Origin: an uncultured Gammaproteobacteria bacterium
GTDB taxonomy: Bacteria > Patescibacteriota > Patescibacteriia > UBA2591 > UBA6264
Length of the DNA: 64,000 nucleotides
NCBI GenBank assembly: GCA_964596735.1
Contig: CAZQVF010000002.1
Location: forward strand, 18,321-82,320
Reading direction: 5' to 3'
Shown here: piece by piece, positions 1-64,000 of the stretch
How the letters are laid out: the number at the start of each line of letters is the position of its first letter
Position numbering within the stretch: the stretch's first letter is position 1
The notes under the pieces: model-generated
Databases searched by the model: none
The model's input: the letters and a program-made list of their open reading frames with translations, nothing else
What the model was told of the DNA's origin: nothing
Translations under genes and position numbers: made by a program

Positions 1-35
1 CATGTACCTCCTGCATGGATGGACCTGGTGAGAAT

Positions 36-85
36 CCTGTAGGTACCGCTGGCGCCGGTTTCCGGCGGTACCTACTACTCTTTTT
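36..85 (+). terminator. GC-rich extended stem-loop (GTAGGTACCGC..CGCCGG TTT CCGGCG GTACCTAC) followed by a T-run. Probably an intrinsic terminator or the 3' end of a structured RNA cut by the window edge
   Basis: Palindromic GC-rich hairpin read directly; the first 35 nt are also GC-rich, unlike the surrounding AT-rich DNA. Confidence 0.35.
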
Positions 86-162
86 AAATGGGCAATCTGC
101 CCATTTTTTTCTTTACTCTTAACCTTAATTCTGCTAAAATACTATATAATTAATACTCTTAT

Positions 163-1416
163 ATGATTGACCTTCCTCAAAATACTCCTTTAGCTGATAG
201 AATGAGGCCCTTGTCTTTAAAGGGTTTTTTGGGTCAAGAAGAAATTATTGGGGAAAATACTCTTTTAAAACAGGCAATTGAGTCTGATCAAGTGCCTTCA
301 ATGATTTTTTGGGGACCGCCAGGCAGTGGAAAAACCACCCTGGCTTTTATTTTAGCTAAAAAAACCAAGTCAGATTTTTATCAAATTAGTGCGGTTAATA
401 CCGGGTTAAAAGATTTAAGAGAAATTATTAAAAAAGCAAAAGAGAATAAGGAAAAGAATAAGAAGACAATTCTTTTTATTGATGAAATTCATCGCTGGAA
501 TAAAAAACAACAAGATGCTCTTTTGCCTTCTGTGGAAAAAGGGGAGATTATTTTAATCGGAGCAACAACTGAAAATCCTAGTTTTGAAGTGGTTAGTGCT
601 TTGCTTTCTCGTTGTCGGGTTTTTGTTTTAAAATCATTAGACAAAGATCAATTAATTAAAATTATTAAAAGTGCTTTAAGGGATAAGAAAAAAGGATTAG
701 GTCAATTAAAAATTAAAGTTAATAACAAGGTCATAGAGATGATTGCCCAGATGAGCAATGGTGATGCCCGAACCTCATTAAATACTTTAGAATATGCTGT
801 TTTTTCCAGTCCAGATAAAGGAATAAAAACTAAGAATAAAAAAGATAAAGGGGTTTTAGAAATTACCTCTGATATGATTAAACAGGCTTTTCAAAAATCT
901 CATCTTTTTTATGATAAAGATGGTGAAGAACATTACAATATTATTTCTGCTTTACATAAATCAATGCGCGGTTCTAATGCCAATGCCGCTCTTTATTGGT
1001 TAGCCAGAATGCTTGAGGCAGGAGAAGACCCCTTATATGTGGCCAGAAGACTGGTTCGTTTTGCTTCTGAAGACATTGGTTTGGCTAACTCAAGGGCCTT
1101 GGAACAGGCAGTGTCGGCTTATCAGGCTTGTCATTTTATTGGTATGCCGGAATGTAATGTTATTCTGGCTCAAACAGTGGTTTATATGGCTAAGTGTAAA
1201 AAATCCAATGCCTTGTATGTGGCTTATGAGCAAGCTAAACAAGACGTAGAAAATCATGGGAATTTACCCGTGCCTTTACATATTCGCAATGCCCCGACCC
1301 AGTTAATGAAAGACCTAGGTTATGCCAAGGGATATAAATATAGTCCTGATCATGATTATAAAGAAAAACAAGAATACTTACCTGATAAATTAAAAAATAG
1401 AAAGTATTTGAAATAA
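163..1416 (+). CDS. rarA: Replication-associated recombination protein A (AAA+ ATPase, MgsA/RarA family)
   Basis: Walker [10 protein letters not shown], Walker B FIDEIHR, C-terminal MgsA helical domain motifs ([29 protein letters not shown]). Confidence 0.9.
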
Positions 1417-1431
1417 TAAACGTTTCTTAGT

Positions 1432-1971
1432 ATGGCTAAAGAATTTGAAACAAAAGTTTTAGACATTGATGTCTCAGAGATTGAAAAAAAACTTCTTGAT
1501 TTAGGGGCAAAAAAACAACCCCAAGTTTTAATGAAAAGATGGGTTTTTGTTTTTGATTCCTTGGGCAACGAGTATATCCGGGTACGTGATGAAGGAGATA
1601 AAATAACCTTGACCTATAAGAAGAAAACGGGTAGGGGCATTGGTCAAACTGAAGAAATAGAAGTTGAGGTTAATGATTTTGAGAAAACTGCTGAAATTCT
1701 TTTTAAAATACCCTGGCAAGCAAAATATTATCACGAAAGTAAAAGAACACTTTTTCTTTTAAAAGATATTGAGTTTACTATTGATCTACGGCCAAAAATT
1801 CCTGCTTATTTGGAGATTGAATCTTTTAGAAAAGAAAAGGTAAAACAGGGTTTATCATTATTGAAATTAGAGGGCAAGGACATGGGCGATTTGCACATTA
1901 AAGATGTATACTTAAAATATGGCATAGACTTATTTTCTTTTCCAGAATTAAAATTTAAAGAAAACAAATAA
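1432..1971 (+). CDS. CYTH-domain protein (class IV adenylyl cyclase / triphosphatase-like)
   Basis: About 180 aa with an acidic EIEVE pattern and a CYTH-like beta-strand arrangement. Assigned by family resemblance only. Confidence 0.6.
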   Translation: MAKEFETKVLDIDVSEIEKKLLDLGAKKQPQVLMKRWVFVFDSLGNEYIRVRDEGDKITLTYKKKTGRGIGQTEEIEVEVNDFEKTAEILFKIPWQAKYYHESKRTLFLLKDIEFTIDLRPKIPAYLEIESFRKEKVKQGLSLLKLEGKDMGDLHIKDVYLKYGIDLFSFPELKFKENK

Positions 1972-1977
1972 AATACT

Positions 1978-2832
1978 ATGGCAACAAAGACAAAAAAATC
2001 TAGGTGGGATACGCAAAAGCTTTCAGGTTCTCGTTCTAAAAGAGAAGCAGCTTCGGCTCCACGTCAGAATGATTTAAAAATTTATGAGAAGTTTTTAAAA
2101 CAAGCAATTAAAAACAAGAAAAATCCCAAAGCCCTTATTTTAGGAGCCACTCCAGAATTAAGAGACTTGTGTTTAAAACATAAATGCGAAACAGTAGCGG
2201 TTGATGTCAGTTGGAATGTCTTGGTTGCTATGCATAAACAAATGAAATACAAAAACAACCCTAAAAACAAAGTTGCTTTATATGATTGGTTACAAATAGA
2301 TAAGCTCTTTAAAAACAATTATTTTGATGTTGCCTTGGCTGATGCTTCTTTAAACAATCTTAAAACAAAATATCATCTTCCCATGTTTAAGGTTTTAAAC
2401 AGGGTATTAAAACCCAGGGCTGGGTTTATTACTCGTAATGCTGTACTTCAAAAGGAATTAGTAGATAAGCCCATATCCTTTTTTCAAAAAGCTTATAACC
2501 AGGGTGATTTAGATTGGTTAGAGTATTATTGGGTTTTCTTAGTTATCTGGCATAAACAAATTGAAATTGCTCCCTATGAACATAGCGTTGCCAAACTGAA
2601 CCATAAATTTAAAGTTCTTTTAAATAAAAAATTAGTTAAGATACGCCCGGCTGATAAATGGAAAATAGATAATGTTATATTTCATGCCGCTAAAGTTGTT
2701 CACACTGAATTTCCTAAAAACAAGTTTGAACAAATGGCAAAGAAGTATTTTAAGGTTGTTGATGTTGATTATAAAAGCAAAAACAAGGAAATTCGTTATA
2801 TTCCCATTTATTATTTTAAAAATAAAAAGTAA
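1978..2832 (+). CDS. Hypothetical protein (possibly a methyltransferase-like fold, weak)
   Basis: Long ORF with good coding compactness; no firm motif. Confidence 0.45.
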   Translation: MATKTKKSRWDTQKLSGSRSKREAASAPRQNDLKIYEKFLKQAIKNKKNPKALILGATPELRDLCLKHKCETVAVDVSWNVLVAMHKQMKYKNNPKNKVALYDWLQIDKLFKNNYFDVALADASLNNLKTKYHLPMFKVLNRVLKPRAGFITRNAVLQKELVDKPISFFQKAYNQGDLDWLEYYWVFLVIWHKQIEIAPYEHSVAKLNHKFKVLLNKKLVKIRPADKWKIDNVIFHAAKVVHTEFPKNKFEQMAKKYFKVVDVDYKSKNKEIRYIPIYYFKNKK

Positions 2833-2842
2833 TTGATCAGAT

Positions 2843-3608
2843 ATGGTTCTTACAGATATTGCTATTATATTTACTCTTGGTTCTTTAGCTGGTTGGTTAA
2901 TTGAGCTGATTTTTGTTGGTTTGATTAAGGAGAAAAAACTAGTTAATCCTGGATTTTTAAACGGCCCTTATTTACCAATTTATGGCACTGGGGCTATTTT
3001 ATTATATTTTGTTTCTGGGCTTAATATAGATTTTGTTTTTAAATTGATCTTGTTTATCATTTCCAACTACATTATTAGAGCTAATTGTTGGGTTTTTCTT
3101 TTTTTACTATTACAACCTTAGATTATGGGATTATTCTGATGAAATTCTTAACCACAAAGGGCATATTTGCCTGATTTATTCATTTTATTGGGTAATTCTG
3201 TCTATTTTGTTTTATTTCTTTATTTACCCTGTTTTAGGCAATATTTTGCTCTTTTTTAACACTTATACAGGCTTATTATTCGTTTTAGGCCTGTTTTACG
3301 GGGTTTTCTTGGTTGATTTGATAAATTCCTTTAGTTTAGCCTATAAAATGCGGGTGTTTTTGATTAAATTTAATAAAAATAGGCTGGTTAAATTAAGGGT
3401 TAATTATGTTGTTTTTAAGCAAAAAATTACCTTTGTTTTAAAGCAAAAGCATTTGGCCAACTTTTTTAAAAGGTTTTTCTTTTCTTTTAATAATTTAAAT
3501 CAAAATGACTTGTCAAAACAATTAGATAAATTTTTAGAAATTAGAAAAGAAAGATTTAAAAATGGTTTGGAAAAAATCAAAGAAATTATTAAAAGAGTAG
3601 ATGACTAA
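2843..3608 (+). pseudogene. DUF1113-like (putative ABC-transporter type IV, PF06541-like) polytopic membrane protein. It is split into two ORFs by a frameshift in the T-run at about 3093-3105
   Basis: ORF 2843-3121 (GWLIE motif) ends at TAG. The frame of the downstream ORF is open upstream and reads FFFFYYYNLRLWDYSDEILNHKGHICLIYSFYW, the conserved middle of the same family. The join falls inside a homopolymeric T tract. Confidence 0.5.
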
Positions 3609-4308
3609 ATTAACACTATCGCAATTAAAAAAAGAATTAAAAAATTTAGCTAACCCTAAACAAGCTAAGATTTTACAAAGGTTTTTTAAAACCGGGCCAG
3701 ATGAATATGGAGCCGGTGATATTTTCTTAGGCATTAAAGTTCCTGTTCAAAGAGGAGTGGCTAAGAAATATACTCATCTTGGTTTTGACAATATTAAGAA
3801 TTTATTAAAAAGCAAGATTCATGAACATCGTTTGGTCGGTATTCTTATACTAGTTAGCAAATACAAAGAAGTAGGGGAGCAAGAGAAAAAAAAGATTTTT
3901 AGTTTTTATTTAAAAAACCATCAAGGAATAAATAATTGGGACCTGGTTGATCTTTCCGCATCTAATATTGTTGGTGATTATTTATTAAACAAGAACAAAG
4001 ACGTTTTGTATAAATTAGCCAAGTCAAAAAATCTTTGGCAAAAAAGAATTGCTATCATCTCCACTTTTACTTTTATTAAAAACGACAAGTTTAATGATAC
4101 TTTAAAAATTTCTAAGATCTTATTAAATGATGATCATGATTTGATTCATAAGGCCGTTGGCTGGATGTTAAGGGAATTAGGAAAGAGAGACCAGAAAATT
4201 GAAGAAGAATTTTTAAAAAAACATATTAAGAAAATGCCTCGGACAATGTTAAGGTATGCTATTGAAAGATTTGAAGAAAAAAAGAGAAAGTCTTATTTGG
4301 CAAAATAG
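3601..4308 (+). CDS. DNA alkylation repair enzyme (AlkD/AlkC-like HEAT-repeat glycosylase family)
   Basis: Family hallmark segments NNWDLVD and HKAVGWMLRE; about 235 aa, helical repeat composition. Confidence 0.7.
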   Translation: MTKLTLSQLKKELKNLANPKQAKILQRFFKTGPDEYGAGDIFLGIKVPVQRGVAKKYTHLGFDNIKNLLKSKIHEHRLVGILILVSKYKEVGEQEKKKIFSFYLKNHQGINNWDLVDLSASNIVGDYLLNKNKDVLYKLAKSKNLWQKRIAIISTFTFIKNDKFNDTLKISKILLNDDHDLIHKAVGWMLRELGKRDQKIEEEFLKKHIKKMPRTMLRYAIERFEEKKRKSYLAK

Positions 4309-4331
4309 TCGTTTTTTTAGGCTATTTTCCC

Positions 4332-4793
4332 TTGTCTAAAATTAATAATTTTGTTAAAATCTTATTAATGTTTAAGAAAAAGAAAAAAGAAATTGTTGTT
4401 GCTGCTTCTGGATATTTTAATCCTTTGCATATTGGTCATCTTCGTTGTTTACAAGCGGCTAAGAAATTAGGGACAAAATTAGTCGTTATTCTTAATAGTG
4501 ATGATCAAGTAAAAGTAAAAGGTAGTGTTGCTTTTATGCCTGAAAAAGAAAGAATAGAAATTGTTAAAGCTTTAAGGTCAGTTGATGAAGTTGTTTTGTC
4601 GATTGATAAAGATGAAACAGTTTGTAAAAGCTTAAAATTGGTTAGGCCTGATATCTTTGCCAAAGGAGGAGACCGGACATTGGATAATATTCCTGAAGTA
4701 CCAGTTTGTGAGAAATTGGGGATTAAAATGGTTTTTGATGTTGGCGGAGGAAAAGTTCAGTCATCTTCTTGGTTGATTAAAAAAAATAATTAA
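4332..4793 (+). CDS. Cytidylyltransferase-like nucleotidyltransferase (HldE domain II / RfaE-like adenylyltransferase fold). The true start is probably the internal Met at MFKKKKKE
   Basis: Nucleotidyltransferase signature GYFNPLHIGH (HxGH) in a small ~140-aa protein. Confidence 0.6.
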   Translation: MSKINNFVKILLMFKKKKKEIVVAASGYFNPLHIGHLRCLQAAKKLGTKLVVILNSDDQVKVKGSVAFMPEKERIEIVKALRSVDEVVLSIDKDETVCKSLKLVRPDIFAKGGDRTLDNIPEVPVCEKLGIKMVFDVGGGKVQSSSWLIKKNN

Positions 4794-4814
4794 ATAGTTT
4801 AATAAAAAATAAAA

Positions 4815-5501
4815 ATGAAAAAGACAACACTTATTATTGCGCTTTTACTTATTCCTTTATTTTTAATAGGATGTGGTAAAACAACAGAAGAACCTGTTGG
4901 AGAGGGGTCTACGCAAGAACCTGTTGTAGAAAACATCTGCCATCAAATGACTGTTAAAGAAGCAATGGAAGTTGCTTTAAATAGTGATTGTGTGACTGAA
5001 GGTTCTTTATTAGAAGATACGGCTGTTTGTAATGAAAGTACAGGAACCTGGTGGATTGATTTAGACGTTGATAAACCAGGATGTAAGCCTGCTTGTGTCG
5101 TCGATATTAAAACAGCAGGAGAAGCAAGTATTAATTGGCGTTGTACAGGATTAATTATGGAAGATCAAGTAACAGAATTAAAAATAGAAACCTTGGTAGA
5201 AGGAACAGGAGATAGAGAAGTAAAATCAGGAGATGAAATTAATGTTCATTATACTGGAACCTTAACTAATGGTATTAAATTTGACTCTAGTCTTGACCGG
5301 GGCGAGCCATTTACTTTTACTATTGGAGTTAAACAAGTTATTCAGGGCTGGGAACAAGGACTTTTAGGAATGAAAGTTGGTGAAAAAAGAAAATTAACTA
5401 TTCCTTCAGATTTAGCTTATGGAGAAAGAGGAGCTGGCGCATCAATTCCTCCAAATGCAACTTTGATTTTTGAAGTTGAATTAGTTTCTTTTGCTGAGTA
5501 A
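4815..5501 (+). CDS. FKBP-type peptidyl-prolyl cis-trans isomerase, lipoprotein
   Basis: Signal peptide with lipobox LIGC. C-terminal FKBP domain ([49 protein letters not shown]). Confidence 0.8.
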
Positions 5502-5507
5502 TTTAAC

Positions 5508-6494
5508 ATGAACAGGGTATATCTTTTAAAAGGCTTTAAAGGCTTAGAGATTAGAGTTAAAAATATTTTAACTGATTTTTATTCAATTAAAGATAAAGTT
5601 CTTATTAAAATTCATTTTGGTGAACCAGGCAATAAACTTGCTTTTATGCCTAAGGATATTAAGCCGGTGATCATGGCTATGAATTCTTTGGGTTTAAAGT
5701 CTGTTTTTATTGACACAACTGTTGCTTATAATTCACCAAGAAATTCTATTAAGGGATATGAGAAAGTTGTCAGAAAAAGAGGCTATGACCAACTAGCCCC
5801 TTTTCTTATCTCTAAAAAGAGCCAGAAGATTAAGACAAAAGATTTTGTAGCTGGGGTTTGCCAAGAATTAATTAATGCAAAAAATGTTTTAGTTCTTTCT
5901 CATGTTAAAGGACATTCCTGTGCTGGTTTTGGTGGAGCAATAAAAAATTTGGGCATGGGCGGCGTAGACAAAGAAACTAAGGGAATCGAGCATGGTTTAA
6001 GTCGTCCTCGTTTTGTGGCTGAATGTCAAGGCTGTGGTATTTGTGCTGAATTTTGTCCAGCCAAGGCAATAAAAATGGTTGACAATAAAGCTAAAATTGA
6101 TTTAGATTCTTGTTGGGGTTGTTCAATTTGTCAATTACAATGTTCTTATAAATGTTTAGAACCAGAAAAAGCCTTGTTTGATGACCTATTAGCCCAAGGA
6201 GCCGCGGCGGTAATTAATAATTTACCCAAGAAAACTTTTTACATTAATTTTATTAAAAACATTACTAAACATTGTGATTGTGAGCCAAATCCGGGAGGGA
6301 TTATTGGGAAAGACATTGGCGTGCTTTTCTCAGATAATCCCGTTGCCATTGATAAGGCCAGTGTTGATTTGATTAATGAGTTGAATAAAAAAGACCTGTT
6401 TCAAGAAATAAATCACAAAGATCCACTTTTACATGTTAATTTTGCTGAAAAGTATACTAATAAAAAGTCAGATTATGAATTAATAACCATTTAA
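5508..6494 (+). CDS. DUF362-domain protein with an inserted 4Fe-4S ferredoxin-type dicluster domain
   Basis: Two CxxCxxC-type clusters (CQGCGICAEFCP, CWGCSICQLQC) embedded in DUF362-like flanks (VLIKIHFGE, HVKGHSCAGFGGAIKNLG). Confidence 0.65.
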   Translation: MNRVYLLKGFKGLEIRVKNILTDFYSIKDKVLIKIHFGEPGNKLAFMPKDIKPVIMAMNSLGLKSVFIDTTVAYNSPRNSIKGYEKVVRKRGYDQLAPFLISKKSQKIKTKDFVAGVCQELINAKNVLVLSHVKGHSCAGFGGAIKNLGMGGVDKETKGIEHGLSRPRFVAECQGCGICAEFCPAKAIKMVDNKAKIDLDSCWGCSICQLQCSYKCLEPEKALFDDLLAQGAAAVINNLPKKTFYINFIKNITKHCDCEPNPGGIIGKDIGVLFSDNPVAIDKASVDLINELNKKDLFQEINHKDPLLHVNFAEKYTNKKSDYELITI

Positions 6495-6615
6495 ATAAAA
6501 TATTATGCATAGAAAAAAAGCAAGAAAGATAGCTAAGGTTATGAAAGAAAAAGGGGTAAAAAAGCTGTCAAAAAATCAAAAAAGAAAACTAAAAAACCAA
6601 TTTAAATAAAAAACA

Positions 6616-9231
6616 ATGAAAACAGTTTATTACTTTGGCGGCAAAAAGGCAGATGGCCGAGCCGAAATGAAAGACCTTTTAGGGGGAAAAGGCGCTAATT
6701 TAGCAGAAATGGTTAATTTGGGTTTACCCGTACCACCTGGATTTACTATTACCACTAAAGTTTGTCAATATTTTTTACAACATCATGGCAAATTACCATT
6801 GAATCTTGATTCAGAAATTAAAAAATCTATTCAAAAAATAGAGAAAAGTGTTGGTAAAAAATTTGGTGATGTTAATAATCCTTTATTAGTTTCTGTGCGC
6901 AGTGGATCAAAATTTTCCATGCCTGGAATGATGGATACGGTTTTAAATTTAGGATTAAATGACAAAACCGTGCTAGGTTTAGCCAAGCAATCAAATAATT
7001 ATCGTTCTGCCTTTGATGCTTATCGTCGTTTACTTCATATGTTTGGCGACGTTGTTCTTGGGGTAGATAAAAAATTATTTGAGCAGATTTTGACTCAGAC
7101 TAAAAAAAGATTAAAAATTGAGTTTGACACTGAATTGACAGGACAAGATTTAAAAAATCTTGTTACTAAATACAAAAAATTAATTAAACAAAAAACAAAA
7201 AAAGCTTTTCCTCAGGATCCTTGGCAACAATTAACCATGGCTAGGGATGCTGTTTTTAAAAGCTGGAATGTTCCTCGGGCCAAAACTTACAGAAGGTTAA
7301 ATAAAATTTCTGAAGACTTAGGCACAGCCGTGAATGTTCAGGCCATGGTTTTTGGTAACCTAGGTGACCATAGTGCCACTGGGGTTGGATTTACTCGTGA
7401 TCCAGCTACTGGCAAAGATAGGTTTTATGGGGAATATTTAATTAACGCCCAAGGAGAAGATGTGGTTGCTGGAATCAGAACTCCCAAACAAATTCAAGAA
7501 TTAAAAAAAGAAATGCCTTTGATTTATAAAAGGCTTTATACTTTGACAAAAAAATTAGAAAGACACTATAAAGATATTCAAGATTTTGAGTTCACAGTTG
7601 AAAGAAATAAATTATATATTCTTCAAACCAGAAATGGCAAGAGAACGGCTCAAGCGGCAATTAAAATTTCCGTGGACATGGTTAAACAAGGGTTAATTAC
7701 TAAAAAACAAGCTGTTTTAAGATTTGAACCAGCTCAAATAGACCAATTATTACACCCCATTATTAGTCCCCAGGCTAAGGTCAAAGTTGTCGCTAAAGGC
7801 CTGCCTGCTTCACCAGGGGCCGGGGTGGGTAAGGTTGTTTTTAGTGCCGATGAAGCCGTTAAACAAAGTAAAAAGGGTCCGGTAATTTTAGTTAGAACAG
7901 AAACTTGTCCTGATGACATTCATGGCATGGACGTAGCTCAAGGTGTTTTAACCGCCAGAGGCGGGATGACTAGTCATGCCGCTGTTGTGGCTAGGGGGAT
8001 GGGTAAATGTTGTGTGGCTGGTTGTGAATCAATTAAAGTAGATGAGAAAAAGAAAAAGATTTTTATTGACAAACTTGTTGTTAAAACAGGGGATTGGTTG
8101 ACTTTAAATGGAACAAAAGGCCAGGTAATCTTAGGTAAAGTAAAGACAATTGAACCTAAATTAAGTGGTGATTTTGGCTATTTTATGAAATGGGTTGACC
8201 AAATTCGTAAAATTAAAGTGCGAACAAATGCTGATAATCCCAAAGACGCAAAAGTAGCTAGAGAATTTGGGGCTCAAGGCATTGGCCTGTGTCGAACCGA
8301 ACATATGTTTTTCGCCCAAGAACGTTTACCTTTTATGCAGCAAATGATTTTAGCTGACAATGAAGAACAACGAAGAAAAGCTTTAAACAAACTTTTGCCT
8401 TTTCAAAAGAAAGACTTTAAAGGTTTGTTTAAAACAATGAAGGGCTTTCCTGTAACGATTAGAACATTAGATCCTCCTTTGCATGAGTTTTTACCAAAAA
8501 CTAAAAAAGAAGCTCAAATATTAAGTAAAAAGATTAAAGTCTCAGAAAAAAAGATTTGGGAAAAAGCTGAAGAATTGGCAGAAGTTAATCCCATGCTTGG
8601 TCATCGAGGTTGTCGTTTAGGTATTACTTATCCAGAAATTACCGAGATGCAAGTGAAGGCGATTATCTCAGCCGCTTGTGAATTGGCCAAACAAAAGATT
8701 AATGTTGTTCCGGAAATTATGATTCCTTTGGTTGGTCATTTAAATGAATTTGTTGACCAAGAAAAATTAGCTAGAAAAACAGCTGGACAGACCATGAAAA
8801 AGTATAAGGTTAGAGTGAAGTATACGGTGGGAACAATGATTGAGGTTCCTCGAGCTGCTTTAACCGCTGATCAGATTGCCAAACATGCTGAATTCTTTTC
8901 TTTTGGCACTAATGATTTAACGCAAATGGGTTTTGGTTTTTCCAGAGATGATGCTGGAAAGTTTATTAAAATCTATTTAGAAAAGGATATTTTTAAAAAT
9001 GATCCTTTTCAGGTGTTAGACCAACAAGGCATTGGCCAATTAGTAAAAACAGGCATTGCCAAGGGTAGAAAAACTAGAAAAGATTTAAAAGTGGGCATTT
9101 GCGGAGAACATGGCGGTGAACCAAATAGTGTTAAATTTTGCTGTAAAGTAGGTATGAATTATGTTAGCTGTTCTCCTTATCGAGTGCCTATTGCCAGATT
9201 AGCCGCGGCTCAAGCAGTGATTGAGAAATAA
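6616..9231 (+). CDS. ppdK: Pyruvate, phosphate dikinase
   Basis: 871 aa. N-terminal ATP-grasp region (GGKGANLAEM), central phospho-His mobile domain (GGMTSHAAVVARGMGKCCVAGC), C-terminal PEP-utilizing TIM barrel (GLCRTEHMF, NDLTQ). Confidence 0.93.
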   Translation: MKTVYYFGGKKADGRAEMKDLLGGKGANLAEMVNLGLPVPPGFTITTKVCQYFLQHHGKLPLNLDSEIKKSIQKIEKSVGKKFGDVNNPLLVSVRSGSKFSMPGMMDTVLNLGLNDKTVLGLAKQSNNYRSAFDAYRRLLHMFGDVVLGVDKKLFEQILTQTKKRLKIEFDTELTGQDLKNLVTKYKKLIKQKTKKAFPQDPWQQLTMARDAVFKSWNVPRAKTYRRLNKISEDLGTAVNVQAMVFGNLGDHSATGVGFTRDPATGKDRFYGEYLINAQGEDVVAGIRTPKQIQELKKEMPLIYKRLYTLTKKLERHYKDIQDFEFTVERNKLYILQTRNGKRTAQAAIKISVDMVKQGLITKKQAVLRFEPAQIDQLLHPIISPQAKVKVVAKGLPASPGAGVGKVVFSADEAVKQSKKGPVILVRTETCPDDIHGMDVAQGVLTARGGMTSHAAVVARGMGKCCVAGCESIKVDEKKKKIFIDKLVVKTGDWLTLNGTKGQVILGKVKTIEPKLSGDFGYFMKWVDQIRKIKVRTNADNPKDAKVAREFGAQGIGLCRTEHMFFAQERLPFMQQMILADNEEQRRKALNKLLPFQKKDFKGLFKTMKGFPVTIRTLDPPLHEFLPKTKKEAQILSKKIKVSEKKIWEKAEELAEVNPMLGHRGCRLGITYPEITEMQVKAIISAACELAKQKINVVPEIMIPLVGHLNEFVDQEKLARKTAGQTMKKYKVRVKYTVGTMIEVPRAALTADQIAKHAEFFSFGTNDLTQMGFGFSRDDAGKFIKIYLEKDIFKNDPFQVLDQQGIGQLVKTGIAKGRKTRKDLKVGICGEHGGEPNSVKFCCKVGMNYVSCSPYRVPIARLAAAQAVIEK

Positions 9232-9252
9232 ATATTATACTTTACTTTTAAA

Positions 9253-9290
9253 AAACAGGAATAAATGCTAATTATCCCTGTTTTTTATAT
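9253..9290 (+). terminator. Intrinsic terminator after ppdK (ACAGG..loop..CCTGT followed by a T-run)
   Basis: Hairpin plus TTTTTT read from the sequence. Confidence 0.45.
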
Positions 9291-9338
9291 TGCCTTATAT
9301 CACTGGTTTGATATAATATAGGCTGATATGATAATCTT

Positions 9339-9587
9339 ATGAAAAAGACTATTTATTTAGCTATGTTTGTTGTTTTGGGTGTTTTGATTGCTTTTTTGAT
9401 TTATGCGATGACCGAAGTCTGGTATATTGACTTATTAATCAAGGATTTTCAAAAATACAGCTTGGGCTTTTCTTGGGCTCACTGGTTTGTGATTAATCGT
9501 CTTTTGTCAGTTATTTTCTTTACTGGAGGAATTTTCGCCGGTTATTATCAAGGAGTATTTTGGTGGAAAAAGATATATGAGAAATAG
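9339..9587 (+). CDS. Small hypothetical membrane protein (2 TM)
   Basis: Two hydrophobic segments; placed upstream of the receiver/kinase cluster. Confidence 0.4.
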   Translation: MKKTIYLAMFVVLGVLIAFLIYAMTEVWYIDLLIKDFQKYSLGFSWAHWFVINRLLSVIFFTGGIFAGYYQGVFWWKKIYEK

Positions 9588-9639
9588 GCTTATTTATACT
9601 GTTATTTAGCCTGTTTTTTGCTATAATAACATAATAAAT

Positions 9640-10029
9640 ATGGAAAAAAAATCATTTAAAATTTTACTTATTGAAGATGACCAGTTTATTCGCCGTATTT
9701 GTAAAAACGGCCTAGAACGAAGTGGTTTTAATGTAATAACAGCTGCGGAGGGGAAAGAAGGGATGAAAAAAGCAAAAGAACAAAATCCAGATCTAATTCT
9801 CTCTGACTTAGTCATGCCCCATAGAAATGGTTTTGAAACAATGGAACAAATAAAAAAAGATAAACAATTAAAAGATATTCCAATAATTATTCTTTCTAAT
9901 TTGGGTCAAGAATCAGATATTCAAAAAATAAAAGAGTTGGGAGCCGTCGACTATTTAATTAAGTCTGATTTTAAAATAAAAGAAGTGGTAGAGAAAATAA
10001 AATCCCATTTGGCTAAATTAGAAAAATAA
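9640..10029 (+). CDS. Stand-alone response-regulator receiver domain protein (CheY-like), paralog of 12865-13245
   Basis: Receiver signature: acidic pair EDD, phospho-acceptor in LILSDLVMP, conserved T/S and K (IIILSNLG ... YLIKS); 129 aa, no output domain. Confidence 0.85.
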   Translation: MEKKSFKILLIEDDQFIRRICKNGLERSGFNVITAAEGKEGMKKAKEQNPDLILSDLVMPHRNGFETMEQIKKDKQLKDIPIIILSNLGQESDIQKIKELGAVDYLIKSDFKIKEVVEKIKSHLAKLEK

Positions 10030-10044
10030 AAGGAGGAATAAAAT

Positions 10045-12423
10045 ATGTTTTTAAAATATTTTAAAAAAATAAAACTTAACCTAACAACTAAATTTGTTGT
10101 TTTGTTCTTGGCTATTTCTCTGGTTCCCTTGATTATTGCTGTTTATATCAGTTATGACAGTTCGCGAAAAGTTTTAGAAGAAGAAGCCGCTTATCAGCTT
10201 TATCAAATTTCTGATAATAAAGTCAATCAAATTGATAAATATTTTTCAGAAGCAAAAAAAGATGTCACTGCTTTAGCGCGCATGCCTGGTGTTATCGGTT
10301 CTGTGGAAAAATTTAATCAGGCTTTTCAAGAACATCAAGTAAATTCTTTAGAATATCTTGCCATTGATAAAGAATTAAGACCTGCTTTATTATATTTTCA
10401 AGAGGCATCTAAGTATGATGATCTCTTTTTAATTTCCTCTGAAGGAAATTTAACTTTTTCTACTAGTCAAAAACATGCTTTAGGAACAAATTATCTTACT
10501 GATTTAAAGGCCAATTCTGATTTAACACCCATTCTTAAAAGTACCATTGCTTTATTAGAAACAAAAATATCAACCTTTAAGCTGATTAAGGGCGGTAAGA
10601 TTAGAGCTTATATCACATCTCCTGTGTCTAATGAAGGAAAATTTATTGGGGTGATCGGAGTTCAAGTTAATAATGAAGGAATCTATAATCTCACTGAAGA
10701 TTATGCTGGTTTAGGAAAAACAGGAGAAATTATTTTAGTCGCCAGATTAGAAGATCAAATAATTTTTATTGCTCCATCAAGATATGACCCAGAAGGAGCA
10801 TTTAAAACAAATGTTGAATTAGGGGCTCATCAAGGGATTGCCCTTCAAAAGGCAGTGCAAAGAGAAAAAAGTTGGGGAATAACCACTGATTACAAAGGAG
10901 AAAAGGTTTTAGCTACTTGGCGCTATCTACCTAATTATCAATGGGGCTTGGTAGTAAAAATGAATGCCGATGAAATATTAAAAACAGCTAATGAGCTAAA
11001 AGACCGGTTAGTCGTTATTGGGACAGTACTCTTAATAATGATTGTTTTGATTACGGTTGTGATGGCTCGTTCTGTTTCCGGGCCAATTAAAAAATTAACT
11101 AAAGTAGCAGCGACAATTTCTAAGGGTAATCTTTTGGCTCGGGCAAGAATAAACACAAAAGATGAAATTGAAGAATTGGCTAATTCTTTTAATCAAATGA
11201 CTGACAATCTTTTAAAAACCCAGAGTAGATTAGAAGACAAAAGTGAACAATTAGCTAGAAATCTTGGGCAGATAGAAAGACAAAACAAAGAGCTGGAAGA
11301 AGAAAAGAATAAGGTTGGTCAGGAAAAAGATAAATTAAATACTATTCTTTATGGGATTGGTGATGGTGTCTTTGTTGTTGATCCAGATTACAAGATTATG
11401 ATTTTTAATCAAGAAGCAGAAGTTATTTCTGGGGTTACATCTAAGGAGGCTGTTGGCAAGAGATATGATCAGATTCTTAATTTTATTTCTGAAAGAAACG
11501 GAAAATCAAATGGTAGATTTGTTCGAGAAGCAATAAGCAGTGGGGAGATTAAAGAAACCAGTTTTGATACTGTTTTGGTTAAAAAAGGCAAGAAAAATAT
11601 TCCGGTTTCCGGAAGTGCCGCTCCCTTAAAAGATTCTGATGGTAATGTAATAAGTTGTGTGGTTGTTTTTCGTGATGTGTCCAAAGAAAGGGAAATTGAT
11701 CGGGCCAAAACTGAATTTGTTTCCCTGGCTTCTCATCAATTAAGAACACCCCTTTCTACTGTCAGCTGGTATGCAGAAATGCTTTTAGATGAAGACGTGG
11801 GGAAAATCAACAAAGACCAAGAAAAATATTTACAAGCGCTTTATGATGCTAATCACCGCATGGTGGAATTAGTCAATGCTCTTTTAAATGTTTCTCGGAT
11901 TGAATTAGGAACTTTTGCTATTGACCCTGAGCCGATTAAATTTCTTGAAATTGCTGATAGTGTTATAAAAGAACAAACTCCACAAATTAAAGAAAAAGGA
12001 TTAAAAATTGAAAAAAAATATGCTGTTGATTTGCCCATTATTAATGCTGACCCTCGACTTTTAAGAATTATTTTACAAAATCTGATTTCCAATGCTGTTA
12101 AATATACTCCGGAAAAGGGAAGTATTGTTATTGAAATTAGTAAAAAGGATTTAGATATTTTAGTTAAAGTAAAGGATACTGGTTATGGTATTCCCAAGAC
12201 TCAACAATCAAAAATATTTAATAAGCTGTTCCGGGCTGATAATATTTTGGCTAAAGATTGTGATGGCACTGGTCTTGGCCTTTATATTGTCAAGGCTGTG
12301 GTTGAGCAGTCAGGCGGCAAAATCTGGTTTGAATCTGAAGAAAATAAAGGAACCACTTTCTTTACCACTATTCCTTTAATAGGAATGAAAAAGAAAAAAG
12401 GAGTCAAAGTTTTAGCTAGTTAA
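10045..12423 (+). CDS. Sensor histidine kinase with a large (~280 aa) extracytoplasmic sensor domain (Cache-like), HAMP, PAS, HisKA and HATPase_c
   Basis: TM1 about aa 14-36 and TM2 about aa 318-338. H-box FVSLASHQLRTPL, N-box ISNAVKYTP, G-boxes DTGYGIP and GTGLGLYIVK. Confidence 0.85.
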   Translation: MFLKYFKKIKLNLTTKFVVLFLAISLVPLIIAVYISYDSSRKVLEEEAAYQLYQISDNKVNQIDKYFSEAKKDVTALARMPGVIGSVEKFNQAFQEHQVNSLEYLAIDKELRPALLYFQEASKYDDLFLISSEGNLTFSTSQKHALGTNYLTDLKANSDLTPILKSTIALLETKISTFKLIKGGKIRAYITSPVSNEGKFIGVIGVQVNNEGIYNLTEDYAGLGKTGEIILVARLEDQIIFIAPSRYDPEGAFKTNVELGAHQGIALQKAVQREKSWGITTDYKGEKVLATWRYLPNYQWGLVVKMNADEILKTANELKDRLVVIGTVLLIMIVLITVVMARSVSGPIKKLTKVAATISKGNLLARARINTKDEIEELANSFNQMTDNLLKTQSRLEDKSEQLARNLGQIERQNKELEEEKNKVGQEKDKLNTILYGIGDGVFVVDPDYKIMIFNQEAEVISGVTSKEAVGKRYDQILNFISERNGKSNGRFVREAISSGEIKETSFDTVLVKKGKKNIPVSGSAAPLKDSDGNVISCVVVFRDVSKEREIDRAKTEFVSLASHQLRTPLSTVSWYAEMLLDEDVGKINKDQEKYLQALYDANHRMVELVNALLNVSRIELGTFAIDPEPIKFLEIADSVIKEQTPQIKEKGLKIEKKYAVDLPIINADPRLLRIILQNLISNAVKYTPEKGSIVIEISKKDLDILVKVKDTGYGIPKTQQSKIFNKLFRADNILAKDCDGTGLGLYIVKAVVEQSGGKIWFESEENKGTTFFTTIPLIGMKKKKGVKVLAS

Positions 12424-12460
12424 TTGTATAAATAATAATGTAATTTAATTATATAAACAT

Positions 12461-12850
12461 ATGTCAACACAAAACAAAAAAGTCCTTATTGTTGAGGACG
12501 AAAAAGCTATGCGACAAGTTATTTTTGACAAATTCGAACGTGAAGGTTTCCAAACCTTTCAAGGAAAAGACGGAGAAGAAGGCTTAAAGATTGCTTTAAA
12601 AGAGCATCCTGATATTATTCTTTTAGACATTATCATGCCTCGAGTTGATGGTTTAAGTATGCTTAAAAAATTAAGAAAAGATAAGTGGGGAAAAAATGCG
12701 CAGGTGCTTCTTCTTACTAATTTAAATGATGCTGAGTATGTGGCCACGGCTATGGAAAGTGGAGTTTTTGATTTTTTAGTTAAAAGTGATTGGAAGCTTG
12801 ATGATTTGGTTGTAAGGGTCAAAGAAAAACTAGGAATTGTTCAAAAATAA
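12461..12850 (+). CDS. Stand-alone response-regulator receiver domain protein
   Basis: VLIVEDE ... ILLDIIMP ... LLLTNL ... FLVKS receiver pattern; 129 aa. Confidence 0.85.
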   Translation: MSTQNKKVLIVEDEKAMRQVIFDKFEREGFQTFQGKDGEEGLKIALKEHPDIILLDIIMPRVDGLSMLKKLRKDKWGKNAQVLLLTNLNDAEYVATAMESGVFDFLVKSDWKLDDLVVRVKEKLGIVQK

Positions 12851-12864
12851 TATAATTATTAAAT

Positions 12865-13245
12865 ATGGCTGAAGAAAAAAAAGTTAAAATTGCTTTAGTT
12901 GAGGATGAAAGGTTTTTATTAGGGGCGATGAGGGATAAACTGCAAAGAGAGGGCTTTGATGTTTATACAGCGACTAATGGTGAAATTGGATTGGAGGTAA
13001 TTAAGAAAGAAAAACCGGCTTTGATTTTACTAGATTTAATTATGCCGATAAAAAGTGGTTTTGATGTTTTAGAAGAATTGCAAAAAGATAGTGAATTAAA
13101 AAATATTCCTGTCATTATTCTTACTAATTTGGGTCAAGAATCAGATATTCAAAAAGGTAAAGAATTGGGAGCAGCAGACTATTTAATCAAAGCTGATTTT
13201 AAAATGAAAGAGGTTATTGCCAAGGTAAGGGAACATCTTAAATAA
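12865..13245 (+). CDS. Stand-alone response-regulator receiver domain protein, paralog of 9640-10029
   Basis: Receiver pattern. The C-terminal ~35 aa are nearly identical to the first receiver (NLGQESDIQK.KELGA.DYLIK.DFK.KEV), with ~85% identity over ~100 nt at the DNA level. Confidence 0.85.
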   Translation: MAEEKKVKIALVEDERFLLGAMRDKLQREGFDVYTATNGEIGLEVIKKEKPALILLDLIMPIKSGFDVLEELQKDSELKNIPVIILTNLGQESDIQKGKELGAADYLIKADFKMKEVIAKVREHLK

Positions 13246-13264
13246 CATTTTAAACTTATTAAGC

Positions 13265-14974
13265 ATGGAAATTCCTTTGGAAAAATTAAAAGAACTTTTG
13301 GTTTCACCAGGTCATATTCCTGAGAAGGAATTTAATGATTCTGTTAAAAAAGCTAAGGAAGAAAACACTTCTTTGCAAAATTTTTTAGTAGAAAAAGGTT
13401 TAATCTCAGATAAAAATTTAGGAAAGACTATTGCTGAACATTTTGATTATCACTTTGTTGATCTTAAAAAAGAAGAGATTTCTGAAGAAATTCTAAGAAT
13501 AGTTCCTGAATTAGTCGCTCGCATGCAAGAAGTGATTGCTTTTGATAGAGGCAAAGATGGTTTTAAAATAGCCATGGCCAATCCAAATAACTATGAGATG
13601 GTTAAATGGTTGGAAAAAAAGACCGGAGAGAAGGTCAGGGTATATTACGCTACTTCTTTTGGAATTCAAGATTCTTTAAAGTTTTATCGCAAAAAAATAA
13701 CAGAAGAATTTGATGATATTATTAAAACTCAGGTTAAAGAAGCAAAAAGATTAAATGTGAAAGCAGAAGACATTCCCATTATTAAAATTGTTGATACTTT
13801 AGTTGAATATGCTTATGAAAACGGGACCTCAGATATTCACATTGAACCATTAGATGAAAAAACTCAGGTTAGGTTTAGGATTGACGGAGTTTTACACAAT
13901 GTTGTCAGTTTACCAAGAGATATTCATGGTTTAGTTGTTACTCGCATTAAGGTTTTAAGTCGACTCCGCACAGATGAACATTTTGCCGCTCAAGATGGAA
14001 AATTTCAGGTTGAATTAGAAGCTTTAACTGGCTTTAGAAGAAAACAAGATAAATTTGATATCAGAGTTTCCATTGTCCCAGTCACTGATGGAGAAAAAAT
14101 AGTGATGCGACTTTTGTCAGAAAAAGCCCGTCGCTTTACCTTAAAAGGATTGGGTTTTCGTCCTCAAGATCATAAAAAAATTAAAAACACTATTAAAAAA
14201 CCTTATGGTATGGTTTTATCTACTGGACCAACCGGTTGTGGTAAAACCACTAGTCTTTATGCTATTTTAAAGATTTTAAATAAACCAAGTGTAAATATTA
14301 CTACAATTGAAGATCCTGTTGAATATGACGTTGAAGGAATTAGTCAGATTCAAGTTAACACTAAAACTGGTTTGACTTTTGCCAAGGGTTTACGTTCAAT
14401 TGTTAGACAAGATCCAGATATTATTATGGTTGGAGAAATTCGTGACGAAGAAACAGCTGATATTGCTATTAATTCAGCCATGACTGGTCACTTAGTTCTC
14501 TCTACAATGCATGCTAATACAGCGGCAACTAATTTAGTTCGTTTAATAGATATGGGCGTAGAACCGTTCTTGGTTGCTTCTTCAATTAATGTTGTTTTTG
14601 GCCAAAGGTTGGTAAGAAAAATCTGTGAAAAATGCCGATATAGCTATGAGGTTAATCGCCAAGAATTAAAAAAACTTAATCTTTCCTCAAAATTAATTGA
14701 TAAAATCCTTGGTAAAAAACAAAAAATCAGAGTTTATAAAGGTGAGGGTTGTCGAGCCTGTAATGAAAGCGGATATACTGGTCGAATCGGGATTTTTGAA
14801 ATTTTAGAAATTAGTGACACCCTTAAACAAATGATTATGCGTCGAGCCAATGCTGATGAACTTGAAGGTCAAGCCATTAAAGAAGGGATGCACTCAATGA
14901 TGGAAGATGGAATTGAAAAAGTACTTACGGGAATTACCACTATTGATGAGGTATTAAGGGTGACCAGAGAATAG
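13265..14974 (+). CDS. pilB: Type IV pilus assembly ATPase PilB (GspE family)
   Basis: N-terminal T2SS-E N domain, Walker A STGPTGCGKTT, Asp box, His box, tetracysteine zinc motif (CEKC ... CRAC). Confidence 0.9.
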   Translation: MEIPLEKLKELLVSPGHIPEKEFNDSVKKAKEENTSLQNFLVEKGLISDKNLGKTIAEHFDYHFVDLKKEEISEEILRIVPELVARMQEVIAFDRGKDGFKIAMANPNNYEMVKWLEKKTGEKVRVYYATSFGIQDSLKFYRKKITEEFDDIIKTQVKEAKRLNVKAEDIPIIKIVDTLVEYAYENGTSDIHIEPLDEKTQVRFRIDGVLHNVVSLPRDIHGLVVTRIKVLSRLRTDEHFAAQDGKFQVELEALTGFRRKQDKFDIRVSIVPVTDGEKIVMRLLSEKARRFTLKGLGFRPQDHKKIKNTIKKPYGMVLSTGPTGCGKTTSLYAILKILNKPSVNITTIEDPVEYDVEGISQIQVNTKTGLTFAKGLRSIVRQDPDIIMVGEIRDEETADIAINSAMTGHLVLSTMHANTAATNLVRLIDMGVEPFLVASSINVVFGQRLVRKICEKCRYSYEVNRQELKKLNLSSKLIDKILGKKQKIRVYKGEGCRACNESGYTGRIGIFEILEISDTLKQMIMRRANADELEGQAIKEGMHSMMEDGIEKVLTGITTIDEVLRVTRE

Positions 14975-14999
14975 ATATTTTTTAATTTAATATATCTTT

Positions 15000-16046
15000 A
15001 TGTTAAAAAAAATAAGTACTATTGATAAAGTTTTTCTTGCTAATAATATTTCTGTTATGATTAAGGCCGGCTTGCCTTTAAGAGAAGCGGTAGCTACATT
15101 GCAGGAACAAACTAAATCTAAAGTATTTAAAAAAATTCTTGAGGATATTATTAAACATCTTGATAATGGAGAATCTTTAGCAGATAGTTTAGCTAGACAT
15201 CCTCGAGATTTTAATCAGCTTTTTATTAATATTATTAGAGTAGGGGAAGCGAGTGGAACTTTAGAGGAAAACTTAAAATACCTGGCCATTCAATTAGAAA
15301 AAAGTTATGATCTTCATCGAAAAGTAAAAGGGGCGATGATTTATCCCTTACTTGTTTTGACTAGTACTTTTGTTTTAGGATCAGCTTTGGCTGTCTTTAT
15401 TTTGCCTAAACTTTTACCTCTTTTTAAAAGTTTTGATGTACAACTGCCCTTGCCTACAAAAGTCTTAATCTGGGTGACAGAGGCAATTCAAAATCATGGA
15501 CTGTTAATCTTTGGTGGTTTAATTGGTCTTATTATTTTATTTACCTTCCTTTCCCGTTTAAAACCAGTTAAAAAAATTAATCATAAAATCCTTTTAAGAA
15601 CCCCTTTATTTGGTCGAATCTCCCGCAGTAATAACCTAGCTCAATTCTGTCGTACCTTAGGGATCTTGTTAAAAAGTGGCATTCCTGTAGTACAAGGACT
15701 GGAAATTACTTCTCAAACCTTAAAAAACATGAGTTATAAAAAAGCTTTAGTTGAAACCTCTGATAAAGTACAAAGAGGAAAACCCATTAGTGATCATTTA
15801 AAAAATGAGGGCTTTCTTTTCCCAGTCACTGTCTCTAAGATGATTCAGGTAGGAGAAAAAACTGGCAGTTTAGAAGAAACCTTGCTTCATTTAGCAGGAT
15901 TTTATGAAAAAGAAATTGATAATGTGACTAAGAATCTTTCCAACATCTTAGAACCTATCTTATTAATCGTTATCGGTTTGGTGGTTGGTTTTATTGCCAT
16001 TGCTATTATTCTGCCGATTTACAAATTAACCGGCGGATTTAGATAA
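15000..16046 (+). CDS. pilC: Type IV pilus inner-membrane platform protein PilC (GspF family)
   Basis: Two GspF repeats, each with the conserved helical segment followed by TM helices. Confidence 0.85.
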   Translation: MLKKISTIDKVFLANNISVMIKAGLPLREAVATLQEQTKSKVFKKILEDIIKHLDNGESLADSLARHPRDFNQLFINIIRVGEASGTLEENLKYLAIQLEKSYDLHRKVKGAMIYPLLVLTSTFVLGSALAVFILPKLLPLFKSFDVQLPLPTKVLIWVTEAIQNHGLLIFGGLIGLIILFTFLSRLKPVKKINHKILLRTPLFGRISRSNNLAQFCRTLGILLKSGIPVVQGLEITSQTLKNMSYKKALVETSDKVQRGKPISDHLKNEGFLFPVTVSKMIQVGEKTGSLEETLLHLAGFYEKEIDNVTKNLSNILEPILLIVIGLVVGFIAIAIILPIYKLTGGFR

Positions 16047-16053
16047 AATAAGT

Positions 16054-16500
16054 ATGTTTAAAAAAGGCTTTACTCTTGTTGAGATAATACTAGCTATTAC
16101 TATTATTATTTTCCTTGCTGGCTTGGTTGTGCCCACGGGTATACGTTTTTATCAAACCCAACAATTAGACACAGCGACTGATGGAATTATTCAGGCTTTA
16201 AGAAGAGCCCAATTAAAAGCCATGTCTCAAGGAGATAATAATTTTGGTGTTTATGTTGGCTCTGGTCAAACCGGTCAATATTTTTTATTTACAGGTAATT
16301 CTTATGAAAATAGAACTGACGAAGAAATTTTCGGGGCTAGCAATAATATTTCGTTCAGTGGTGTTTCAGAAGTATTATTTTCTAAAACACAAGGTAAGCC
16401 AACTATTACTGGAACAGGTGACGATATTGTTTTAACCCAAGGTACAGAAACAAAAACAATTAACATTAATGAAGCGGGTAGAATTAATTTTGAATTATAA
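16054..16500 (+). CDS. Prepilin-like protein (type IV pilin / pseudopilin), class III signal peptide
   Basis: N-terminus MFKKGFTLVEIILAITIII. The G|FTLVE cleavage and N-methylation motif is followed by a hydrophobic helix. Confidence 0.7.
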   Translation: MFKKGFTLVEIILAITIIIFLAGLVVPTGIRFYQTQQLDTATDGIIQALRRAQLKAMSQGDNNFGVYVGSGQTGQYFLFTGNSYENRTDEEIFGASNNISFSGVSEVLFSKTQGKPTITGTGDDIVLTQGTETKTININEAGRINFEL

Positions 16501-16503
16501 GTT

Positions 16504-19326
16504 ATGAAACATCAAAAAGCTCAAAGCTTAATTGAATTATTAATCGCCCTTGGCGTTTTTGTTTTGGTTGTCAGTTCGATTAATTTTTTAAGTCTTGATA
16601 CATATATAGCTGATCGAGCTGGTGGAGAAAGAACCCAAGCCACTTTTTTGGCTAAAGAGGGGATTGAAGCAAGTAAATCTATTAGCAACAACAGCTGGGG
16701 TGATTTAATCTTGGGCAATCATGGAATTAGTATCTCTGATGAACATTGGGTTTTTCAAGGAACGGCCGATGATGTTAGCGATCAATTAACTCAAGGAGAG
16801 CGGGTTATTGTTGTTGAACAAGACGAAGCTTGTAATCTAAATTGTAAAAAAATTACCTCTCAGGTGACCTGGGATTTAACAGACACTCGTCCCCAAACCG
16901 TAACCTTGGTCACTTATTTAACTAATTTGTTTAGTCTCAATTGGACCCAGACGCTTTTAGCAGACTTTGATTTAGGAAAGAGAAACAGTGTTCAGACCAC
17001 TGAGGTGGGTGATGGGGAGATAAAGTTATCCTTGATCGGCGACTGGAACAATGCCTCTGTTGTTGCCGACTTTGATACAGATGCTAATGGTGATGTCCGG
17101 GATATTTTTATTAATAATAATATTGCCTATGTTATTACCATGAATAATGGTGGTGGCGGTGAAGAAGAATTTTTTGTTTTAGATATTTCTGATATTAGTA
17201 ATGGAAATATTAATTTGTTAGGATCAACTGATTTGGGAACAGAATTAGGTAATGATGCTCGTAGTTTTCATGTTTCTGAAGATTATGCCTATATTGCCAG
17301 TGATGATAATAATGCCGAATTAATGATTGTTCGTTTAAGTGATTATACTGTAACTAATCAGTACAATGTTCCAGACAATCTTAATGGCCTTGATGTTTTT
17401 GTTGTTGATGATATTGCTTATTTAGTGACTAATGTAAATAATTCTGAAGAATTCTATGTCTTGGATGTTTCTAATCCTGAAGAAGAGATTACTCTGTTAA
17501 ATTCATTAGAAGTTGACGCCACTGTTAATAAAATTGATGTTGTGGGTAATTATGCTTATTTAGCCACTGAAGGTAATAATAAAGAATTATCAGTTGTTCG
17601 TTTAACAGATAATACTGAAGTAAATACTTTTGATATTACTGGTAATGGTGATATGACTTCTGTTCAGGTTATTGGCGATATCGCTTATATGGGGAGGGAA
17701 AGCAGTGGTGACTCAGAGTTTTATGCCTTGGATGTTTCTAACCCAGAAGGAGTAATTACTGAACTTGATTCAATTGATTTAGAAGGCGATGATGTTGAAA
17801 CAATTTCTATTTATAATGATTTGGCTTATTTGGGGACTGATAATGCAGACAAAGAAGTGGTCGTCATTGATTTAAATACTTTTATAGAAACAGCTTCTGT
17901 TGATTTAATCGGCTCAAATTATGCTTATGCGATTTGGTTTCAAGGCGCTCATATTTATGCCGGAACAACAAATAATGATTATGAAGTTCAAGTGATTCAA
18001 AGTGGCCAAGGCGGTTGGGAAGTCCCAGAAATGATTGGTAGCATTGATCTTCCCGGGAACGAGGATGCTAAAGATGTTTTTGTTTTAGGTGATTATGCTT
18101 ACATCGGGACTAAACCAGCTAGACACGGTGACAATTTTTTCATCATTGACATTTCAGACCCGGAAAATCCTGATCCAAGAGGTTCTCTTGATATAGGAAA
18201 GGATATTCATGGTGTTTATATCTCTGGCAACTATGCTTATCTGTCCTTGCATGATGATGATGAAGGATTAAGAATTGTTGATATTACCAATAAGGACAAT
18301 CCTATTAAACTTGATTATTTTAATGCCCCAGGAGACAAGTGTTTTAAAGATGTTTCTGTTTTAGATGATTATGCCTATATCGTAGGAAAAGAGGCAAGAA
18401 ACGATCCAGAATTTTTCATCATTGATGTTGAAGAGCCGGACGATTTAGAAGACGAGGCTGAAGGAAGTTTAGAGCTGGACACTGAGGCTTATGCCATATA
18501 TGTCTCAGGAGATTATGCTTATTTAGCCACTAGTGATAATGATAAAGAATTAATGGTGGTTGATATTTCAGATGAGGAAGAACCAGAGATGGTTGGTTCA
18601 TACAATGCTGATAGCGATGCTAATGCGAGGGATATTTTTATTGAAAATGACACTGCTTATTTAGTGACTAAAGAAAACTCTTCTGCAGGGATAAATCCTG
18701 AATTCTATATTTTAGATATTAGCACACCAACGGTTCCTAGTTTAATAGGTTCTTTAGACATAGATGACAACGTTGATACTCTCACTGTTTCAGGAGATTA
18801 TGCTTATTTGGGAACAGATGAGAATGATGCTGGGCTTCAAATAATCGATATTAGTGATTTAGCCAATCCTTTGCTTTATAGTACTTTTGATGTTGGTGAT
18901 GATGTTAAGGGTATTGATTTTGATGAGGGTCATGTTTATTTGGCCACTAAAAATGGTGATTTAGAGGCGCCAATTATTGGTCCAGGCGGATTACCAACTG
19001 ATTATTCTCAATGGGGCATTTTCACTTCTTCTTCTTATGATTCTGGGGAAACAAATACTTCATGGAATAATATCTTATGGTCAGAAAGTGGGACCGGTAC
19101 TTTAAAATTCCAGGTGCGCACTGCCGATACTGAAGAAAATCTTTCTTCGGCTACCTGGGTTGGATCAGACGGGACTAATTCAACTTATTATACTTTTTCT
19201 GAACAAAACATTATTATTGATCCTGGAGCCAGTGGTAAACAATGGGCTGAATATCGAGTATTTTTTACTGGTGACAGTACAGACAGTCCTATCTTAGAAA
19301 GTATAACTATTATTTATAGCAACTAA
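16504..19326 (+). CDS. Giant (940 aa) pilin-like protein: prepilin-type N-terminus followed by about 14 LVIVD-type beta-propeller repeats and a C-terminal beta-sandwich-like domain
   Basis: N-terminus MKHQKAQSLIELLIALGVFVLVV. Repeated ~40-55 aa units of the form V.GDYAYLAT..ND.EL.VVDISDP..P. Very acidic (D/E-rich) composition. Confidence 0.75.
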   Translation: MKHQKAQSLIELLIALGVFVLVVSSINFLSLDTYIADRAGGERTQATFLAKEGIEASKSISNNSWGDLILGNHGISISDEHWVFQGTADDVSDQLTQGERVIVVEQDEACNLNCKKITSQVTWDLTDTRPQTVTLVTYLTNLFSLNWTQTLLADFDLGKRNSVQTTEVGDGEIKLSLIGDWNNASVVADFDTDANGDVRDIFINNNIAYVITMNNGGGGEEEFFVLDISDISNGNINLLGSTDLGTELGNDARSFHVSEDYAYIASDDNNAELMIVRLSDYTVTNQYNVPDNLNGLDVFVVDDIAYLVTNVNNSEEFYVLDVSNPEEEITLLNSLEVDATVNKIDVVGNYAYLATEGNNKELSVVRLTDNTEVNTFDITGNGDMTSVQVIGDIAYMGRESSGDSEFYALDVSNPEGVITELDSIDLEGDDVETISIYNDLAYLGTDNADKEVVVIDLNTFIETASVDLIGSNYAYAIWFQGAHIYAGTTNNDYEVQVIQSGQGGWEVPEMIGSIDLPGNEDAKDVFVLGDYAYIGTKPARHGDNFFIIDISDPENPDPRGSLDIGKDIHGVYISGNYAYLSLHDDDEGLRIVDITNKDNPIKLDYFNAPGDKCFKDVSVLDDYAYIVGKEARNDPEFFIIDVEEPDDLEDEAEGSLELDTEAYAIYVSGDYAYLATSDNDKELMVVDISDEEEPEMVGSYNADSDANARDIFIENDTAYLVTKENSSAGINPEFYILDISTPTVPSLIGSLDIDDNVDTLTVSGDYAYLGTDENDAGLQIIDISDLANPLLYSTFDVGDDVKGIDFDEGHVYLATKNGDLEAPIIGPGGLPTDYSQWGIFTSSSYDSGETNTSWNNILWSESGTGTLKFQVRTADTEENLSSATWVGSDGTNSTYYTFSEQNIIIDPGASGKQWAEYRVFFTGDSTDSPILESITIIYSN

Positions 19327-19838
19327 TGATTTACAAAAAGAAAAAAAGTTTTACGTTAATTGAACTGCTTATTTATCTTGGCATAGTGGCCGGGATTTTA
19401 GTTGTGGCTGGTGCTTTTACCTGGAGTATTATTAAAGGAAGCGCAAAAGGCGCTTGTGTTCGAGAGGTGCAACAAAATGGACGTTTGGCCATGGAAGTAA
19501 TTACTCGAGAGATAAAGGCCGCTTCTGGAATTAATAGTCCTTTAGCTGGAGAATCAGCCGAGACCTTGTCTTTGATTATGTCTGACAGTGGTTTAAATCC
19601 AACTATATTTGAATTATCAAATGATCAGATTCTTTTAAGTCAGGGGGTGGATGGACCCTATACTTTAACTACTGATCAGGTTTTGGTTTCTAATCTTGAT
19701 TTTACTAATCTTTCCTACGCAGATACATCTGGAACAGTCAGAATAGAAATGACCTTAGATTATAATAATCTTGGTTCTCAAACCGCTTATGAGGCTTCGA
19801 TTGATTTAAGTACCACGGTTTCTTTAACTGAGGAATAA
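19326..19838 (+). CDS. Prepilin-like minor pilin/pseudopilin
   Basis: N-terminus KSFTLIELLIYLGIVAGILVV (class III signal peptide). Confidence 0.65.
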   Translation: MIYKKKKSFTLIELLIYLGIVAGILVVAGAFTWSIIKGSAKGACVREVQQNGRLAMEVITREIKAASGINSPLAGESAETLSLIMSDSGLNPTIFELSNDQILLSQGVDGPYTLTTDQVLVSNLDFTNLSYADTSGTVRIEMTLDYNNLGSQTAYEASIDLSTTVSLTEE

Positions 19839-19841
19839 AAC

Positions 19842-20237
19842 ATGAAACATCAACAAGCATATATTGCCTTAATTACCATTTTAATCATCTCTGCCGTAAC
19901 CTTATTAATTGCGGCTAGTGCTGGTCTTTTTGGTATTTCTGAAACAGACATGGGTCTAATCGAAGATCAATCTACTCAGTCTTATTATTTGGCTAATGCC
20001 TGTGCTGAATATGCCTTGGAAAGGTTAAAGAATAATGTAAATTATGCTGGTGACGAAACCTTAGATATTGATGATGGCAGTTGCTATATTTATTTACCAG
20101 AAGGAAGTGGCAATGAGGATAGAATAATTAAAGCAACCGGCACTCTTGCTAATCAGACTAGAAAGGTTAAAATTATAATAGAAGAGATTAATCCTTTAAT
20201 GGTCATTAGCTCTTGGCAAGAGGTTTCTGAATTTTAG
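19842..20237 (+). CDS. Putative minor pilin (PilX-like) with atypical N-terminal hydrophobic helix
   Basis: MKHQQAYIALITILIISAVTLLIAAS lacks the canonical G-F-T-L-I-E but sits within the pilin gene run. Confidence 0.4.
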   Translation: MKHQQAYIALITILIISAVTLLIAASAGLFGISETDMGLIEDQSTQSYYLANACAEYALERLKNNVNYAGDETLDIDDGSCYIYLPEGSGNEDRIIKATGTLANQTRKVKIIIEEINPLMVISSWQEVSEF

Positions 20238-20254
20238 AATGTTTAATTTAAAAT

Positions 20255-22012
20255 ATGGGTAAATTTTCAAAAACAGGTTTTGGCTTAGATATCTCTGATT
20301 TTTCAATCGAGGTTCTTGAGCTTAGTTCAAAAGTAAAAGTAAAAACTTTTTCTAGAATAACCCTAGAGCCAGGCATAATTGAAAATGGTCTTATTCTTGA
20401 TAAGAAAAAATTAACTAAAAAACTCAAAGAACTTGTTGCTAAAACAAAAATAAAAACAAGTCAGGTTGTTTTATCTTTACCAGAATCAAAGGTTTTTATT
20501 CATGTTTTTAAGGTTCCTAAGGGATTAAAAAAGACTAATTTAAAAGATGCCATTGCCTTTGAGGCGCCTAAAGTCATTCCTTTAAACCAGGAAGAAATAT
20601 ATTGGGACTGTCAGACAATTTCCTCTCCAGCAAAATCAGCTCAACAATCTGTTTTATACATCGCTGTTTTTAAAAATATTATTGATACCTATATTGAAGT
20701 TTTAACCTTGGCTGAGTTAAAACCAGTTGTTTTTGAGATAGAATCATTGGCTTTGGCTCGGGCTTTATTGTTAGAATTAAAACCAGTTAACAGTTTGATG
20801 ATTGTTGATTTAGGGGCTCGAACAACTAATATTAGTATTTTTGGTAAAAACAAACAATTAAGATGGTCTTCAACAGTTTCTGTTGCTGGCAAGCATTTTA
20901 CTCAGGCAATTGAGGAAAAATTAAAAAAATCTACAGAACAGGCAGAAAAATTAAAAAGAGATAAGGGCTTGTCAGATAAAAGCATTGTTAAGCTTATTTT
21001 AGAGAAAGAACTTAAACCGATTATTGAGGAAATAAAAAATATTCTTGATTTTTATAATGAACCAGTAGACGAAATTATTTTAAGCGGGGGTTCAGCTCAA
21101 ATACCAGAAATTGTCTCTTATCTTTCTACTAAACTTGAGAAAAAGGTTAGTCTGGGCAAATCAGTAATTACCAAACAATTAAAAGGAACTTCTATTCTTT
21201 ATAACACGGTTATTGGCTTAGCCCTTAAGTCGCGTCAGGGGGCCAAAAAAGGAGAAATTAATTTATTACCTCAAAAAATTAAAACCAAAAAATCTTTTAT
21301 TAATAAAGAAACGCAGGAAAGCAGGCTTTTTCAAATATTTGGTTATGTTTTTCCCTTAGCCTCTATAGTCTTTCTTGGTTGGGTGATTATTAATTACACA
21401 CCCCAACAACCACGTTTCTCAAATATTGCCCAGAAAATTTTTATAAACGAAGAGGTTGTTCCTGAAGAAAAAGAATCAGAACCAGTTAAAGCGATTAAAG
21501 AAGAAACAATAAGTGAAGAAATGGTGGTTGAACAAGAACCAGTTTCTGAAGAAGTAGTAGAAGAAATGGTGGTTGAACAAAAAAAAACCACCCAGATTAT
21601 TATTAATCAAGGGATTAGCCGTTTAAATGTAAGAAAAGGTCCTGGATCTGAATATGATATTGTGACCAAGGTTTATCCTGGAGAGAGTTATCCACTATTG
21701 CAAGAACAAGGGGAATGGTATAAAATAAGGGTAGATGAGGATACAGAGGGATGGCTTTCTGCCACTTATACAACTTTACAAGAAAAGACCACTTTATTAG
21801 AAGAGAAAATTGGTCAAATTACTGTCAAAGAAAGTGTTTTAAATGGATTAAATCTTCGTGATGGTCCAGGAACAAATTATACTATTATTACCAAGGTTTA
21901 TCCTGGAACAAATTATCTACTATTGCAAGAACAAGGAGAATGGTATAAAATAAGGGTAGATGAGGATACAGAGGGATGGCTTTCTGCCACTTATGTTTTA
22001 AAATTAGAATAA
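20255..22012 (+). CDS. pilM: Fusion protein: PilM (actin-like pilus assembly ATPase fold), a PilN-like TM segment, an acidic linker and two tandem SH3b (bacterial SH3) domains
   Basis: N-terminal ~330 aa has the PilM/FtsA-like fold and its position in the locus. There is a TM helix at about aa 360-380. Two C-terminal ~60-aa repeats (RLNVRKGPGSEYDIVTKVYPGESYPLLQEQGEWYKIRVDEDTEGWLSATY) are typical of SH3_3. Confidence 0.7.
   Translation: MGKFSKTGFGLDISDFSIEVLELSSKVKVKTFSRITLEPGIIENGLILDKKKLTKKLKELVAKTKIKTSQVVLSLPESKVFIHVFKVPKGLKKTNLKDAIAFEAPKVIPLNQEEIYWDCQTISSPAKSAQQSVLYIAVFKNIIDTYIEVLTLAELKPVVFEIESLALARALLLELKPVNSLMIVDLGARTTNISIFGKNKQLRWSSTVSVAGKHFTQAIEEKLKKSTEQAEKLKRDKGLSDKSIVKLILEKELKPIIEEIKNILDFYNEPVDEIILSGGSAQIPEIVSYLSTKLEKKVSLGKSVITKQLKGTSILYNTVIGLALKSRQGAKKGEINLLPQKIKTKKSFINKETQESRLFQIFGYVFPLASIVFLGWVIINYTPQQPRFSNIAQKIFINEEVVPEEKESEPVKAIKEETISEEMVVEQEPVSEEVVEEMVVEQKKTTQIIINQGISRLNVRKGPGSEYDIVTKVYPGESYPLLQEQGEWYKIRVDEDTEGWLSATYTTLQEKTTLLEEKIGQITVKESVLNGLNLRDGPGTNYTIITKVYPGTNYLLLQEQGEWYKIRVDEDTEGWLSATYVLKLE
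21665..21994 (+). repeat. Intragenic direct repeat: about 105 nt at 21665-21769 repeated at 21890-21994. The core 78 nt is 76/78 identical and encodes the duplicated SH3b domain
   Basis: Read directly: ACCAAGGTTTATCCTGGA...CTATTGCAAGAACAAGG(G/A)GAATGGTATAAAATAAGGGTAGATGAGGATACAGAGGGATGGCTTTCTGCCACTTAT occurs twice. Confidence 0.85.
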
Positions 22013-22037
22013 TTAATAATAATTAAGTTAAAACTTT

Positions 22038-22499
22038 ATGATTAGATCACGTAAAGGTTTTACTCTCATTGAAATTCTCATTGCCGTCGGGATTATTGCA
22101 ATTTTAGCCGCTATCGTTATTATTGCTATTAACCCAGCTCGTCAGTTTCAAAGAGCGAGAGATTCTCAACGATGGAGTGATGTTAACGCTATTCTTAATG
22201 GTGTTCACCAAAGAATGGTTGACAACAAAGGAAGTTTTGCTGAAGGCACCACCTGTGATGCCCTGCCAGCTACGGTCATGTCTATTACTAGTACAGCTGG
22301 AGCAAACAATGTTGATCTCTGTGATTGTTTGGTAACAACTTATTTAGCCGCTCTTCCTTTTGACCCTTCAACTTCTGGAGCAGGTTTTACTGATTGCAAT
22401 GGCTATACAACTGGTTATACTATTATGCAGGCCGCCACGGGTAGAATTACCGTTGCCGCTCCTGGAGATGAGTTAGATACGATTACAGTAACCCGGTAA
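22038..22499 (+). CDS. pilA: Type IV major pilin (PilA-like), with Cys residues for a C-terminal disulfide
   Basis: N-terminus MIRSRKGFTLIEILIAVGIIAILAAI. About 150 aa. Cys-containing C-terminal region and a strong terminator immediately downstream. Confidence 0.75.
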   Translation: MIRSRKGFTLIEILIAVGIIAILAAIVIIAINPARQFQRARDSQRWSDVNAILNGVHQRMVDNKGSFAEGTTCDALPATVMSITSTAGANNVDLCDCLVTTYLAALPFDPSTSGAGFTDCNGYTTGYTIMQAATGRITVAAPGDELDTITVTR

Positions 22500-22522
22500 T
22501 TTAAAATCAGAATTTACAATAA

Positions 22523-22562
22523 GAGCCTCCACCATGCCAAAAGGTGGCTGGAGGTTTTTTTT
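22523..22562 (+). terminator. Intrinsic terminator after pilA (GCCTCCACC..GGTGGCTGGAGG followed by T8)
   Basis: GC-rich hairpin followed by TTTTTTTT. Confidence 0.7.
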
Positions 22563-22620
22563 ATAGAAAACAGGGTTTGCAAAGATTAAAATTGTTGTTA
22601 GACTTTAATATAACTCTTAT

Positions 22621-23262
22621 ATGAAAAAAATAGATTTGGGAATTATTGGGATAATTAAGCCAAAAGGTATTTCTTCCTTTGGTGTGGTTAGAAAATTACA
22701 ACAAATGAGTAATATTAAAAAGATTGGTCATGCTGGAACCCTAGACCCTTTAGCAACCGGTGTTTTAGTTATTGGTGTTGGCAAACAAGCTTGTCAAAAG
22801 TTAAACAGTATTGTTAAAAAAGAAAAGGAATATATTGCTAAAATTAAATTAGGAGTATATAGTACGACTGATGATGAGGAGGGGGATAAAAAAATAGTAA
22901 ATGTTGAGAATATCCCCTTGTTAAGCCAAATTAGAGAGATGCTGACTGAATTTCAAGGAAAAATCTATCAAGTTCCGCCTATTTTCAGTGCTATTAAAAT
23001 TCAAGGTCAGCCAGCCTATAAATTAGCTCGTCAAGGCAAAAAAGTGGTTTTGAAAAAGAGATTAGTGGAAATAAAGCAAATAAAAATCTTAAAATACAGA
23101 TGGCCGTATCTTGAATTAAAAGCTATTACTGGTCCAGGTGTTTATATCAGGTCTTTAGCTAGAGATATTGGTAAAAAATTAAAAACAGGCGGCTATTTAG
23201 CTGATTTAGAAAGAACAAGGGTGGGGGATTTTAAAAAAGAAAATTGTCTTTTAATTAATTAA
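22621..23262 (+). CDS. truB: tRNA pseudouridine(55) synthase
   Basis: Catalytic motif HAGTLDPLATGVL; size and TruB-like order of motifs. Confidence 0.85.
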   Translation: MKKIDLGIIGIIKPKGISSFGVVRKLQQMSNIKKIGHAGTLDPLATGVLVIGVGKQACQKLNSIVKKEKEYIAKIKLGVYSTTDDEEGDKKIVNVENIPLLSQIREMLTEFQGKIYQVPPIFSAIKIQGQPAYKLARQGKKVVLKKRLVEIKQIKILKYRWPYLELKAITGPGVYIRSLARDIGKKLKTGGYLADLERTRVGDFKKENCLLIN

Positions 23263-23295
23263 AAGTGAATTGTCAATTGTTACTTTTGTAAGCTA

Positions 23296-23324
23296 TTGAC
23301 TTTTTTTATTTTTTTATTAAAATA
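23296..23324 (+). promoter_or_regulatory. Sigma70-like promoter TTGACT-16-TAAAAT driving the plus-strand ncRNA candidate
   Basis: -35 box at 23296-23301 and -10 box at 23318-23323, which predicts a start site near 23330. Confidence 0.45.
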
Positions 23325-23330
23325 ATAATA

Positions 23331-23560
23331 ACCTGAATGTGGAAAATGTCGGTGCCAACACCTATTGATCTGATTATCGTGATGTCCGACAATGAGAGCA
23401 ACTTAACGGATCATAGGGTCGCCGAAAACATTTCCACTTCCTCTGGTTAAACATCATTAGTCGCGCCATAGGACTGGTTAAAGTGCAAAAAGGAGAACAG
23501 TTGCCCTCATTTGAGAAAGGGGGCCCGTCATCATGAGGGCCCCCTGTTTTTTATTAAGAA
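23331..23560 (+). ncRNA. Unidentified structured ncRNA candidate (~230 nt)
   Basis: Promoter upstream and terminator at the 3' end. GC is about 47% in an otherwise ~33% GC intergenic context. A long-range closing helix pairs GTGGAAAATGTCGG (23339-23352) with CCGAAAACATTTCCAC (23422-23437). Only a 37-codon ORF is present. Confidence 0.45.
23521..23560 (+). terminator. Intrinsic terminator (GGGGGCCC-GTCATCATGA-GGGCCCCC followed by T6)
   Basis: Perfect 8-bp GC stem plus U-tract. Confidence 0.75.
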
Positions 23561-23577
23561 AAATATAATCTTTGTAA

Positions 23578-23811
23578 AAAAAGAGAGGGCTGCAAAATGC
23601 AGCCCCTCAAGCGCGCAGAGAGAGGACTAAGGACTTTTTGGTTTGAATGGGGATCGATTTCCTTTTCATACAATGTTTCGGGGATAAAATTTGCATCCCA
23701 CACTCCTAGTAAGTCAAAGGAATATCTTCCCGATTTTTTTAATCCAATAATCTATTCCTTAATTTGTCCTTTTTTCCGCGCTAGCTATATTTTTAAATCT
23801 CCATAAAATAT
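23578..23811 (-). ncRNA. Second unidentified ncRNA candidate on the minus strand (~235 nt), convergent with the first
   Basis: On the minus strand there is a TTGACA-17-TATATT promoter at 23847-23819 and a terminator hairpin (GAGGGGCTGCA TTTT TGCAGCCCTC followed by T7) at 23612-23580. GC content is elevated. The only ORF track entry here (23597-23806 +) is on the opposite strand and has poor coding character. Confidence 0.4.
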
Positions 23812-23818
23812 TATTAAT

Positions 23819-23847
23819 AATATAGCATAAATTTAAGAAATTGTCAA
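23819..23847 (-). promoter_or_regulatory. Sigma70-like promoter (TTGACA-17-TATATT) on the minus strand
   Basis: Read on the reverse complement of 23819-23847. Confidence 0.45.
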
Positions 23848-23900
23848 GTTTGAACCTAAAATAGGTTTACAAAAACACTAATATTTGCTAAAATAAAGCT

Positions 23901-25196
23901 ATGAAAACAAGAATAGTTAATCTTAGGTCAGATCAGCAAAAAGGGTTGAAAGATGTTAATCCTCAGAAATTTCTGTCTGTTTTTGTTATCTCTGCTATAA
24001 GTATTTTTATTTTTATTCTTGTTAGCGGTTTAATTATTGGTCAAAAAAATCCAAATCAATTATTAGCCAGCTCAGCCATGGCTGATTTTATAAAAAAAGA
24101 CACTTCTCCTCAATTCACTATTAAGGAACATGTTATTGAATCAGGAGAAGTTTTTATTAAACTAAACACGGCCTTGGGATTAAGTGAAGAACAATTGCAA
24201 AAAATTCTTAATGCTTCAGAAAATACTTATAGTTTAGTAGAAATTAGAGCCGGAAACAAAATTCGCTCTTTCTTTAATATAACCACTAATGAATTTGAAA
24301 AATTAGAATATGAAATTAATCAAGATAATATCCTAATTGTAGAAAAATTAGAAACCGGGGAATTAAAAGCAGAAAAAAGAGTAGTTGTTTATGAAATTAA
24401 ATTAACCCAGGTTTCTGCCGAAGTTAAAGAAAGTCTTTATCAAACCGGACAAAGCATAGGATTAGCGGATAAAACTATTATGGAAATGGCTGATATTTTT
24501 GCCTGGGATATTGATTTTGGTTTTGATATAAGAGAGGGTGATGAATTTGAACTCTTATATGAAAAAAGGTATTTAGACGGCCAAGAAGTTAATCCGGGAA
24601 AAATCTTAATTGCTCGTTTTCAAAATCAAGAAGAAGATCATTGGGGTGTTTATTACAAAGACTTTGAAGACAGAGAAGACTATTATGATCTAGAGGGCAG
24701 TTGTTTAAGAAGACAGTTTTTAAAAGCTCCGATTAATTACCGCTATATTAGCTCTGGTTATAGCTTAAGCCGTTATCATCCTGTTTGGCATACATATACT
24801 ACTCATCGGGCCATTGATTACGCTGCTTCTTGTGGCACGCCTGTTTCTGCCTCAGGAGCCGGAACTGTTATTCTGGCTGGCTGGAAAAACAATGTTTATG
24901 GATATACAGTAGAAATTCGCCATAATGGTGTCTATACTACTCGTTATGGACATTTATCTGCTTTTGGCAAAGGAATTAGATATGGAGCCAAGGTAACTCA
25001 AGGTCAAATAATCGGTTTTGTGGGAACAACTGGCACATCAACAGGCTGTCATTTAGATTATTCCATGAAAAAATATGGCAGCTTTGTTAATCCTTTAACT
25101 CAGAATTTTGAACGTTCAGATCCAGTTAAAGAAACTTATAAAGAAGATTTTGAATTTAATAAGACCATATTGATTGATTTTCTGGCTGGGGATTAA
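23901..25196 (+). CDS. Membrane-anchored M23 family metallopeptidase (LytM-like)
   Basis: N-terminal TM helix. C-terminal M23 motifs HRAIDYAA ... GTVILAG ... GHLDYSM (HxxxD ... HxH). Confidence 0.8.
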   Translation: MKTRIVNLRSDQQKGLKDVNPQKFLSVFVISAISIFIFILVSGLIIGQKNPNQLLASSAMADFIKKDTSPQFTIKEHVIESGEVFIKLNTALGLSEEQLQKILNASENTYSLVEIRAGNKIRSFFNITTNEFEKLEYEINQDNILIVEKLETGELKAEKRVVVYEIKLTQVSAEVKESLYQTGQSIGLADKTIMEMADIFAWDIDFGFDIREGDEFELLYEKRYLDGQEVNPGKILIARFQNQEEDHWGVYYKDFEDREDYYDLEGSCLRRQFLKAPINYRYISSGYSLSRYHPVWHTYTTHRAIDYAASCGTPVSASGAGTVILAGWKNNVYGYTVEIRHNGVYTTRYGHLSAFGKGIRYGAKVTQGQIIGFVGTTGTSTGCHLDYSMKKYGSFVNPLTQNFERSDPVKETYKEDFEFNKTILIDFLAGD

Positions 25197-25211
25197 ATTT
25201 GCAAAATATCC

Positions 25212-25240
25212 TTGTCAAATAAGCCTATTTAGGTTAAAAT
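25212..25240 (+). promoter_or_regulatory. Sigma70-like promoter TTGTCA-17-TAAAAT
   Basis: Boxes at 25212-25217 and 25235-25240, upstream of the zinc-ribbon ORF. Confidence 0.35.
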
Positions 25241-25279
25241 GTGGGTATAAATATAAGATAAATAATTAGTTAATATTTA

Positions 25280-25465
25280 ATGACTATGAAGAAGAAAAAA
25301 ACTGATGTTACCGTAGGTTATTGTGTTAAATGCAGAGAAAAAAGAAAAATGGACAATCCTAAGGAAATTACCATGAAGGGTAAGGGTGGGACTAAACGTC
25401 GCGCCATGACTGGTATTTGTCCAAAATGCGGAACCAAGATGTTCCGAATCATGGGCAAAGCATAA
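25280..25465 (+). CDS. Small zinc-ribbon protein (two CxxC pairs: CVKC ... CPKC), lysine-rich
   Basis: 61 aa, with its own promoter-like element. Confidence 0.5.
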   Translation: MTMKKKKTDVTVGYCVKCREKRKMDNPKEITMKGKGGTKRRAMTGICPKCGTKMFRIMGKA

Positions 25466-25518
25466 TTGGATAGAAAATAATTAATTGCTTTCTTAGTTCC
25501 TTTTAAAGGAATAGTTTT

Positions 25519-26562
25519 TTGATATTTATGATGAATAAAATACACGATTTAGCTTCAAGGGTGACCAATGTGGTTGAGAAAAGGCAATGGCCCAAGGCTA
25601 GTGCTGGTCGAAAAATGATTTCTCAAATCCCTTTAATTATGTCTGAGCAGACAATAGGCGATGCTCAGGCTATTCTTTTTGAAAAACATGATCAAATTGA
25701 AACCATTAACTATTTCTATGTTATTGATGAAAACAAGAAATTTATTGGCGTTTTTTCAATTAAAGAGCTTTTCCGCCAAAATACTGAGAAAAAGGTTAAG
25801 GAATTCATGATTAAAACTGATTTAGTTAAGGTTGAACCTGAAACAGATCAAGAAAGAGTGGCTTATTTGGCTTTACACCGTAATTTAAAATCTATTCCTG
25901 TTGTTGATAAAGACAATACTTTACTTGGTATTGTTCCTAGTGATTATATTTTAAATATTTTAGAAAAAGAAATTAGTGAAGATTTACTCTATCTGGCTGG
26001 TGTTTATGAGCCAATTTCTCGTCTTGAATGGAAAGATCAGCTAACCTTTCCTTTTTTTATGGCCATTAAACATCGTTTGCCTTGGTTGTTAGTTGGTTTA
26101 ATTGGTGGTATATTAGTGGCTCGAATTATTGGTTTTTTTGAAGCTTCATTGCGACAGAACTTGGTCTTGGCCATGTTTATCCCCGTAATTGTTTATATGA
26201 GTAATGCCACTGGTAGTCAAACCCAGGCTATTTTTCTAAGGGATTTAGCCACCCATACAAAAATACCTTTTAGAAAATATTTTTTAAGGCAGTTATTAAC
26301 TTGTTTTTTCTTAGCCGTGTTTTGTAGTCTTTTACTTTTCTTAGTTATCGCTGTTGGTTGGACCACATTTTATTTAGCCTTTGTTTTGGGTTTCTCCATG
26401 TTAATGACTATTATTAGTGCTTCATTTTTTGCTTTGGCTATTCCTTATTTTTTAAACAAACTTAAATTAGATCCTGCCTTTGGTAGCGGTCCTTTTACAA
26501 CTATTATTCAAGATATTTTAAGTATTGTTATTTACTTTGGTATTGCTAATTGGCTATTATAA
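25519..26562 (+). CDS. mgtE: Magnesium transporter MgtE (CBS pair plus MgtE TM domain). The start is probably at MMNKIHD
   Basis: CBS-like region followed by 5 TM helices with an MgtE-like SNATGSQTQA segment. Confidence 0.75.
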   Translation: MIFMMNKIHDLASRVTNVVEKRQWPKASAGRKMISQIPLIMSEQTIGDAQAILFEKHDQIETINYFYVIDENKKFIGVFSIKELFRQNTEKKVKEFMIKTDLVKVEPETDQERVAYLALHRNLKSIPVVDKDNTLLGIVPSDYILNILEKEISEDLLYLAGVYEPISRLEWKDQLTFPFFMAIKHRLPWLLVGLIGGILVARIIGFFEASLRQNLVLAMFIPVIVYMSNATGSQTQAIFLRDLATHTKIPFRKYFLRQLLTCFFLAVFCSLLLFLVIAVGWTTFYLAFVLGFSMLMTIISASFFALAIPYFLNKLKLDPAFGSGPFTTIIQDILSIVIYFGIANWLL

Positions 26563-26609
26563 GAACCTTTCGCTATGCTCCAGAACCTTGAAATTAAATT
26601 TTAAAGAAT

Positions 26610-28334
26610 ATGGATAATAAAAAAGTATCTCAAATTCTTTATCAAACAGCTGATATTTTACAAATTAAAGACGCTAATCTTTTTCGCATTAATGCTTATC
26701 GTCGAGTCGGACAAACAGTTGAAAACTTGGCTGAAGACATTAATTTAATTGCTGAAAGAGGAGAGTTGGAAAAAATTCCCGGAATCGGAAAAGGAATTGC
26801 TCATTATATCCAAGATCTATTAGAAACAGGGACTTGTCATGGTTTTGAAGAATTAAAAAAACAAGTTCCTCTAACTGTTTTAGATTTATTAAATATTGAA
26901 GGCCTAGGGCCGAAAAAAGTTAAATTCCTTTTTCAAAAATTTGACATCAATTCTCTTTATAAATTACAAAGATTACTTAAATCACATAAACTCTTAGAAA
27001 TAGAAGGCTGGGGAGAAAAAACTGAAAAAAATCTTTTAAAATCAATTAATCTTTACAAACGTTATAAACAACGTTTTTTATTAGGTGAAATTTATCCTTT
27101 AGCCCAAGAAATCTTAGAAGAATTAAAACAGTCTGGACTAGTTAACCGAACTGAGGTTTGTGGTTCAATTCGGCGCTGGCGAGGAACAGTTGGTGATTTA
27201 GATATTTTAGCCACATCAAAAAAACCAGAAAAAGCCATTGAATTTTTCACCAAGCTTAAACATGTAAAAAGAATTTTGGCTAAAGGGTCAACCAAGGTTC
27301 AGGTGATTTTAGAGCAGGGGGTAGGGGCTGATTTGCGCGTGGTTGAGCCAAAAAGCTTTGGAGCCGCTGTTCATTATTTTACTGGCTCTAAGGCTCATAA
27401 TATTCGAGTGAGACGTTTAGGTATGCAAAAAAATCTCAGAATTAATGAATATGGGGTTTTTAAAAAATCAGGTAAGAAATTAATTAGAATTGGTGGAGCT
27501 TTTGAAAAAGATGTTTTTAAAGCAGTTAATTTGCCGTTGATTGCCCCTGAACTAAGAGAAGATCAAGGTGAGATAGAAGCAGGACAAAGTAAAAAACTAC
27601 CTCGTTTAATTTCCTTAAAAGATATTCGTGGTGATTGTCATCTACATAGTAATTGGTCTGACGGGTATAAAAGTATTTTAAAAATGGCTCAGGCCTCTAA
27701 AGAAATAGGATATGAATACATTGCCATTACTGATCATGCCACCCCCATGAGAGTGGCCAATGGGCTAAGAGCAAAAAGAATGCCTGGATATATTAAGGCA
27801 ATTAAAAATGCTGATAAAAAAATAAGGGGAATTAAAATTTTAGCCGGCATAGAAGTTGATATTAAAAAAGATGGAACCTTATTTTTATCAAATGAAATCT
27901 TAAAAAAACTAGATGTTGTTGTTGGGGCAACTCATAGTGCTCTGCGTATGCCCAAAAAAGAAATGACTCAAAGAATCATGAAAGCAATGGAAAATCCCTA
28001 TGTTCACATTATTGCTCATCCCTCTAATCGTTTAATTAATAAAAGAGAACCTTCACAAATAAATTTTAATCAGATTATAAAAAAGGCTAAGGAGACGAAA
28101 ACAGTTTTAGAAATAAATGCTTTTTACCGCCGGCTTGATCTTAACCCTAGTCAGGCTCGTTTGGCTAAACAAAATGGGGTAAAAATGATTATTTCAACAG
28201 ACGCTCATCATAATGATTATCTTGATGTTATGAAATTTGGCGTGGCTCAAGCTCGCAGAGGTTGGTTAGAAAAAAAAGATGTTGTTAACACCCTGCCTTT
28301 AAATGCGTTTTTAAAATCTTTGAAAAAGAAATAA
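26610..28334 (+). CDS. polX: DNA polymerase/3'-5' exonuclease PolX (Pol beta-like domain plus PHP domain)
   Basis: Pol X nucleotidyltransferase motif GSIRRWRGTVGDLDIL; C-terminal PHP motifs HLHSNWSDG, TDH, and His/Asp clusters. Confidence 0.85.
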   Translation: MDNKKVSQILYQTADILQIKDANLFRINAYRRVGQTVENLAEDINLIAERGELEKIPGIGKGIAHYIQDLLETGTCHGFEELKKQVPLTVLDLLNIEGLGPKKVKFLFQKFDINSLYKLQRLLKSHKLLEIEGWGEKTEKNLLKSINLYKRYKQRFLLGEIYPLAQEILEELKQSGLVNRTEVCGSIRRWRGTVGDLDILATSKKPEKAIEFFTKLKHVKRILAKGSTKVQVILEQGVGADLRVVEPKSFGAAVHYFTGSKAHNIRVRRLGMQKNLRINEYGVFKKSGKKLIRIGGAFEKDVFKAVNLPLIAPELREDQGEIEAGQSKKLPRLISLKDIRGDCHLHSNWSDGYKSILKMAQASKEIGYEYIAITDHATPMRVANGLRAKRMPGYIKAIKNADKKIRGIKILAGIEVDIKKDGTLFLSNEILKKLDVVVGATHSALRMPKKEMTQRIMKAMENPYVHIIAHPSNRLINKREPSQINFNQIIKKAKETKTVLEINAFYRRLDLNPSQARLAKQNGVKMIISTDAHHNDYLDVMKFGVAQARRGWLEKKDVVNTLPLNAFLKSLKKK

Positions 28335-29401
28335 TGAAATATAAAAAATTAACCCTGGGTATTGTTTTTGGCGGTCGTTCATTTGAACATGAAGTTTCTT
28401 TGGTTTCGGCCCGGTCAATTATTAATGCCTTGGATAAGAAAAAATACAAGACTGTCTTGGTTGGTTTAACCAAAGAGGGTCGTTGGTTAAAAGGAGAATC
28501 AGCCAGAAAACTTTTAGCCGGGAAAAAAGTAAGAGAAAAAGGTGAATTTGTTCCTACATTTTTAAAGCCAATTGATGTGTTTTTTCCTGTTTTACATGGA
28601 CCATTTGGAGAAGACGGTACTATTCAGGGCTTTTTTGAAACCTTGAAAAAACCTTATGTTGGAGCCAATGTTTTGGGCTCGGCTATTGGTATTGATAAGA
28701 TTATTCAAAAAATTATTTGGCAAAATTATCATTTACCCGTGGTTAAGTTTCAATGGTTTTTATACAAAGATTGGTTAAAAAACAAGAAAAAGTTGATTCA
28801 GCAGATAGAAAAAGAGATTAAATATCCTTGTTTTGTTAAACCCGTTAATGCTGGTTCTAGTGTTGGCATTTCCAAGCCTCACAATCGTCAAGAATTACTC
28901 AAAGCTGTTAATTTAGCGAGTAAGTATGATCATAAAATCTTAATTGAAAAAGCAGTTAAAAATGTTACTGAGGTTGAGGTTAGTGTCTTGGGGAATAACC
29001 AGGTCAAGTCTTCTTGTGTTGGGGAAATAATTCCTAGTAATGAATTTTATGATTATGAAGCAAAATATGTTGATGATAAATCATTAACCTTGATTCCGGC
29101 AAAAATCAGTAAAAAATTAAGTAAAGATATCCAAAAGTTAGCTATTCAAGCTTATAAATTAGTTGATTGTCAGGGTATGGCTCGAGTCGATTTTCTTTTA
29201 TCTGGTCAAAAAATATATTTAAATGAAATTAATACTATTCCTGGGTTTACCAGTATTAGCATGTATCCAAAGCTATGGCAAAAGTCAGGTCTCTCTTATG
29301 CAAGGCTTTTGGATAAATTAATTAACCTGGCCATTAAATGTTTTAAAGAAAAAGAAAAACTTAACTATTCTTACCAACCAAAAAAGCAGTGGTATGTCTA
29401 A
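28334..29401 (+). CDS. ddl: D-alanine--D-alanine ligase
   Basis: N-terminal GGRSFEHEVSLVSA and an ATP-grasp C-terminus (ARVDFLL, LNEINTIPGFT). Confidence 0.9.
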   Translation: MKYKKLTLGIVFGGRSFEHEVSLVSARSIINALDKKKYKTVLVGLTKEGRWLKGESARKLLAGKKVREKGEFVPTFLKPIDVFFPVLHGPFGEDGTIQGFFETLKKPYVGANVLGSAIGIDKIIQKIIWQNYHLPVVKFQWFLYKDWLKNKKKLIQQIEKEIKYPCFVKPVNAGSSVGISKPHNRQELLKAVNLASKYDHKILIEKAVKNVTEVEVSVLGNNQVKSSCVGEIIPSNEFYDYEAKYVDDKSLTLIPAKISKKLSKDIQKLAIQAYKLVDCQGMARVDFLLSGQKIYLNEINTIPGFTSISMYPKLWQKSGLSYARLLDKLINLAIKCFKEKEKLNYSYQPKKQWYV

Positions 29402-30284
29402 TAAATATCGAAAAACTTTTAAAAGTCCTAGTTTGAATCGTCGTGTTCGAGTAGCCCGGAATAAACAATCCAGAGCTTATTTTGCTAAAAAGCGAGTTCT
29501 TAGATTAAAAATTTATTTATCTATTATTTTGATTCTTATTCTTTCTGGCTTTGTTGTTTATTTTTTATTTTTCTCCAATTATTCTGAGATAAAAGATATA
29601 AGAATAAGTAAGATAACTGATTATCAATTAATTTCTGAACAAGAGTTGACTGAGATGATTGATCCATTAATAAAGAAAAGGGGGCTAATATTTTCTCAAA
29701 AACATATTCTTATTTTTAAAACAGATGATTTAAGAGAAATAATGACTAATGATTCAAGAATTAATGTTTTTGATATTGAAAAAGACTGGCCTAGCACATT
29801 AATTATTAAAATAGCTGAATCAAAGCCGGTGGCTTCCTTAATTAGCTTTGCTAATAATAAGAATTGTTATTTAAACTCAAAGGGGCAGGTGATTTATGCC
29901 TCTACAGATATTGATTTTACGACGCCTGATGAAGCTGAAAAGGAGATTTTGCCTGTTTTTTACGATAAAACAGAGGTTAATTTAACTGATTTGGCCTATG
30001 TAGAGCTGTTAAAGAGCGTTTTAGGGCTTATAAATTGCGATATTTTAAGCCAAAATAGGATTAAAGCTGATTTAGTTAATATATTGGAAAAAGGTGGTGT
30101 TTTTGAGGTAGAGATCATTACTCAAGAGAAATGGCGCATTTTAATCAATTCAGAGGCCGACTTTGATCAACAAATAAATAATTTAAACTTAATTCTTAAA
30201 CAAGAGATAGAAGATAGAAATGATCTTGAACATATTGATTTAAGGTTTGGAGAAAGAATATTTTACAAATTAAAAGAAAATTAG
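29394..30284 (+). CDS. ftsQ: Cell division protein FtsQ/DivIB-like (bitopic, POTRA-like)
   Basis: Basic N-terminus, a single TM helix, and position immediately after ddl. Confidence 0.55.
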   Translation: MSNKYRKTFKSPSLNRRVRVARNKQSRAYFAKKRVLRLKIYLSIILILILSGFVVYFLFFSNYSEIKDIRISKITDYQLISEQELTEMIDPLIKKRGLIFSQKHILIFKTDDLREIMTNDSRINVFDIEKDWPSTLIIKIAESKPVASLISFANNKNCYLNSKGQVIYASTDIDFTTPDEAEKEILPVFYDKTEVNLTDLAYVELLKSVLGLINCDILSQNRIKADLVNILEKGGVFEVEIITQEKWRILINSEADFDQQINNLNLILKQEIEDRNDLEHIDLRFGERIFYKLKEN

Positions 30285-30316
30285 ATAATATATAAGATTA
30301 GTTTAATTTAAGCAAA

Positions 30317-30392
30317 AAAGAGGCTTTAAAGGGCCTCTCTTGCTTTATACATACAAGCGACGTAAAAGGGATATTGTACGTCGCTTGTTATA
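30317..30392. terminator. Two consecutive hairpins between convergent genes: GAGGC-TTTAAAG-GGCCTCT, and an 11-bp perfect stem CAAGCGACGTA..TACGTCGCTTG
   Basis: Read directly; A-run before and T-run after the first hairpin. Confidence 0.5.
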
Positions 30393-30423
30393 TTTAAAAA
30401 TCTATCAATTTCTTTATCCCCTG

Positions 30424-30690
30424 TTAAGGAATAACAATGTCTTCGTATTGAACACCTTTATCAGGTTGGCCTGGGCTTTTTATCTGATCAATTGAATAAA
30501 CTTGTTTTTCTCTTTGGCTAATCTCTGTCCAAATACTAGTATATTCTCTCATAAATATAGCGCCCATACCAAAAACAGCTATCATTGCTCCAATTAAAAA
30601 TATAAAGGAAACGGTAGGATTAATGTCTTTTTCCCACCACTTTTCTGGTCTTTCAATACGATATTTACTAGAAGAAAATTCATCTGACAT
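30424..30690 (-). CDS. Hypothetical small membrane protein
   Basis: One TM helix and compact spacing. Confidence 0.4.
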   Translation of the reverse strand: MSDEFSSSKYRIERPEKWWEKDINPTVSFIFLIGAMIAVFGMGAIFMREYTSIWTEISQREKQVYSIDQIKSPGQPDKGVQYEDIVIP

Positions 30691-30780
30691 AGATAATCTT
30701 TATAATCAAATTACTTTAATACCTATATAACAATAATTTAGTTTCAAGTCCTGCTTATATATCAACTAATTTATATCTAA

Positions 30781-31053
30781 CTATTTTCCGTCTTTGCTTG
30801 TTTTTACAGCAAAAGCGCCAGCCAAAAGCAAGACAATACCAACTACGCCAATGCCGGCTGATAAATATAGCTCTTTCAAAATTAAAGCATGTGGTGAATA
30901 AACAAATTCTTCAAAGGGTTCTTGGGGAATAGTAAAATAGTTGAAAATTCCTAGACTGGCAATAACAAAGCCAATAATAATTAATAAAGCCCCGAGCCAA
31001 ATTAATTGAGTCTTTGTTCCCCCTTCTTTGATATAGAGTTTAAACGGTTTCAT
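30781..31053 (-). CDS. Hypothetical small membrane protein (2 TM)
   Basis: Two hydrophobic helices. Confidence 0.4.
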   Translation of the reverse strand: MKPFKLYIKEGGTKTQLIWLGALLIIIGFVIASLGIFNYFTIPQEPFEEFVYSPHALILKELYLSAGIGVVGIVLLLAGAFAVKTSKDGK

Positions 31054-31131
31054 GGTTTAAATGATTTATTCTATTTATTATATATTATATTACCTATATA
31101 TTATAAGCAAAGCTTGAAATTAATAAATTAA

Positions 31132-32370
31132 TTATAACAGATAATCCTTAGGATTAACAGGAATACCATCTAATCTTACCTCAAAATGTAAATGTGGTCC
31201 AGTGGAGAAACTACCCGCCCCTGTCGTTCCTGGTAATCCGCCGGTTCGGCCAATAATACTGCCTCTTTTAATATATTCGTCTTCTTCAACAAAGATTTCA
31301 CTAACATGTCCATAAACAGTGGAAAAAGATTCATTATGAATGATCATGATATAGCTATAACCTAGGCCACCATGCTTTGCCCTGGCCACATAGCCAGAAG
31401 CCGGCGCTCTTATAGCTGTTCCCTGGGGGGCTCTTAAATCAATACCTGAATGCTCACCAATCCAATGGCGATAAGGATAGTCTGGATCATGAAATTCAGA
31501 GGTAATTCCTTCTAACGGGACTGGCCAGGAAAAGATAATAATCCCCTCTTTTTCCATTAACTCTGCTTTTTGTTCTTTTTCTTGGGCTATTTTTCTTCTG
31601 ACATCGCTTTCCAACTGAACTATTTCATTTTCAACTTCTTGTTTTTCCTTAACCACTTCTGCTAAAAGAGCTTGAAATTTCCATTCTGCTCCTTGGGTTT
31701 CTTCTAAAATAGTTTTCTTGGCTTGTTGCTCTGAAGCTAATTTTGCTTTTTTGTCTTTAAGTTCTGATTCTAAATCAATTAATTGTTGGAGTTGTAAACG
31801 TAGATCTTTTTCTTGTATTTCCAAGCCTTCTTTGATTAAATCCATTCTTTGTAAAGAACGAGCTAATTCTGACTGAACAGTGTTTAAATAGCGTAAATGA
31901 CTTAAAATATCTGAAATAGAATCATTGAGAAGAATTATTTCTAAATGATTTTTATGATCGTATTGATTAATGGTTTGTAAAAATTCTTTTAAATCTTGTT
32001 TTAATACTTCGATTTCTTGTTTTTTTTCTAAAACTCTTAATTGAATGTTCTTAATTGAAAGATTAGTTTTGGCGATTTGTTTTTCTTTTTCTTGGATTTC
32101 TGCCTCTCTTTCTAAAACTTGATTACTTAAAAGGTATATTTGATTTTTCAAAGTAACGGCTTCTTCTCTTTTAATTTCTATTTTCTCTTGATATATTTGT
32201 TTTTGTCCTTCTAGGTCTTTTATCTCTTGTTGCTGGGCTTCAATCTGTTTTTGCATGTCTTCAATTTCTTTTGAATAATCAATCGTAAGGCTGAGACTGG
32301 GTTTGACAAATAAAAAAAATGCTAAGAAGCAGACAAATAGTAAACTAATTTTATTATAATTAAAATACAT
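31132..32370 (-). CDS. Coiled-coil M23 peptidase (EnvC-like murein hydrolase activator / LytM-domain protein)
   Basis: Signal/TM, then a long Q/E/K-rich coiled coil, then a C-terminal M23 domain (HSGIDLRAP ... GHVSEI ... GPHLHFEV). Confidence 0.8.
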   Translation of the reverse strand: MYFNYNKISLLFVCFLAFFLFVKPSLSLTIDYSKEIEDMQKQIEAQQQEIKDLEGQKQIYQEKIEIKREEAVTLKNQIYLLSNQVLEREAEIQEKEKQIAKTNLSIKNIQLRVLEKKQEIEVLKQDLKEFLQTINQYDHKNHLEIILLNDSISDILSHLRYLNTVQSELARSLQRMDLIKEGLEIQEKDLRLQLQQLIDLESELKDKKAKLASEQQAKKTILEETQGAEWKFQALLAEVVKEKQEVENEIVQLESDVRRKIAQEKEQKAELMEKEGIIIFSWPVPLEGITSEFHDPDYPYRHWIGEHSGIDLRAPQGTAIRAPASGYVARAKHGGLGYSYIMIIHNESFSTVYGHVSEIFVEEDEYIKRGSIIGRTGGLPGTTGAGSFSTGPHLHFEVRLDGIPVNPKDYLL

Positions 32371-32414
32371 TAATTTATATACAATAAATATTTAATTTCA
32401 AGCTTTGCTTATAT

Positions 32415-33860
32415 TTATTTATCATCTAATTTTCTAATGGCTTGATCAATTCTTTGCAAGGTTTCTTCTTTGCCTAAGATTTCTGCAATGTTCTCTGGTG
32501 GTGGAGAAGCTTTTTTCCCACTCAAGCAAGCCCGTAAAGGCCAAAATACTTGTCCAGTCCCCTTTTCTTTGGCTAAGGTGCTTAAGTTTTTAAGTATTTT
32601 TTTGCTTTTAAAGGATGAGGAGGGAATTTTGTTTAATAAATCTTTAACTTGTTTTAAAATTTCTTTAACTTCTAACAGAGTTGTTTTTTTCCACAATAAA
32701 AGTTCTGGATTATATTCTATTTTTTTAAAGAAAAAACTGGTTAACTCCCCTATTTGGTCTAGTCTTTTCAGTCTTTGTTGCTCTAAAAAGATGATTTTTT
32801 TAACCTTTTTTAGATTATAATCCCCTTTTTTAATCAATCCTGCCTGGATTAAATATGGCAAACAGAGCTTGGTTAAGCCTTTTAAGGAGGTTTGTCTAAT
32901 ATAGTGGCCGTTTAGCCAGTCTAATTTTTTTCTATTAAAAATAGCCCCTGATTTTTGAATTCTATTTATTGAAAATTCTTTGATTAATTGTTTTAATTTA
33001 AATATTTCTTGTTCTGTCCCTGGGTTCCAGCCTAAAAGAGCTAAAAAGTTAATCAAGGTTTGAGGTAAATAACCCTGGGCTAAATAATCTTCAACCGCAA
33101 CATCATTTTGACGTTTTGATAATTTAGAATGATCTGGATTAAGTAATAAGGGCACATGGGCGAATTCAGGGACGGGCCATTTAAAAGCTTGGTAAAGAAG
33201 GATGTGTTTGGGAATAGATGGTAGCCATTCCTCTCCTCTGATCACATGGGTGATATTCATAGCATGATCGTCAACGACATTGGCTAAATGATAAGTCGGC
33301 CATCTGTCTGATTTTAATAAAATTTGATCATCAATAGTTTTTAAGTCAAATTCCACTGAACCACGAATTAAGTCTTTAAATTTAATTGTCCCCTTCTCTG
33401 GAACTTTTAAACGAATAACATATGATTTGCTTGATTTTAGTTTTTCTTTTATTTGTTTCTCTGTTAAGTTTCGACAGTGACGATTATATTGCGGGGGCAT
33501 TTTTTTAGCAATTTGTTCTTGTCTGGTTTTTTCTAATTGTTCAGAAGTACAAAAACAATAATAGGCTTTGTCATGGTCAACTAATTTTTGAGCCAAGCTA
33601 CGGTAACTACCTATTTTATGTGATTGAAAAAACGGTCCTTCGTCCCAAGGTAAATTAACTTGTTTTAAAGTGTTAATTAAGTAATAATCTGATCCTTCTA
33701 TATAACGCTGCTGATCAGTGTCTTCAATTCTTAAAATTACTTTTCCTTTATTTTGTCTGGCAAAAAGCCAATTGTATAGATAAGTGCGCAGACCACCAAT
33801 GTGTAAAGAGCCTGTGGGACTTGGGGCAAAACGGACTCTGATTGTTTTTTTCTTAAACAT
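32415..33860 (-). CDS. gltX: Glutamate--tRNA ligase. The start is taken at the internal Met (MFKKKTIRVRF), which removes the overlap with the upstream gene
   Basis: HIGH motif PSPTGSLHIGG, KMSKS-like KLSKR, class I catalytic core. Confidence 0.9.
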   Translation of the reverse strand: MFKKKTIRVRFAPSPTGSLHIGGLRTYLYNWLFARQNKGKVILRIEDTDQQRYIEGSDYYLINTLKQVNLPWDEGPFFQSHKIGSYRSLAQKLVDHDKAYYCFCTSEQLEKTRQEQIAKKMPPQYNRHCRNLTEKQIKEKLKSSKSYVIRLKVPEKGTIKFKDLIRGSVEFDLKTIDDQILLKSDRWPTYHLANVVDDHAMNITHVIRGEEWLPSIPKHILLYQAFKWPVPEFAHVPLLLNPDHSKLSKRQNDVAVEDYLAQGYLPQTLINFLALLGWNPGTEQEIFKLKQLIKEFSINRIQKSGAIFNRKKLDWLNGHYIRQTSLKGLTKLCLPYLIQAGLIKKGDYNLKKVKKIIFLEQQRLKRLDQIGELTSFFFKKIEYNPELLLWKKTTLLEVKEILKQVKDLLNKIPSSSFKSKKILKNLSTLAKEKGTGQVFWPLRACLSGKKASPPPENIAEILGKEETLQRIDQAIRKLDDK

Positions 33861-33861
33861 A

Positions 33862-34716
33862 TTATTTAGTGCTTTCAACTCTTTGCCAAATACTGGCAAA
33901 GGATTTTTTTCTAATTTTAATTTTCCAAAAAATAATTAACCAGAGAAAGATACGAGATAGATAAAGTAAAACGGTGTAAAGAAATTCTTTAAAAGTTTTT
34001 GGATAGGTAAAGAATAATTTAACACCGCTAACAATTTCCTGTAAAACATTTCTCTCTCCCCTGCTCTGGTTTTGTGTATATCCACCAGTAGAACGAACTT
34101 TCTGTTTTAACCAATCTTTAAAATTATTCGGATACTTAACATAAACCTTTGCTTCTGGAGTATAAGCCACTTGATATTCTTTATCTCTAATCATTTGAGT
34201 AATAATTCCGTCTTCAGCTAAAACATTTTCTGGTATTTTCTTTATTATATCACGAAAAGCATATAAATATCCAGAGCATGGAAAGTCTTTTCCTTTTAAG
34301 CGCCATTGATGAGCCGCATTGGTTAAAAAATGAGACCAATAGCCAAGAATGTGGTCTTTTGGGTTTAAACTGACTGGATTTGCAGAAACTGCTCCAATTT
34401 TATCATTCTGAAATGGCTTTATTAAGAGATTTAATGCGTTTTTTCCTATAAATACATCTCCGTCTGTTAAAACAAGTATTTTTCCTTTAGCTTTTTTAAA
34501 AGCTAGATTAAGAGCAGCTGGTTTTCCAAGGCCCTTATCTTTTAAATACTTGATTTGAGGATATTTTGAAAATTCTTTAACAACTTCTTGTGTTTTCTTG
34601 TCTGGGCCAACAACCAAGAGTTCATGTTCTTGTTTAATATTTTGATTTAAAATTGCCCTAATCGCTCTTGGCAAGGTTTCTGATTCCTTATAAGTGGTAA
34701 TGATAATGGAAATCAT
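33862..34716 (-). CDS. Family 2 glycosyltransferase
   Basis: IIITTYKE ... DGD ... GT-A fold motifs. Confidence 0.75.
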   Translation of the reverse strand: MISIIITTYKESETLPRAIRAILNQNIKQEHELLVVGPDKKTQEVVKEFSKYPQIKYLKDKGLGKPAALNLAFKKAKGKILVLTDGDVFIGKNALNLLIKPFQNDKIGAVSANPVSLNPKDHILGYWSHFLTNAAHQWRLKGKDFPCSGYLYAFRDIIKKIPENVLAEDGIITQMIRDKEYQVAYTPEAKVYVKYPNNFKDWLKQKVRSTGGYTQNQSRGERNVLQEIVSGVKLFFTYPKTFKEFLYTVLLYLSRIFLWLIIFWKIKIRKKSFASIWQRVESTK

Positions 34717-35267
34717 ATAAGAGGATATTTATTTAAAACTGTATATTCTGCTCCTTGACGACTTAAAACACTTTTCATTAAATCAATGTACTCGACTTTA
34801 AATTCTAAATCTGGTACTTTTTTATTAAAAGAGGTTGGTAGATTATTAATCGGTGTTTTTATCCGGGCAAAGGTTAAGTGTATTTGCCAAGCCCGTTCAT
34901 CAATTTCTATTCCCATGTATCTTAAGGCCTGGCCAAGAATTTTTTGTAGACCAATTAGGTCATTGTCTTGTTTTTCTTCGCATTTAAAAAACAAAACTCT
35001 TGGTCTGTTTTGGTTTGGAAAACAATCCGCTCTTTTTATTTTTAAAACAATGTCTGTTTTAAAAACACTGCTCTGTAAAATACTTCTTACTTTATCTAGT
35101 TGTTTTTCTTCTAAATAACCTAAAAAGTGAAGGGTTAAGTGAAAATTCTCTGGATCAACCCATTTCATATCTGCTTTTAAATCTTTTTTGAGATTTTCTA
35201 TCCAATTACCTAAGACTTGTTTAACCTCTTTTGGTATATTAACAGCTATAAAAGTTCGTGTTTTCAT
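34713..35267 (-). CDS. thpR: RNA 2',3'-cyclic phosphodiesterase (2H phosphoesterase, LigT/ThpR)
   Basis: Two H-x-T-x motifs (HLTLHFLG and HLTFARIK) at the expected spacing. Confidence 0.75.
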   Translation of the reverse strand: MKTRTFIAVNIPKEVKQVLGNWIENLKKDLKADMKWVDPENFHLTLHFLGYLEEKQLDKVRSILQSSVFKTDIVLKIKRADCFPNQNRPRVLFFKCEEKQDNDLIGLQKILGQALRYMGIEIDERAWQIHLTFARIKTPINNLPTSFNKKVPDLEFKVEYIDLMKSVLSRQGAEYTVLNKYPLI

Positions 35268-35380
35268 AAGATTATTATAAGCAGAGCTTGAAATTAAATA
35301 ACAATTTAATTATAGCAGTTTTTGGTAAAAAAATAAGGCCCGGGTTATTACCGAGCCAAACTTTTAGCAAGAGAAATGTT

Positions 35381-35692
35381 TTATTCCAGAATTGTTCTTT
35401 TTTCAAGAACCATCACTTCTTTAGAAGAAAGCACCGCTCTATCTACGATATAGCATTTTTCAACAACCAACTTTGTCTTCTCTGGAGACTTTTTGAGTTT
35501 TGCCAAAACCTGGGCCAAGGCTGAATTGAGAAAATACATTGTCTCAATCTCGCATACGGGACAGGAAAAATGAAGACCATTTTGATCGTCTCCTAAGGCT
35601 GGGACTTGGGTGGCTTCAGAGCCACATTTGCTGTGAATAATCGTTATCCTGTCTTCTGTGAAATCTACAAAAAAAACATTGTCGGATTTCAT
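35381..35692 (-). CDS. Hypothetical small protein with 4 Cys (including CPVC)
   Basis: ORF immediately downstream of the AT-rich orphan gene; no family recognised. Confidence 0.4.
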   Translation of the reverse strand: MKSDNVFFVDFTEDRITIIHSKCGSEATQVPALGDDQNGLHFSCPVCEIETMYFLNSALAQVLAKLKKSPEKTKLVVEKCYIVDRAVLSSKEVMVLEKRTILE

Positions 35693-35746
35693 TTCTCACC
35701 TCCTTTTCTATAGATTAGGTCTATTTTAGCAGTTTTGGGGGGTTTG

Positions 35747-36424
35747 TCAAGGTGGGGAGGATTCTTTGTTGATTTTATTAATTAATTTTTCTATCATCTT
35801 ATCTCTTTTCTCTTGCTCTATTCTCTCTAAGAACAATGGATGATTGCGGGCACACTCGTCATGTATAATCTTTATCAAATCACGATATATGTCTTTTATA
35901 TCTTCCAGGCTTTCTCTGCTACAAGGAAATTCTTTATTATTGAATGAAAAACTATCTTCTGTGAAATTTCCGAAATCATAGATATTGGTTTGTATCTTTT
36001 TCCTTTTACTCAAATATCCCATACACCTATTTTCGATATGTTCTAAATGGCCTCTCACCAGTTGGATATCAAAAATTTTATTTATTCTCGTCTTCAATAT
36101 CTTAATATTTATATTATCTAATTCTTTACCGAATTTACCAATTAGTTTATAAATTTTATCTATACAAATAAAATAGAAATGTGTATCACAAGCTAAATAA
36201 TTTATCCGAAAATCTCTCTTTCGTATATATTTATTATAATTTTCCCGATCTGTCAGTTTATTAAATTCTTTATAAATCCTTTTTCTCATTCTTTCTATTC
36301 TGTTCATTTCAATAATCGCTCCGTTGACATACCTTTCTAGGGTCAAAAGTAAAAAACAAAATTTTAAATTTTTGTCTTTATCTTTATCAAGATAAAGAAT
36401 ATATTTTGACGCCAGATCAAACAT
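35747..36424 (-). CDS. Hypothetical protein, strongly AT-rich (I/K/N/Y-rich), with an Rx4H motif (RGHLEH) suggestive of a HEPN-like fold
   Basis: 225 aa. Codon composition is noticeably more AT-rich than its neighbours. No housekeeping homology recognised. Confidence 0.45.
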   Translation of the reverse strand: MFDLASKYILYLDKDKDKNLKFCFLLLTLERYVNGAIIEMNRIERMRKRIYKEFNKLTDRENYNKYIRKRDFRINYLACDTHFYFICIDKIYKLIGKFGKELDNINIKILKTRINKIFDIQLVRGHLEHIENRCMGYLSKRKKIQTNIYDFGNFTEDSFSFNNKEFPCSRESLEDIKDIYRDLIKIIHDECARNHPLFLERIEQEKRDKMIEKLINKINKESSPP

Positions 36425-36497
36425 TAAGGTCAGTTAGTAAATTATGTGTATATTATAGGTTTACATATCTCTGTTGGCAAGTGTGGGTTTATATATT

Positions 36498-36526
36498 ATT
36501 GACCTTGGGGACAAAAAATGCTAATA
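36498..36526 (+). promoter_or_regulatory. Sigma70-like promoter TTGACC-17-TAATAT upstream of clpB
   Basis: Boxes at 36498-36503 and 36521-36526. No CIRCE (HrcA) element seen. Confidence 0.45.
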
Positions 36527-36527
36527 T

Positions 36528-39143
36528 GTGGACATGAATAATTTTACTATTAAAGCTCAGGAAGCTTTGCAAAATGCTCACAACCTGGCCATGGAAAATG
36601 ACCAACAACAAGTTGACACCCCTCATTTGATGTTATCTTTGATTAATCAAGAAGAAGGGGTTGTTTTAGCTTTATTAAAGAAATTAGAAGTTGATGTTGA
36701 TAAATTAAGAGATTCGTTAATTAAGTTAATTAAAAAATTACCTCAGGTAAAAATAGGGCCAGGCGGAAGCTTGGCTGAAGTCTATATTACTCCTTTGCTT
36801 CAAAAAACTATTCTTCATGCTACTAAAGAAGCCAAAAAACTAAAAGATGAATATGTGAGTACTGAACATTTGTTCTTATCCTTATTAATTATCCCTTCTT
36901 TGGTTAAAGAAGTCTTAAAGAAGTTTAATCTTGAACAAGAAAGAGTGCTTAAGGTTTTGGCTGATGTTCGAGGAAGTGAAAGAATTACTGGGCCAGAACC
37001 AGAAAGTAAATATCAGGTTTTGGAAAAATATACAATTAATTTAACTCAGATGGCTCGACAAGAAGAAATAGATCCTATTATTGGTCGTGATGATGAGATT
37101 AGACGGGTTATTCAGGTTTTATCTCGTAGAACCAAGAATAATCCAGTTTTGATTGGTGAAGCCGGGGTGGGAAAAACAGCCATTGTTGAAGGATTGGCTC
37201 AAAGAATTGTTGATAATGATGTCCCTGAATCATTAAAAGCCAAGGAGTTAATCTCTCTTGATTTAGGAGGCTTAATTGCCGGAACCAAGTTTAGGGGAGA
37301 ATTTGAAAACAGGTTAAAAGCAGTTCTAAGAGAAATAAAAAGAGCTGGTAATTATGTTCTCTTTATTGATGAATTACACACTTTGGTTGGGGCTGGTGGA
37401 GCCGAAGGAGCTATTGATGCCTCAAACATGCTTAAACCAGCCTTAGCTCGAGGAGAATTACATTGTGTTGGGGCAACTACTTTAAAAGAATATCAAAAAT
37501 ATATTGAAAAAGACGCTGCTTTAGAACGCCGTTTTCAGCCTGTTTATGCAGCTGAACCTTCAATTGAAGACACTATTGCTATATTAAGAGGTATTAAGGA
37601 AAAATATGAAGTTCATCATGGAGTTAGAATTACTGATGATGCTATAGTTACGGCGGCTAAACTTTCTCATAGATATATTAGTGATCGATTTTTACCTGAC
37701 AAAGCAATTGATTTAATGGATGAAGCGGCTTCTGCTTTGCGCATGGAAATTGAAAGCCAGCCTGAAGAATTAGATAAGTTAAAAAGAAAATTTAGAAAAT
37801 TAGAAATTGAAAGCGCGGTTTTAAAAAAGGAGAAAAACAAAAAACAATTGCCCAAAATTAGAAAAGAAATGGCTGACTTGAAAGAAAAGATTAAAGACTT
37901 TACTCTGCGCTGGAAAAGAGAAAAAGATATTATTACCGAGATCCACAAAATGAAAGAAGAAATAGATAAATTAAAACAACAATCTGAGATTGCTGAAAGG
38001 GAATCTAATTTAGAAAAAGTAGCTAAGATAAAGCATGGTCAGATCCCTGTTTTAGAAAAAAAGATTATTACTGATCAAAAAAAATTAGCTAAAATTCAAA
38101 AAGATTATCGTATTTTAAAAGAAGAAATTGGAGCTGAAGAAATTGCTCGGGTTGTTTCTGTTTGGACTGGTATTCCGGTAACTAAGATGTTAGAAGAGGA
38201 AACAAAAAAATTAGCCCGCATGGAAGACGAAATCCATAAAAGATTAGTTAATCAAGAGAAGGCAGTTAAGGCTGTATCTAATGCGATTAGACGCTCTAGA
38301 GCTGGGATTGCTGAAGAAAACAAACCCATTGGTTCGTTCATCTTTCTTGGCCCAAGTGGGGTGGGAAAAACAGAATTAGCCAAGAGTTTGGCTGAGTTTC
38401 TCTTTAATACAGAATCGGCCTTGGTTCAGTTAGACATGTCTGAATACATGGAAAGACATACGGTTTCTAAGATGATTGGCTCTCCTCCGGGTTATGTTGG
38501 TCATGAAGAAGGAGGACAATTAACTGAAATTGTTAGGCGCCGGCCATATAGTGTTATTTTATTTGATGAAATTGAAAAAGCTCATCCAGAAGTCTTTAAT
38601 ATTCTTTTACAAATCTTAGATGAAGGTCGTTTAACCGATGCTAAGGGAAGAATAGTTAATTTTAAAAATGTGGTCATTATTATGACTTCTAATTTAGGAA
38701 GTGATTTACTTAAAGATCAGGCTAAAAGAGCTCATTTTGGTTTTGATTCATCTAAAGAGAGAGCTAGTGCTCAGGAATTAATTGAAGAAAAAATCAATCA
38801 GACTTTAAAGGAAAAATTTAAACCAGAGTTTTTAAATCGCGTTGAGGAAATTATTATTTTCCAATCTTTGAGTAAAGATAATGTTAAACAAATTGTTGAA
38901 CTTCAACTAAAACAGGTGGTTAAACGATTATTTGACAAAAAAATTAAATTAAAAGTTAATAAACAGGCAAAGAATTTAATTGCAGAAATGGGTTTTGATC
39001 CCTTTTATGGGGCTCGACCATTAAAAAGAGTTATTCAAAAATATATTTTAGACCCTTTGTCTTTAAAAATTATTAGTGGACAAGTTAAACCGAATAGTAC
39101 TTTTAAAGTAGAAGTGAAAAATAAGAAGATAATTATTAATTAA
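36528..39143 (+). CDS. clpB: ATP-dependent chaperone ClpB. An alternative ATG lies 6 nt downstream (MNNFTIK)
   Basis: Clp N domain and two AAA+ modules (GEAGVGKTA; GPSGVGKTE). A long middle coiled-coil domain is inserted in NBD1 and distinguishes ClpB from ClpA/C. A C-terminal D2-small domain is present. Confidence 0.93.
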
Positions 39144-39145
39144 TA

Positions 39146-40540
39146 ATGTATAGACTGCTTAAAACAGCCATTTTTTTATTACCCATAGCCCTAATCATTG
39201 TTTGGCCATTAAATGTTCATGCTCAGGAGCCTGTTTTTGATCCTGAGTATGTTATTTCTGATTATGAGTTGACCAACCATCAAACCATGACCATGAATGA
39301 AATTCAAAGATTTTTAGAAGAAAAAGAAGGGGCTTTGGCTAATTATTCAGCAGTTGACATAGACGGTAAAATGAAAACTGCGGCTGAGATAATTTATCGG
39401 GCTAGTCAAGAGTATGAGATTAATCCTCAACATTTAATTACCCTGTTACAAAGAGAAAAAAGCCTGATTACAAAAAAATCACCCTCTAATGATGATTATA
39501 ATTGGGCGACTGGATTTAGTTGTTATGACTATCGCAGTCCAGTTTCAAGATTTCGTGGTTTTTCACTCCAAGTAGATCGAGCTGCTTGGCGTTTTCGTTA
39601 TTATCTAGAACATCCTTGGCAATTCCAATTTAAAGTAGGAAGTAAAGGAAAAACTCTGGTTGACTGGAATGACAAATGGTTGGTTAATATTCATGGCCGC
39701 TATATTACGGCAAAAAATGCGGCCACCGCCGGCCTTTATAATTATGCTCCTCATGTTTATGATAATTGGCTTTTTTGGACAATTTGGCAAAACTGGTTTG
39801 GTAATGGAGATCAAAAATTTGCTGAGGGCACATTAATAAGAATTGGAGATGAACAAGGGGTCTGGTTAATCCAAAATAGTCAGCGTCGACCTTTTTATTC
39901 AGAAAACGTCTTTTTATTAAGCTATAGATTTAAAAACGTTAAAATAGTTGAAAAAATTGATTTAATAGATTATCCAATTGGGCCAGTCATGACCTTCCCA
40001 AATTACTCTTTGGTTCAATCATCTTTAGGGGAAATGTTTATGTTGGTTAATAACAAGAAAAGGTCTATTTCTGAAAAAATCTTTAAAAACATTGGTTTTC
40101 ACCCAGACGAAATTATTGAGGTCAATGAAAATGATTTAAATACCTATGAAATAGGAGCTCCTATTCTCTCTCCTTATCCTAATGGAGCTCTTTTGCAAGA
40201 CAATGAAACAAAGGCTGTTTATTATGTTAAAGAAAACATTAAATATCCAATTATTGATATAAGCATTTTAAATGCTAATTTTCCTTACAGTCATATTTCC
40301 AAGGTTGATCCTCAAGAGTTAGCTGAATTTGCCATGGGTGATCAAGTTAAATTTAGGGATGGTACTTTAATTAAGACGTTTGACTCCCCGGCTGTTTATG
40401 TTATTAGTCAACAAAAGCGCTTGCCTATTCCTTCAGCTGAAGTTTTTGAAACAATTGGTTATCAATGGAACAGTGTTGTTGAAGTTGACAAATCCTTTTT
40501 AAACATGCATGATTTAGGGGAAGTTTTAAAAATTGATTAA
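39146..40540 (+). CDS. Secreted hypothetical protein. It has a signal peptide and an N-terminal module resembling cell-wall hydrolase or binding N-domains (EYEINPQHLITLLQREKSL). Three C-terminal ~60-aa repeats follow
   Basis: Signal peptide with AQE cleavage region; repeated pattern G.L......VY.I.....R.I.S..VF...GY....V..V. Confidence 0.55.
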   Translation: MYRLLKTAIFLLPIALIIVWPLNVHAQEPVFDPEYVISDYELTNHQTMTMNEIQRFLEEKEGALANYSAVDIDGKMKTAAEIIYRASQEYEINPQHLITLLQREKSLITKKSPSNDDYNWATGFSCYDYRSPVSRFRGFSLQVDRAAWRFRYYLEHPWQFQFKVGSKGKTLVDWNDKWLVNIHGRYITAKNAATAGLYNYAPHVYDNWLFWTIWQNWFGNGDQKFAEGTLIRIGDEQGVWLIQNSQRRPFYSENVFLLSYRFKNVKIVEKIDLIDYPIGPVMTFPNYSLVQSSLGEMFMLVNNKKRSISEKIFKNIGFHPDEIIEVNENDLNTYEIGAPILSPYPNGALLQDNETKAVYYVKENIKYPIIDISILNANFPYSHISKVDPQELAEFAMGDQVKFRDGTLIKTFDSPAVYVISQQKRLPIPSAEVFETIGYQWNSVVEVDKSFLNMHDLGEVLKID

Positions 40541-40549
40541 TTAATAACC

Positions 40550-41344
40550 ATGATTTGTTTTTCTGCCATTGTCCCCCATTCTCCTAAAATCATTCCGACA
40601 ATTAATCAGGAGGACTTAGACAAGGCTCAGAAAACTATTGATGCTTTTAAAAAGCTGTCAAAACAACTTGCTGAAGCCAAACCAGAGAGTTTAGTTATTA
40701 TGTCTTCTCACGCCTCTATTTTAGATGAGGCTTTTTCTTTAAATCTAGCCCAAGAATATGAGGGTAATTTTAAAAGCTTTGGTGATTTAATGACAAAAAT
40801 ACAATTTAAAGGAGATTTGGAATTGAATTACAAGATTAAGGAGAGATTTGAAATAGATTTTCATGATATTCCTTTAACCATGATTACTGAACCAAATCTT
40901 GATTATGGCACTTTTATTCCTCTATATTATTTTTTTCAAGAATACAAAGATTTTTCCATCATCCCTGTCAGTCATTGTTCTTTAGATTATCAACAACATC
41001 TAGACTTTGGCCAAAAATTAAGAGAAGAGCTTACTTTGACTAATAAAAGAGTAGCTGTAATTGCCTCAGCTGGTTTATCAGGTTGTTCAGAAAAAGAAAA
41101 ACCAAAAGATACTTCTATTGGCCAACAATTTGATAAAGAAGTAATTAAATTAATCAAGAATAAAAAAACTGATCAACTCTTAAGAGTTGATCAGGAATTG
41201 ATTGAAAAATCAGGCCAATGCGGTCTCCGTCCCATTCTTATTCTTTTAGGTATTTTAAATAAACAAAATTATCAACCCGAAATCTTGTCGTATGAAACTC
41301 CTTTTAAAGCTGGTTTTTTAGTGGCTAATTTACCTCTTAAATAA
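40550..41344 (+). CDS. Class III extradiol dioxygenase-like protein (LigB/DODA family fold)
   Basis: N-terminal VPHSP and VIMSSHAS segments resemble LigB-family metal-binding strands; low confidence. Confidence 0.45.
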   Translation: MICFSAIVPHSPKIIPTINQEDLDKAQKTIDAFKKLSKQLAEAKPESLVIMSSHASILDEAFSLNLAQEYEGNFKSFGDLMTKIQFKGDLELNYKIKERFEIDFHDIPLTMITEPNLDYGTFIPLYYFFQEYKDFSIIPVSHCSLDYQQHLDFGQKLREELTLTNKRVAVIASAGLSGCSEKEKPKDTSIGQQFDKEVIKLIKNKKTDQLLRVDQELIEKSGQCGLRPILILLGILNKQNYQPEILSYETPFKAGFLVANLPLK

Positions 41345-41367
41345 TTTAATTGGAATAACTAAAACTT

Positions 41368-41919
41368 ATGCCTACATATTTATGGATCATTATTGTCGTC
41401 GTTGTCCTTGTTGGGCTCATTTCTATCTTTAATACTTTGATTCGCTGGCGCAATCGAGTTAAAGAATCTTGGTCAGACATTGATGTTCAATTAAAACGTC
41501 GATACAATTTAATTCCTAACTTAGTTAATACGGTTAAGGGTTATGCGGCTCATGAGAAGCAAGTCTTTATTAATGTCACTGAGGCTCGAACCAAAGCCAT
41601 GGGAGCGGGCACGCCTAATGCCAAGGCTGATGCAGAAAAAGGATTAGCCGGGGCTTTAAAAAGTCTATTTGCCGTGGCCGAAAACTATCCTCAATTACGC
41701 GCCTCAGAAAACTTTCAAAAATTACAAGATGAGCTAACAGATACAGAAAATAAGGTTCAGGCCGCCAGAAGGTTTTATAACGGTAATGTTAGAGATTACA
41801 ATACAAAGCAAGAGGTTTTTCCCACTAATCTGATTGCTAGTCCTCTTGGCTTTAAAAAGGCTGAATTCTTTGAACTAGAAGAAGAGGAAGCAAAAAAAAC
41901 ACCTGAAGTCAAATTTTAA
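41368..41919 (+). CDS. lemA: LemA family membrane protein
   Basis: N-terminal TM followed by the LemA consensus (IRWRNRVKESWSDIDVQLKRRYNLIPNLV ... ENYPQL ... RRFYNGNVRDYN). Confidence 0.85.
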   Translation: MPTYLWIIIVVVVLVGLISIFNTLIRWRNRVKESWSDIDVQLKRRYNLIPNLVNTVKGYAAHEKQVFINVTEARTKAMGAGTPNAKADAEKGLAGALKSLFAVAENYPQLRASENFQKLQDELTDTENKVQAARRFYNGNVRDYNTKQEVFPTNLIASPLGFKKAEFFELEEEEAKKTPEVKF

Positions 41920-41928
41920 GCTAAAATA

Positions 41929-41967
41929 AAAGAAGCTTTGATGTATAATCAGGGCTTCTTTTTTTAT
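41929..41967. terminator. Bidirectional terminator hairpin (AAGAAGC..GCTTCTT plus T7) between lemA and rbcL
   Basis: Hairpin and T-run read directly. Confidence 0.45.
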
Positions 41968-41976
41968 TAAGATGAT

Positions 41977-43245
41977 TTATTTTGTTTTCCAGTGGTCCAA
42001 GGCTTGTTTTAGTTCAATATGGTTATGAGAATAAAACTTTAAAGGAATTCCTTTGGTGGCCGCTTCTACGGCTTGAACAGCGGCTCTGGCTCCGGCCCCA
42101 CTTCCTTGAGGATGTCCGTGCAAACCACCGCCAAAATTAATAACTAGGTTTGTTCCTAAAATTTCAACTAATTTATAGGCTAAGCCGGGATGAAGTCCGC
42201 CTGAAGCAATGGGCAAAACAGGTTTAAGCTTGCCCCAGTTTTCTCTTAGTTTATTAAATCCTCGCCAGTCTTCTTTTAATAATTCATTTACTTGAACAAC
42301 TTCTTTTTCTTCTCCTTCCATTTTTCCCACCACTGTGCCTGTATGAAACTGATCAATACCAGCTAAGCGAGCTAAATTGGCTACGACTAAAAAGGAAATG
42401 CCATGTTTTTTATTTCTAGTAAAAGCAGAATGACCAGCTCTATGCCCGTGAATAATCAAGCCCAAGTCTTGGTTTCTCAAAGACTGGACTCCGGCCCAAC
42501 CAGTAGTAACAATATCAACCATAACACATCTGCCCCCTAATCTTTTAACTAATTTTGCTCTTTGCAGCATTAGCTCTGTTGGCGCGGTCACATTAAATAC
42601 ATAAATCTTTTTTTGTTTTGTTTCTTTTTCTACTTGTTTTTTAAGGGCTAAAACCTTTTTGACCCTGTCTTCAAATTTATTAAAACTCAGGTCGGTTAAA
42701 TTTTCATCATCTTTGATTAAATCAACTCCGTTTTTAAATATTTCTGCGGCTAATTTAGCGTTTTGAGTTGAAGTTAAGCCTATTTTGGGTTTTATAATAC
42801 AGCCAACCAAGGGCCTTCTTTTTATTCCGGTAATCCTTCTTATTCCATTAATCCCCCATTTTGGTCCTGGATATTGGTTAATATATTTTTCAGGAAATTC
42901 AATGTCTTGCAAACGTAAATTCTTAACTAATTTCATGCTAAAAATATTTCCCCCAATGCTAGAAAGAAGCTGAGGAATACTATTTGGTTCAAACAAGGCT
43001 AAGGGGTAAGCAATTTTAAAAATACCTGTTCTGGTGTTAACTGAAAAAACCTTTGCCGCTAATTTATTAAAGACTTTGTCTGATAAGGTTTTTACTTTTG
43101 TCCAGGTGCCAATTGAAGATTCTTCAGCTACTTTTTGGGCTAATTTATTTAAAGATAACTTAGATTCCCCATAATAAGTGACGATAATCTCTTCTTGGGG
43201 TTTTGGCTTATATTTTAGCCTTAAATAGGTTGATTTTTTTTTCAT
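41977..43245 (-). CDS. rbcL: Ribulose-1,5-bisphosphate carboxylase/oxygenase large subunit, form II/III-like (archaeal/CPR type)
   Basis: Carbamylated Lys region GVDLIKDDENL, GCIIKPKIGLT, IIHGHRAGHSAF, FGGGLHGHPQGSGAGARA. 422 aa. No small subunit gene adjacent. Confidence 0.9.
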   Translation of the reverse strand: MKKKSTYLRLKYKPKPQEEIIVTYYGESKLSLNKLAQKVAEESSIGTWTKVKTLSDKVFNKLAAKVFSVNTRTGIFKIAYPLALFEPNSIPQLLSSIGGNIFSMKLVKNLRLQDIEFPEKYINQYPGPKWGINGIRRITGIKRRPLVGCIIKPKIGLTSTQNAKLAAEIFKNGVDLIKDDENLTDLSFNKFEDRVKKVLALKKQVEKETKQKKIYVFNVTAPTELMLQRAKLVKRLGGRCVMVDIVTTGWAGVQSLRNQDLGLIIHGHRAGHSAFTRNKKHGISFLVVANLARLAGIDQFHTGTVVGKMEGEEKEVVQVNELLKEDWRGFNKLRENWGKLKPVLPIASGGLHPGLAYKLVEILGTNLVINFGGGLHGHPQGSGAGARAAVQAVEAATKGIPLKFYSHNHIELKQALDHWKTK

Positions 43246-43246
43246 A

Positions 43247-43717
43247 TTAACTTATTTTTTTAATTATTTTATCAATAATATTGCTAGTGGAAAATATTTT
43301 TTTATTTTTATCTGGAAACTCTTTTAATTCCCAATAGGGCCGATCATATTTTTTCGTCTTTCTTTTTTTAACAATAGCAATTATATCTGGCTTTAAATAC
43401 TCTAAAACAGACAAGGATTCTTCCATAGATCTGGATTTGTCTATGTAGACGTAATCTATATTTTTAATTCCATTAATCACTTCGGCTCTTTGCTTTGCAC
43501 TGTTAATTGGTTTTTTTTCACCTTTTTCTTGTTTCGTTAAAAAACTTGATTGAATAAAAATGATGACAATATCAGCAAATTTTTTAAATTGTCTGATTGA
43601 ATAAATGTGTCCGGGGTGAATAATGTCAAAAACTCCTTTTTTTATTAAAACTTTTTTATTTTGTTTTTGGGCCTGATCTATGATTTGTTTTAATTTCTTT
43701 TTTTTAGAAATAATCAT
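43247..43717 (-). CDS. Cytidylyltransferase-like nucleotidyltransferase (HxGH class) embedded between rbcL and the R15P isomerase
   Basis: GVFDIIHPGHIYSI motif; about 150 aa; second member of this fold in the window. Confidence 0.55.
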   Translation of the reverse strand: MIISKKKKLKQIIDQAQKQNKKVLIKKGVFDIIHPGHIYSIRQFKKFADIVIIFIQSSFLTKQEKGEKKPINSAKQRAEVINGIKNIDYVYIDKSRSMEESLSVLEYLKPDIIAIVKKRKTKKYDRPYWELKEFPDKNKKIFSTSNIIDKIIKKIS

Positions 43718-44673
43718 AAAAACGGATATATCTTTTTCAAATGAGTTTTAATTTGGCTTGGTTTAATAACCCCTGCTTCACAAATAATGCCAGTAATATA
43801 TTTCCTGGGAATACGATCAAAGGCAAAATTAATAATCTTAAGACCTTTAGGCGCATTTGGCCAAAGTTCTTTTGGCGAACGTCTTTCTATTTTAATCCAT
43901 GATTTAGCATAAAATTTTAAAAGCGTGGTCGCAATGTATAAAGGGACTTTTTCTCTATAAGCAATAGATCCAATGCCAAAGCTACCAATTTTATTAATTA
44001 CTGAGCCATCTGGCAAAAGAGCATCCGCTCCCAGAATAATCTTATCCATCATTAAATTTTTACCTGAATGATGGGAAATTAAAAAACCGGCTGAAGAGTC
44101 AGCGACCATGGTTGTTGGAATTTTTGCTTGAAGTAATTTTTTAGAAGTAATTCTGCCCTGGAAAAGAGGTCTTGTTTCTGTGTTATAAACCTTAAATTTC
44201 TTTTTATTCTTTTTTGCTTTAATTAAGATTTGTTCTACTAACCAAGAATGGCAATGAGTTAAAATGTCGTCATCTTTGGTTTTAATTATTTTTCGTCCAT
44301 TTTTAATAGTTAAATCAGCCGCTTTTTTCATCATTTTTAAAAAATCATCGGCTGCCTTTTTTGCTTCATTTTTTGCTTCCACCACGTTTTTCGGTTTGAC
44401 CTGGCTTAATTGGGAAAATATATATTTGACCCCATTTTGAGCCATGGGTTCTGTGGGTCGAGCTGAAAGCAAAAGATCAGCTGCTTTTTTAAAATCTCTT
44501 TTCCAATTACCTACATTTTTAGCTTTAATCCTTAAACTATAGGTTTTTAAGGCCTTGATTGTGGTTCTAGCCACCGCTGTTGCCCCTTGAACCTCTAGTG
44601 ATTTAATGTTTTTAAAGGTTTGCTTTATTGTTTTCATATAATTATATAATAAAGCTTCTCTTATTTTTGTCAA
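43714..44673 (-). CDS. Ribose-1,5-bisphosphate isomerase (eIF-2B alpha/beta/delta-like, e2b2 family)
   Basis: eIF-2B-like fold with LGADALLPDGSVINKIGSFGIGSIA segment; 4-bp overlap with the upstream gene. Confidence 0.75.
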   Translation of the reverse strand: MTKIREALLYNYMKTIKQTFKNIKSLEVQGATAVARTTIKALKTYSLRIKAKNVGNWKRDFKKAADLLLSARPTEPMAQNGVKYIFSQLSQVKPKNVVEAKNEAKKAADDFLKMMKKAADLTIKNGRKIIKTKDDDILTHCHSWLVEQILIKAKKNKKKFKVYNTETRPLFQGRITSKKLLQAKIPTTMVADSSAGFLISHHSGKNLMMDKIILGADALLPDGSVINKIGSFGIGSIAYREKVPLYIATTLLKFYAKSWIKIERRSPKELWPNAPKGLKIINFAFDRIPRKYITGIICEAGVIKPSQIKTHLKKIYPFL

Positions 44674-44719
44674 ATATGGTCAGCATTGCCTAATATGGAT
44701 AATTTGTTAAACTAATAAC

Positions 44720-45178
44720 ATGGTTAAAACAAAGGAAAAAGACAAAAAAAACAAGAAGAAAGAGCAAGAAACAGCAATTCAAACCATTGTTAATCATTAT
44801 TTTCATACCAAGGGTTTGTCTTTAAAAGAGATTAAAGAAAACGCCAAGAAAAGAAAAATAATTTATTCACGCTATACCAGGCCAGCCAAACAATTACTAG
44901 AATTAGCCGGCTCTGTTAAAAAAGCAAAATCAGCTATTAATAAAGTGGCTGACTGGGCTAAGTCAAGAAACCTAGACTATGCCATTGAAACTGTTTTTAA
45001 AAAATGGCTGGAACTGGACAGGTTAAAACCAAAAGAGATTGTTAAAAAGCCGTTTTTTCAAGGCAATCCCATGGTCTGGAGTCAGACAAAAAAGAAATGG
45101 TTTGTCATTGGTGAAGATAGTGAGTGGCGTGAATTTGTTGGTGAAGAATCTGAGATTAAGTGGAAAATTATTAAATAG
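44720..45178 (+). CDS. Hypothetical lysine-rich protein
   Basis: ORF with flanking terminator; no family recognised. Confidence 0.4.
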   Translation: MVKTKEKDKKNKKKEQETAIQTIVNHYFHTKGLSLKEIKENAKKRKIIYSRYTRPAKQLLELAGSVKKAKSAINKVADWAKSRNLDYAIETVFKKWLELDRLKPKEIVKKPFFQGNPMVWSQTKKKWFVIGEDSEWREFVGEESEIKWKIIK

Positions 45179-45195
45179 ATATTTTTTAAAATATA

Positions 45196-45227
45196 AAAGC
45201 CTTTGATTGGTTTCAAGGGCTTTTTTA
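45196..45227. terminator. Imperfect hairpin plus T-run between convergent genes
   Basis: AGCCTTTGA..TCAAGGGCT followed by TTTTTT. Confidence 0.35.
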
Positions 45228-45235
45228 ATACTTCT

Positions 45236-46000
45236 TTATTTTTTTACTTTTTCAAAGTAACGTAAACCATCACTATCTTTTCCGGCTTCAACAAAGTCAT
45301 CAAAAATCACCGGGACAATTGTTTGAGCTTTTTCCAGTAAATCACCAATTACTTTGCGGATTTCCCAATGAGCTGGTTTACCTGTTCTCATAGCAAAAAT
45401 ATGACGCCATTCTCTAAAATTAGCTGAAATTATTATTTGTGATTTAATGCCAATGGGAAGGGCTTGGCGGGCATCCTGAGGCAGCCAGCCAGCTTTTCTT
45501 AAGCCTCGATAAAATCTTTCATATTCAGTAAACATTTCTTTGATAGACATTTTTCTACCATCATCTAGTTCTACCTTTTTATTTTCATCTCGATGCGGAG
45601 GAACCACGCAATTAAGTTGAAATTTATCTAAATCAGGGCCTTGGCCTTTTTTAGCATAATCCACATAACGGGTTGATTCTTGAGAAACCCCGGTTAAACG
45701 GTGTCTTACTTGTTCATGAGTAAAGCCACGGGAAACATTGTTAAACTGAACAACCATGCTGCTGTGCTCCAGCACGCTTTCGTGTCCAAGTTTAATAATC
45801 ATTTTAGCAAATTTTTTAGCCGTCTCTAAAGTAACTTGTTCTTTTTCAGATTGATAACAAGTCCGTCCGGCTTTTTCAATTCTTAATAATTGATTATGTA
45901 ATTCTTTCTCTGGGGTTAAAATGATGAAACTTCCTGCGTCTTTAAGAGTTTTCATTTTATTTTCTTTATCCTTATTAAAATCTTGGCTTAACAATATCAA
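45236..46000 (-). CDS. thyX: FAD-dependent thymidylate synthase ThyX (possible internal start MKTLKDAG)
   Basis: ThyX motif RHRLTGVSQES (RHRx7S) plus the conserved His and Glu region. Confidence 0.85.
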   Translation of the reverse strand: MILLSQDFNKDKENKMKTLKDAGSFIILTPEKELHNQLLRIEKAGRTCYQSEKEQVTLETAKKFAKMIIKLGHESVLEHSSMVVQFNNVSRGFTHEQVRHRLTGVSQESTRYVDYAKKGQGPDLDKFQLNCVVPPHRDENKKVELDDGRKMSIKEMFTEYERFYRGLRKAGWLPQDARQALPIGIKSQIIISANFREWRHIFAMRTGKPAHWEIRKVIGDLLEKAQTIVPVIFDDFVEAGKDSDGLRYFEKVKK

Positions 46001-46023
46001 ATGTCTTAAGTTTTGTCAATAAA

Positions 46024-46055
46024 ACAAAAAAAGGCGAGATTTCTCTCGCCTTTTT
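46024..46055. terminator. Bidirectional terminator (A8 GGCGAGA TTTC TCTCGCC T5)
   Basis: Perfect 7-bp GC-rich stem flanked by A-run and T-run; terminates the minus gene 46059-46556. Confidence 0.6.
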
Positions 46056-46058
46056 GTT

Positions 46059-46556
46059 CTACCCGCCATTCAAGAGCTCACCTACTCTTTCCCCTAGGAA
46101 TCCTCGTCCACTACATTCACAACGGATCAAAGGAATGTTTACTTTAGCAACCATTCGTTCTTTTTCTGGCCATTCACAGGAACAGGCAACAATAGTCACT
46201 AAGGCATTACTTTCTTGTTTTAACATTCTCGCCATATCAATAGCTGAACGAAAAGCATATAAACCAGAGTAGACAATGTATTCTTTAACATCTTTGACAG
46301 GAACCTTACCATTGTAGTAGTCATGGCCTAGGTCGTGCATTACTGATCCGGCTCGCTCATAATCAGTATCTCCTTTTCCTGTATCACAACCTCTGCCATT
46401 ATCATTAGCGCAGACAAAGACTCTCGCTTTAGCAGATTCATGCCAGCCACTGTTATAACCCCTTACTGGGTTATAACTAATGATGACGAAAATCGGCCTT
46501 TTCTTTTTCATGATTACCTCCTTTTCTCTTTTTTGAAACCCTGTTTTAGAATTCAC
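46059..46556 (-). CDS. Hypothetical Cys-rich protein (8 Cys: CANDNGRGC, ACSCEW, RCECSG). The start is probably at MKKKRPIFVI
   Basis: Strong SD (GGAGGTAATC) before the ATG. GC content is visibly higher than the window average. No family recognised. Confidence 0.5.
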   Translation of the reverse strand: MNSKTGFQKREKEVIMKKKRPIFVIISYNPVRGYNSGWHESAKARVFVCANDNGRGCDTGKGDTDYERAGSVMHDLGHDYYNGKVPVKDVKEYIVYSGLYAFRSAIDMARMLKQESNALVTIVACSCEWPEKERMVAKVNIPLIRCECSGRGFLGERVGELLNGG

Positions 46557-46620
46557 AAAACATTTATGAACTCTAGGACAGGGGCAAGCAGAGGAAAGTC
46601 CTTTGCTTGCCTCTTCCTCC

Positions 46621-47742
46621 TTATTTCCCGCACCTCCTTCCTAAGAAACCTATTCCAGCAATGATAATGCAGGATTTTTCCAAGCCAAGCTCAATAATCT
46701 GTTTTATTAGAAAATCATATTCTTGCTTGTTTTTTTCCTGCTTAGAATGTTTTACTGGAATATTCTCTTTTCCTTTGTAGTCCTCAGTCGTTGCCAAGAT
46801 AAGGGCTTGTTGTCTTAATGCCTGAACAAAGGCTGGCAAATCTACTTTTAACTTGTGTTTCCCTAAGATCAAGTTAAAATTTATCTCGCCTGAGTCTTGA
46901 CCCAGAAGAACTTGGTAAAGTTCTTGCAAAACAGGATCATCATCCTTAATGGGCTCAAGCATTTTGAACAACCGCTGTTCATACATTTCCCTTTCTTCAT
47001 CTAAGTCAATTTGCAACAAAGGGGTTGCTTGTTCTGGGGAAAGAATGTCAATTAAAGGAGCGTAAAAGTCATAAGTTGCTTCTTTAACCAGTAAAAAAGC
47101 ATTTGTGCTGGGGAGGGGTAAGACAAACTCGCTATCAATGAGATCACTCACATCTACTAAGTCGTCTCTTTTAACGTCTTGGGCCCTTGTCATCTTAAAC
47201 TGTTTTAGACTTTGCTTATTAGTGCCAAATCTAACAATTTCAATGGCTTCAGCTTCGGATTCTCCTTGTTCTTCATCTTTTTCACTAATTCCCCAAAAGG
47301 CTTGCAGAGAAAGGTGTAAGGGGCTCAAGATCATTATTATCTCTCCAAAGACCCTTGTTTTACCAATCTCTTTATGCTCTTTAATGCATTGGCATTCTCC
47401 TCTTAAACACCGCGAAACATTTGCCGTTCTTTTGCCCGCCATATGAACCACTAAATCATTGTAAACATTTCTCAGTGTCTCTTTTCCAGCATCAGAAATG
47501 GAAATAATTTCCATTGTCGCCTGGTTTTTTCTAACAAAAGCGGCGATATCTTTTCCTTCTTTACCTTTTGAACTAAGCATCAGGTCTAAAAGAAGAACTT
47601 CTGGCTTTATCTGTTTAATTAAAGATAAAGCCTGTTTTACGCTTGTAACTGTCTTTGGTTGAACAGCTTCAAACCCTTGCTTGGCCAGATCTTTAACCAT
47701 CCAGTCCAAGTTTCTGTCGTCAATGATCAATATCTTCATCAT
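46621..47742 (-). CDS. Receiver-domain protein: an N-terminal CheY-like REC domain fused to an uncharacterised ~260-aa Cys-containing domain
   Basis: N-terminus MMKILIIDDRNLD ... EVLLLDLML ... has the REC pattern. The remainder (CLRGECQC ... SCIIIAGIGFLGRRCGK) is unrecognised. SD AGGAGGCAATG. Confidence 0.55.
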   Translation of the reverse strand: MMKILIIDDRNLDWMVKDLAKQGFEAVQPKTVTSVKQALSLIKQIKPEVLLLDLMLSSKGKEGKDIAAFVRKNQATMEIISISDAGKETLRNVYNDLVVHMAGKRTANVSRCLRGECQCIKEHKEIGKTRVFGEIIMILSPLHLSLQAFWGISEKDEEQGESEAEAIEIVRFGTNKQSLKQFKMTRAQDVKRDDLVDVSDLIDSEFVLPLPSTNAFLLVKEATYDFYAPLIDILSPEQATPLLQIDLDEEREMYEQRLFKMLEPIKDDDPVLQELYQVLLGQDSGEINFNLILGKHKLKVDLPAFVQALRQQALILATTEDYKGKENIPVKHSKQEKNKQEYDFLIKQIIELGLEKSCIIIAGIGFLGRRCGK

Positions 47743-48029
47743 TGCCTCCTTTTCTTTTTTTTATGAACAAATAAAAAAACTGATCTCTTGTAATAGAGAG
47801 ACCAGCTTATTTTAGGGTTTGTGCAGATTTATGGCTTAAAAAAGCCAAAAGCAAAACAAAATCAGTCTCTCTATCAGAGAATCAGATTTGTAATCTTGAT
47901 GAGTTTTTCGAAACGCTTGACCAATCATTGTTTTGCAAATTAAAATGTCTATCTGTTAATATAGACGAATCAAATACAAAACTGTCACACTGCTTGGATA
48001 TTTTATTAAAATATGGTAAGATAGTTTAT

Positions 48030-48971
48030 ATGGCTAAAAAACAAAAGAAAATCGTTTTTTTTGGCACGCCTGAGTTTGCTAAAACTATATTAGAAGAATT
48101 AATAAAAACAGAATTTAAGCCTGTTATGGTGATTACTGCCCCTGATAAGCCTGTGGGAAGAAAACAGATTCTCTCCCCTTCTTTGGTTAAAAAATTGGCT
48201 CAAAAACATCAGATCCCTTTGTTTCAGCCAAAAACCTTAAAAGATTCTGATATAGAAGAAAAACTATTGGCTTTAGGATCTGACTTATTTATTATTGCTG
48301 CCTATGGCCTGATTTTACCGCAAAATATTTTAAACATTCCTAAATTTGGCTCTATTAATATTCATCCTTCTCTTTTACCTAAATATCGGGGGGCCTCCCC
48401 TATTCAGGCAACTATTTTAGCTAATGATCAAGAATCAGGAACAACTATTATGTTAATGGATGAAAAAATAGATCATGGACCAATTATTGCTTTGAAAAAA
48501 ATCAAAATTGAAAATGAAAACAGTGTTGATTTGTCTAAAAAATTAGCTGAATTAGGAGCTGATATGTTAATCACAATTTTACCTAAATGGTTTGGAAAAG
48601 AAATCAAGCCAATCCCTCAAGATCATCAAAAAGCTACTTTTACCCGTCTGATTAAAAAATTGCATGGAAAAATTATTTGGGGAAAATCAGCTCAACAAAT
48701 AGAACAAATGTTTAGAGCTTATCAACCCTGGCCAGGTATTTATACCATCTTTGATAATTTAACTTTAAAAATTTTGGAGATTGAAGTTTTAAAAATTAAT
48801 CATCAACCTACTCCAGGAAAAGTATTTGTCACCAAGGATAAGGAATTAGCCGTTGCTTGTGAAAAAAATGCTTTAATTTTAAAACAAGTTCAGTTACAAG
48901 GGAAAAAACCAACTTTTGGAAAATCATTTTTAAATGGACATCAACAAATAATTAATACTGTTTTGTCTTAA
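48030..48971 (+). CDS. fmt: Methionyl-tRNA formyltransferase (start taken at MAKKQKK)
   Basis: N-terminal formyltransferase motifs (IVFFGTPEFA, NIHPSLLPKYRGASPIQ) plus a C-terminal Fmt domain. Confidence 0.85.
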   Translation: MAKKQKKIVFFGTPEFAKTILEELIKTEFKPVMVITAPDKPVGRKQILSPSLVKKLAQKHQIPLFQPKTLKDSDIEEKLLALGSDLFIIAAYGLILPQNILNIPKFGSINIHPSLLPKYRGASPIQATILANDQESGTTIMLMDEKIDHGPIIALKKIKIENENSVDLSKKLAELGADMLITILPKWFGKEIKPIPQDHQKATFTRLIKKLHGKIIWGKSAQQIEQMFRAYQPWPGIYTIFDNLTLKILEIEVLKINHQPTPGKVFVTKDKELAVACEKNALILKQVQLQGKKPTFGKSFLNGHQQIINTVLS

Positions 48972-48990
48972 AGCTTACGTTTAATAATTA

Positions 48991-49022
48991 GAATAAGCCC
49001 CGAAAGGGGCTTATTCTTCTAT
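48991..49022. terminator. Bidirectional terminator: 11-bp perfect stem GAATAAGCCCC-GAAA-GGGGCTTATTC
   Basis: Read directly; GAAA tetraloop. Confidence 0.6.
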
Positions 49023-49064
49023 TTCAAAATCTTTACTAAAATCGCGTTCTTTTGTCTTTTTATT

Positions 49065-49331
49065 TTATGCTGCTGGAGGAGTTCCCTCTGTGTCTTTACC
49101 AACTTCAACTGGTTCTGATGATGGCGCCTCAGGGGCTGGAGCACTTGCTTGAGCTGGGGCCTGAGTTACGGCTGGTAAATTCTTTTTCTTGCAACAAAAA
49201 GACAGAATAAGAAGGATTAAACCAATAACAGCAATTACTAAGCAAAACCAAGGATTAAGGGTTTTAAGTAAATACAAAACAATACCAACAATCAATAAAA
49301 TAATGCCGATAACTAGTTTAGCTGTTTTCAT
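49065..49331 (-). CDS. Hypothetical membrane protein with a Pro/Ala-rich C-terminal tail
   Basis: Two TM helices followed by a PAVTQAPAQASAPAPEAP low-complexity tail. Confidence 0.4.
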   Translation of the reverse strand: MKTAKLVIGIILLIVGIVLYLLKTLNPWFCLVIAVIGLILLILSFCCKKKNLPAVTQAPAQASAPAPEAPSSEPVEVGKDTEGTPPAA

Positions 49332-49433
49332 ATTTTTGATGATTAATATTGATTAATTATCTATATTATTGACCTGTAAATATTATACTACTTAAGAGCT
49401 AAAAGACAAGCAAGAATGTGAATAAATTTTTAC

Positions 49434-50201
49434 TTATTGACCATGGAAAATTATCTTCTTTTGATGGCAGTCTGGAAATCTGGTTTCAATTTTTTCTAAA
49501 ATAGACCTGCCTAAGATGGATAGATCCCTGGTCCATTTTATATAACCAGGGCAATTTTGGGAAAGCTCCTCTAAAGAGACTTGGCAAGCCTGTAGAGCAT
49601 GGAGACATAAGTTGGCTGAGACATTCATTTCCTGTTTTTGAATCTGTTTAAAGGTCTTGTTTTTTTCTTTTTTTAAAGCTTTTTGAATAGCTAAGGCTTG
49701 ATAAAGTTTGTTTTCAAAAAAAGTATGATACCAGTTTAATTCTTCAATCCTTTTTTTATATTTAGCAAAAATCTCTTTTAATTCTTCGTCTTCTTCAGAA
49801 AAAATGTTTTGCAAAAGATCTCTATTTTGAAGCATAAAATTATGACTTAAGCGCCAAAGATCAAAACTTTCTGGGCTTGGACCCTGGCCTAACCCGGCTT
49901 TAACTAATCTTATTTTAACCCTTCGGGAGTCTAATCCTTGCTTTTCAATATCTTTTTTAATTGTCCCTACTAAATAATGAAATGTTTTTTTCATGTCTGC
50001 TAAAATAATTGCTGGATCATTAGGATTTTCTCCACGGACCATATGTTCTAAATGATGAGAAAAAGCATGTTGAAAAACCTGGCACTGATCAACCAAATTA
50101 CAGCGTTCACACCAGCGATCACAAAAATTAAAAGGGGTTTGGGAATAAAAATTATTCGGGAGTTGATCCTGTCTTTTTTGTTTTTTGCTTGTTTTAGCCA
50201 T
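49434..50201 (-). CDS. Hypothetical protein with an N-terminal Cys cluster CDRWCERC-x5-C (CxxxCxxC spacing)
   Basis: 255 aa. The Cys cluster lies at residues 27-40 and the remainder is helical K/E/Q-rich. Confidence 0.45.
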   Translation of the reverse strand: MAKTSKKQKRQDQLPNNFYSQTPFNFCDRWCERCNLVDQCQVFQHAFSHHLEHMVRGENPNDPAIILADMKKTFHYLVGTIKKDIEKQGLDSRRVKIRLVKAGLGQGPSPESFDLWRLSHNFMLQNRDLLQNIFSEEDEELKEIFAKYKKRIEELNWYHTFFENKLYQALAIQKALKKEKNKTFKQIQKQEMNVSANLCLHALQACQVSLEELSQNCPGYIKWTRDLSILGRSILEKIETRFPDCHQKKIIFHGQ

Positions 50202-50238
50202 GTCTATATTTTACCTTAAATCTTTAAACTAAACAAGT

Positions 50239-50565
50239 CTATTCTAATTCTTCTAACTCTTTGATGATTTCCTGGGGAATCGGGATTTTTTGTTTAGGAC
50301 TAATCCCTGGATAACGCCAAGCAGTGATAATTCTCTTTTTTTTATCAATTGGCTGATACATTAACCAGATCTCTGTCGGTCTTTTTTTTGTCCCCACTGT
50401 CTGCATTAAAGCAATTGTCCCCTCAGCAATCCCCTGCTGTTGTCTTTCTGGATTATTTAATAAACGCTTTAACCGGGCCTGAGAAAGTCCATATTGTCTC
50501 ATTTTAGAGACAACGTGCCGCGTCCAAGTGAGCTGCTCATCATCCTGGGGAACCTTAAAATACAT
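50239..50565 (-). CDS. Hypothetical 108-aa protein (distant resemblance to small toxin-like DUF4258/BrnT-type folds, very tentative)
   Basis: ORF abutting RNase J. The segment KKRIITAWR resembles the C-terminal strand of those families. Confidence 0.35.
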   Translation of the reverse strand: MYFKVPQDDEQLTWTRHVVSKMRQYGLSQARLKRLLNNPERQQQGIAEGTIALMQTVGTKKRPTEIWLMYQPIDKKKRIITAWRYPGISPKQKIPIPQEIIKELEELE

Positions 50566-52182
50566 TTAATTAATAATTAAAACGACTAATGGTTTCTTAC
50601 CTGTTCTATTTAAGATAAAATCACTTAAACTAGTTTGAATCTTGATTCTAGCATTCTTTTTTTTGCCATATCTTTCAACTAGTTTTCTGGCTTTCTTTTT
50701 GGTCTCTTCCATAACATGATTATCTACGGTTAATCCTTGAAAGACAAGTTGAACTCTTTTTTGAACTACAGAGACAAAACAAACGCCTGACTCAGCAATT
50801 TTATTCCTTGACCTTACCGCATCTTTATCCAGAACCTTGACCTGATTACCTTCAACAGCAATAAAAAGGCTGGGGAGTTTTTTCTTTAAAACTTTGGCTT
50901 GATATTGGTCTAATTCTAGGGTCTGGCCGTTATAGAGCATAAAACAGTTTTCTTCTTTGATCCCCAAGCTTTTTGCTAACTCAATATGAGACGCATGCAT
51001 ATAGTGTTGACCTTCTGTGGGGATAAAAAACTTTGGCCGGACCAATCTAATCATTTCTTTTAATTCATCTTGAAAAGCATGGCCAGAACTATGAACGCCT
51101 GAACCAAGCACTGATCTATAAATTATTTTAGCTCCTTGATTAACCAAGCCGTCCATCATTCTGGTAATGGCTAATTCATTACCAGGAACAGCTGAAGAAG
51201 AAAAAACAACTGTATCTCCCTTTTTAATTTTAATTGACCAATGTTTATTCTCGGATATTCTGGCCATTGATGAGCCCTCTACTCCTTGAGCTCCGGCTGA
51301 CAAGATAAGGATTTTTTTGTCTGGATATTTATTAACCTCCCTATGGTCAACAAACATTCCAGGAGAAACATTTAAATAACCTAAGTTTTGAGCAATCCTA
51401 ACTGTCTTTTGCATAGACATGCCTACCAAGGCAATCTTTTTTCCCTGTTTTTGACAGGCTCGAACAATTTGTTGAACTCGGCTGATTAAAGAAGAAAAGG
51501 TGGTGAAAATGATTCTCCCAGGAGCGTCTTTAATAATTTGTTCAATAATCTTGCCAACCTGTTTTTCTGGCACAGAATGACCAGGTAGAGTAGCATTGGT
51601 ACTGTCTGATAAAAGGGCTAAGATTCCCTTTTTTGACCATTCTCTTAATTTTTCCTTTTCCAAAGGTTTTTGATCATCTGGATTATCATCAATTTTAAAA
51701 TCACCTGTGTGGACAACTATACCGACTGGGGTCTCAATAATTAGACCCATACTGTCAGGAATATTATGAACAACCCGAAAAGGAGTAATTTTAAAAACAC
51801 CTAATGAAAAACCTTGATTTGGTTTCATTAAATTTGGTTTTATTCCACGACCTAAACCTACTTCTGCTAAGCGATCTTTAATCAAACCCCAGGTTAAAGG
51901 AGTAGTAAATATAGGTGGATTGTTTATCTTGTGCAAATAATAGGAAATGGCACCAATGTGGTCTAAATGGCCGTGAGTAATGACTAATCCTTTAATTCTT
52001 TCTTTGTTTTCTTCTAAATAAGTAATATCAGGGAGAATATAGTCTATGCCTGGCAAATCAGGGCCGGGAAAGTCTATGCCTAGGTCAATGACGACAATAT
52101 CGTCGCCATATTCTAAAACAGTGCAATTTTTACCAACCTCTTCAATTCCCCCCAAAGGGATAATACGTAATTTTTTTATCAT
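50566..52182 (-). CDS. rnj: Ribonuclease J (metallo-beta-lactamase / beta-CASP RNase)
   Basis: HxHxDH motif ITHGHLDHIGAI. beta-CASP motifs, C-terminal domain and ~540 aa are all typical of RNase J. Confidence 0.9.
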   Translation of the reverse strand: MIKKLRIIPLGGIEEVGKNCTVLEYGDDIVVIDLGIDFPGPDLPGIDYILPDITYLEENKERIKGLVITHGHLDHIGAISYYLHKINNPPIFTTPLTWGLIKDRLAEVGLGRGIKPNLMKPNQGFSLGVFKITPFRVVHNIPDSMGLIIETPVGIVVHTGDFKIDDNPDDQKPLEKEKLREWSKKGILALLSDSTNATLPGHSVPEKQVGKIIEQIIKDAPGRIIFTTFSSLISRVQQIVRACQKQGKKIALVGMSMQKTVRIAQNLGYLNVSPGMFVDHREVNKYPDKKILILSAGAQGVEGSSMARISENKHWSIKIKKGDTVVFSSSAVPGNELAITRMMDGLVNQGAKIIYRSVLGSGVHSSGHAFQDELKEMIRLVRPKFFIPTEGQHYMHASHIELAKSLGIKEENCFMLYNGQTLELDQYQAKVLKKKLPSLFIAVEGNQVKVLDKDAVRSRNKIAESGVCFVSVVQKRVQLVFQGLTVDNHVMEETKKKARKLVERYGKKKNARIKIQTSLSDFILNRTGKKPLVVLIIN

Positions 52183-52196
52183 ATGTTATTTTATTA

Positions 52197-52472
52197 TTAT
52201 TTTGTTGGATATAGTGATGATTTTCTTTTAATGGTTTTATAGAGATTCTCAATAAAATCTCCACCAGCATATCCAACCACTAAAGAAAAAAGGGCATTTT
52301 GATTAAAAACAAATGCCGCGACCACACCTACTATTCCTGACAAAAACATCATCACAAAGAAATATGGGAGTTTAAAACCGACGTCTTTGTAAGAAAACTG
52401 GTGTTTGATAAAGCCGACTAAACCCCTTATTACTCCACCACAAAATCCAGCAATTAAAATTGTCCAATTCAT
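52197..52472 (-). CDS. Hypothetical small membrane protein
   Basis: Three hydrophobic segments. Confidence 0.4.
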   Translation of the reverse strand: MNWTILIAGFCGGVIRGLVGFIKHQFSYKDVGFKLPYFFVMMFLSGIVGVVAAFVFNQNALFSLVVGYAGGDFIENLYKTIKRKSSLYPTK

Positions 52473-52484
52473 GATTATAATATT

Positions 52485-53252
52485 TTATCTTATTTCGTAG
52501 CTTAAATTAGCAGTCATGGAGATTTTTGTTTCTCCGGCTTCAATTTCTGTTGATTCCATATCTATTGACTGTTCCATCATTCCTCCCATACCATAAGCCC
52601 GGGGAGAAGGATAATATCCTCCTGAACTAGAAACAGAAACATTAATTAATTTTCCCAAACTTAAACCAGAGACCTTGGCAATGGCCTTGGCTTTTTCTTT
52701 AGCCTTGGCAATGGCTTTGTCTCTTGCTTCTGCTTCAGCCGCCTCTTCATCTTCTAAAACAAAGCTGAGGCTGTTGATTTGATTTGCTCCGCTAGCTGTG
52801 GCTTGATCAATAATTTCGTTTAATTTGTCAAAGTCCTTTGTCTTAATTGAGATGCTGACACTGGCTTGATAGCCAACCAAGTTTCGTTTCCCACTCTTTC
52901 TTTCCCACTCATAGCGCGGGGTAATACTATAACGAGTAGTTTTAATCTTTTCTTCTTTTACCCCTAGTTCTTTTAAGTTTTTAATGATTTCACTATTAAC
53001 CTCATTGACTTCTTTTTGAGCCTGACTAACTGTTTTGGCTTCTTTTTCCACACCCAAACTAATCTGAGCCGTGTCTGGTTTAACATATACCTCTGCTTGA
53101 GCACTCACCTGAAAAGGAGCGTCTTTAGGAATAGTGACTGAGTGGGTAGACCAGGTTAAGGTGCTGGTAAACTTAGCCGCAATAATCACTCCTAAACAAA
53201 TAATAGCGACGACGATAGTGATTTTAGTGATGAATTCTTTTAATTCTTTCAT
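52485..53252 (-). CDS. SIMPL-domain protein (DUF541, periplasmic/secreted oxidative-stress-associated family)
   Basis: N-terminal TM anchor followed by the SIMPL pattern (VSAQAEVYVKPDTAQISLGV ... RYEWE ... GYQASVSISI). Confidence 0.7.
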   Translation of the reverse strand: MKELKEFITKITIVVAIICLGVIIAAKFTSTLTWSTHSVTIPKDAPFQVSAQAEVYVKPDTAQISLGVEKEAKTVSQAQKEVNEVNSEIIKNLKELGVKEEKIKTTRYSITPRYEWERKSGKRNLVGYQASVSISIKTKDFDKLNEIIDQATASGANQINSLSFVLEDEEAAEAEARDKAIAKAKEKAKAIAKVSGLSLGKLINVSVSSSGGYYPSPRAYGMGGMMEQSIDMESTEIEAGETKISMTANLSYEIR

Positions 53253-53319
53253 GATTTGAAATTTAATAAATTAATTCTTAATTAAATACATATTAATTTT
53301 AACATAATTTGAGATTTTA

Positions 53320-53736
53320 TCAATAATCTTGTTTTGCTTTGGTGATGTTTGGTTCTTTGCCGTAAAAAGGCATTACTGATTTTTGATTTTTTATTTTTAA
53401 TAGTTTTCTTATCCCTGTTTTTACTAATTCTTGGCTGTCTTTTTCTTGAGATAAATTAACCCCAATGGCTGGAATATTTAAAACCCAGGCCAAGGTATTG
53501 GCGACTGAAAGACCAACCCTGATTCCAGCAAAAGAGCCTGGCCCATTAACAACTATAATCCCTTTTAATGAATTAAGGTTTTTCTTGTTTTTCTTTAAAA
53601 GCCTGTCTATGCCTGATAAAATTCTATCGTTTTTATTCTGAAAATTGGGTAAATTCAGAAAATCAAAAGGCTTTTTAGTCTGACCCAGGCCTAAAACAAC
53701 CTTATTTAAGTCGATATTATTAATAAATAAATACAT
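53320..53736 (-). CDS. tsaB: tRNA threonylcarbamoyladenosine biosynthesis protein TsaB (inactive Kae1/YeaZ homolog), short form
   Basis: GIIVVNGPGSFAGIRVGLSVANTLAW motif. Confidence 0.6.
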   Translation of the reverse strand: MYLFINNIDLNKVVLGLGQTKKPFDFLNLPNFQNKNDRILSGIDRLLKKNKKNLNSLKGIIVVNGPGSFAGIRVGLSVANTLAWVLNIPAIGVNLSQEKDSQELVKTGIRKLLKIKNQKSVMPFYGKEPNITKAKQDY

Positions 53737-53791
53737 ATTGTCATTTATTTCATTTATATTATAATATAAATGAGTAATTTATCAATCAATT

Positions 53792-55843
53792 ATGCCTGAA
53801 CAAACAAAAATCAAACATTTTTGCCTTTCAAATCCTAAAGAGTCAAATGCTTATTCTCAGGCCTATGTTGCGGAACCAGAAAAAAAATTCTTAGAAAAAT
53901 TTGGTCGTTTAAGTATTTTGATTAATCTAAATTTTAAGGATAAACCTGATAAGCAAACACTTAACTGGGCTAAAACTTGGAGTCAGGAATTAATTGATTT
54001 AATTAAGAATGATTTTTATAACCCACTTCGACCAGTAACAGATATTGAAAAAGACTTTGAAGATTCTTTACAGCGAATCAATTCTTGGTTACAGCAAGAA
54101 AAATCTCAACACTCAGAAATATTTGAAGAATCTTTATCTGATTTTGATGTTGATATTATTCTTCTTAAAGATAATGATATTTATTTTAGTCAGACCGGAG
54201 AAATAAATACTTATTTTCTAAAAGATGATCAATTAATTGATTTAGTAGAAGAAAAAAATAAATCAACAAGATTTTTAAATATCATTAGTGGAAAATTAGA
54301 GAATAATTCTCTTTTATTTTTTACCACAAAAAATCTTTTTGATTATTTTTCCTCAGGCAAAGTCTTTCAAATTTTAGATCAGACCCCGACAGAAAAAATT
54401 GAGAATGAGATAAAAAAAGGGCTCTCTGATAAAGTTAATCGAGTTAATCTGTTGGGATTGATTATTTCTAATAAAGACGAATTTGTTGCTCCTATTAAAG
54501 GAAAAACCAAACCGTCAGTTAAAGAAAAAAAGCAAGAAGCTAGAGTTGAGCCGTCTAAACCAGTTAAACAAGAACCTGTTAAAGAAAAGCTCAAGCCTGT
54601 ACGACCAATTACTCCTCGGCCTAAAAAAGAAAGAATCCCTAAAAAATTAAGAAAAATTAAACCAACCCTTCCTAATGTGCCTATTATTAAAACCAGTCGT
54701 TTAACATATTTTAGAAAATCATTAGTTATTATTTTAATTATCCTTGGCTTGCTTTTCATTCAAAGCATTGTTATTCTTGGTCGTCAGCAGATTAAAGCTA
54801 GTCAGAACAGAAAATATGCCCAGACAATAGAAGAGTTAAAGGTAAAACAAGAAGAATTATCAGCCGCCCTTATTTACCAAGATCCTTTAAAGATTAAAGC
54901 TCTTTCAAATGATTTTAATGCTCTTTTAAATCAATTGCTTCAGAAAACTGAAGAACAAAAACAAACTTTTGCCTTTTTCAAAGATAATCACACCAAACAA
55001 ATGAATAACTTCTATCATTTAATTGTTTTGGAAAAAGCAGAGCCTTTGGTTGATTTAATGACAATTGATAAAGATATTAAAGCGGCTGGATTAACTAATA
55101 TTTACAATGATTTTTATATCTTTGATTCAAGCAATAATCATATCTATCTTTTTAATATTGAAACAAAAGAAACCGAATTGGTTAATCAAACTTCAACTAA
55201 TGTTGGTCGGTTGCAGAAACTTATTCCTTTAGATAATGATAGTTTAATCGGTTTTGATCAAAATCAAGGTATTGCCAGTTTTAATACTATTGATAAAAAG
55301 CTTGCTCCGTTAAAGCTGAATCGAGAGAATCCACCTCAGCAGATTCAAGATATTAATATTTATGGCAACCGTCTTTATACTCTTGAACCAAATGCTAATC
55401 AGGTTTATAAACAGGCAAAAACTCTTGATGGCTTTGGTAAAGAAGAGGCCTGGATTAAAGACGAAACCAATATTAGTGATGCGCTTAGTTTTACCATTGA
55501 TGGTTCAGTTTATGTGATGAAAAAAACTGCCCAAATATTTAAGTTTTATCAAGGCAAAACAGAAGAATTTACTTTAGATGAAATCCAGCCTGTTCTTTCA
55601 ATTAAGGATCCTAATATCTTAGAACCCCAGGGGAACATAAAAATATTTACCAATGATGAATTAAAATATCTTTATTTATTAGATGGGCCAAGCAAGAGGC
55701 TAATTATTCTTAGCAAACAAGGAAAATTAATAAAGCAATTTACTAGTGAAGAATTTACAGATTTAAAAGATTTCATTATTAGTCGAAAAGAAAATAAGGT
55801 TTGGCTGTTAGCGGGGACAAAAATATTTGAGATTGAAATATAA
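53792..55843 (+). CDS. Large hypothetical membrane protein. It comprises an N-terminal cytoplasmic domain and a K/P-rich linker, then one TM helix and a C-terminal extracytoplasmic domain
   Basis: 683 aa. The TM helix is near aa 305-330 and the PKKERIPKKLRKIKP basic linker precedes it. Confidence 0.5.
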   Translation: MPEQTKIKHFCLSNPKESNAYSQAYVAEPEKKFLEKFGRLSILINLNFKDKPDKQTLNWAKTWSQELIDLIKNDFYNPLRPVTDIEKDFEDSLQRINSWLQQEKSQHSEIFEESLSDFDVDIILLKDNDIYFSQTGEINTYFLKDDQLIDLVEEKNKSTRFLNIISGKLENNSLLFFTTKNLFDYFSSGKVFQILDQTPTEKIENEIKKGLSDKVNRVNLLGLIISNKDEFVAPIKGKTKPSVKEKKQEARVEPSKPVKQEPVKEKLKPVRPITPRPKKERIPKKLRKIKPTLPNVPIIKTSRLTYFRKSLVIILIILGLLFIQSIVILGRQQIKASQNRKYAQTIEELKVKQEELSAALIYQDPLKIKALSNDFNALLNQLLQKTEEQKQTFAFFKDNHTKQMNNFYHLIVLEKAEPLVDLMTIDKDIKAAGLTNIYNDFYIFDSSNNHIYLFNIETKETELVNQTSTNVGRLQKLIPLDNDSLIGFDQNQGIASFNTIDKKLAPLKLNRENPPQQIQDINIYGNRLYTLEPNANQVYKQAKTLDGFGKEEAWIKDETNISDALSFTIDGSVYVMKKTAQIFKFYQGKTEEFTLDEIQPVLSIKDPNILEPQGNIKIFTNDELKYLYLLDGPSKRLIILSKQGKLIKQFTSEEFTDLKDFIISRKENKVWLLAGTKIFEIEI

Positions 55844-55860
55844 TAAATAGTTTTGTAATA

Positions 55861-55893
55861 AAAAATCCAGCCCATATAAGGTTGGATTTTTTA
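55861..55893. terminator. Bidirectional terminator (AATCCAGCC..GGTTGGATT followed by T6)
   Basis: Hairpin with one G-U pair and a T-run, between convergent genes. Confidence 0.5.
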
Positions 55894-55907
55894 TTATTTT
55901 GTTTTTT

Positions 55908-56342
55908 CTATTTCAAGATTACTTTCGCTCCTGCTTCTTCTAATCTCTTTTTCATTTTTTCTGCTTCTTCTTTATCAACACCTTCTTTAACAACCTTAGG
56001 AGCAGTGTCAACCAAGTCTTTGGTTTCTTTTAGGCCGAGTTGAATAAATTCTCTTAATGCCTTGATTACCCCAATCTTGTTGTCCCCTGAGGCAGCTAAT
56101 TCAACATTAAAAACACTTTTCTCTTCCTCCGCCTCTGCTCCTGTCTCTGCACCTGCGCTAGGAGCGGCGGCTACTGCTACTGGAGCCTGGGCTGAAACAT
56201 CAAACTTTTCTTCTAATATTTTGACTAATTCAGACAAATCAAGCACGCTCATTTTTTCAATTTCTTCTACTAAGCTTTTAAATTTTTTAGGAACCTCGAC
56301 TTTTTTTTCTTTTTGTTTTTTTGTATCTTTTTCTTCTACCAT
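55908..56342 (-). CDS. rplL: 50S ribosomal protein L7/L12 with a K/E-rich N-terminal extension
   Basis: Ala-rich hinge ([18 protein letters not shown]) and a C-terminal domain ([24 protein letters not shown] ... [18 protein letters not shown]). Confidence 0.85.
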
Positions 56343-56372
56343 AATAGTTAAAAATTAAATCTATTTATTTTT

Positions 56373-56888
56373 TTATTTTTTAATACTTGATAAAATGTAA
56401 ACAAAATTCTTTAAGTTGCCCTTTAAGGCATAAACAAGGTTATTAACCGGCCCCTTGATTGTGCCGACGAATTGGGCGAGTAGTTCTGCCTTACTTGGTA
56501 ATTTTGACAATCTTTTCACCATTTCCATATTAACAAATTCTTTTTCAAAAATACCGCCCTGGATCTTCAACTCCCCATGTTCTTTGGCAAAATTAGCCAC
56601 TAATTTAGCCGGGGCTACTTCTGATTCAAAGCCAAAAATTAGACCAACTCCCCCTTGAATTTCATCTATGTTAATATTATCCAAGCCCATTTCTTTTAAG
56701 CTTAACTTTAAAAGGGTTTTTTTAGTAACCAAATATTGGCACTCTTTTTTTTCTAACAGCCTTCTTAGTTGATTAATTTCATTAGCCTTAAGTCCGTAAT
56801 AATCAATAAAGACTAAGCTCTTCATTTTACTTAATTGATCTTTAAGGTCTTTAATAGTTTGTTGTTTTTGTTCTTTTGTCTTTGCCAT
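56373..56888 (-). CDS. rplJ: 50S ribosomal protein L10
   Basis: N-terminus MAKTKEQKQQTIKDLKDQL and the gene order rplJ-rplL. Confidence 0.85.
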   Translation of the reverse strand: MAKTKEQKQQTIKDLKDQLSKMKSLVFIDYYGLKANEINQLRRLLEKKECQYLVTKKTLLKLSLKEMGLDNINIDEIQGGVGLIFGFESEVAPAKLVANFAKEHGELKIQGGIFEKEFVNMEMVKRLSKLPSKAELLAQFVGTIKGPVNNLVYALKGNLKNFVYILSSIKK

Positions 56889-56889
56889 A

Positions 56890-57057
56890 AATTTTAATTA
56901 AAAATAGTCTGTGGCCACAGACTAAAAAATACTAAATAAACACTGATGTCTGGGCAGGAAATTAAGTGTTTTTAAACACACCCGCTGTCTGTGACACTTA
57001 TAATTTAGTATATATTAATATACTTTATTCGTCAATTTATTTTATCCACAGATTTGC
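56890..57057 (-). promoter_or_regulatory. Structured 5' leader of the rplJ-rplL operon (candidate L10 autoregulatory leader) with a perfect 9-bp palindrome AGTCTGTGG/CCACAGACT
   Basis: 168-nt untranslated region with several hairpins immediately upstream of rplJ. Confidence 0.35.
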
Positions 57058-57468
57058 TTAGGCCTTAGTTTCTCTTTTAATCACGCTCCAGTGATAAAAA
57101 TACAAGGGCAAGCCAACCAAAATCATGGCTAAGCTAGAAGAAGCATCCCTGTGTCTATTAGAGGTGACTGGATCAACCTCTTTGCTTGTTTCTTGCCAAT
57201 TTTCATACTCTTGTATGATTTGCCTAATTTGAGCTGTTTCTTCATTGGTCAAGCTCACTTCTCCGGCCTCTAATCCCTTTATTCTTTCATAAGAATAAGG
57301 CATGATTGGTCGGGCGTATTCCATTTTCATTTGCTCGTCTGCTTGAGTAAAAACAAATGCTTTTAAGCCCATGTCTAAAAACCGAATTCCGCTAATACAT
57401 AAAAATATTAGACCAAGCAGGGCAAAAGCATAAAGATAAATTGTTCTGATTAATGAATCTTTTTTCAT
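57058..57468 (-). CDS. Hypothetical membrane protein
   Basis: TM helices at the N- and C-termini. Confidence 0.4.
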   Translation of the reverse strand: MKKDSLIRTIYLYAFALLGLIFLCISGIRFLDMGLKAFVFTQADEQMKMEYARPIMPYSYERIKGLEAGEVSLTNEETAQIRQIIQEYENWQETSKEVDPVTSNRHRDASSSLAMILVGLPLYFYHWSVIKRETKA

Positions 57469-57491
57469 AAATTTTTATAATTTATAAATTA

Positions 57492-58184
57492 TTATTTAAT
57501 AGTTGTTCCTTGAAAATTTTTTCCTTTTAAACAGTTTTCCAAGTTTTTTAATTTTTTGCCGTTTAAAACAACCACTTTTAATTTAAGTTTATAGGCTAAC
57601 TTGCTAGCCGGCGGACCAAAAGGGGCTGAGGTTCTCGGTGACCACTTTGTGCCTACGATTTTTAAAAAGTCTTTCCAACTAACCTGTTTTAATGGTTTGG
57701 CATCAGCGTATTTGTCCGGGTCTTTGTCATAAACATTGTTAATATCGCTCATATTAATAATGGTTCCAGCTTTTAAATTTTTAGCCCATAAAACTGCGTC
57801 TTTATCAGAAGAACAACCTGGTTTCCAGCCAGAGGCAATAATTAATTTTTTGTTTGTTTTAATTTTTATATTTGGGTCAGCAATAACCTGATGATAAGCG
57901 TATTGAGAAAAAATCACTCTTATTAATTCTGCATTTACTTTGGTAACTGAAATGCCCAGCCAATCTAAATCTAAATCTTTTATCCGGGCTATTTTTTGTG
58001 CTCCCTTATTATATTGGCGGTTGACTCCTCCCCCGCCGGTGATGATAACAATCTTATAACCCTGTTTTAATAATTTAACAACTAATTTTTTAAAATTTTT
58101 AAGAAAATTAACGGCAATTCTTCCTTGAGGGACAATCAATGAACCCCCTAAAGAAAGGATGATTGTTTTTTGTTTTTTGCCCAT
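57492..58184 (-). CDS. pyrH: Amino-acid-kinase family protein, most like archaeal-type UMP kinase
   Basis: N-terminus IILSLGGSLI ... KIVIITGGGGVNRQY glycine-rich nucleotide-binding segments; 230 aa. Confidence 0.5.
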   Translation of the reverse strand: MGKKQKTIILSLGGSLIVPQGRIAVNFLKNFKKLVVKLLKQGYKIVIITGGGGVNRQYNKGAQKIARIKDLDLDWLGISVTKVNAELIRVIFSQYAYHQVIADPNIKIKTNKKLIIASGWKPGCSSDKDAVLWAKNLKAGTIINMSDINNVYDKDPDKYADAKPLKQVSWKDFLKIVGTKWSPRTSAPFGPPASKLAYKLKLKVVVLNGKKLKNLENCLKGKNFQGTTIK

Positions 58185-58194
58185 GCTATGTTAA

Positions 58195-59931
58195 TTACAT
58201 TTCATCTAAGACATCAATGCCTAATAAATGAAGACTGTTTTTAATTACCTCGGCTACGGCTTGAATTAGCTTTAAACGGCCATTTCTTAATTTGGGCTCG
58301 GCTTTTAAAACTCGGTGTTGGTGATAAAATTCATTAAATCTTTGACTCAATCTTAAAATATGATGAGCTAAATAAGAAGGATTATAATTATCAACTGATT
58401 TCTCAAGTATTTGAGGGAAAACAAATAATAGTTTAAATAATTCTGTTTCTTCTTTATTGCCTAAAACTGAATAATCAATTTTACTTGTTTTTTCCTTCTG
58501 ATCAAGTTTTCTTAAAATACTTTGGATTCTGGCATAAGTATATTGAATATATGGACCACTGTCTCCCTCAAAAGAAATTGAAGCCTGGGGATCAAAATTA
58601 ACCTGTTGGCTTGGAGTAAACTTAAGTAAATAAAATTTTAAAGCAGCTAAAGAAATTATTTCTGCTCTTTTGGAAACTTCAGTTGGACTAAGGCTGGGGT
58701 TGCGGTTTAAAGTCTCTGATTTGGCTAATTGTTCCATTTGATTAATTAAATCATCTGCATCAACTATCTCCCCTTCTCTAGATTTCATTTTTCCCTTGGG
58801 AAGAAAAACCAAACCATAAGAAAGATGATAAGAGTTTTTAACCCAATCAAAACCAAAAATCTCTAAAACCTTAAATAAGACTCTAAAATTATAATCTTGT
58901 TCTGAGCCAACCACATAAATATCTTTATTTGGCTCAAATTGATCATGTCTTAATTTGGCTAAACCAATATCCTGGGTAATATAGACACTGGTGCCGTTAG
59001 ATCTAAGTAAAACTTTTTTGTCTAAACCATATTCAGTTAAATCAATTTCAACAGCTTTGTCTTCTCTTTGATAACACAATTTCTTTTTTAAGGCTTTTTG
59101 AACTATTTTCTTTCCTGAATCATAAACATCGCTTTCAAAATACCAATGATCAAAATCAACATCAATTTTCTCATAAGTCTGTTTTAAACCTTCAAGAGCC
59201 CATTTGTTCATTTGTTGCCAAAGAGCCACAACTGTTGCATTCCCCTCTTCCCACTGCTTTAACATTTCTTGAGCTTCATTTAATAGTTCCGGATTTTCTT
59301 TGGCATTTTCTTCAAATAATACATAGTATTGGCCGACAAAATGATCCCCTTTTATTTTCTCTGATTCTGGTGTTTTTCCCTGTCCCCATTTTTGATAAGC
59401 CAACATTGATTTGCAAATATGAATCCCCCTATCATTAACTAAGTTAGCCTTGATTACTTTGGCTCCAGTAGTGGAAAATAGATTGGCCATGGCCCAACCT
59501 AGAAAACTATTTCTTAAATGACCTAAGTGTTGAGGTTTATTTGTGTTGGGAGAAGAATATTCAATTAAAATCTTTTTGCCTTTACCCGCTTTTGTCTGGC
59601 CAAACTTGTCTTTTTGTTTTAAAATCTGCTGACAGACTGTTTCAAACCAAATACTTTTTTCTAAAAAAATATTAAGATAAGGGCCTTTCGCTTCTATTTT
59701 ATCTACCAAATCAATTAAAGGAATTCTAGTGCCAAAGAGCCTAGCCAAATCACCAGCTGTTTGATCTGGTGATTGGTTTAAATGTTTGGCAATTTTAAAA
59801 CAAGAAAAACACAAATCCCCCATCTCAGGTTGAGGCGGGGGCTCAAATCTAAAAATAAAATCTTTGGGAAGGTCTGGCAAAGCCTTTTTTAATAAATCAA
59901 CAAGATTTTCTTTAATCTGATCAATGGTCAT
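58195..59931 (-). CDS. argS: Arginine--tRNA ligase
   Basis: Class I HIGH region SSPNTNKPQHLGHLRN, anticodon-binding DALR-type C-terminus, 578 aa. Confidence 0.88.
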   Translation of the reverse strand: MTIDQIKENLVDLLKKALPDLPKDFIFRFEPPPQPEMGDLCFSCFKIAKHLNQSPDQTAGDLARLFGTRIPLIDLVDKIEAKGPYLNIFLEKSIWFETVCQQILKQKDKFGQTKAGKGKKILIEYSSPNTNKPQHLGHLRNSFLGWAMANLFSTTGAKVIKANLVNDRGIHICKSMLAYQKWGQGKTPESEKIKGDHFVGQYYVLFEENAKENPELLNEAQEMLKQWEEGNATVVALWQQMNKWALEGLKQTYEKIDVDFDHWYFESDVYDSGKKIVQKALKKKLCYQREDKAVEIDLTEYGLDKKVLLRSNGTSVYITQDIGLAKLRHDQFEPNKDIYVVGSEQDYNFRVLFKVLEIFGFDWVKNSYHLSYGLVFLPKGKMKSREGEIVDADDLINQMEQLAKSETLNRNPSLSPTEVSKRAEIISLAALKFYLLKFTPSQQVNFDPQASISFEGDSGPYIQYTYARIQSILRKLDQKEKTSKIDYSVLGNKEETELFKLLFVFPQILEKSVDNYNPSYLAHHILRLSQRFNEFYHQHRVLKAEPKLRNGRLKLIQAVAEVIKNSLHLLGIDVLDEM

Positions 59932-59933
59932 TG

Positions 59934-60938
59934 TTAAATATTTTTACCAATGTATTCAGCCATGGCAATATATCGGCAGGCATAACCATACTCATTGTCA
60001 TACCAAGCGACTATTTTAATCAAGTCATCAGTAACTTGAGTTAATGATAAATCAACAACACCGGCATGAGGATTACCAATAAAGTCTGAAGAAACCAAAG
60101 GTTCCTCAGTAAAATCTAAAACATCTTTTAAATCTCCTTTGGCTAGTTCTTTAAACGTGTTATTAACTGTTTTAATCGTCGCTGGCTTTTCTTTTAAACA
60201 AACCAGGTCAATTAAAGATCCTACGGAGACAGGAACTCGAACAGCCATTCCCTCAAACTTTCCTTTTAATTCAGGAATTATGGTAGTGACTGATTTTATT
60301 GCTCCGGTGGTCGTTGGAATTATATTTCGCATTACTCCTCTGGCTCGGCGTAAATCTTTATGGGGTAAGTCAAGTAATTTCTGATCATTGGTAAAGGCGT
60401 GAACCGTAGTCATAAATCCCTGTTTGACCACATAAAAATCATGCAAGGTCTTGATTAATGGTAATAAACAATTAGTCGTGCAAGAGCCATTGGAAACAAT
60501 TAGATCTTTTTGAGGATTGAATTCTCCTTGATTAACTCCACCTATTAATGTTGGAATATTATCATCTTTAGGATTGGCAGAAAGCAAGACTCTTTTGGCT
60601 CCAGCTTTTAAATGTTTTTCAGCTAATTCCTTGGTAGTAAAATGACCGGTGCATTCTAAGACTAGATCTACATTTAATTTTTTCCAAGGTAAATTTGTCG
60701 GGTCTTTTTCTGCAAAAACAGGGACCTCCCTATTATTAACTACTAGATTATTTCCATTGCTACTGACTGAATATTTAAAGCTCCCATAAATCGAATCATG
60801 TTTTAAAAGATGAGCTAAGGCTTTAACTTCATTTAAATCATTAATTGCCACCACTTCTAATCCTGGAGAATCAAAAGCAAGGCGGAAACTTGGTCGACCA
60901 ATACGACCAAAGCCGTTAATGGCTATTTTAATAGACAT
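59934..60938 (-). CDS. gap: Glyceraldehyde-3-phosphate dehydrogenase
   Basis: NGFGRIGR Rossmann motif and the catalytic SNGSCTTNCL segment. Confidence 0.92.
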   Translation of the reverse strand: MSIKIAINGFGRIGRPSFRLAFDSPGLEVVAINDLNEVKALAHLLKHDSIYGSFKYSVSSNGNNLVVNNREVPVFAEKDPTNLPWKKLNVDLVLECTGHFTTKELAEKHLKAGAKRVLLSANPKDDNIPTLIGGVNQGEFNPQKDLIVSNGSCTTNCLLPLIKTLHDFYVVKQGFMTTVHAFTNDQKLLDLPHKDLRRARGVMRNIIPTTTGAIKSVTTIIPELKGKFEGMAVRVPVSVGSLIDLVCLKEKPATIKTVNNTFKELAKGDLKDVLDFTEEPLVSSDFIGNPHAGVVDLSLTQVTDDLIKIVAWYDNEYGYACRYIAMAEYIGKNI

Positions 60939-60962
60939 ATTTTCAAAAATTAAACAGCTTAA

Positions 60963-61598
60963 TTATTGTCTTAAAACTTCAACAATTTTTTGTCCAAACT
61001 CAGTCGCCGCTTCTGGACCATTGCCCGTAATTATTTTTCCATCAACAACAACTGGTTCTTCAACATGTTCTGCTCCTTCATTCTCTAAAAATTCAACAGG
61101 ACCTTGATCAATCGAACTTGACCATACCGTAGCTTTCTTTTCTTTTAAAACACCAGCTTTGGCTAAAATCTCTGGGGCAATACAAATAGCGGCCAAAACT
61201 TTATCTTTGTTAACTGCTTGTTGAACTAATTGATGAACTGATAAATTATCCACATATTCTAAAGCTCCTGGTCCGCCAATAAAAACCAAGGCGTCAAATT
61301 CTTCAAGAACAACCTCATCAACAATCATGTCAACTGTCACTTTTTGTCCTAGCTTACCCTGAGCCTCTCCTTTTAATGAGCTGGCAATAATAGTTTTAAT
61401 ACCAGCATCTTCTAAAACCTGTCTGGTCTCAGAATATTCAAAATCTTGAAATCCTTGAAAAGCAATAACCATAATTGCTTTTTTTTGTGTTGAAACTTCT
61501 AAAGACATTACTTCCTCTTGTTCTTTGCTGTTTTGACAACCAAGTAAAGTGATTGTCATTAAAGCCAGAATTAACAAACTAATGACTTTAAACTTCAT
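60963..61598 (-). CDS. DJ-1/PfpI family protein, lipoprotein
   Basis: Lipobox LLGC and the nucleophile-elbow Cys in AAICIAP. Confidence 0.8.
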   Translation of the reverse strand: MKFKVISLLILALMTITLLGCQNSKEQEEVMSLEVSTQKKAIMVIAFQGFQDFEYSETRQVLEDAGIKTIIASSLKGEAQGKLGQKVTVDMIVDEVVLEEFDALVFIGGPGALEYVDNLSVHQLVQQAVNKDKVLAAICIAPEILAKAGVLKEKKATVWSSSIDQGPVEFLENEGAEHVEEPVVVDGKIITGNGPEAATEFGQKIVEVLRQ

Positions 61599-61673
61599 AT
61601 GATTAACTATAATTAAAATACCTTAATTTCTATAGAATAAATATTTAATTTCAAGGTTCTACAAAGCAGGTTC

Positions 61674-62498
61674 TTATTTAATTTCGTCAATCGGAACCTC
61701 AATAATCATTTTTTGTTTTTCTTTTTCCTCCATTATTTCAACCAGCACTGTTTGTTTTAAAATGCGCCAATCAACTACTTTACCCTTTCCTTTTTTAGTC
61801 TTAACCTTTTCACCTAAGGCAGGTAGCTTTTCTTTTAAATCTTTATACATTTCATTTTCAAAAGCTAAACAACATTTAAGTCTTCCACAAATTCCAGATA
61901 AACGTTCTGGGCCGCGTTGAGAAAGCTGCTGATCAAACATCATTTCAGTGGTCACATGACCTAATTTTTTTAAAAAAGCTTGGCAACAAAGTGAGCGACC
62001 GCAGGGGCCAGCGTCTCCGGCTAAACCAGTTTCTTGACGAGCTCCTACTTGGTGCATCCTGATTGACTTATGGAACTCCTGAACTAGGTCTTTAACCAAA
62101 AGGCGAAAATCTATCCTGCTAGGAGCGGTAAAGGCAAAAATGATTTTACTTCCATCAAAACTAAAATGAGCATCGATAATTTTCATGGACAGCTTTCTTT
62201 TTTTGACTAACTGCTCACATTTTTTAAGAATTTCTTTTTTATGCTTATTTCTTTCCTTTAATTTTTCAAGATCATGAGTATTAGCTTTTCTAAGGATAAA
62301 ATTTTTCCGTTGTTGATCGTCTTCTTCTGATTTTTCTTCAATTTTAATAACCTTCCCTAAATCTGTCCCTAAGTCTGTTTTAATGATTAAATGATCATTA
62401 ACTTTAAATTGATTTTTTTCAACCAATTCTCCCCCTCGTACCTGCATTATAGAATAAGGGGCGTCCCAAAGAGCTAATTGAACAAAAACTATAACCAT
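61674..62498 (-). CDS. PSP1 C-terminal domain protein (RicT/YaaT-like)
   Basis: Cys motif GPCGRSLCC ... CGRLKCC. Confidence 0.75.
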   Translation of the reverse strand: MVIVFVQLALWDAPYSIMQVRGGELVEKNQFKVNDHLIIKTDLGTDLGKVIKIEEKSEEDDQQRKNFILRKANTHDLEKLKERNKHKKEILKKCEQLVKKRKLSMKIIDAHFSFDGSKIIFAFTAPSRIDFRLLVKDLVQEFHKSIRMHQVGARQETGLAGDAGPCGRSLCCQAFLKKLGHVTTEMMFDQQLSQRGPERLSGICGRLKCCLAFENEMYKDLKEKLPALGEKVKTKKGKGKVVDWRILKQTVLVEIMEEKEKQKMIIEVPIDEIK

Positions 62499-62501
62499 AA
62501 A

Positions 62502-63329
62502 TTAGATTGAGAAACGAATAAAACCTTTTACTTGAATGTTTTTACCAATCTTATCAATTTTTTGTTGGAGCAAATCTTGAATGGTCAATGAATCATCTTT
62601 AATAAAAGCTTGCAATAAAAGACAATTTTCTTTATAGAATTTTTGTATTTGTCCCTGTAATATTTTTTCCACAATCTGAGCTGGTTTGTTTTTATCAATA
62701 TTAGCTTGATAAATTTGTTTTTCCTTTTCAATCACTTCTTGAGGGACTTCTTTTTCAGAGATCCATCCAGGATTAAGGGCTGTAATTTGTAGGGCAATTT
62801 CATGAGCTAATTCATTTAATTCGTCTTTATGGGCCTTAATATCACCTTTAAAATCAAGTGAAACTAATACGCCAATTTTTCCCTCCATGTGCGAATAACC
62901 AGTAATAAGGTCTCCTTTTAAAACCTCGTAGTTACCTATTTCTATTCTTTCTCCAATAACTCCTCCCACATTATCTATCTCGTCTTTGAATTTTTTATTT
63001 AATTCTTCTAAATTTTGTGGTTTTTCTTTTTTAATAAGGTCTAGGGTGTCTTTAGAAAATTTTTGAAAGGGCTCGCTTCGAGCGGCAAAATCAGTTTCTG
63101 AATTAACGCTTACCATATATCCCTCTTGATTATCTTGAGTGATAAAGAATTTAATAATGCCCGCACTGGTTCTTCGACCATCTCTTTTGGCCGCTTTAGC
63201 AATGCCTTTTTTTCTTAATATCTCAACTGCTTTTTCTAAATCACCTTTAGATTCTTTAAGGGCTTTTTGACAATCAAGGATTCCGACCCCAGTTTTTTCA
63301 CGTAACTCTTTAACAATCTTGAACTCCAT
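62502..63329 (-). CDS. tsf: Elongation factor Ts
   Basis: N-terminal UBA-like motif LREKTGVGILDCQKAL and gene order rpsB-tsf. Confidence 0.9.
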   Translation of the reverse strand: MEFKIVKELREKTGVGILDCQKALKESKGDLEKAVEILRKKGIAKAAKRDGRRTSAGIIKFFITQDNQEGYMVSVNSETDFAARSEPFQKFSKDTLDLIKKEKPQNLEELNKKFKDEIDNVGGVIGERIEIGNYEVLKGDLITGYSHMEGKIGVLVSLDFKGDIKAHKDELNELAHEIALQITALNPGWISEKEVPQEVIEKEKQIYQANIDKNKPAQIVEKILQGQIQKFYKENCLLLQAFIKDDSLTIQDLLQQKIDKIGKNIQVKGFIRFSI

Positions 63330-63338
63330 ATTCGTCTA

Positions 63339-64000
63339 TTATTTCTTGCTCTTTTTTAATGCTTTCTTTGGCCCCTCTTTAGCCGGTTGTTTTTTACCTG
63401 CTTTAATAGCCTCAACTACCAACCCAGTAACTAATTCAATTGATTTAATTGCATCATCATTGCCAGGAATTGGCCAATCAACTAATTCAGGATTGGAATT
63501 TGTATCAACCAAAGCGATTACTGGTATTTTTGACCGCCTGGCTTCCCGAATAGCTGTTTTTTCTTTTTGTAAATCAATTACATAAATGGCGTCTGGCTTC
63601 TTATTCATCTCTCTCATTCCTCCTACCATTTTTTCTAAACGGGTTAATTTTTTCTCTTGTTCTAGTTGTTCTTTTTTAGAATATTTTTTCCATTCTCCCT
63701 GCTTTTTCTCTTCTGTCATTTTATTTAATTTTTTCATTAATTCAGAAATAGTAGAAAAATTGGTTAAGGTTCCACCTAACCAATGTTCAATAACAAACGG
63801 CCCTCCTATTTCTTGAGCTGATTTTTGAATTATATCTTTGGCGGCTGGTTTAGTTCCTACGAATAAAACAACTCCTCCCTGACTAGCCAGCTCTGTAAGA
63901 AAATTAAGGGCTGGTTGAAGTTTTTCTACTGTTTTGTCTAAATCAATGATATTAATATTATTTTTCACCCCATAAATATATGGTTCCATTTTAGGTGAAC
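63339..64000 (-). CDS. rpsB: 30S ribosomal protein S2, 5'-partial. The N-terminus lies beyond the window end and the Met in the ORF track is internal
   Basis: S2 core segments (INIIDLDKT, FVGTKPAA, WLGGTLTNF) and a C-terminal lysine-rich tail. Confidence 0.85.
   Translation of the reverse strand, partial: SPKMEPYIYGVKNNINIIDLDKTVEKLQPALNFLTELASQGGVVLFVGTKPAAKDIIQKSAQEIGGPFVIEHWLGGTLTNFSTISELMKKLNKMTEEKKQGEWKKYSKKEQLEQEKKLTRLEKMVGGMREMNKKPDAIYVIDLQKEKTAIREARRSKIPVIALVDTNSNPELVDWPIPGNDDAIKSIELVTGLVVEAIKAGKKQPAKEGPKKALKKSKK

Follow-up and report, generated by a model that had tools for sequence, protein, structure and literature searches.

Output-less receivers and a dCache sensor kinase in an apparent CPR/Patescibacteria type IV pilus operon

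Introduction

In the Pil-Chp chemosensory system, a CheA-like kinase (ChpA) acts with the CheW-like protein PilI and the MCP PilJ and phosphorylates the receivers PilG and PilH. In the PilS-PilR system, which controls pilin transcription, a sensor with six TM segments (PilS) is paired with an NtrC-type regulator (PilR) that carries sigma-54 activator and DNA-binding domains. Type IV pili are central to the biology of CPR/Patescibacteria, where they serve in host attachment, twitching and probably DNA uptake.

Several receiver proteins are reported to act on the pilus motor itself. The single-domain regulator EmvR, which receives its input from the classical kinase ColS, represses the ATPase of PilB, to which it binds (PMC11973254), the tandem-REC protein DrdR binds the two motor proteins PilB and PilT and alters the ATPase activity of both (PMC13507683), and PATAN-REC regulators bind PilB1 (bioRxiv 10.1101/2021.06.11.447907), while no direct interaction of PilG or PilH with PilB has been reported (PMC11656802). 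In an experimental paper on Saccharibacteria, the control of extension and retraction in this group was described as an open question (PMC11623550). Here we describe one apparent operon of a tiny, uncultured CPR/Patescibacteria bacterium that combines three output-less receivers and a sensor kinase with type IV pilus genes, and compare it with these systems.

Gene organization of the locus

The analysis covered one stretch of 64 kb (the window, to which all coordinates refer). Within it, hairpin terminators delimit a unit of ~13 kb (~9.29–22.56 kb) that includes pilins and pilM, with the following features:

9256..9286, + strand: intrinsic-terminator-like hairpin with T6 tail, 3' of the PPDK gene, the upstream boundary of the unit (dG -10.8 kcal/mol, z = -4.7 versus shuffles)
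9290..9317, + strand: top promoter-like site, TTGCCT-16-TATAAT with extended -10 TG (10/12 matches with the TG; consensus match only)
9339..9587, + strand: conserved 82-aa membrane ORF with two hydrophobic segments, the first gene of the unit (ORF list and hydrophobic segments)
~9619-9627, + strand: second extended -10, TGCTATAAT, just 5' of REC1
9640..10029, + strand: REC1, stand-alone receiver of 129 aa (PF00072 only, 94.7 bits; orthologues in the related loci L081 and L083)
9854..9983, + strand: REC1 copy of a homogenised beta4-alpha4-beta5-alpha5 segment (partner 13082-13211 in REC3)
10045..12423, + strand: sensor histidine kinase of 792 aa, TM1, dCache_1, TM2, HAMP, PAS, HisKA, HATPase_c (domain scans, TM prediction)
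12461..12850, + strand: REC2, stand-alone receiver of 129 aa (PF00072 only, 85.1 bits; active-site residues intact)
12865..13245, + strand: REC3, stand-alone receiver of 126 aa, directly 5' of pilB (PF00072 only, 80.2 bits; active-site residues intact)
13082..13211, + strand: REC3 copy of the homogenised beta4-alpha4-beta5-alpha5 segment (partner 9854-9983 in REC1)
13265..14974, + strand: pilB, type IV pilus assembly ATPase, MshEN/T2SSE_N and T2SSE (PF00437, 420.7 bits; TIGR02538, 545 bits)
15000..16046, + strand: pilC, platform protein with two T2SSF domains (domain scans)
16054..20237, + strand: four pilin-like/pseudopilin genes (N_methyl motifs, N-termini)
16504-19326, + strand: one of these four, a 940-aa pilin-like protein with an LVIVD beta-propeller (LVIVD repeats)
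20255..22012, + strand: pilM, fused via one TM segment (361-379) to two SH3 domains (PF11104, 140.6 bits; SH3_3 x2)
22038..22499, + strand: pilin, probable major pilin, the final gene of the unit (N_methyl, 34.2 bits; N-terminus KGFTLIE)
22521..22559, + strand: strong intrinsic-terminator-like hairpin with T8 tail, the downstream boundary (dG -19.9 kcal/mol, z = -4.2; 0/200 shuffles fold as well)

The gaps in the series REC1-kinase-REC2-REC3-pilB-pilC are 15, 37, 14, 19 and 25 nt (range 14–37 nt), all on the same strand, in line with a first-pass annotation of this DNA that had described the regulators as co-directional and tightly spaced with pilB-pilC. Significant hairpins with T-runs are confined to the flanks of the unit, one 3' of PPDK and one 3' of the last pilin gene, and no terminator-like hairpin was found in any gap from REC1 to the last pilin gene, including those between the regulators and pilB. 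The regulators and pilus genes look like one transcription unit, a call made by consensus scans and folding only, with the caveat that pilB of L083 is flanked by gaps of ~150 nt in which a promoter-like site occurs.

The 82-aa ORF gave no match in a Pfam scan and has orthologues at the equivalent position in L081 and L083/L084 (108-113 bits). Type IVa pilus parts encoded in the unit are a PilB-type ATPase (with a TIGR02538 score below the equivalog cut-off of 675), PilC, PilM_2 (140.6 bits) and four proteins with N_methyl motifs. No PilB paralogue, as expected for PilT, was detected within the window by a phmmer search with PilB, and no Peptidase_A24 match, as expected for PilD, among the scanned window ORFs; both may lie elsewhere in the genome.

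The sensor kinase

In the kinase, TM helices at about residues 17-35 and 322-340 enclose the extracytoplasmic sensor domain, followed by HAMP (339-390), cytoplasmic PAS (431-549), HisKA (554-621, 59.3 bits) and HATPase_c (669-778, 95.5 bits) domains, the layout anticipated in the first-pass annotation. It is a kinase of the HisKA type, with a DHp/HisKA domain carrying the phospho-acceptor His564 in the H-box SHQLRTP, and the N (679), G1 (711) and G2 (741) boxes of HATPase_c. The catalytic core resembles WalK, PhoR and PnpS in NCBIfam scans. ORFs of at least 100 aa outside the locus were scanned for Hpt, CheA, CheW, MCP and Peptidase_A24 domains, with coverage to about 55.8 kb of the 64 kb. Since no CheA, CheW or MCP domains were found in these ORFs or in the syntenic loci, the earlier view of a classical kinase rather than a Che-like system holds.

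The sensor region matches dCache_1 (PF02743, residues 43-304) with 51.8 bits, above the gathering score of 45. Its AlphaFold model (pLDDT 91.2) has a double PAS-like module on a long N-terminal helix, placed between the two TM helices, and Foldseek gave a probability of 1.00 to the ligand-binding domains of DctB, PctA, Mlp24, Tlp3, McpH and TlpQ, with DctB, PctA, Mlp24 and Tlp3 as the top folds. Ligands of the nearest solved relatives are dicarboxylates, amino acids, purines or amines. Because the modelled sensor has a confident dCache fold with such ligand-binding relatives, it points to a small-molecule input rather than to the surface sensing proposed earlier. Orthologues of the kinase are found at 55-90% identity, and its sensor domain varies between lineages.

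The three receivers

In REC1, REC2 and REC3, a Response_reg domain (PF00072, 80-95 bits) spans residues 8-121 of the 126-129 aa, and a Pfam scan found no second domain, hence no output, DNA-binding or sigma-54 activator domain, confirming the genes at 9640, 12461 and 12865 as REC-only. All three carry E-D / D / S or T / Y or F / K at CheY positions 12, 13, 57, 87, 106 and 109; in REC1 the set comprises the acidic pair, phospho-acceptor Asp, Ser, Tyr and Lys. At T+1 the CPR receivers carry Asn, and the Lys-Pro pair is missing from them. The term 'orphan', previously applied to the three receivers, is a misnomer since they flank a kinase.

NCBIfam scans show a resemblance of the receivers to the receiver domains of the OmpR/PhoB family. 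In a neighbour-joining (NJ) tree with reference sequences verified by exact look-up, the CPR receivers form a separate clade (bootstrap 100) without supported grouping with PilG or PilH, and REC1 and REC3 are sister paralogues (clade bootstrap 97%). Identity to PilG/PilH is 24-34%, with RR468 of Thermotoga maritima scoring as high or higher, and the matches of REC1 and REC3 to PilH (63-67 bits, 34% identity) are in the range typical for any receiver. The best solved-structure match of REC3 is RR468 (73 bits, 39% identity). The receivers are thus a CPR-specific clade and not PilG/PilH orthologues, and the earlier assignment to the PilG/PilH type is reasonable as an analogy of function but not as family membership.

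REC1 and REC3 share a patch of 130 nt with 85% DNA identity, and about 30/36 residues of the C-terminal segment are identical. This near-identity had been noticed in the first-pass annotation, and the similarity is real, but the DNA intervals quoted there, 9893-9995 and 13117-13219, are shifted by 4 nt relative to each other and show only 33% identity when aligned. Identical synonymous codons are found at 28/34 positions inside the patch versus 14/32 outside (Fisher p = 0.002), so the identity of the patch exceeds chance. Inside the patch, REC1 resembles every REC3, from whichever genome, more than it resembles the L083 orthologue of REC1, while outside the reverse is true. The patch looks like gene conversion combined with constraint on the β4–α5 face. 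Each of the three receivers has an orthologue in relatives with a kinase of only 65% identity, so by sequence comparison the duplication is old, not recent as first supposed, with separate REC1 and REC3 orthologous groups predating that split.

Conservation and linkage to pilus genes

The order PPDK, 82-aa ORF, REC1, kinase, REC2, REC3, pilB, pilC is identical in relatives at 87% and 65% kinase identity, and at 55% the kinase-REC2 pair adjoins pilM-SH3 and a pilin gene. In the most distant relative with synteny (L085/L086), REC2 is the receiver that stays next to the kinase, the pair lying directly 5' of pilM. Among the 11 closest PilB matches in species-representative genomes, a REC-only gene lies directly 5' of pilB in 6/10 informative loci, compared with about 1/22 of the next CPR PilB matches (p = 0.0014).

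Metagenome loci seeded with a REC1/3 profile gave 51 informative cases. The pilB gene is directly downstream in 14 of the 51 (random expectation assumed to be about 0.2%), and PilB, PilC or PilM is encoded within 5 kb in 23 (about 3% assumed), so that adjacency to pilB exceeds the assumed random expectation more than 100-fold. Arrangements among the linked loci include HK-REC-pilB, pilB-HK-REC-pilC (L094, L158), pilB-REC-pilT-like-pilC (L054, L164) and HK-REC-pilM (L085), where HK is the kinase gene. CPR genomes also encode REC-REC fusions, including one whose gene lies between pilB and pilC (L158). The occurrence of several distinct gene orders argues for selection on the receiver-pilus linkage. 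The arrangement first noticed in a single stretch of DNA is conserved in relatives, and the linkage across CPR suggests a so-far undescribed pilus on/off switch.

Possible modes of action

The explanation that we favor, with middling confidence, is a branched two-component system of one kinase and three receivers, built into a type IV pilus operon, in which the phosphorylated receivers act directly on the motor. Ligand binding to the dCache domain would set the kinase/phosphatase balance, and the kinase would phosphorylate REC2 and the REC1/REC3 pair, as adjacency and conserved synteny suggest, with REC2, kept in all syntenic relatives, as the likely core partner. Because they have no DNA-binding or enzymatic output, the receivers would work by protein-protein contact, the phosphorylated forms contacting PilB, possibly PilC or PilM, and thereby gating pilus assembly. 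The homogenised alpha4-beta5-alpha5 face suggests that REC1 and REC3 probably target the same partner or pair together, one possibly serving as competitor or phosphate sink. By analogy, EmvR and DrdR in Xanthomonas may serve as the model for receiver action on the motor.

The first-pass annotation had proposed a phosphorelay. In a true multi-step relay, Spo0F-like receivers would signal via an Hpt/Spo0B-like protein to a distal regulator of pilus or other gene transcription. REC2 does match Spo0F best among the verified references (68 bits), Spo0F entries rank high among the solved structures matched, and a locus of another lineage (L153) encodes an Hpt-like helical domain fused to REC directly 5' of pilB. 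The 64 kb of genome covered also leaves room for an Hpt protein or output-bearing regulator elsewhere. However, the scanned window ORFs and the syntenic loci yielded no Hpt domain, hybrid kinase or output-bearing regulator, the kinase itself has no REC or Hpt domain in Pfam, the sole other REC-like protein (46621-47742) scores below the Pfam threshold, and REC1 and REC3 are no nearer to Spo0F than to RR468 or PilH. Since no Hpt protein was detected there, we prefer the branched system and regard a multi-step phosphorelay as unlikely.

The enrichment next to pilB over the assumed random expectation, the absence of a terminator between the regulators and pilB here, and the recurrence of the linkage in at least four gene orders, including insertions between pilB and either pilC or a pilT-like gene, which simple inheritance does not explain, bear against a module unrelated to pili. 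In that case adjacency would reflect inherited order in small, dense CPR genomes, and the receivers would provide DivK-like kinase feedback or act as CpdR-like protease adaptors. We consider this just as unlikely, although 28/51 informative REC1/3-type loci lack any pilus gene within 5 kb, many of the non-pilus HK-REC-REC modules precede mutM-holA-rpsT as a second conserved context, and the kinase sensor differs across lineages. Least probable, in our estimate, is transcriptional autoregulation without a DNA-binding domain, a functional PilS-PilR equivalent in which RNA polymerase, a sigma factor or an unlinked transcription factor would be modulated by the phosphorylated receivers so as to set expression of the pilus operon. 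The regulators do lie at the 5' end of the operon, right after the best promoter-like sites, and the WalK/PhoR/PnpS-like kinase core and OmpR/PhoB-like receivers belong to a lineage that normally controls transcription. Against this, none of the three receivers has a DNA-binding or sigma-54 activator domain, the unit encodes no candidate partner, and known pilus-linked single-domain regulators act on motor proteins or polarity rather than on RNA polymerase (PMC11973254, PMC13507683, PMC11656802).

Tentatively, the CPR stand-alone receivers with Asn at T+1 and no Lys-Pro pair could be lineage-specific, phosphorylation-dependent clutches on the pilus motor with interchangeable kinase sensors, chemically gating pili for host attachment or DNA uptake without a transcription factor or second messenger. 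The dCache domain here may then read a host- or environment-derived metabolite. If this is true, episymbiont pilus deployment would be chemically gated, and if the ligand is host-derived, it would provide a handle on episymbiont host recognition. The locus and the recurrent receiver–pilB linkage in CPR name candidate pilus regulators and offer a candidate mechanism, with a receiver binding PilB and the dCache ligand as input, which would extend output-less receivers on PilB, lately found in Xanthomonas, to a very distant genome-reduced lineage.

Comparison with known systems

Like Pil-Chp of Pseudomonas aeruginosa, the locus has at least two single-domain receivers, possibly antagonistic, that would control a type IV pilus. 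It differs in that no ChpA/PilI/PilJ-type genes were found, the adjacent kinase being a transmembrane HisKA protein, and in that PilG and PilH carry the Lys-Pro pair, whereas the CPR receivers lack it and have Asn at T+1. PilS-PilR is likewise a two-component system encoded among pilus motor genes, in its case pilB, pilT and pilC, as in the Myxococcota and delta-type loci retrieved, where a kinase follows pilC; here the receivers have no output domain and a dCache-PAS kinase lies upstream of pilB. HK853-RR468 of T. maritima likewise combines a HisKA kinase with a stand-alone receiver, but HK853 has another sensor, and RR468 has the canonical Lys-Pro pair with Ala at T+1 and is not known to be linked to pili.

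DrdR of Xanthomonas campestris is REC-only and output-less (PMC13507683), and the REC-REC fusions of CPR relatives, such as that of L158, resemble it. Its N-terminal REC is a pseudo-receiver and its gene is an orphan, whereas here three separate genes each encode a complete active site. The closest mechanistic model is the 'one-to-two' ColS-ColR/EmvR system of Xanthomonas oryzae pv. oryzicola, in which a classical transmembrane HisKA kinase is combined with a single-domain receiver (PMC11973254); the comparison is drawn from the description of EmvR, and the likeness is a mechanistic one. EmvR is encoded by an unlinked orphan gene and ColS also has the DNA-binding partner ColR, whereas the locus described here, in a CPR bacterium, has three receivers and no DNA-binding partner, a kinase with dCache and PAS domains, and all of its genes within the pilus operon.

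Gene content and domain architecture

The window is AT-rich (GC ~33%), and the nearest relatives of its genes all belong to Patescibacteria/CPR metagenome-assembled genomes. From 9.3 to 22.6 kb every gene lies on the + strand, with a sensor histidine kinase (HK) and three receiver-only proteins (REC1, REC2 and REC3) encoded immediately upstream of pilB.

Features of the pilus unit and its boundaries (window coordinates, strand)
9256-9286, hairpin and T-run after the PPDK gene, the upstream neighbour (ΔG −10.8, z −4.7)
9339-9587, +, 82-aa ORF with two hydrophobic segments (membrane), no Pfam match, same position in the syntenic relatives L081 and L083/L084
9640-10029, +, REC1 (Pfam PF00072 only)
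10045-12423, +, histidine kinase, 792 aa (Pfam dCache_1, HAMP, PAS, HisKA, HATPase_c)
12461-12850, +, REC2 (Pfam PF00072 only)
12865-13245, +, REC3 (Pfam PF00072 only)
13265-14974, +, pilB
15000-16046, +, pilC
16054-20237, +, four pilin-like genes, one encoding a 940-aa LVIVD β-propeller protein
20255-22012, +, pilM fused to two SH3 domains
22038-22499, +, pilin, last gene of the unit
22521-22559, hairpin and T-run after the last pilin (ΔG −19.9, z −4.2)

The kinase has a dCache_1 match above the Pfam gathering score, TM helices at about residues 17-35 and 322-340 (by hydrophobicity), and all of the H, N, G1 and G2 boxes. The phospho-chemistry of REC1, REC2 and REC3 is intact, each retaining the acidic pair, phospho-acceptor Asp, Ser/Thr, aromatic switch residue and Lys. 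The first-pass annotation thus described the anatomy of these proteins correctly, since Pfam domains, TM helices and active-site residues all agree with it. Its description of the kinase as surface-sensing finds no support: residues 38-318 give a confident AlphaFold model (pLDDT 91.2, pTM 0.85), whose Foldseek matches are the double-Cache ligand-binding domains of DctB, Mlp24, PctA, Tlp3, McpH, TlpQ and PscC, all of which bind small molecules.

Several other products of the unit have unusual features. The 82-aa ORF, which follows the PPDK terminator/promoter and precedes REC1, could encode an accessory membrane protein that partners the kinase. The 940-aa pilin-like protein (16504-19326, +) combines an N-terminal methylation-type motif with LVIVD β-propeller repeats. 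Encoded inside the pilus operon, it is a candidate for a giant minor pilin or a tip adhesin. In the PilM fusion (20255-22012, +) the two SH3 domains are joined via a single TM segment (residues 361-379), an architecture shared by the relatives L085/L086. The PilB N-terminus (13265-13700) contains an MshEN-type region (PF05157, 36.5 bits) reading …SLQNFLVEKGLISDKNLGKTIAEH…, in which the leading Arg and Gly of what we take to be the c-di-GMP-binding motif are replaced, so c-di-GMP control of this PilB may be absent.

Elsewhere in the window, a RuBisCO large-subunit homologue adjoins an IF-2B-family protein (41977-43245, −, and 43714-44673, −). The latter may be a ribose-1,5-bisphosphate isomerase, and such a pair resembles the pathway of nucleotide salvage reported from CPR and archaea.

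Probable transcription unit

Between REC1 and the last pilin, intergenic gaps measure −1 to 37 nt. A terminator scan and folding found no + strand terminator-like site in them, and hence no strong terminator between the regulators and pilB, the finding named beforehand as telling against a pilus-control role; for the HK/REC2 and REC3/pilB gaps, folding is no stronger than in shuffled sequence. Two T-run hairpins bracket the unit, one at each end; both have bulged stems and were missed by the automatic scan, being found by direct folding. The best promoter-like site, an extended −10 (9290-9317), lies right 3′ of the first of these hairpins, and a second TGCTATAAT occurs just 5′ of REC1. Judged from these consensus matches and folding, regulators and pilus genes are probably co-transcribed. 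A hairpin between the 82-aa ORF and REC1 was also considered and rejected as weak, being no better than shuffles (z = −0.9). Among the translation starts from 9620 to 22040, a strong Shine-Dalgarno sequence (AAAGGAGG) precedes the kinase gene alone; upstream of most other genes of the unit the DNA is AT-rich and no such sequence is recognisable.

Receiver family and possible partners

In NCBIfam, the receivers rank first with OmpR/PhoB-family receiver domains and the kinase core with WalK, PnpS and PhoR. The nearest solved structures are Thermotoga maritima RR468 and OmpR-family receivers for REC3, and DrrD, PleD and Spo0F for REC2. Seven reference regulators (PilG, PilH, two CheY, Spo0F, DivK and RR468), their sequences verified by exact database look-up, are 22-39% identical to the receivers. 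Bit scores for REC1 are 63 (PilG), 63 (PilH) and 66 (RR468); for REC3, 67.5 (PilH), 73 (RR468) and 30 (E. coli CheY); and for REC2, 68 (Spo0F). The CPR receivers form a clade of their own that has no supported affinity to PilG, PilH or CheY. All of its members (window REC1-3; L001, L005, L007-L009, L011; L081-L085) have Asn after the conserved Thr/Ser (T+1) and Ser, Ala, Thr or Gly after the conserved Lys (K+1). A Lys-Pro pair is near-universal in receivers and is present in 7/7 of the references; its replacement in the CPR clade may alter phospho-lifetime or the β5-α5 switch.

CheA, CheW, MCP, Hpt and PilD were not found among the window ORFs examined (to about 55.8 kb), nor was PilT found in the window. 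The sole match in a search for further kinases or receivers was a 373-aa protein (46621-47742, −) with a degenerate REC-like N-terminus, for which PF00072 scores 26 bits (gathering score 30.2) and the closest solved structure is that of a CovR/VicR-like receiver (26 bits); its C-terminal ~280 aa have no Pfam or PDB sequence match.

Conservation of the receiver-pilus linkage

The order PPDK, 82-aa ORF, REC1, HK, REC2, REC3, pilB, pilC is conserved in L081 and L083/L084. L085/L086 (kinase identity 55%) lack the segment from pilB to the pseudopilins, and HK-REC2 there directly precedes pilM-SH3, pilin and truB, so that the regulators still adjoin pilus genes. The linkage also recurs more widely. 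In six species-representative genomes (L001, L005, L007, L008, L009 and L011), the gene directly upstream of pilB encodes only a REC domain; these make up 6/10 informative loci in the set of the 11 closest PilB matches, against ~1/22 of the next CPR matches. A metagenome scan seeded with the REC1/3 profile (A1) yielded 80 loci, 51 of them informative (at least 1.5 kb downstream); pilB is directly downstream in 14/51, PilB/PilC/PilM-like genes lie within 5 kb in 23/51, and a kinase adjoins the receiver in 38/45. Other arrangements include pilB-HK-REC-pilC (L094, L158) and pilB-REC-pilT-like-pilC (L054, L164). No homologue of the window dCache sensor was found in the kinases of more distant pilB-linked loci, so sensor conservation cannot serve as evidence; the kinase input is lineage-specific, and the linkage of receivers to pilus genes extends more widely.

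REC-REC fusions of ~260-300 aa occur in L098, L137, L147, L158, L162 and L166, that of L158 between pilB and pilC. They combine 'SNSGQP'-type and 'SNLGQxxD'-type receivers, which other CPR loci encode as two neighbouring genes. A 270-aa protein directly upstream of pilB in L153 (5572-6384, +) joins a REC domain to an N-terminus (…IHSIKSQSLVMGYTELGNYCKEIE…) that, by reading of its sequence, is helical and Hpt-like.

Origin of the REC1/REC3 similarity

REC1 and REC3 share a patch of 130 nt at 85% identity (9854-9983 against 13082-13211, codon alignment) spanning β4-α4-β5-α5. In REC1 this face corresponds to residues 72-115. The first-pass annotation had noticed this real similarity, with coordinates out of register by 4 nt that align at 33%. 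The proteins are 53% identical overall and 41% outside the patch, which rules out whole-gene similarity. The proposed recent duplication does not hold: separate orthologues of REC1, REC2 and REC3 are present in both L081 (kinase identity 87%) and L083 (65%), and in the tree REC1 and REC3 form sister clades (97% bootstrap) that each hold their orthologues (95% and 100%), indicating an old duplication. Inside the patch, window REC1 is 80-84% identical in nucleotides to REC3 of any genome and 73% to its own L083 orthologue, whereas outside it the order is reversed (52-56% and 68%). Synonymous codon identity in the patch is 82% and 74% within genomes, compared with 50-60% for deep cross-genome paralogue pairs (p = 0.006). 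This pattern is read as partial gene conversion on top of protein-level constraint on a shared surface.

Proposed mechanism and comparison with known systems

The most economical reading, to which we give about an even chance, is that the ligand state of the dCache domain sets kinase activity, that the kinase would phosphorylate REC2 (the core partner kept in all syntenic relatives) and the REC1/REC3 pair, and that the receivers, having no output domain, would act by contact on the pilus motor. Adjacency of regulators and pilus genes could instead be coincidental. The linkage is indeed not universal, as many HK-REC-REC modules precede mutM (fpg), holA and a divergent rpsT, a second conserved context with no nearby pilus genes (L097, L104, L119-L121, L128, L129, L134, L151); given its recurrence beside pilB, we consider coincidence improbable.

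A relay to an Hpt protein and a regulator encoded outside the window is unlikely; 'phosphorelay', as first proposed, lacks its defining features here, with Hpt absent among the ORFs examined. Transcriptional control through a partner outside the unit would sit with the OmpR/PhoB-like ranking of the receivers, themselves PF00072 only, and is quite unlikely.

Each component of the locus is ordinary. What is new is the combination of a classical dCache kinase with three stand-alone receivers inside a pilus operon, together with the repeated linkage to pilB of a receiver clade specific to CPR. In the limited library searched, no two-component system linked to pili in CPR is described; a paper on Saccharibacteria pili describes no such regulators and treats the control of pili in Patescibacteria as an open question (PMC11623550). 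The locus is a directly testable lead to a mechanism that we infer.

Membership of the PilG/PilH type, suggested initially, is contradicted by the separate CPR clade and by the lack of chemosensory partners among the window ORFs examined, and PilG and PilH have the Lys-Pro pair where the CPR receivers have Ser, Ala, Thr or Gly at K+1; as an analogy, control of pili by receivers without outputs is still a reasonable comparison. Contact with the motor is favored because experimental precedents exist: tandem-REC DrdR binds PilB and PilT (PMC13507683), PilB1 is bound by PATAN-REC regulators (bioRxiv 10.1101/2021.06.11.447907), and EmvR, whose input comes from the classical kinase ColS, both binds PilB and represses PilB ATPase activity (PMC11973254). 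The window system resembles EmvR/ColS in pairing a classical kinase with output-less receivers, the PilB contact demonstrated for EmvR being a model for the contact with the pilus motor that the window receivers would make.

Follow-up and report, generated by a model that had tools for sequence, protein, structure and literature searches.

Modular pilins, as defined by Raynaud et al. (2021), combine an N-terminal pilin module with one or more modules that are not specific to pilus biology. In PilB (vWA) and PilC (lectin) of Streptococcus sanguinis, the bulky module attached to the small pilin module has no relation to pilus biology; the vWA-bearing PilB is a proven adhesin, and the authors propose a tip location for modular pilins (PMC8179133). 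In the type IVa pili of Pseudomonas, Neisseria and Myxococcus, the propeller protein PilY1/PilC is found at the tip with FimU-PilV-PilW-PilX; PilY1, a tip adhesin with a propeller, docks there on the complex of minor pilins (PMC8179133, PMC7541494). The Saccharibacteria representative Nanosynbacter lyticus TM7x encodes a CPR minor pilin with a heptabladed beta-propeller, PilX2, the deletion of which halved host binding without abolishing filaments (PMC11623550). The large type IVb minor pilins CofB and TcpB consist of a pilin module followed by beta-rich domains, including a beta-sandwich, and initiate assembly and occupy the tip. The core minor pseudopilins of type II secretion, GspI/XcpV/EpsI, have approximately 100 residues and carry no cargo. 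Finally, Raynaud et al. (2021) tabulated, in their Dataset S1, proteins with IPR012902 followed by 1-13 copies of IPR013211, the database entry for the LVIVD repeat. Of their 1,219 modular pilins, about 30 (8+8+7+4+1+1+1) have such architectures; most of these are from CPR bacteria, and an 860-residue Candidatus Falkowbacteria protein was singled out. These entries are table lines only, listing a ‘motif of unknown function’, with the fold, pilin class, operon slot and split sandwich unreported.

The gene described here (16504..19326, + strand) almost certainly encodes a member of the same protein family, in which a class III signal motif precedes LVIVD repeats. It is an uninterrupted ORF of 940 codons, with an ATG at 16504 and a stop codon at 19324-19326, encoding a protein of 940 aa made up of a pilin module, a split beta-sandwich and two LVIVD propellers. 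The source is an ultra-small bacterium (CPR/Patescibacteria). With a pilin module at the N-terminus and a module not specific to pilus biology behind it, the protein falls within the modular pilin definition and resembles S. sanguinis PilB and PilC. The likeness to PilX2 is by description only, as PilX2 has one RCC1-type propeller versus two LVIVD propellers here, and that to CofB and TcpB is likewise by description, these being proteins of a different pilus class which lack propellers. PilY1/PilC tip adhesins are recognised by a C-terminal PilY1 propeller domain together with a type I signal, a combination that the 940-aa protein does not have. We favour, with moderate confidence, the interpretation that it is a modular minor type IV pilin displaying a binding module at the pilus tip, most probably for host attachment.

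The structure was modelled with AlphaFold2 using an alignment of 38 full-length relatives (mean pLDDT 89.1, pTM 0.71). The model opens with a helix of 60 residues (4-63), followed by a small beta-sheet (71-140) and then by five strands (145-190). A further 56 strands, regularly arranged in groups of four, cover residues 198-841, and four long strands come last (853-939). The net charge of the protein, -132 (174 Asp+Glu versus 42 Lys+Arg), is located on the propellers, and the protein is the most acidic of the ORFs in the window, by which we mean the whole 64-kb stretch of DNA analysed. Net charge across its relatives ranges from -27 to -132. A DTDANGD motif (residues 192-198) was considered as a DxDxDG calcium loop like that of PilY1 and dropped, since the motif is not kept in relatives.

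The first-pass annotation had proposed about 14 LVIVD repeats forming a beta-propeller, and both the repeat searches and the model bear this out. Pfam LVIVD (PF08309) scored 133.5 bits (E=1.5e-39), above its cut-off of 20.2, over seven stretches, and Pfam Beta_propel (PF09826) matched with E=5e-11. Alignment resolved exactly fourteen units of 43-54 aa each, with the consensus d...i.v.gdyAYl.T..n..d.Ef.iiDisd. The 56 predicted strands coincide with these repeats, which fold in the model as 14 four-stranded propeller blades across residues 195-842. They are arranged as two seven-bladed propellers, the first comprising blades 1-7 (residues 195-518; 17086..18057, +) and the second blades 8-14 (residues 519-842; 18058..19029, +). 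Propeller 2 is the fastest-diverging region, with 55-56% identity to close relatives that are 67-68% identical overall, compared with 73-76% for propeller 1. A sequence search of the PDB with the whole protein returned no match. The structural neighbours of the propellers include the seven-bladed enzymes virginiamycin B lyase, phosphotriesterase and hydrazine synthase beta; fold matches of the propellers are generic.

Full-length relatives were found in Uhrbacteria, Peregrinibacteria, Gracilibacteria, Dojkabacteria, Curtissbacteria and other Patescibacteria. A class III signal is present in 119 (proteins or cluster representatives) of the 237 LVIVD proteins retrieved, and lengths within this family group around 600, 940 and 1,250 aa, a few proteins having 1,650-2,000 aa. 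The maximal blade counts in the three main length classes, 7, 14 and 21, agree with the presence of one, two and three propellers, respectively; the counts are minimum values, because the repeat HMM built from the 940-aa protein undercounts divergent blades, such that only the class maxima are informative, and they do not cover the longest forms.

The propellers are flanked by strands of what is likely a single domain. The distinct beta-rich domain noted at the C-terminus in the first-pass annotation is present in the model (strands 853-939, within residues 843-940; 19030..19326, +, including the stop codon), but a stretch upstream of the propellers, probably belonging to the same domain, had been overlooked (residues 144-194; 16933..17085, +; five predicted strands). 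The C-terminal domain has no sequence match in Pfam or the PDB, and when it was scanned with Pfam in 22 members, the only matches were isolated CBM-like ones without significance. A profile of this domain recovered it in other large proteins with class III signals, encoded just 3' of PilB in Patescibacteria genomes, which lack LVIVD repeats and have different modules in their place. The scanned proteins of approximately 600 aa carry CarboxypepD_reg and PEGA domains (loci L017, L019 and L029), and a 1,399-aa protein (L005) has a BNR/Ycf48-type propeller and three copies of the C-terminal domain. In the ~600-aa proteins without LVIVD repeats, a W.GG.GQ..F...G.L.L segment directly precedes the C-terminal domain, and an HMM was built from this uninterrupted arrangement of segment and domain. 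Its C-terminal part aligns with the C-termini of all LVIVD family members (residues 832-939 of the 940-aa protein, E=5e-13), and the C-terminal part of the sandwich is present in 113 of the 119 family members. Its N-terminal part matches upstream of the propellers in two relatives, P0045 (161-200, 3e-7) and P0083 (163-226, 4.5e-9). It gave no match in residues 144-194 of the 940-aa protein, which have diverged beyond its reach but share alignment columns with the matched segments of P0045 and P0083. Since the two parts of the HMM flank the propellers, homology and predicted strands together suggest that a conserved beta-sandwich accommodates the propellers as insertions, which would interrupt its chain, and that residues 144-194 are probably the N-terminal strands of this domain.

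Under the interpretation favoured here, the protein would consist of a carrier and a cargo. In the carrier (residues 1-143; 16504..16932, +), the signal and hydrophobic helix would hold the protein in the membrane and would be followed by a small GspI/PilV-like head. The PilB/PilC/PilM machine would assemble it and the operon's other three minor pilins into a priming complex that would start the filament and finish at its tip. The cargo (residues 144-940), a beta-sandwich chain interrupted by two seven-bladed LVIVD propellers, would thereby form a highly acidic module of ~90 kDa, exposed at the pilus tip for binding, most probably to the host cell surface. Placement at the tip rather than along the shaft is favoured because a cargo of ~90 kDa would be hard to fit along the shaft, and the extreme acidity of the protein argues against DNA as its ligand. 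It is unlikely, in our assessment, that a module at the pilus tip instead has a job other than host adhesion, whether catalysis, the scavenging of cations or nutrients, or the control of pilus dynamics as a bulky cap. The seven-bladed enzymes among the structural neighbours, a net charge unmatched in the window and the cataloguing of the LVIVD repeat without an assigned function are all compatible with such a role; however, no catalytic family was detected with Pfam or NCBIfam, the predicted surface display and the exchange of the propellers for carbohydrate-binding-like domains at the same slot point towards binding, and the precedents of PilX2 and S. sanguinis PilB favour binding as well.

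The pilin module itself begins with a six-residue basic leader (MKHQKA↓QSLIELLIALGVFVLVV, the arrow marking the predicted cleavage site), Glu at +5 and 21 hydrophobic residues, the Glu lying within the hydrophobic stretch (QSLIE-LLIALGVFVLVVSSINF) as expected of a type IV pilin. This residue, Glu11 of the precursor and Glu5 of the mature form, is invariant in the aligned relatives (38/38). Pfam N_methyl (PF07963) scored 18.9 bits on the protein, just under the cut-off of 21.2, and TIGR02532 gave no match; several relatives exceed the threshold of the N-terminal methylation model, and the family profile matches solved pilins (E=9e-5, profile versus PDB). In a separate model of residues 1-143 (pLDDT 92.4), a continuous 60-residue helix, alpha1, extending to residue 63, leads into a GspI-like beta-sheet head, giving the lollipop fold of pilins, in which an alpha1 helix of some 50 residues packs against an antiparallel beta-sheet, and the nearest folds are the tip-complex pseudopilins of type II secretion. 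The gspI, PilV and T2SSI models of Pfam and NCBIfam gave no match at E up to 1. The same head was found on pilins of ~270 aa with an unrelated small C-terminal domain, in a head-profile search that did not re-list known full-length members and is not exhaustive, and we therefore regard the head as a reusable carrier. These ~270-aa proteins were also considered as the scaffold with an uninterrupted sandwich and rejected, their C-terminal domain being unrelated.

The invariant Glu5, the long helix leading into a GspI-like head and the family profile match uphold the class III signal, rather than a plain Sec signal, that the first-pass annotation had read at the N-terminus. The annotation missed that the -1 residue is Ala in place of the canonical Gly; the expected cleavage site, which it gave as G↓S/F, is A↓Q. 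Processing by a prepilin peptidase is the weakest link of the pilin interpretation, because the Gly that ends bacterial prepilin leaders is called invariant and critical for processing in a review (PMC4471445). This Ala is the starting point of a second alternative, to which we assign a low probability, namely that the N-terminus remains uncleaved as a signal-anchor and that the propellers belong to an ordinary membrane-tethered surface protein outside the pilus. Consistent with this view, TM7x PilX1 and PilX2 also lack predicted PilD signals (PMC11623550), and strict and loose motif searches found no prepilin peptidase (A24, PilD) gene in the window; PilD-like ORFs adjoin PilB in two related Patescibacteria loci (L058 and L062). 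Against it, the -1 residue is Gly in 104 of the 119 class III-signal LVIVD proteins, the 15 with Ala including the three closest relatives. Strom and Lory are also said to have found, in 1991, that Ala at this position is partly tolerated by Pseudomonas PilD. The conservation of Glu5, the GspI fold of the head and the constant position of the gene among those for minor pilins in distant genomes likewise speak for a pilin, the leader of which would be removed by prepilin peptidase.

The genomic context agrees with the first-pass description of a gene between a conventional pilin and a minor pilin in a pilB-pilC-pilM locus, and supports the reading of a type IV pilus operon gene in which a pilin anchor is fused to LVIVD propellers. 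All genes of the locus are on the + strand. It begins with a response regulator, a dCache-HAMP-PAS histidine kinase and two more single-domain response regulators (9640..13245), which lie directly upstream of pilB and are conserved together with the pilus operon. These are followed by a PilB-type assembly ATPase (T2SSE, MshEN; 13265..14974), the only T2SSE ATPase in the window, and a PilC-type platform protein (T2SSF; 15000..16046). Slot 1 is occupied by a 148-aa minor pilin (G↓FTLVE; 16054..16500) that is weakly GspH/ComGD-like (E about 1e-5, below curated cut-offs), and the LVIVD pilin gene starts 3 nt beyond it. In slot 3, a 170-aa minor pilin (S↓FTLIE; 19326..19838) has a start that overlaps the stop codon of the LVIVD pilin gene, and slot 4 holds a 131-aa pilin-like ORF without Glu5 (A↓YIALI; 19842..20237), a candidate tip subunit of GspK/PilX type (GspK E=0.028). 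Further downstream are PilM fused to two C-terminal SH3b domains (20255..22012) and a 153-aa canonical pilin that is the probable major pilin (G↓FTLIE; N_methyl 34 bits, TIGR02532; 22038..22499). A separate PilY1 is absent from the operon.

This gene order is retained around relatives of approximately 31% identity and at further loci. The slot-4 protein lacks Glu5 in 11 of the 11 loci compared, and the subunits modelled at the extreme tip, PilX and GspK, are the ones known to lack this residue (PMC7541494). This correspondence and the gene order support an operon encoding a GspH-I-J-K-like minor pilin set with the LVIVD pilin in the I/PilV slot. Profiles of slots 3 and 4, searched against the PDB and Pfam for a GspJ/PilW and GspK/PilX identity, returned nothing beyond the generic pilin N-terminus. 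A pseudopilus of competence type or resembling that of type II secretion, in which the LVIVD protein would cap a short DNA-uptake or secretion filament, accords with the single ATPase and the lack of a PilT gene within the window, the weak ComGD/ComGE and GspH/GspK similarities of the neighbours and the affinity of the head to type II secretion pseudopilins, but is improbable given a net charge of -132 that speaks against DNA binding, the fit of PilM, the canonical pilin gene and an MshEN-containing PilB to a type IV pilus, and the fact that PilT could lie beyond the 64 kb.

The distribution of LVIVD pilins among pilus loci was assessed using PilB of the operon as the query against species-representative genomes, which yielded 80 PilB loci. 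The best PilB matches were at most 48% identical, indicating that the lineage of the source genome is poorly represented, and an LVIVD pilin was encoded downstream of PilB in only 3 of the 80, which indicates that the LVIVD cargo is lineage-specific. The LVIVD pilin alone, as a query against the species-representative genomes, returned no confirmed relative.

The pilin+LVIVD architecture is not new, contrary to its description as unusual in the first-pass annotation, about 30 such proteins having been tabulated in 2021 and 119 recovered here, and the 940-aa protein is a well-resolved example of a known, uncharacterised design. The present analysis adds to this in four respects. It assigns the carrier a GspI-like identity, resolves the blades into two sets of seven, indicates that the propellers are likely inserted into a conserved sandwich, and shows that both the number of propellers and the cargo vary at a single conserved slot of the operon. 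A broader and more tentative possibility is that the GspI/PilV-type minor pilin, normally the smallest subunit and the one that nucleates the tip complex, may have become in Patescibacteria a general carrier of giant, swappable cargo taking the role of PilY1. Among this cargo would be LVIVD propellers, present at least singly, in pairs or in threes within the conserved beta-sandwich, and, if this is true, the acidic, fast-diverging distal propeller would set the range of host cells of the episymbiont.

How ultra-small CPR bacteria recognise and hold their hosts is still largely obscure, and only one propeller-bearing minor pilin, TM7x PilX2, has so far been tied to host binding. The findings leave current views of type IV pili standing, and the LVIVD pilin family provides defined, widespread candidates for such a role in uncultivated lineages, each with a clear boundary between carrier and cargo and a cargo that can be expressed alone. 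Variation in the number of propellers, together with the exchange of cargo at a single slot, suggests a place in which to seek determinants of host specificity.

The cargo-bearing minor pilin (940 aa; 16504-19326, +) is the most acidic of the window's ORFs, with 174 Asp and Glu against 42 Lys and Arg residues and a resulting net charge of -132, most of which is carried by its two LVIVD propellers (-52 and -57; residues 195-842). Its relatives are likewise acidic, with net charges from -27 to -132. In comparisons with homologues whose overall identity is 67-68%, identity is 73-76% over propeller 1 but 55-56% over propeller 2 (18058-19029); judged from these sequences, the distal propeller is evolving faster than propeller 1. 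The pilin head contains a Cys-x3-Cys pair (EACNLNC; residues 110-114, window 16831-16845), retained in the closest relatives only, which could form a small disulfide loop.

Elsewhere among Patescibacteria, pilus operons have pilins with different cargo at this minor-pilin position. These include pilins with CarboxypepD_reg/PEGA domains at three PilB loci (L017, 12976-14781; L019, 13041-14867; L029, 13051-14847) and one with a BNR/Ycf48-type propeller at a fourth (L005, 7236-11435). All four share an uncharacterised beta-sandwich for which there is no Pfam model. At the Uhrbacteria locus L001, a second, smaller PilB-PilC-pilin cluster (15965-19759), which includes a 299-aa pilin-like ORF, lies directly 3' of the first.

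In the five pilin-like ORFs of the window (16054-22499), the hydrophobic helix is preceded by G, A, S, A and G, respectively, so that three minor pilins of the operon lack the canonical Gly at -1. PilB is the sole T2SSE-type ATPase within the 64-kb window (1-64000), across which neither PilT nor a prepilin peptidase was found.

The cell-wall and division genes 3' of the pilus operon are bracketed by two M23 peptidase genes (23901-25196, + and 31132-32370, -), one of which encodes a Csd3-like domain. Further downstream is a RuBisCO large-subunit gene (41977-43245, -; PF00016, E=1e-81, with the N-terminal domain also present), a type of enzyme that serves a nucleotide-salvage pathway in CPR genomes. 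For two long ORFs, of 464 aa (39146-40540, +) and 683 aa (53792-55843, +), Pfam gave no family match with an E-value of 1e-5 or lower.

Within the operon, PilM (20255-22012, +) carries two C-terminal SH3b domains, separated from the PilM portion by a hydrophobic segment followed by an acidic linker, and the pilus machine may be tethered to the cell wall via these SH3b domains. The PilM homologue at L005 is 844 aa long. Immediately 5' of pilB (9640-13245, +) are genes for three single-domain response regulators and for a histidine kinase of dCache-HAMP-PAS architecture. As this kinase and regulator arrangement recurs in four other loci (L001, L003, L005 and L012), the conserved pilus operon seems to include its own sensory control.

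Follow-up and report, generated by a model that had tools for sequence, protein, structure and literature searches.

A single gene in a Patescibacteria genome encodes a type IV pilus protein of 585 amino acids in which a PilM domain is followed by a PilN-derived INLLP peptide, a transmembrane (TM) helix, an acidic linker and two bacterial SH3 (SH3b) domains. The gene occupies positions 20255–22012 of the 64-kb stretch of DNA analysed here (the window), on the forward (+) strand, as do all of the features given with coordinates below. We consider it probable that this protein is a PilM that carries its PilN peptide and membrane anchor in cis, that its SH3b domains probably bind the cell wall, and that the similarity of the two SH3b copies records gene conversion within an old duplication. 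Ultrasmall Patescibacteria are believed to depend centrally on type IV pili for attachment to host cells and for life on them, and there has been little study of how these bacteria build the base of the pilus in the absence of an outer membrane.

The open reading frame (ORF) runs from ATG to stop, and the AF2 model of its product has a mean pLDDT of 81.9, with the PilM part, the TM helix and two beta domains all modelled confidently. A sequence-only reading of this DNA had proposed that PilM, a PilN-like membrane segment, an acidic linker and two SH3b domains are combined in one ORF; profiles and the model recovered every one of these parts, and the domain search that it called for returned both PilM_2 and SH3_3. 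The architecture repeats in dozens of independent assemblies, which rules out a frameshift or fusion artefact, and the gene is a genuine member of a type IV pilus cluster of Patescibacteria (CPR). A scan for promoters and terminators gave nothing informative in this AT-rich sequence, and the sole match of an Rfam scan was an L10 leader in another part of the window.

The cytoplasmic PilM domain (amino acids 10–326; 20282–21232) is matched over this range by the Pfam model PilM_2 (PF11104; E = 7.5 × 10−41, 140.6 bits against a cutoff of 27) and also by the NCBIfam model pilM (TIGR01175; 149.7 bits against a cutoff of 133). The pLDDT exceeds 90 across amino acids 10–320, and Foldseek matched the PilM part to 5eou, 2ych and 3jc8 with target-normalized TM-scores (TMt) of 0.75–0.82. 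The top match was the engineered PilM:PilN1-12 fusion (5eou_B; E = 2.3 × 10−26, TMt = 0.76); 2ych_A gave a TMt of 0.82, and FtsA and MreB ranked below the PilM structures. As modelled, the domain has the actin-like (ASKHA) fold of the solved PilM structures and, by homology, would form the ring with which the motor and platform, PilB/PilC, are engaged.

The tail of the protein carries INLLP (amino acids 335–339; 21257–21271), which corresponds to the N-terminal, PilM-binding peptide of PilN. HMMER aligned GEINLLP of the window protein (amino acids 333–339) with ARINLLP of PilN(1-12) in the engineered chimera 5EOU. INLLP lies at the same distance from the last PilM helix as in that laboratory fusion, and N336 and L337 are at least 90% conserved among 34 homologues. 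The stand-alone PilN proteins of other Patescibacteria open with MINLLP and then a TM segment, and the window protein has the same order: its motif is followed by a single TM helix (amino acids 357–381; 21323–21397) that is helical in the AF2 model, has a hydropathy peak of 2.26 at amino acids 361–379 and is flanked by five K/R residues before it and two after. The INILP sequence near residue 330 of plain PilM proteins was considered as a PilN peptide and rejected, because it is an internal PilM motif (NPWINILP) that precedes the last helix. As judged from the identity of the motif and a moderate pLDDT of 76 at amino acids 331–340, the INLLP peptide of the tail may dock on PilM; its agreement with the motif of 5EOU and 2YCH suggests that PilM would be anchored in the membrane by its own tail, through INLLP and the TM helix in cis.

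Sequence comparison indicates that only this peptide and the TM helix of PilN remain, and that the ferredoxin-like periplasmic domain is absent. The 585-amino-acid protein has no match to Pfam PilN (PF05137) even at E ≤ 1, and a profile of five Patescibacteria PilN proteins matched it at profile positions 2–40 only, with 3.6 bits. The description of the protein as a PilM–PilN fusion thus holds for the INLLP peptide and the TM helix but not for the rest of PilN. In other Patescibacteria, pilM and pilN are adjacent and overlapping; together with a spacing that equals a direct join of the end of PilM to the start of PilN, this points to an origin of the fusion through loss of the stop codon between the two genes. 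A homologue search with the C-terminal 261 amino acids returned no stand-alone INLLP–TM–SH3b protein, a possible split intermediate, and matched solely SH3b proteins of the wall-hydrolase type, although the same search also missed known PilM fusions.

The linker (amino acids 382–442; 21398–21580) is acidic, with 17 D/E against 5 K/R residues, is predicted to be disordered (pLDDT < 50 at amino acids 383–442) and differs in length and sequence among relatives. The EEMVVEQ repeat previously noticed in it is present, with 23 of 24 nucleotides matching between 21515–21538 and 21560–21583. SH3b domain 1 (amino acids 441–513; 21575–21793) and SH3b domain 2 (amino acids 518–585; 21806–22009) are both all-beta in the AF2 model, with a pLDDT of about 90. 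SH3_3 (PF08239) matches in two stretches (E = 3.2 × 10−27, 94.9 bits against a cutoff of 27), domain 2 is matched by PF06347 as well, and SH3_4 and SH3_16 also match the SH3b region. The nearest solved sequences, 2KRS for domain 1 and, for domain 2, the cell wall hydrolase domain 2KQ8, are SH3 domains of a cell-wall hydrolase and of a ‘probable enterotoxin’; in the full-length fold search, the only structural match seen for the SH3 region was a YrvJ model at rank 36. Among the non-PilM relatives of the SH3b domains that carry other Pfam domains, NlpC/P60 is the commonest partner, and amidase_2 and glucosaminidase are also present. The ligands of SH3_3 domains are varied. As the nearest relatives are domains of wall hydrolases, the SH3b domains would most likely bind the cell’s own wall and so fix or position the base of the pilus. 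The organism makes peptidoglycan, given that Ddl and two M23 peptidases are encoded nearby.

The gene lies in a type IV pilus cluster. Upstream are pilB (13265–14974), which encodes a T2SSE ATPase with an MshEN domain, and pilC (15000–16046), which encodes the T2SSF platform, followed by four prepilin-like minor pilin genes (16054–20237) identified by N_methyl motifs and by NCBIfam matches to ComGD, GspH and, weakly, GspK. Their products have 148, 940, 170 and 131 amino acids, the second with an LVIVD beta-propeller and the last weakly GspK-like. This 131-amino-acid ORF was considered as a cryptic PilO or PilN and rejected; it is too short, has a weakly GspK-like N terminus and fits a fourth minor pilin. 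Directly downstream, 25 nt past the stop codon, is a pilin gene (22038–22499; N_methyl, E = 1.6 × 10−8; TIGR02532), a neighbour that is conserved in 17 of 23 loci with the SH3 fusion. There was no Pfam match to PilN or PilO among the ORFs tested in the 64-kb window, and a secretin is absent from these loci.

On the basis of homologue and locus comparisons, the fusion architecture is widespread in Patescibacteria, occurring in dozens of related lineages with one or two SH3b domains. The family is large: PilM is combined with SH3b in at least 83 of the best 150 representatives of clusters at 50% identity. The same architecture was found in 23 of 77 species-level loci, a sample biased towards relatives of the window protein, from whose alignment the search patterns had been derived. 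A PilN-like ORF lies within 1.5 kb downstream in none of these 23 loci compared with 21 of 44 plain PilM loci, in at least five of which (L044, L054, L069, L073 and L086) a PilO-like ORF follows PilN. The SH3b domains had been suggested to stand in place of a PilO/PilP/PilQ set; the lack of an adjoining PilN or PilO gene, here and in the 23 loci, supports part of this suggestion, but the PilP/PilQ part is not specific to this gene, as PilQ was reportedly not found in CPR bacteria as a whole (PMC6744442). Public records that name the protein call it just ‘PilM’, so annotation pipelines miss the fusion, and we found no description of a PilM–SH3 or PilM–SH3b fusion in the literature searched on Patescibacteria or peptidoglycan.

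A further feature of the gene is the near identity of the DNA that encodes its two SH3b domains. The reported identity of 76 of 78 nucleotides between 21692–21769 and 21917–21994 is exact. The ‘105-bp duplication’ (21665–21769 and 21890–21994, 99 of 105 nucleotides identical) exists as well, but it is the well-conserved 3′ part of a unit of 225 bp. The full repeat (21623–21769 and 21848–21994) extends over 147 nt at 86% identity, with a start-to-start spacing of 225 nt, or 75 codons, in frame. Its longest perfect run is 57 nt (21713–21769; P = 3 × 10−4 if the 21 mismatches are placed randomly over the 147 sites). This run falls in the gene-conversion tract, 21688–21769 in copy 1 and 21913–21994 in copy 2, of which 80 of 82 nucleotides are identical.

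Comparison with related genomes indicates that the two halves of the repeat have different histories. In the 5′ 69 nt, the copies within a genome are 62–71% identical, whereas same-copy orthologues in three other lineages, with PilM parts 85–95% identical to that of the window, are 81–93% identical. The 5′ halves are thus orthologous by copy across four lineages, so, as judged from these alignments, the tandem duplication is old and predates their divergence. In the 3′ 81 nt the pattern is reversed: the copies within a genome are 95–99% identical compared with 86–91% between one genome (L003) and the other three. Sites diagnostic of the copy and of the genome number eight and zero in the 5′ 69 nt, and zero and six in the 3′ 81 nt (Fisher’s exact test, P = 3 × 10−4). 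Two of the six genome-diagnostic sites are synonymous changes, ACA>ACT and CTT>CTC, that both L003 copies share. This homogenization of the 3′ tract within each genome, including synonymous changes specific to a lineage, next to a flanking repeat that sorts by copy, indicates that gene conversion, acting on the 3′ 80–105 nt of an old 225-bp tandem duplication, left the near identity of the DNA as its footprint, and makes the repeat a clear small example of concerted evolution.

The sequence-only reading had offered a very recent duplication or ongoing gene conversion as the source of the identity, and the data separate the two. That the second SH3b domain arose so recently that the copies have had too little time to diverge would account for the high identity of the 3′ 78–105 nt, but it is contradicted by the 5′ 69 nt, in which each copy is closer to its counterparts in other lineages than to its neighbour, by the confinement of all eight copy-diagnostic sites to the 5′ half and by an inter-copy linker that is conserved across the related two-copy lineages; we regard this explanation as highly improbable, and it is the gene conversion that was borne out. 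An expansion of the repeat during assembly, with a true gene of one copy, is just as hard to sustain. A 266-kb contig (L001) matches the window at 100% identity over 21.5 kb save for an exact deletion of one 225-bp unit, which leaves one SH3b domain; assembly reads with only one SH3b copy had been named in advance as evidence against the tandem domains. However, the exact 585-amino-acid, two-copy protein occurs on five other contigs from NCBI, JGI and ENA assemblies, the two of these that were checked (L007 and L008) were assembled independently and do not differ from the window anywhere in the repeat (100% identity), and orthologous two-copy genes are present in four related lineages. An artefact cannot create a copy-2-specific 5′ half and a linker that are orthologous in four independently assembled lineages. 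The two-copy gene is therefore real and no artefact. The one-copy form in L001, the junction of which falls within the 57-nt identical run, could be either a real allele or an assembly collapse.

Single-copy genes also occur within the two-copy clade. One (L009), which has the head of copy 1 and the tail of copy 2, is nested in this clade with 100/100 bootstraps, as is a second (P0005) with 89/100 bootstraps; the tandem arrangement itself originated independently in at least three clades. The homogenized tract permits unequal recombination, so that the SH3b copy number shifts between one and two in the clade and possibly in this population. A practical warning is that public assemblies of the same genome differ in having one SH3b copy or two.

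We propose that one polypeptide does three jobs, with PilM in the cytoplasm, INLLP and the TM helix as the anchor and the SH3b pair carried outside the membrane on a flexible acidic linker of about 60 amino acids. A bolder and more tentative extension, which we think possible and would not yet favour, is that many Patescibacteria have discarded the entire extracytoplasmic PilN/PilO layer of the type IVa pilus machine and instead link an SH3b wall anchor covalently to the PilM ring by way of the PilN peptide and TM helix. The SH3b domains may, in principle, have a different ligand (pilin subunits, an S-layer or wall polymer, or material from the host, for example) and so take over the extracytoplasmic protein–protein role of PilN and PilO. 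The periplasmic domains of those two proteins interact with pilins in other systems (PMC4471445) and are missing here, which makes a replacement plausible, and the copy-specific 5′ halves, which encode the N-terminal strands and first loop, hint at two specificities. We nevertheless judge this rather unlikely, because the closest SH3b relatives outside PilM sit in peptidoglycan hydrolases and a long disordered acidic linker suits reach to the wall more than a place in a fixed membrane complex. We are equally doubtful that the protein is an accessory PilM serving one pilus system among several, with canonical PilN and PilO encoded elsewhere in the genome and the SH3b domains as a mere localization tag. 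Our view is of 64 kb of the genome, Saccharibacteria have several pilus loci, with two PilMNO sets in different loci (PMC11623550), and many Patescibacteria have separate PilM, PilN and PilO (loci examined here; PMC6744442). Yet the cluster is otherwise self-contained, with pilB, pilC, four minor pilins and a pilin, the protein’s own PilN peptide and TM helix would occupy the PilN-binding site, and PilN is encoded beside the fusion in none of the 23 related loci.

Reviews ask whether PilMNO(P) proteins serve filament assembly itself or only stabilize the motor (PMC10191384), and a fusion found in loci without PilN and PilO bears on this question. It also suggests a way to brace a pilus that pulls with large forces when the cell has no secretin. 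If the extended proposal is true, the fusion is a one-protein alignment complex, the periplasmic domains of PilN and PilO are dispensable for pilus assembly and the function retained is the mechanical coupling of motor to wall; the conversion tract would then be a recombination switch by which a population alternates between one SH3b domain and two, tuning the strength of anchoring.

The closest structural counterparts are PilM of T. thermophilus (2YCH) and the P. aeruginosa chimera (5EOU), which share the fold (Foldseek E = 2 × 10−26 to 2 × 10−24) and the same INLLP, aligned residue for residue. Canonical PilM, a soluble protein in its own right, binds PilN in trans, whereas PilM of the window has the peptide in cis; in contrast to the engineered chimera, this fusion is natural and is extended by a TM helix and a module outside the membrane. 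Full PilM–PilN fusions in other Patescibacteria (P0080 and P0088) likewise have PilM, INLLP and the TM helix in one ORF, but keep a complete PilN periplasmic domain (profile positions 2–180; E = 8 × 10−19 and 1 × 10−22, respectively) where the window protein has SH3b. GspL of type II secretion also combines an actin-like cytoplasmic domain, a single TM helix and an extracytoplasmic domain in a machine of the type IV filament family. However, the cytoplasmic domain of the window protein scores as PilM, with no GspL model among its Pfam and NCBIfam matches, its outer domain is SH3b rather than the ferredoxin-like periplasmic domain of PilN and GspL, and no GspM or PilO gene is present in the locus. 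The SH3_3 domains of peptidoglycan hydrolases (2KRS and 2KQ8; NlpC/P60, amidase and glucosaminidase proteins) belong to the same Pfam family, are 27–35% identical and are often in tandem, but those of the window protein lack a catalytic domain and are predicted to be tethered to the membrane through the TM helix and linker rather than secreted. The concept of a wall-binding module on a pilus machine is shared with the LysM domains of FimV and TsaP and the AMIN domains of PilQ (PMC4471445, PMC5285504); these act on the secretin or outer-membrane part of diderm machines, whereas the SH3b domains described here are covalently tied to the PilM ring in a lineage with no secretin.

The open reading frame (ORF) at 20255–22012 (+) is intact and encodes 585 aa. 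Pfam places PilM_2 at aa 10–326 (E = 7.5 × 10−41) and SH3_3 in two stretches (E = 3.2 × 10−27), with weaker matches to SH3_4, SH3_16, FtsA and MreB, as expected for these folds; the protein also scores 149.7 bits against the NCBIfam pilM model TIGR01175 (cutoff, 133). These matches bear out the domains proposed in the sequence-only reading. PilM is separated from the SH3b domains by, in order, GEINLLP (aa 333–339), a hydrophobic helix (aa 357–381) and a glutamate-rich stretch (17 D/E, 5 K/R). The AlphaFold2 model, based on 34 homologues (mean pLDDT 81.9), has a confident PilM domain, a segment of moderate confidence at aa 331–340 (pLDDT 76), a transmembrane (TM) helix at 357–381, a disordered linker at 383–442 and two confident all-beta domains (441–513 and 518–585).

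The PDB structure that matches the model best is 5eou_B, an engineered P. aeruginosa PilM:PilN(1–12) fusion, followed by other PilM structures (2ych, TMt 0.82). HMMER aligns '...glalksrqgakkgeINLLP' of the window protein to '...glalrsfdssgmarINLLP' of the chimera with identical spacing. Elsewhere among Patescibacteria, a plain PilM of ~360 aa precedes an ORF of ~185 aa that starts MINLLP, overlaps the pilM stop codon in 3 of the 5 loci listed; in these five loci a PilO-like ORF comes next. Because these ORFs adjoin or overlap, the natural fusion looks as if it arose when the stop codon separating pilM from pilN was lost. Pfam gave no PilN match in the 585-aa protein, and a profile of five PilN proteins from Patescibacteria matched its C-terminal region only over positions 2–40 (3.6 bits). 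The same profile matched the C-termini of two related proteins, P0080 and P0088, over their full length (E = 8 × 10−19 and 1 × 10−22), so complete PilM–PilN fusions also exist among Patescibacteria. Only the peptide and TM helix of PilN remain in the window protein; its description as a PilM–PilN fusion holds for the clamp and the anchor and fails for the PilN domain.

Other relatives end differently. Some PilM proteins stop just past a C-terminal GINLLP or GINLFP, without a TM helix (loci L024, L031, L036, L039 and L040; proteins P0040, P0042 and P0043), and a pilin gene follows in 5 of the 5 loci listed; these would carry the PilN peptide alone, as a soluble self-capped PilM, or reflect a gene-calling or frameshift artefact. 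Four loci encode PilM–INLLP–TM with almost nothing outside (L016, L023, L030 and L037), and five encode PilM–TM with long non-SH3 extracytoplasmic tails of 240–370 aa (L033, L056, L057, L065 and L067). Among Patescibacteria, the module that fused PilM carries outside the membrane seems to be exchangeable.

The gene lies within a tight cluster, all on the same strand, with pilB (13265–14974, +), pilC (15000–16046, +), four prepilin-like genes (16054–20237, +) and a pilin gene (22038–22499, +). None of the tested window ORFs matched a PilN or PilO family, and the absence of neighbouring PilN and PilO had been correctly recognized. PilM with a TM helix and SH3b was found in 35 of 121 homologue clusters in the first search (two SH3b in six of the 35), PilM with SH3b in 83 of the 150 best-matching cluster representatives (50% identity) from a library of 1.84 billion proteins (two copies in seven), and the fusion in 23 of 77 species-level genomic loci. 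A PilN-like ORF occurs within 1.5 kb downstream in 0 of 23 fusion loci compared with 21 of 44 plain PilM loci; a pilin gene occupies the downstream position in 17 of the 23. A survey of protein families in CPR bacteria includes PilM, PilN, PilO, PilB, PilT and PilC, and reports no PilQ (PMC6744442). Named public records describe the fusion proteins only as 'pilus assembly protein PilM', and our literature search found no description of a PilM–SH3b fusion. The combination of PilM, PilN clamp and TM helix, and SH3b, in loci without PilN and PilO, is widespread in public data and undescribed in the literature searched.

Two further features in and beside the cluster were observed. The ORF at 16504–19326 (+), one of the four prepilin-like genes, encodes a 940-aa protein in which a prepilin-type N-terminal methylation motif precedes beta-propeller modules of LVIVD repeats (Pfam LVIVD, E = 1.5 × 10−39; NCBIfam choice-of-anchor B), which is kept in close relatives at 939–940 aa; it is a giant minor pilin and possibly a tip adhesin. 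Directly upstream of pilB, 9640–13245 (+) encodes a dCache–HAMP–PAS histidine kinase (792 aa) and, flanking it, three separate receiver-domain proteins (129, 129 and 126 aa). L001 has the same arrangement, and in L002 the last receiver gene also precedes pilB; these proteins may provide sensory input to the pilus cluster.

The duplicated SH3b unit is 225 bp, or 75 codons, in frame. The sequence-only reading had placed the repeats (21692–21769 and 21917–21994) and counted their 76/78 identities exactly; the 105 bp that it gave for the duplication covers only the best-conserved 3′ part of the unit (99/105 identical). An ungapped alignment spans 147 nt of the unit at 86% identity, and a 57-nt perfect run, with 21 mismatches in 147 sites, is unlikely to arise from randomly placed mismatches (permutation P = 3 × 10−4).

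This near-identity had been attributed to either a very recent duplication or ongoing gene conversion. We set the window against four two-copy relatives from independent assemblies (L002, L006, L003/L004 and L005); the 5′ and 3′ figures refer to the four closest lineages. Across the initial 69 nt of the SH3b core, identity between the copies of one genome is only 62–71%, compared with 81–91% between first copies and 86–93% between second copies across lineages. Over the last 81 nt, copies within a genome are 95–99% identical; between genomes, L003 differs by 9–14% and the other three are mutually 93–98% identical. Copy-diagnostic and genome-diagnostic sites number 8 and 0 in the 5′ part and 0 and 6 in the 3′ part (Fisher P = 3 × 10−4); two of the six are synonymous changes in both L003 copies. 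As the 5′ part sorts by copy, the 3′ part sorts by genome and the inter-copy linker is kept across these lineages, the duplication is not recent and predates the split of lineages with 85–95% identical PilM parts, and the 3′ tract has been homogenized repeatedly by gene conversion, within limits that vary by lineage (further 5′ in L003). In the more distant L005, the pattern between copies is reversed (5′ 86%, 3′ 74%) and copy 1 clusters with the only copy in P0009, the sister of L005, pointing to an independent duplication. A clade of four loci (L015, L019, L021 and L029) has an older tandem with 42–53% protein identity between copies, and the copies of L012 share 39%; tandem SH3b therefore arose at least three times in the family.

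L001 (JGI 3300009374, 266 kb) is 100% identical to window 10255–32012 minus exactly one 225-bp unit; all eight 'mismatches' of its second BLAST segment lie within the repeat overlap, and its junction falls inside the 57-nt identical run, a product that fits unequal recombination and de Bruijn graph collapse alike. The two-copy form is real beyond doubt: the exact 585-aa protein is present on five contigs (NCBI, JGI and ENA), L007 and L008 match the window exactly over 3.7 and 2.9 kb, the whole repeat included, and other lineages have orthologues of the linker and of the unique 5′ half of copy 2. Single-copy genes that join a copy-1 head to a copy-2 tail are nested within the two-copy clade (L009, from a MEGAHIT k141 assembly, 100/100 bootstraps; P0005, 89/100), so copy loss by recombination across the homogenized tract is likely to be a real, recurrent event. 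P0006 falls at the base (13/100) and may have retained the ancestral state.

The window has a G+C content of ~33%, and related loci in species-representative genomes titled with a specific group are all from Patescibacteria (CPR), including Buchananbacteria, Falkowbacteria, Nealsonbacteria and others. Several MAG records titled 'uncultured Gammaproteobacteria bacterium' (L010, L011, L012, L015, L021 and others with CAY or CAZ accessions) contain Patescibacteria-type pilus loci close to that of the window (≤60% protein identity), and their titles look like placeholder or wrong taxonomy. At 41977–44673 (−), a RuBisCO large-chain homologue (422 aa) is separated by a 156-aa ORF from an IF-2B family protein (319 aa), a pairing characteristic of nucleotide salvage as reported in CPR bacteria. 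The window's only Rfam match, at 56890–57012 (−), is the leader of ribosomal protein L10 (RF00557; 48.3 bits, exceeding the gathering score), upstream of an rplJ-like ORF (56373–56888).

The SH3b domains lie outside, because a single TM helix follows the cytoplasmic domain and K/R are in excess before the helix. Their nearest solved relatives are cell-wall hydrolase and 'probable enterotoxin' SH3 domains (2KQ8 and 2KRS). Among the nearest non-PilM proteins with another Pfam domain in the large database, that domain is most frequently NlpC/P60; others include amidase_2 and glucosaminidase, and SH3_3 is often in tandem. Genes near that of the 585-aa protein encode Ddl and two M23 peptidases, and the organism therefore has peptidoglycan. 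On the best-supported reading, the SH3b domains would bind the cell's own wall, as the sequence-only reading had proposed. The flexible linker of ~60 aa would give them reach to the wall, and the PilM ring, and through PilM also PilB and PilC, would be braced or positioned relative to it. Eight very long proteins of ~1150–1480 aa, without a PilM domain, each have 7–13 stretches matching the window SH3b region (P0151, P0172, P0192, P0199, P0213, P0230, P0250 and P0285). Another protein, P0122 (196 aa; ENA, 1.8-kb contig), combines a Glycos_transf_2 match with an SH3_3 region that shares 60% identity with the window SH3b; possibly it is a piece of a related locus that was rearranged or is chimeric, because L002 and L005 each have a glycosyltransferase a few genes downstream.

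The fusion loci offer a natural test of the purpose of the PilN/PilO layer, and SH3b-fused PilM suggests one way in which Patescibacteria may brace their pili. The closest known systems are the PilM:PilN-peptide complex and the engineered fusion of the same, GspL as a PilM–PilN fusion, and the wall-binding accessories of diderm pili. The proposed wall binding is similar in concept to FimV, TsaP and the AMIN domains of PilQ in diderm bacteria (PMC4471445, PMC5285504); however, the window protein uses a different domain, on a different component.

Follow-up and report, generated by a model that had tools for sequence, protein, structure and literature searches.

Patescibacteria genomes are tiny and leave scant room for non-essential sequence, and to our knowledge almost nothing is known about the regulatory and structural RNAs of this group (also called CPR). 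A long spacer without an obvious gene in such a genome raises the question of what it encodes. The spacer studied here lies in a stretch of 64,000 nucleotides of a Patescibacteria contig, hereafter the window, in which 638 bp separate the end of truB (23262; assigned by the Pfam TruB_N domain) from the start of an M23/Csd3 peptidase gene (23901). The initial annotation of this DNA had described a G+C-elevated island without a convincing ORF, occupied by two convergent non-coding units of about 230 nt to which it gave no identity. This description agrees with our analysis. All ORFs in the spacer are short (≤69 aa), the G+C content is 0.43-0.48 across 23325-23624 compared with 0.23-0.29 in the flanks, and two units of ~223 and ~235 nt were recovered, here called A (plus strand) and B (minus strand).

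The explanation that we favor, with a probability of roughly 0.55, is that the island consists of two independent stand-alone structured sRNA genes of a narrow Patescibacteria sub-lineage. We infer the transcription of A and B, their exact ends, the direction of their gain and loss and any function from the DNA sequence. As to the surroundings, the neighborhood contains type IV pilus genes in addition to the M23 peptidase gene, and in relatives also a glycosylation cassette.

Promoters, terminators and predicted folds

A scan of 22500-24500 yielded 14 promoter-like sites, compared with 7.7±3.1 in shuffled sequences, and the two top-scoring sites face into the spacer from opposite ends. A G+C-rich hairpin followed by a U-run is found ~220-235 nt past each of them. 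Every promoter, helix, terminator and short ORF that had been named in the initial annotation is present at its position. The features of the spacer are as follows.

23296..23323, plus strand: promoter of RNA A, TTGACT-16-TAAAAT, score 10/12
23310..23334, plus strand: direct repeat bracketing A, left copy (family D3, 80% over 25 nt, spacing 237)
23330..23552, plus strand: predicted RNA A, ~223 nt, ends placed by promoter and terminator
23493..23508, minus strand: terminator-like hairpin in the linker of A, GAGGGCAACUGUUCUC then CUUUUUG, from a motif scan
23547..23571, plus strand: direct repeat bracketing A, right copy (D3), overlapping the T-tail of the A terminator
23578..23812, minus strand: predicted RNA B, ~235 nt, ends placed by promoter and terminator
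23819..23847, minus strand: promoter of RNA B, TTGACA-17-TGcTATATT, score 11/12, with TG extension
23866..23894, plus strand: promoter-like site of the M23 peptidase gene, TTTACA-17-TAAAAT, kept in all relatives and outside the variable block

RNA A would be transcribed from a sigma-70-type promoter, fold into a three-way junction and stop at a strong intrinsic terminator. In the consensus structure, the outer helix P0 (23329-23333 with 23476-23480) encloses the hairpins H1 (23339-23437) and H2 (23439-23473), which together form the three-way junction. H1 is a long hairpin closed by GUGGAAAAUGU/ACAUUUCCAC (23339-23349/23428-23437). The 3' part of the RNA consists of a linker, the intrinsic terminator GGGGGCCC...GGGCCCCC at 23518-23545 and a T6 tail at 23547-23552. 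The minus-strand hairpin within the linker (23493-23508) may act as a back-up terminator for read-through from B; in the related locus L074 its counterpart, as read from the alignment, is kept and stronger (GAGGACAACCUUGUUCUC followed by U8). The promoter of A is likewise kept in L074, where it has a TG extension as well.

RNA B would be transcribed from a promoter that in relatives drives a PMT/TPR membrane-protein gene, and would end at its own terminator. Its consensus structure starts with a 5' hairpin (23811-23787), followed by a three-part closing stem (23781-23756 with 23633-23613) that surrounds three internal hairpins (23736-23711, 23702-23679 and 23662-23651). The internal hairpins are linked by the conserved single-stranded segments YUUACYAGRRGU and GUAUGAAMA. 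The intrinsic terminator has a stem at 23608-23585, placed at 23606-23586 by the motif scan, followed by U7. In each RNA, the first helix sits right at the predicted 5' end. The -10 box of the B promoter and the first ~20 transcribed bases lie inside a 38-nt block in which the window is identical to the related locus L061, and only two positions of this block vary across three homologs, compared with a background divergence of ~25%. The promoter of B stands back to back with the promoter-like site of the M23 gene.

The variable interval between truB and the M23 gene

The loci of relatives were fetched around close homologs of the M23 protein, and nine distinct loci were examined. Their comparison identifies the truB-M23 interval as a variable site, with the following contents in order of M23 protein identity to the window.

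L056 and L062, 90%: interval is a 121-bp spacer only, with neither A nor B
L061/L075, 90%: B only
L074, 87%: A and B; a family-2 glycosyltransferase gene lies upstream in place of truB
L001, L053 and L063, 85-87%: glycosyltransferase gene (plus strand) and PMT/TPR membrane-protein gene (minus strand)
L057, 76%: glycosyltransferase gene (plus strand) and PMT/TPR gene (minus strand)
L076, 67%: glycosyltransferase gene (plus strand) and PMT/TPR gene (minus strand)
L059/L060, 64%: interval is a 168-bp spacer

Homology between the window and L074 starts at CTATTGAC (23292) and takes in the whole A promoter despite the different upstream genes, and from about 23835 (GAAATTGTCAAGTTTGAACC) onward all relatives are homologous again. 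These two points delimit the variable block:

23292..23834, no strand assigned: whole variable block with A and B, 543 bp, from the alignments

The initial annotation had made its proposal depend on conservation of this spacer in related genomes, which is observed in part: one of the nine loci carries both A and B (L074) and one carries B alone (L061/L075). With this distribution, the island counts as accessory and strain-variable, not as a conserved locus. Of the regulatory pair that had also been suggested, the two units stand, while the pairing is doubtful because B is found without A. A and B rather appear to be two modules that can be lost independently.

Several junctions indicate how the block may have come and gone. 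In L074, A and B follow the glycosyltransferase gene and fill exactly the position of the PMT/TPR ORF. Furthermore, B begins where the PMT/TPR ORF begins in the cassette-bearing relatives, and the -35 and -10 boxes of B occupy positions homologous to the promoter of that gene. Both L056 and L061 lack the body of A and retain a remnant made up of the -35 box and spacer of the A promoter, which in L056 is joined to the M23 promoter region. A is bracketed by an imperfect direct repeat whose first 11 nt, TTTTTTATTAA, are perfect. In L061/L075 a single copy of this repeat is left, exactly at the junction of the missing A, and is joined to the -35 box of A. The promoter remnants in L056 and L061/L075 are better explained by deletion from an ancestor with A and B than by independent insertions. 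In the scenario that we propose, the block with A and B took the place of the PMT/TPR gene in the ancestor of the sub-lineage, and the partner glycosyltransferase gene would also have been lost in the lineage of the window. In sister lineages, A would then have been lost between the flanking direct repeats, and both A and B in L056/L062.

The presence/absence polymorphism at a fixed site, the bracketing of A by a direct repeat (11 nt perfect, 25 nt at 80%) and the position of the block in a hotspot with different cargo in relatives would also suit a small non-autonomous mobile element, either MITE-like or site-specifically inserted, that forms the block or is contained in it. We consider this highly improbable. 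The remnant of the A promoter in L056 and L061 speaks for deletion and not insertion, and a direct repeat of this kind (11 nt perfect, 25 nt imperfect) fits a duplication and a deletion substrate alike. The search for terminal inverted repeats of the block gave none that was convincing. Across the 64-kb window and related loci totalling ~180 kb, the block is single-copy: neither BLAST nor covariance models detected further copies or paralogs of A or B in the window and 16 loci. The covariance models, R1 and R2, did match weakly at 30279-30400, but to terminator hairpins that are unrelated to the modules. Four core patterns had no match among 2.9 million viral contigs, and a metagenome scan with the B core pattern returned L075 alone, which carries the same B as L061. 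The exact 18-mer GCAGCCCCTCAAGCGCGC was encountered eight times in the viral contigs, all of them chance matches in high-G+C phage genes.

Structural conservation, coding potential and rate of change

Consensus structures were obtained with RNAalifold on alignments of two distinct sequences of A and three of B, and base pairs were counted on the same alignments. For A (2 sequences), both homologs form 50/50 consensus pairs; in 6 of these both sides are changed, compared with 0-1 in controls in which the partners were slid by 1-3 columns. For B (3 sequences), the consensus comprises 54 pairs with 91.8% of cells paired; 8 pairs are changed on both sides versus 0-2 in the slid controls, and the covariation score was matched by only 3/500 shuffles. 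Compensatory changes are also found in the terminator stems of both A and B. The L074 copy of A folds to the same architecture on its own (z = -4.8). When the minimum free energy (MFE) structure of a single sequence was threaded onto the other homologs, 10-20 of ~70 pairs were broken.

The folding z-scores are -2.7 for A on the plus strand and -3.6 for its opposite strand, and -3.7 for B on the minus strand and -5.4 for its opposite strand. The consensus energies are similar as well (A: -37.4 versus -38.25 for the opposite strand; B: -38.5 versus -38.0). Since the opposite strands fold about equally well, folding energy alone cannot pick the transcribed strand, and the strands of A and B were assigned by promoters and terminators alone. 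The existence of two units is supported by promoters, helices and terminators that are kept in relatives, together with the compensatory base changes. Judged by sequence, A and B thus have the generic marks of stand-alone structured sRNA genes, namely a promoter, an intrinsic terminator, a non-coding body and helices kept by compensation.

The initial annotation had left room for small-protein genes, and ORFs of 37, 29 and 69 codons are indeed present in the window. However, in L074 the 37-codon ORF is cut short at 16 codons, and the 29-, 49- and 69-codon ORFs have no counterpart of similar frame or length in the homologs (L074 and L075). Most indels between homologs would shift the reading frame (1, 2 and 4 nt), and they occur throughout the ORFs, so that no ORF is conserved. 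In addition, six-frame fragments of the island had no match in Pfam, and the JGI annotation calls no gene in the island in four contigs. It is therefore barely credible that the island encodes small proteins of 37, 29 or 69 aa. Other coding origins were rejected too. A pseudogene of another protein was discarded on the Pfam result for the six-frame fragments, and a relic of the glycosyltransferase-PMT/TPR cassette because A and B resemble it in neither nucleotide nor protein sequence, with blastx and Smith-Waterman scores no better than those of shuffles. A type I toxin-antitoxin system was also considered; no toxin ORF is conserved, and the two units lie ~25 nt apart without overlap.

The bodies of A and B change quickly. 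Between the window and L074 or L075, 75-78% of the 4-fold sites of truB and the M23 gene are identical, while other spacers are 87-98% identical between the window and relatives. In the bodies of A and B, 22-31% of the aligned positions differ (4-fold sites: 22-27%, equal to 73-78% identity), in addition to many indels. For B, we counted 61 lineage-specific changes in 145 columns versus 38 in 120 4-fold sites. This divergence means that the bodies evolve at about the synonymous rate or faster, and also outpace the other spacers. Blocks with only 0-2 differences nevertheless stand out against it. In A they are the promoter, the ATGTGGAAAATGTC block and the GCAACTTAACG(-)GATCATAGG block, and A holds a 20-nt run that is identical or nearly so, compared with the background divergence of ~25%. 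In B they are the promoter, the first ~20 nt and TTCATAC...TCCYACAC..CTRGTAA.

Base composition follows another course. The lineage-specific changes in B are balanced (26 GC>AT versus 28 AT>GC) at ~40% G+C, whereas genes of the same genomes have a GC3 of 0.21 and a GC4 of 0.30, and a GC>AT to AT>GC ratio of ~1.6-2.5 to 1 would be expected under neutral, A+T-biased mutation. Balanced changes at ~40% G+C against a GC3 of 0.21 argue against neutral decay. The composition of B seems to be maintained, and probably the fold along with it. The apparent targets of selection are transcription, fold and G+C content, not the primary sequence.

These observations bear on an alternative in which A and B are by-products without a function of their own. 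Here, only the terminators would be selected, in order to stop read-through from an orphan promoter and from truB into the neighboring genes. The PMT/TPR promoter would have been irremovable after the loss of its gene because it is interleaved with the M23 promoter, and whatever lies between promoter and terminator would be a residue of foreign or scrambled DNA whose folding is a coincidence. Bodies evolving at or above the synonymous rate between promoters and terminators that are the best-kept parts would be expected in this case, as would the tandem terminators on the minus strand, the homology of the B promoter to the PMT/TPR promoter, the repeated deletion of modules in sister lineages and their tiny distribution. 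In contrast, G+C stands at an equilibrium of ~40% with no decay toward the GC3 of 0.21, and compensatory changes extend beyond the terminators into internal helices. The conserved internal blocks GCAACTTAACG-GATCATAGG and TTCATAC...TCCYACAC lie far from promoters and terminators, and A has its own promoter, which no neighboring gene needs. We therefore regard the by-product explanation as unlikely, albeit one that deserves serious attention. Whether A and B are stand-alone sRNA genes or by-products, the locus is probably not a missed housekeeping RNA.

Comparison with known RNA classes

With Rfam 15 at gathering score, the sole match in the 64-kb window is an L10 leader at 56890-57012, and the island is empty. 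Under relaxed filters (E≤10), the island of the window matched no 6S, SRP, RNase P, tmRNA, riboswitch, intron or rRNA family, and the islands of L074 and L075 likewise matched no family. The low scores obtained at E≤10 (8-26 bits, compared with gathering scores of 39-229) are chance matches to terminator hairpins. ARAGORN detected no tRNA or tmRNA in the window. These results of Rfam and ARAGORN agree with the initial annotation, which had seen no RNase P, tmRNA or SRP motif in the island. Fragments of rRNA or of an intron were rejected as candidates because no local Rfam match was found. A and B match no known RNA family and are probably new families that are narrow, dispensable and fast-evolving.

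6S RNA binds the RNA polymerase holoenzyme and templates pRNA. A resemblance to it had been proposed at first, and B does share some traits with 6S RNA (RF00013): with ~170 nt between the ends of its closing stem it is of similar length, its 5' and 3' termini pair in a long interrupted stem, its promoter is strong, and the MFE fold of the window copy is rod-like. However, the 6S model had no match in any of three homologs, even at E≤10. With three sequences, the consensus fold of B is a multiloop instead of a rod, with a closing stem and three short hairpins. It has neither a central bubble nor a long terminal stem, and its apical stem has just 4-5 pairs. Furthermore, B shows fast sequence turnover and is missing at this locus in the nearest relatives (L056/L062) and in all cassette-bearing relatives. 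We thus see very little chance that B is a divergent 6S-type RNA binding the RNA polymerase holoenzyme. A search of the literature on Patescibacteria non-coding RNA and 6S RNA returned nothing relevant.

The layout of A invites comparison with terminating riboswitches and leaders, since a promoter, a junctioned, aptamer-like domain, a linker and an intrinsic terminator follow each other in this order. A might accordingly be a cis-acting leader, riboswitch-like or a leader-peptide attenuator, whose terminator gates read-through to the M23 gene or antisense transcription across B. By our reading of the sequences, the 8-nt GCCCUCAU of the window could pair with the terminator's 3' arm, and both homologs have a mini-ORF, with AAGGAG ahead of it, that extends into the terminator. 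Yet no known aptamer class matches A, the anti-terminator pairing is not preserved in L074, and the mini-ORF shifts frame after 6 codons. The next gene on the same strand (M23) is 350 nt off, beyond the convergent B, so that A has no adjacent same-strand gene to control, and the same M23 gene is present in L075 and L056, which lack A. These points also led us to reject a known riboswitch or leader class, and leave only a slim chance for a cis-acting role of A.

A and B come close to generic stand-alone bacterial sRNAs, with which they share a sigma-70 promoter, an intrinsic terminator, a length of 200-240 nt, an intergenic position, the lack of a conserved ORF, strain-variable presence and fast sequence turnover with hairpins kept. 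In contrast to generic base-pairing sRNAs, the folds of A and B are junctioned and more elaborate, and no seed or target was found in the window: when the conserved single-stranded segments were compared with 75 translation-start regions of the window, no pairing beat shuffled controls. We also know of no RNA chaperone in Patescibacteria. If A and B are stand-alone sRNA genes, they would most likely act in trans, as free structured RNAs with a protein or a second RNA as binding partner.

A further class to consider comprises the orphan G+C-rich intergenic RNAs, such as the raiA motif, described as a structured RNA with conserved copies in over 2,500 species (PMC11706538). A and B resemble these in their long, G+C-elevated spacer, multi-helix folds, non-coding nature and A+T-rich genomes. 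However, raiA-type motifs are widespread and slow-evolving, whereas A and B occur in few lineages that are ~10% apart in amino-acid sequence and evolve at the synonymous rate.

We also entertained a broader idea, namely that A and B represent a new kind of fast-evolving accessory RNA cargo in a cell-surface hotspot. Such RNA-only modules may take part in conflicts with phages or with the episymbiont's host cell, and selection would preserve their fold and G+C content while the sequence races. To this idea we attach only a faint probability.

What the locus can teach depends on which explanation applies. Two G+C-rich, terminator-bounded candidate RNAs with strong promoters appear to have replaced a protein-coding cassette and to be gained or lost between strains. 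If expressed, they would be rare accessory RNA genes in the CPR radiation and a tractable case in which structure is kept while the sequence turns over at the synonymous rate, which is unusual. If they are by-products of an orphaned promoter, they would show how compact genomes insulate such promoters. Their import is bounded by the small size of the families, which are dispensable and backed by two or three sequences only. The contig of the window, JGI Ga0118720_1000011, was encountered in the four samples 3300009374, 3300009405, 3300009320 and 3300009431, and the copies of the island in these samples are identical or nearly so.

A conserved terminator-like hairpin, and a mini-ORF, in the linker of module A

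In the linker of module A, the predicted plus-strand small-RNA gene of the truB-M23 spacer, a terminator-like hairpin followed by a U-run was located on the opposite strand, and reading of the sequence of L074, a relative's locus carrying both module A and its convergent partner B, revealed its counterpart.

Window 23493-23508, minus strand: terminator-like hairpin with U-run, inside the linker of module A
L074 about 845-875, minus strand: counterpart of this hairpin

The hairpin is conserved between the window and L074, where it is stronger (8 pairs, then U8). Read in the plus direction, this segment carries AAGGAG in both sequences, then a UUG mini-ORF which extends into the terminator of module A, with the product MPSFEKGGPSS in the window and MSSFKGARH in L074.

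Start sites and repeats around the M23 gene

A promoter-site scan of the window placed a -10 box (TAAAAT) ending at 23894. The ATG of the M23 peptidase gene lies at 23901, and judged from its sequence this gene looks leaderless. Comparison of loci showed the same layout for the divergent PMT/TPR membrane-protein gene of relatives, the ATG of which lies ~7 nt past the -10 box.

Window 23866-23903: M23 start region, -10 box and ATG
L053 4755-4800: PMT/TPR start region of a relative
L053 3027-3167 and 4860-5000: inverted repeat and CCCCGTTAGAAA-type repeats
L001 8940-9098 (contig end) and start of L073: ~49-bp tandem repeat of JAHIMV01

In the MAG JAHIMV01, the ~49-bp tandem repeat (tatgcgaatagcgcactacgaatgcgcacatgcgaatttattagaatattg) separates the M23 gene from its promoter and breaks the assembly. 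In L053, a long inverted repeat (AACCCCGCACCAAACGACGATA...TATCGTCGTTATGGTGCGGGGTT) separates the convergent glycosyltransferase and PMT/TPR genes, and CCCCGTTAGAAA-type repeats are interposed between the M23 coding region and its promoter. The L053 repeat motif was also sought in the window, where it did not rise above chance level.

Neighbouring genes and other RNA-like signals

Window 22038-22499: pilin-like gene (N_methyl motif), G+C 0.44-0.46
Window 22621-23262: truB
Window 24750-24975: part of the M23 gene, G+C 0.44-0.46
Window 30285-30400: two terminator-like hairpins, 3' of the ORF ending at 30284
Window 56890-57012, minus strand: ribosomal protein L10 leader (RF00557), Rfam, 48.3 bits

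The raised G+C of the RNA island is not unique locally, since the pilin-like gene and part of the M23 gene reach similar values. In a peptide-pattern scan of genome contigs, the TruB query yielded only 2 confirmed Patescibacteria loci, the remaining 46 being archaeal TruB/Cbf5-like (25-34% identity). Either the choice of peptide patterns has produced this preponderance of archaeal matches as an artefact, or the TruB of the window may itself be archaeal-like; both readings are possible.

Both covariance models, built from homologs of modules A and B, gave weak matches at 30279-30400. These were rejected as spurious, being caused by the two hairpins there (GAGGCTTTAAAGGGCCTCTC and ACAAGCGACG...CGTCGCTTGT). 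The sole Rfam match at gathering score within the window is the L10 leader.
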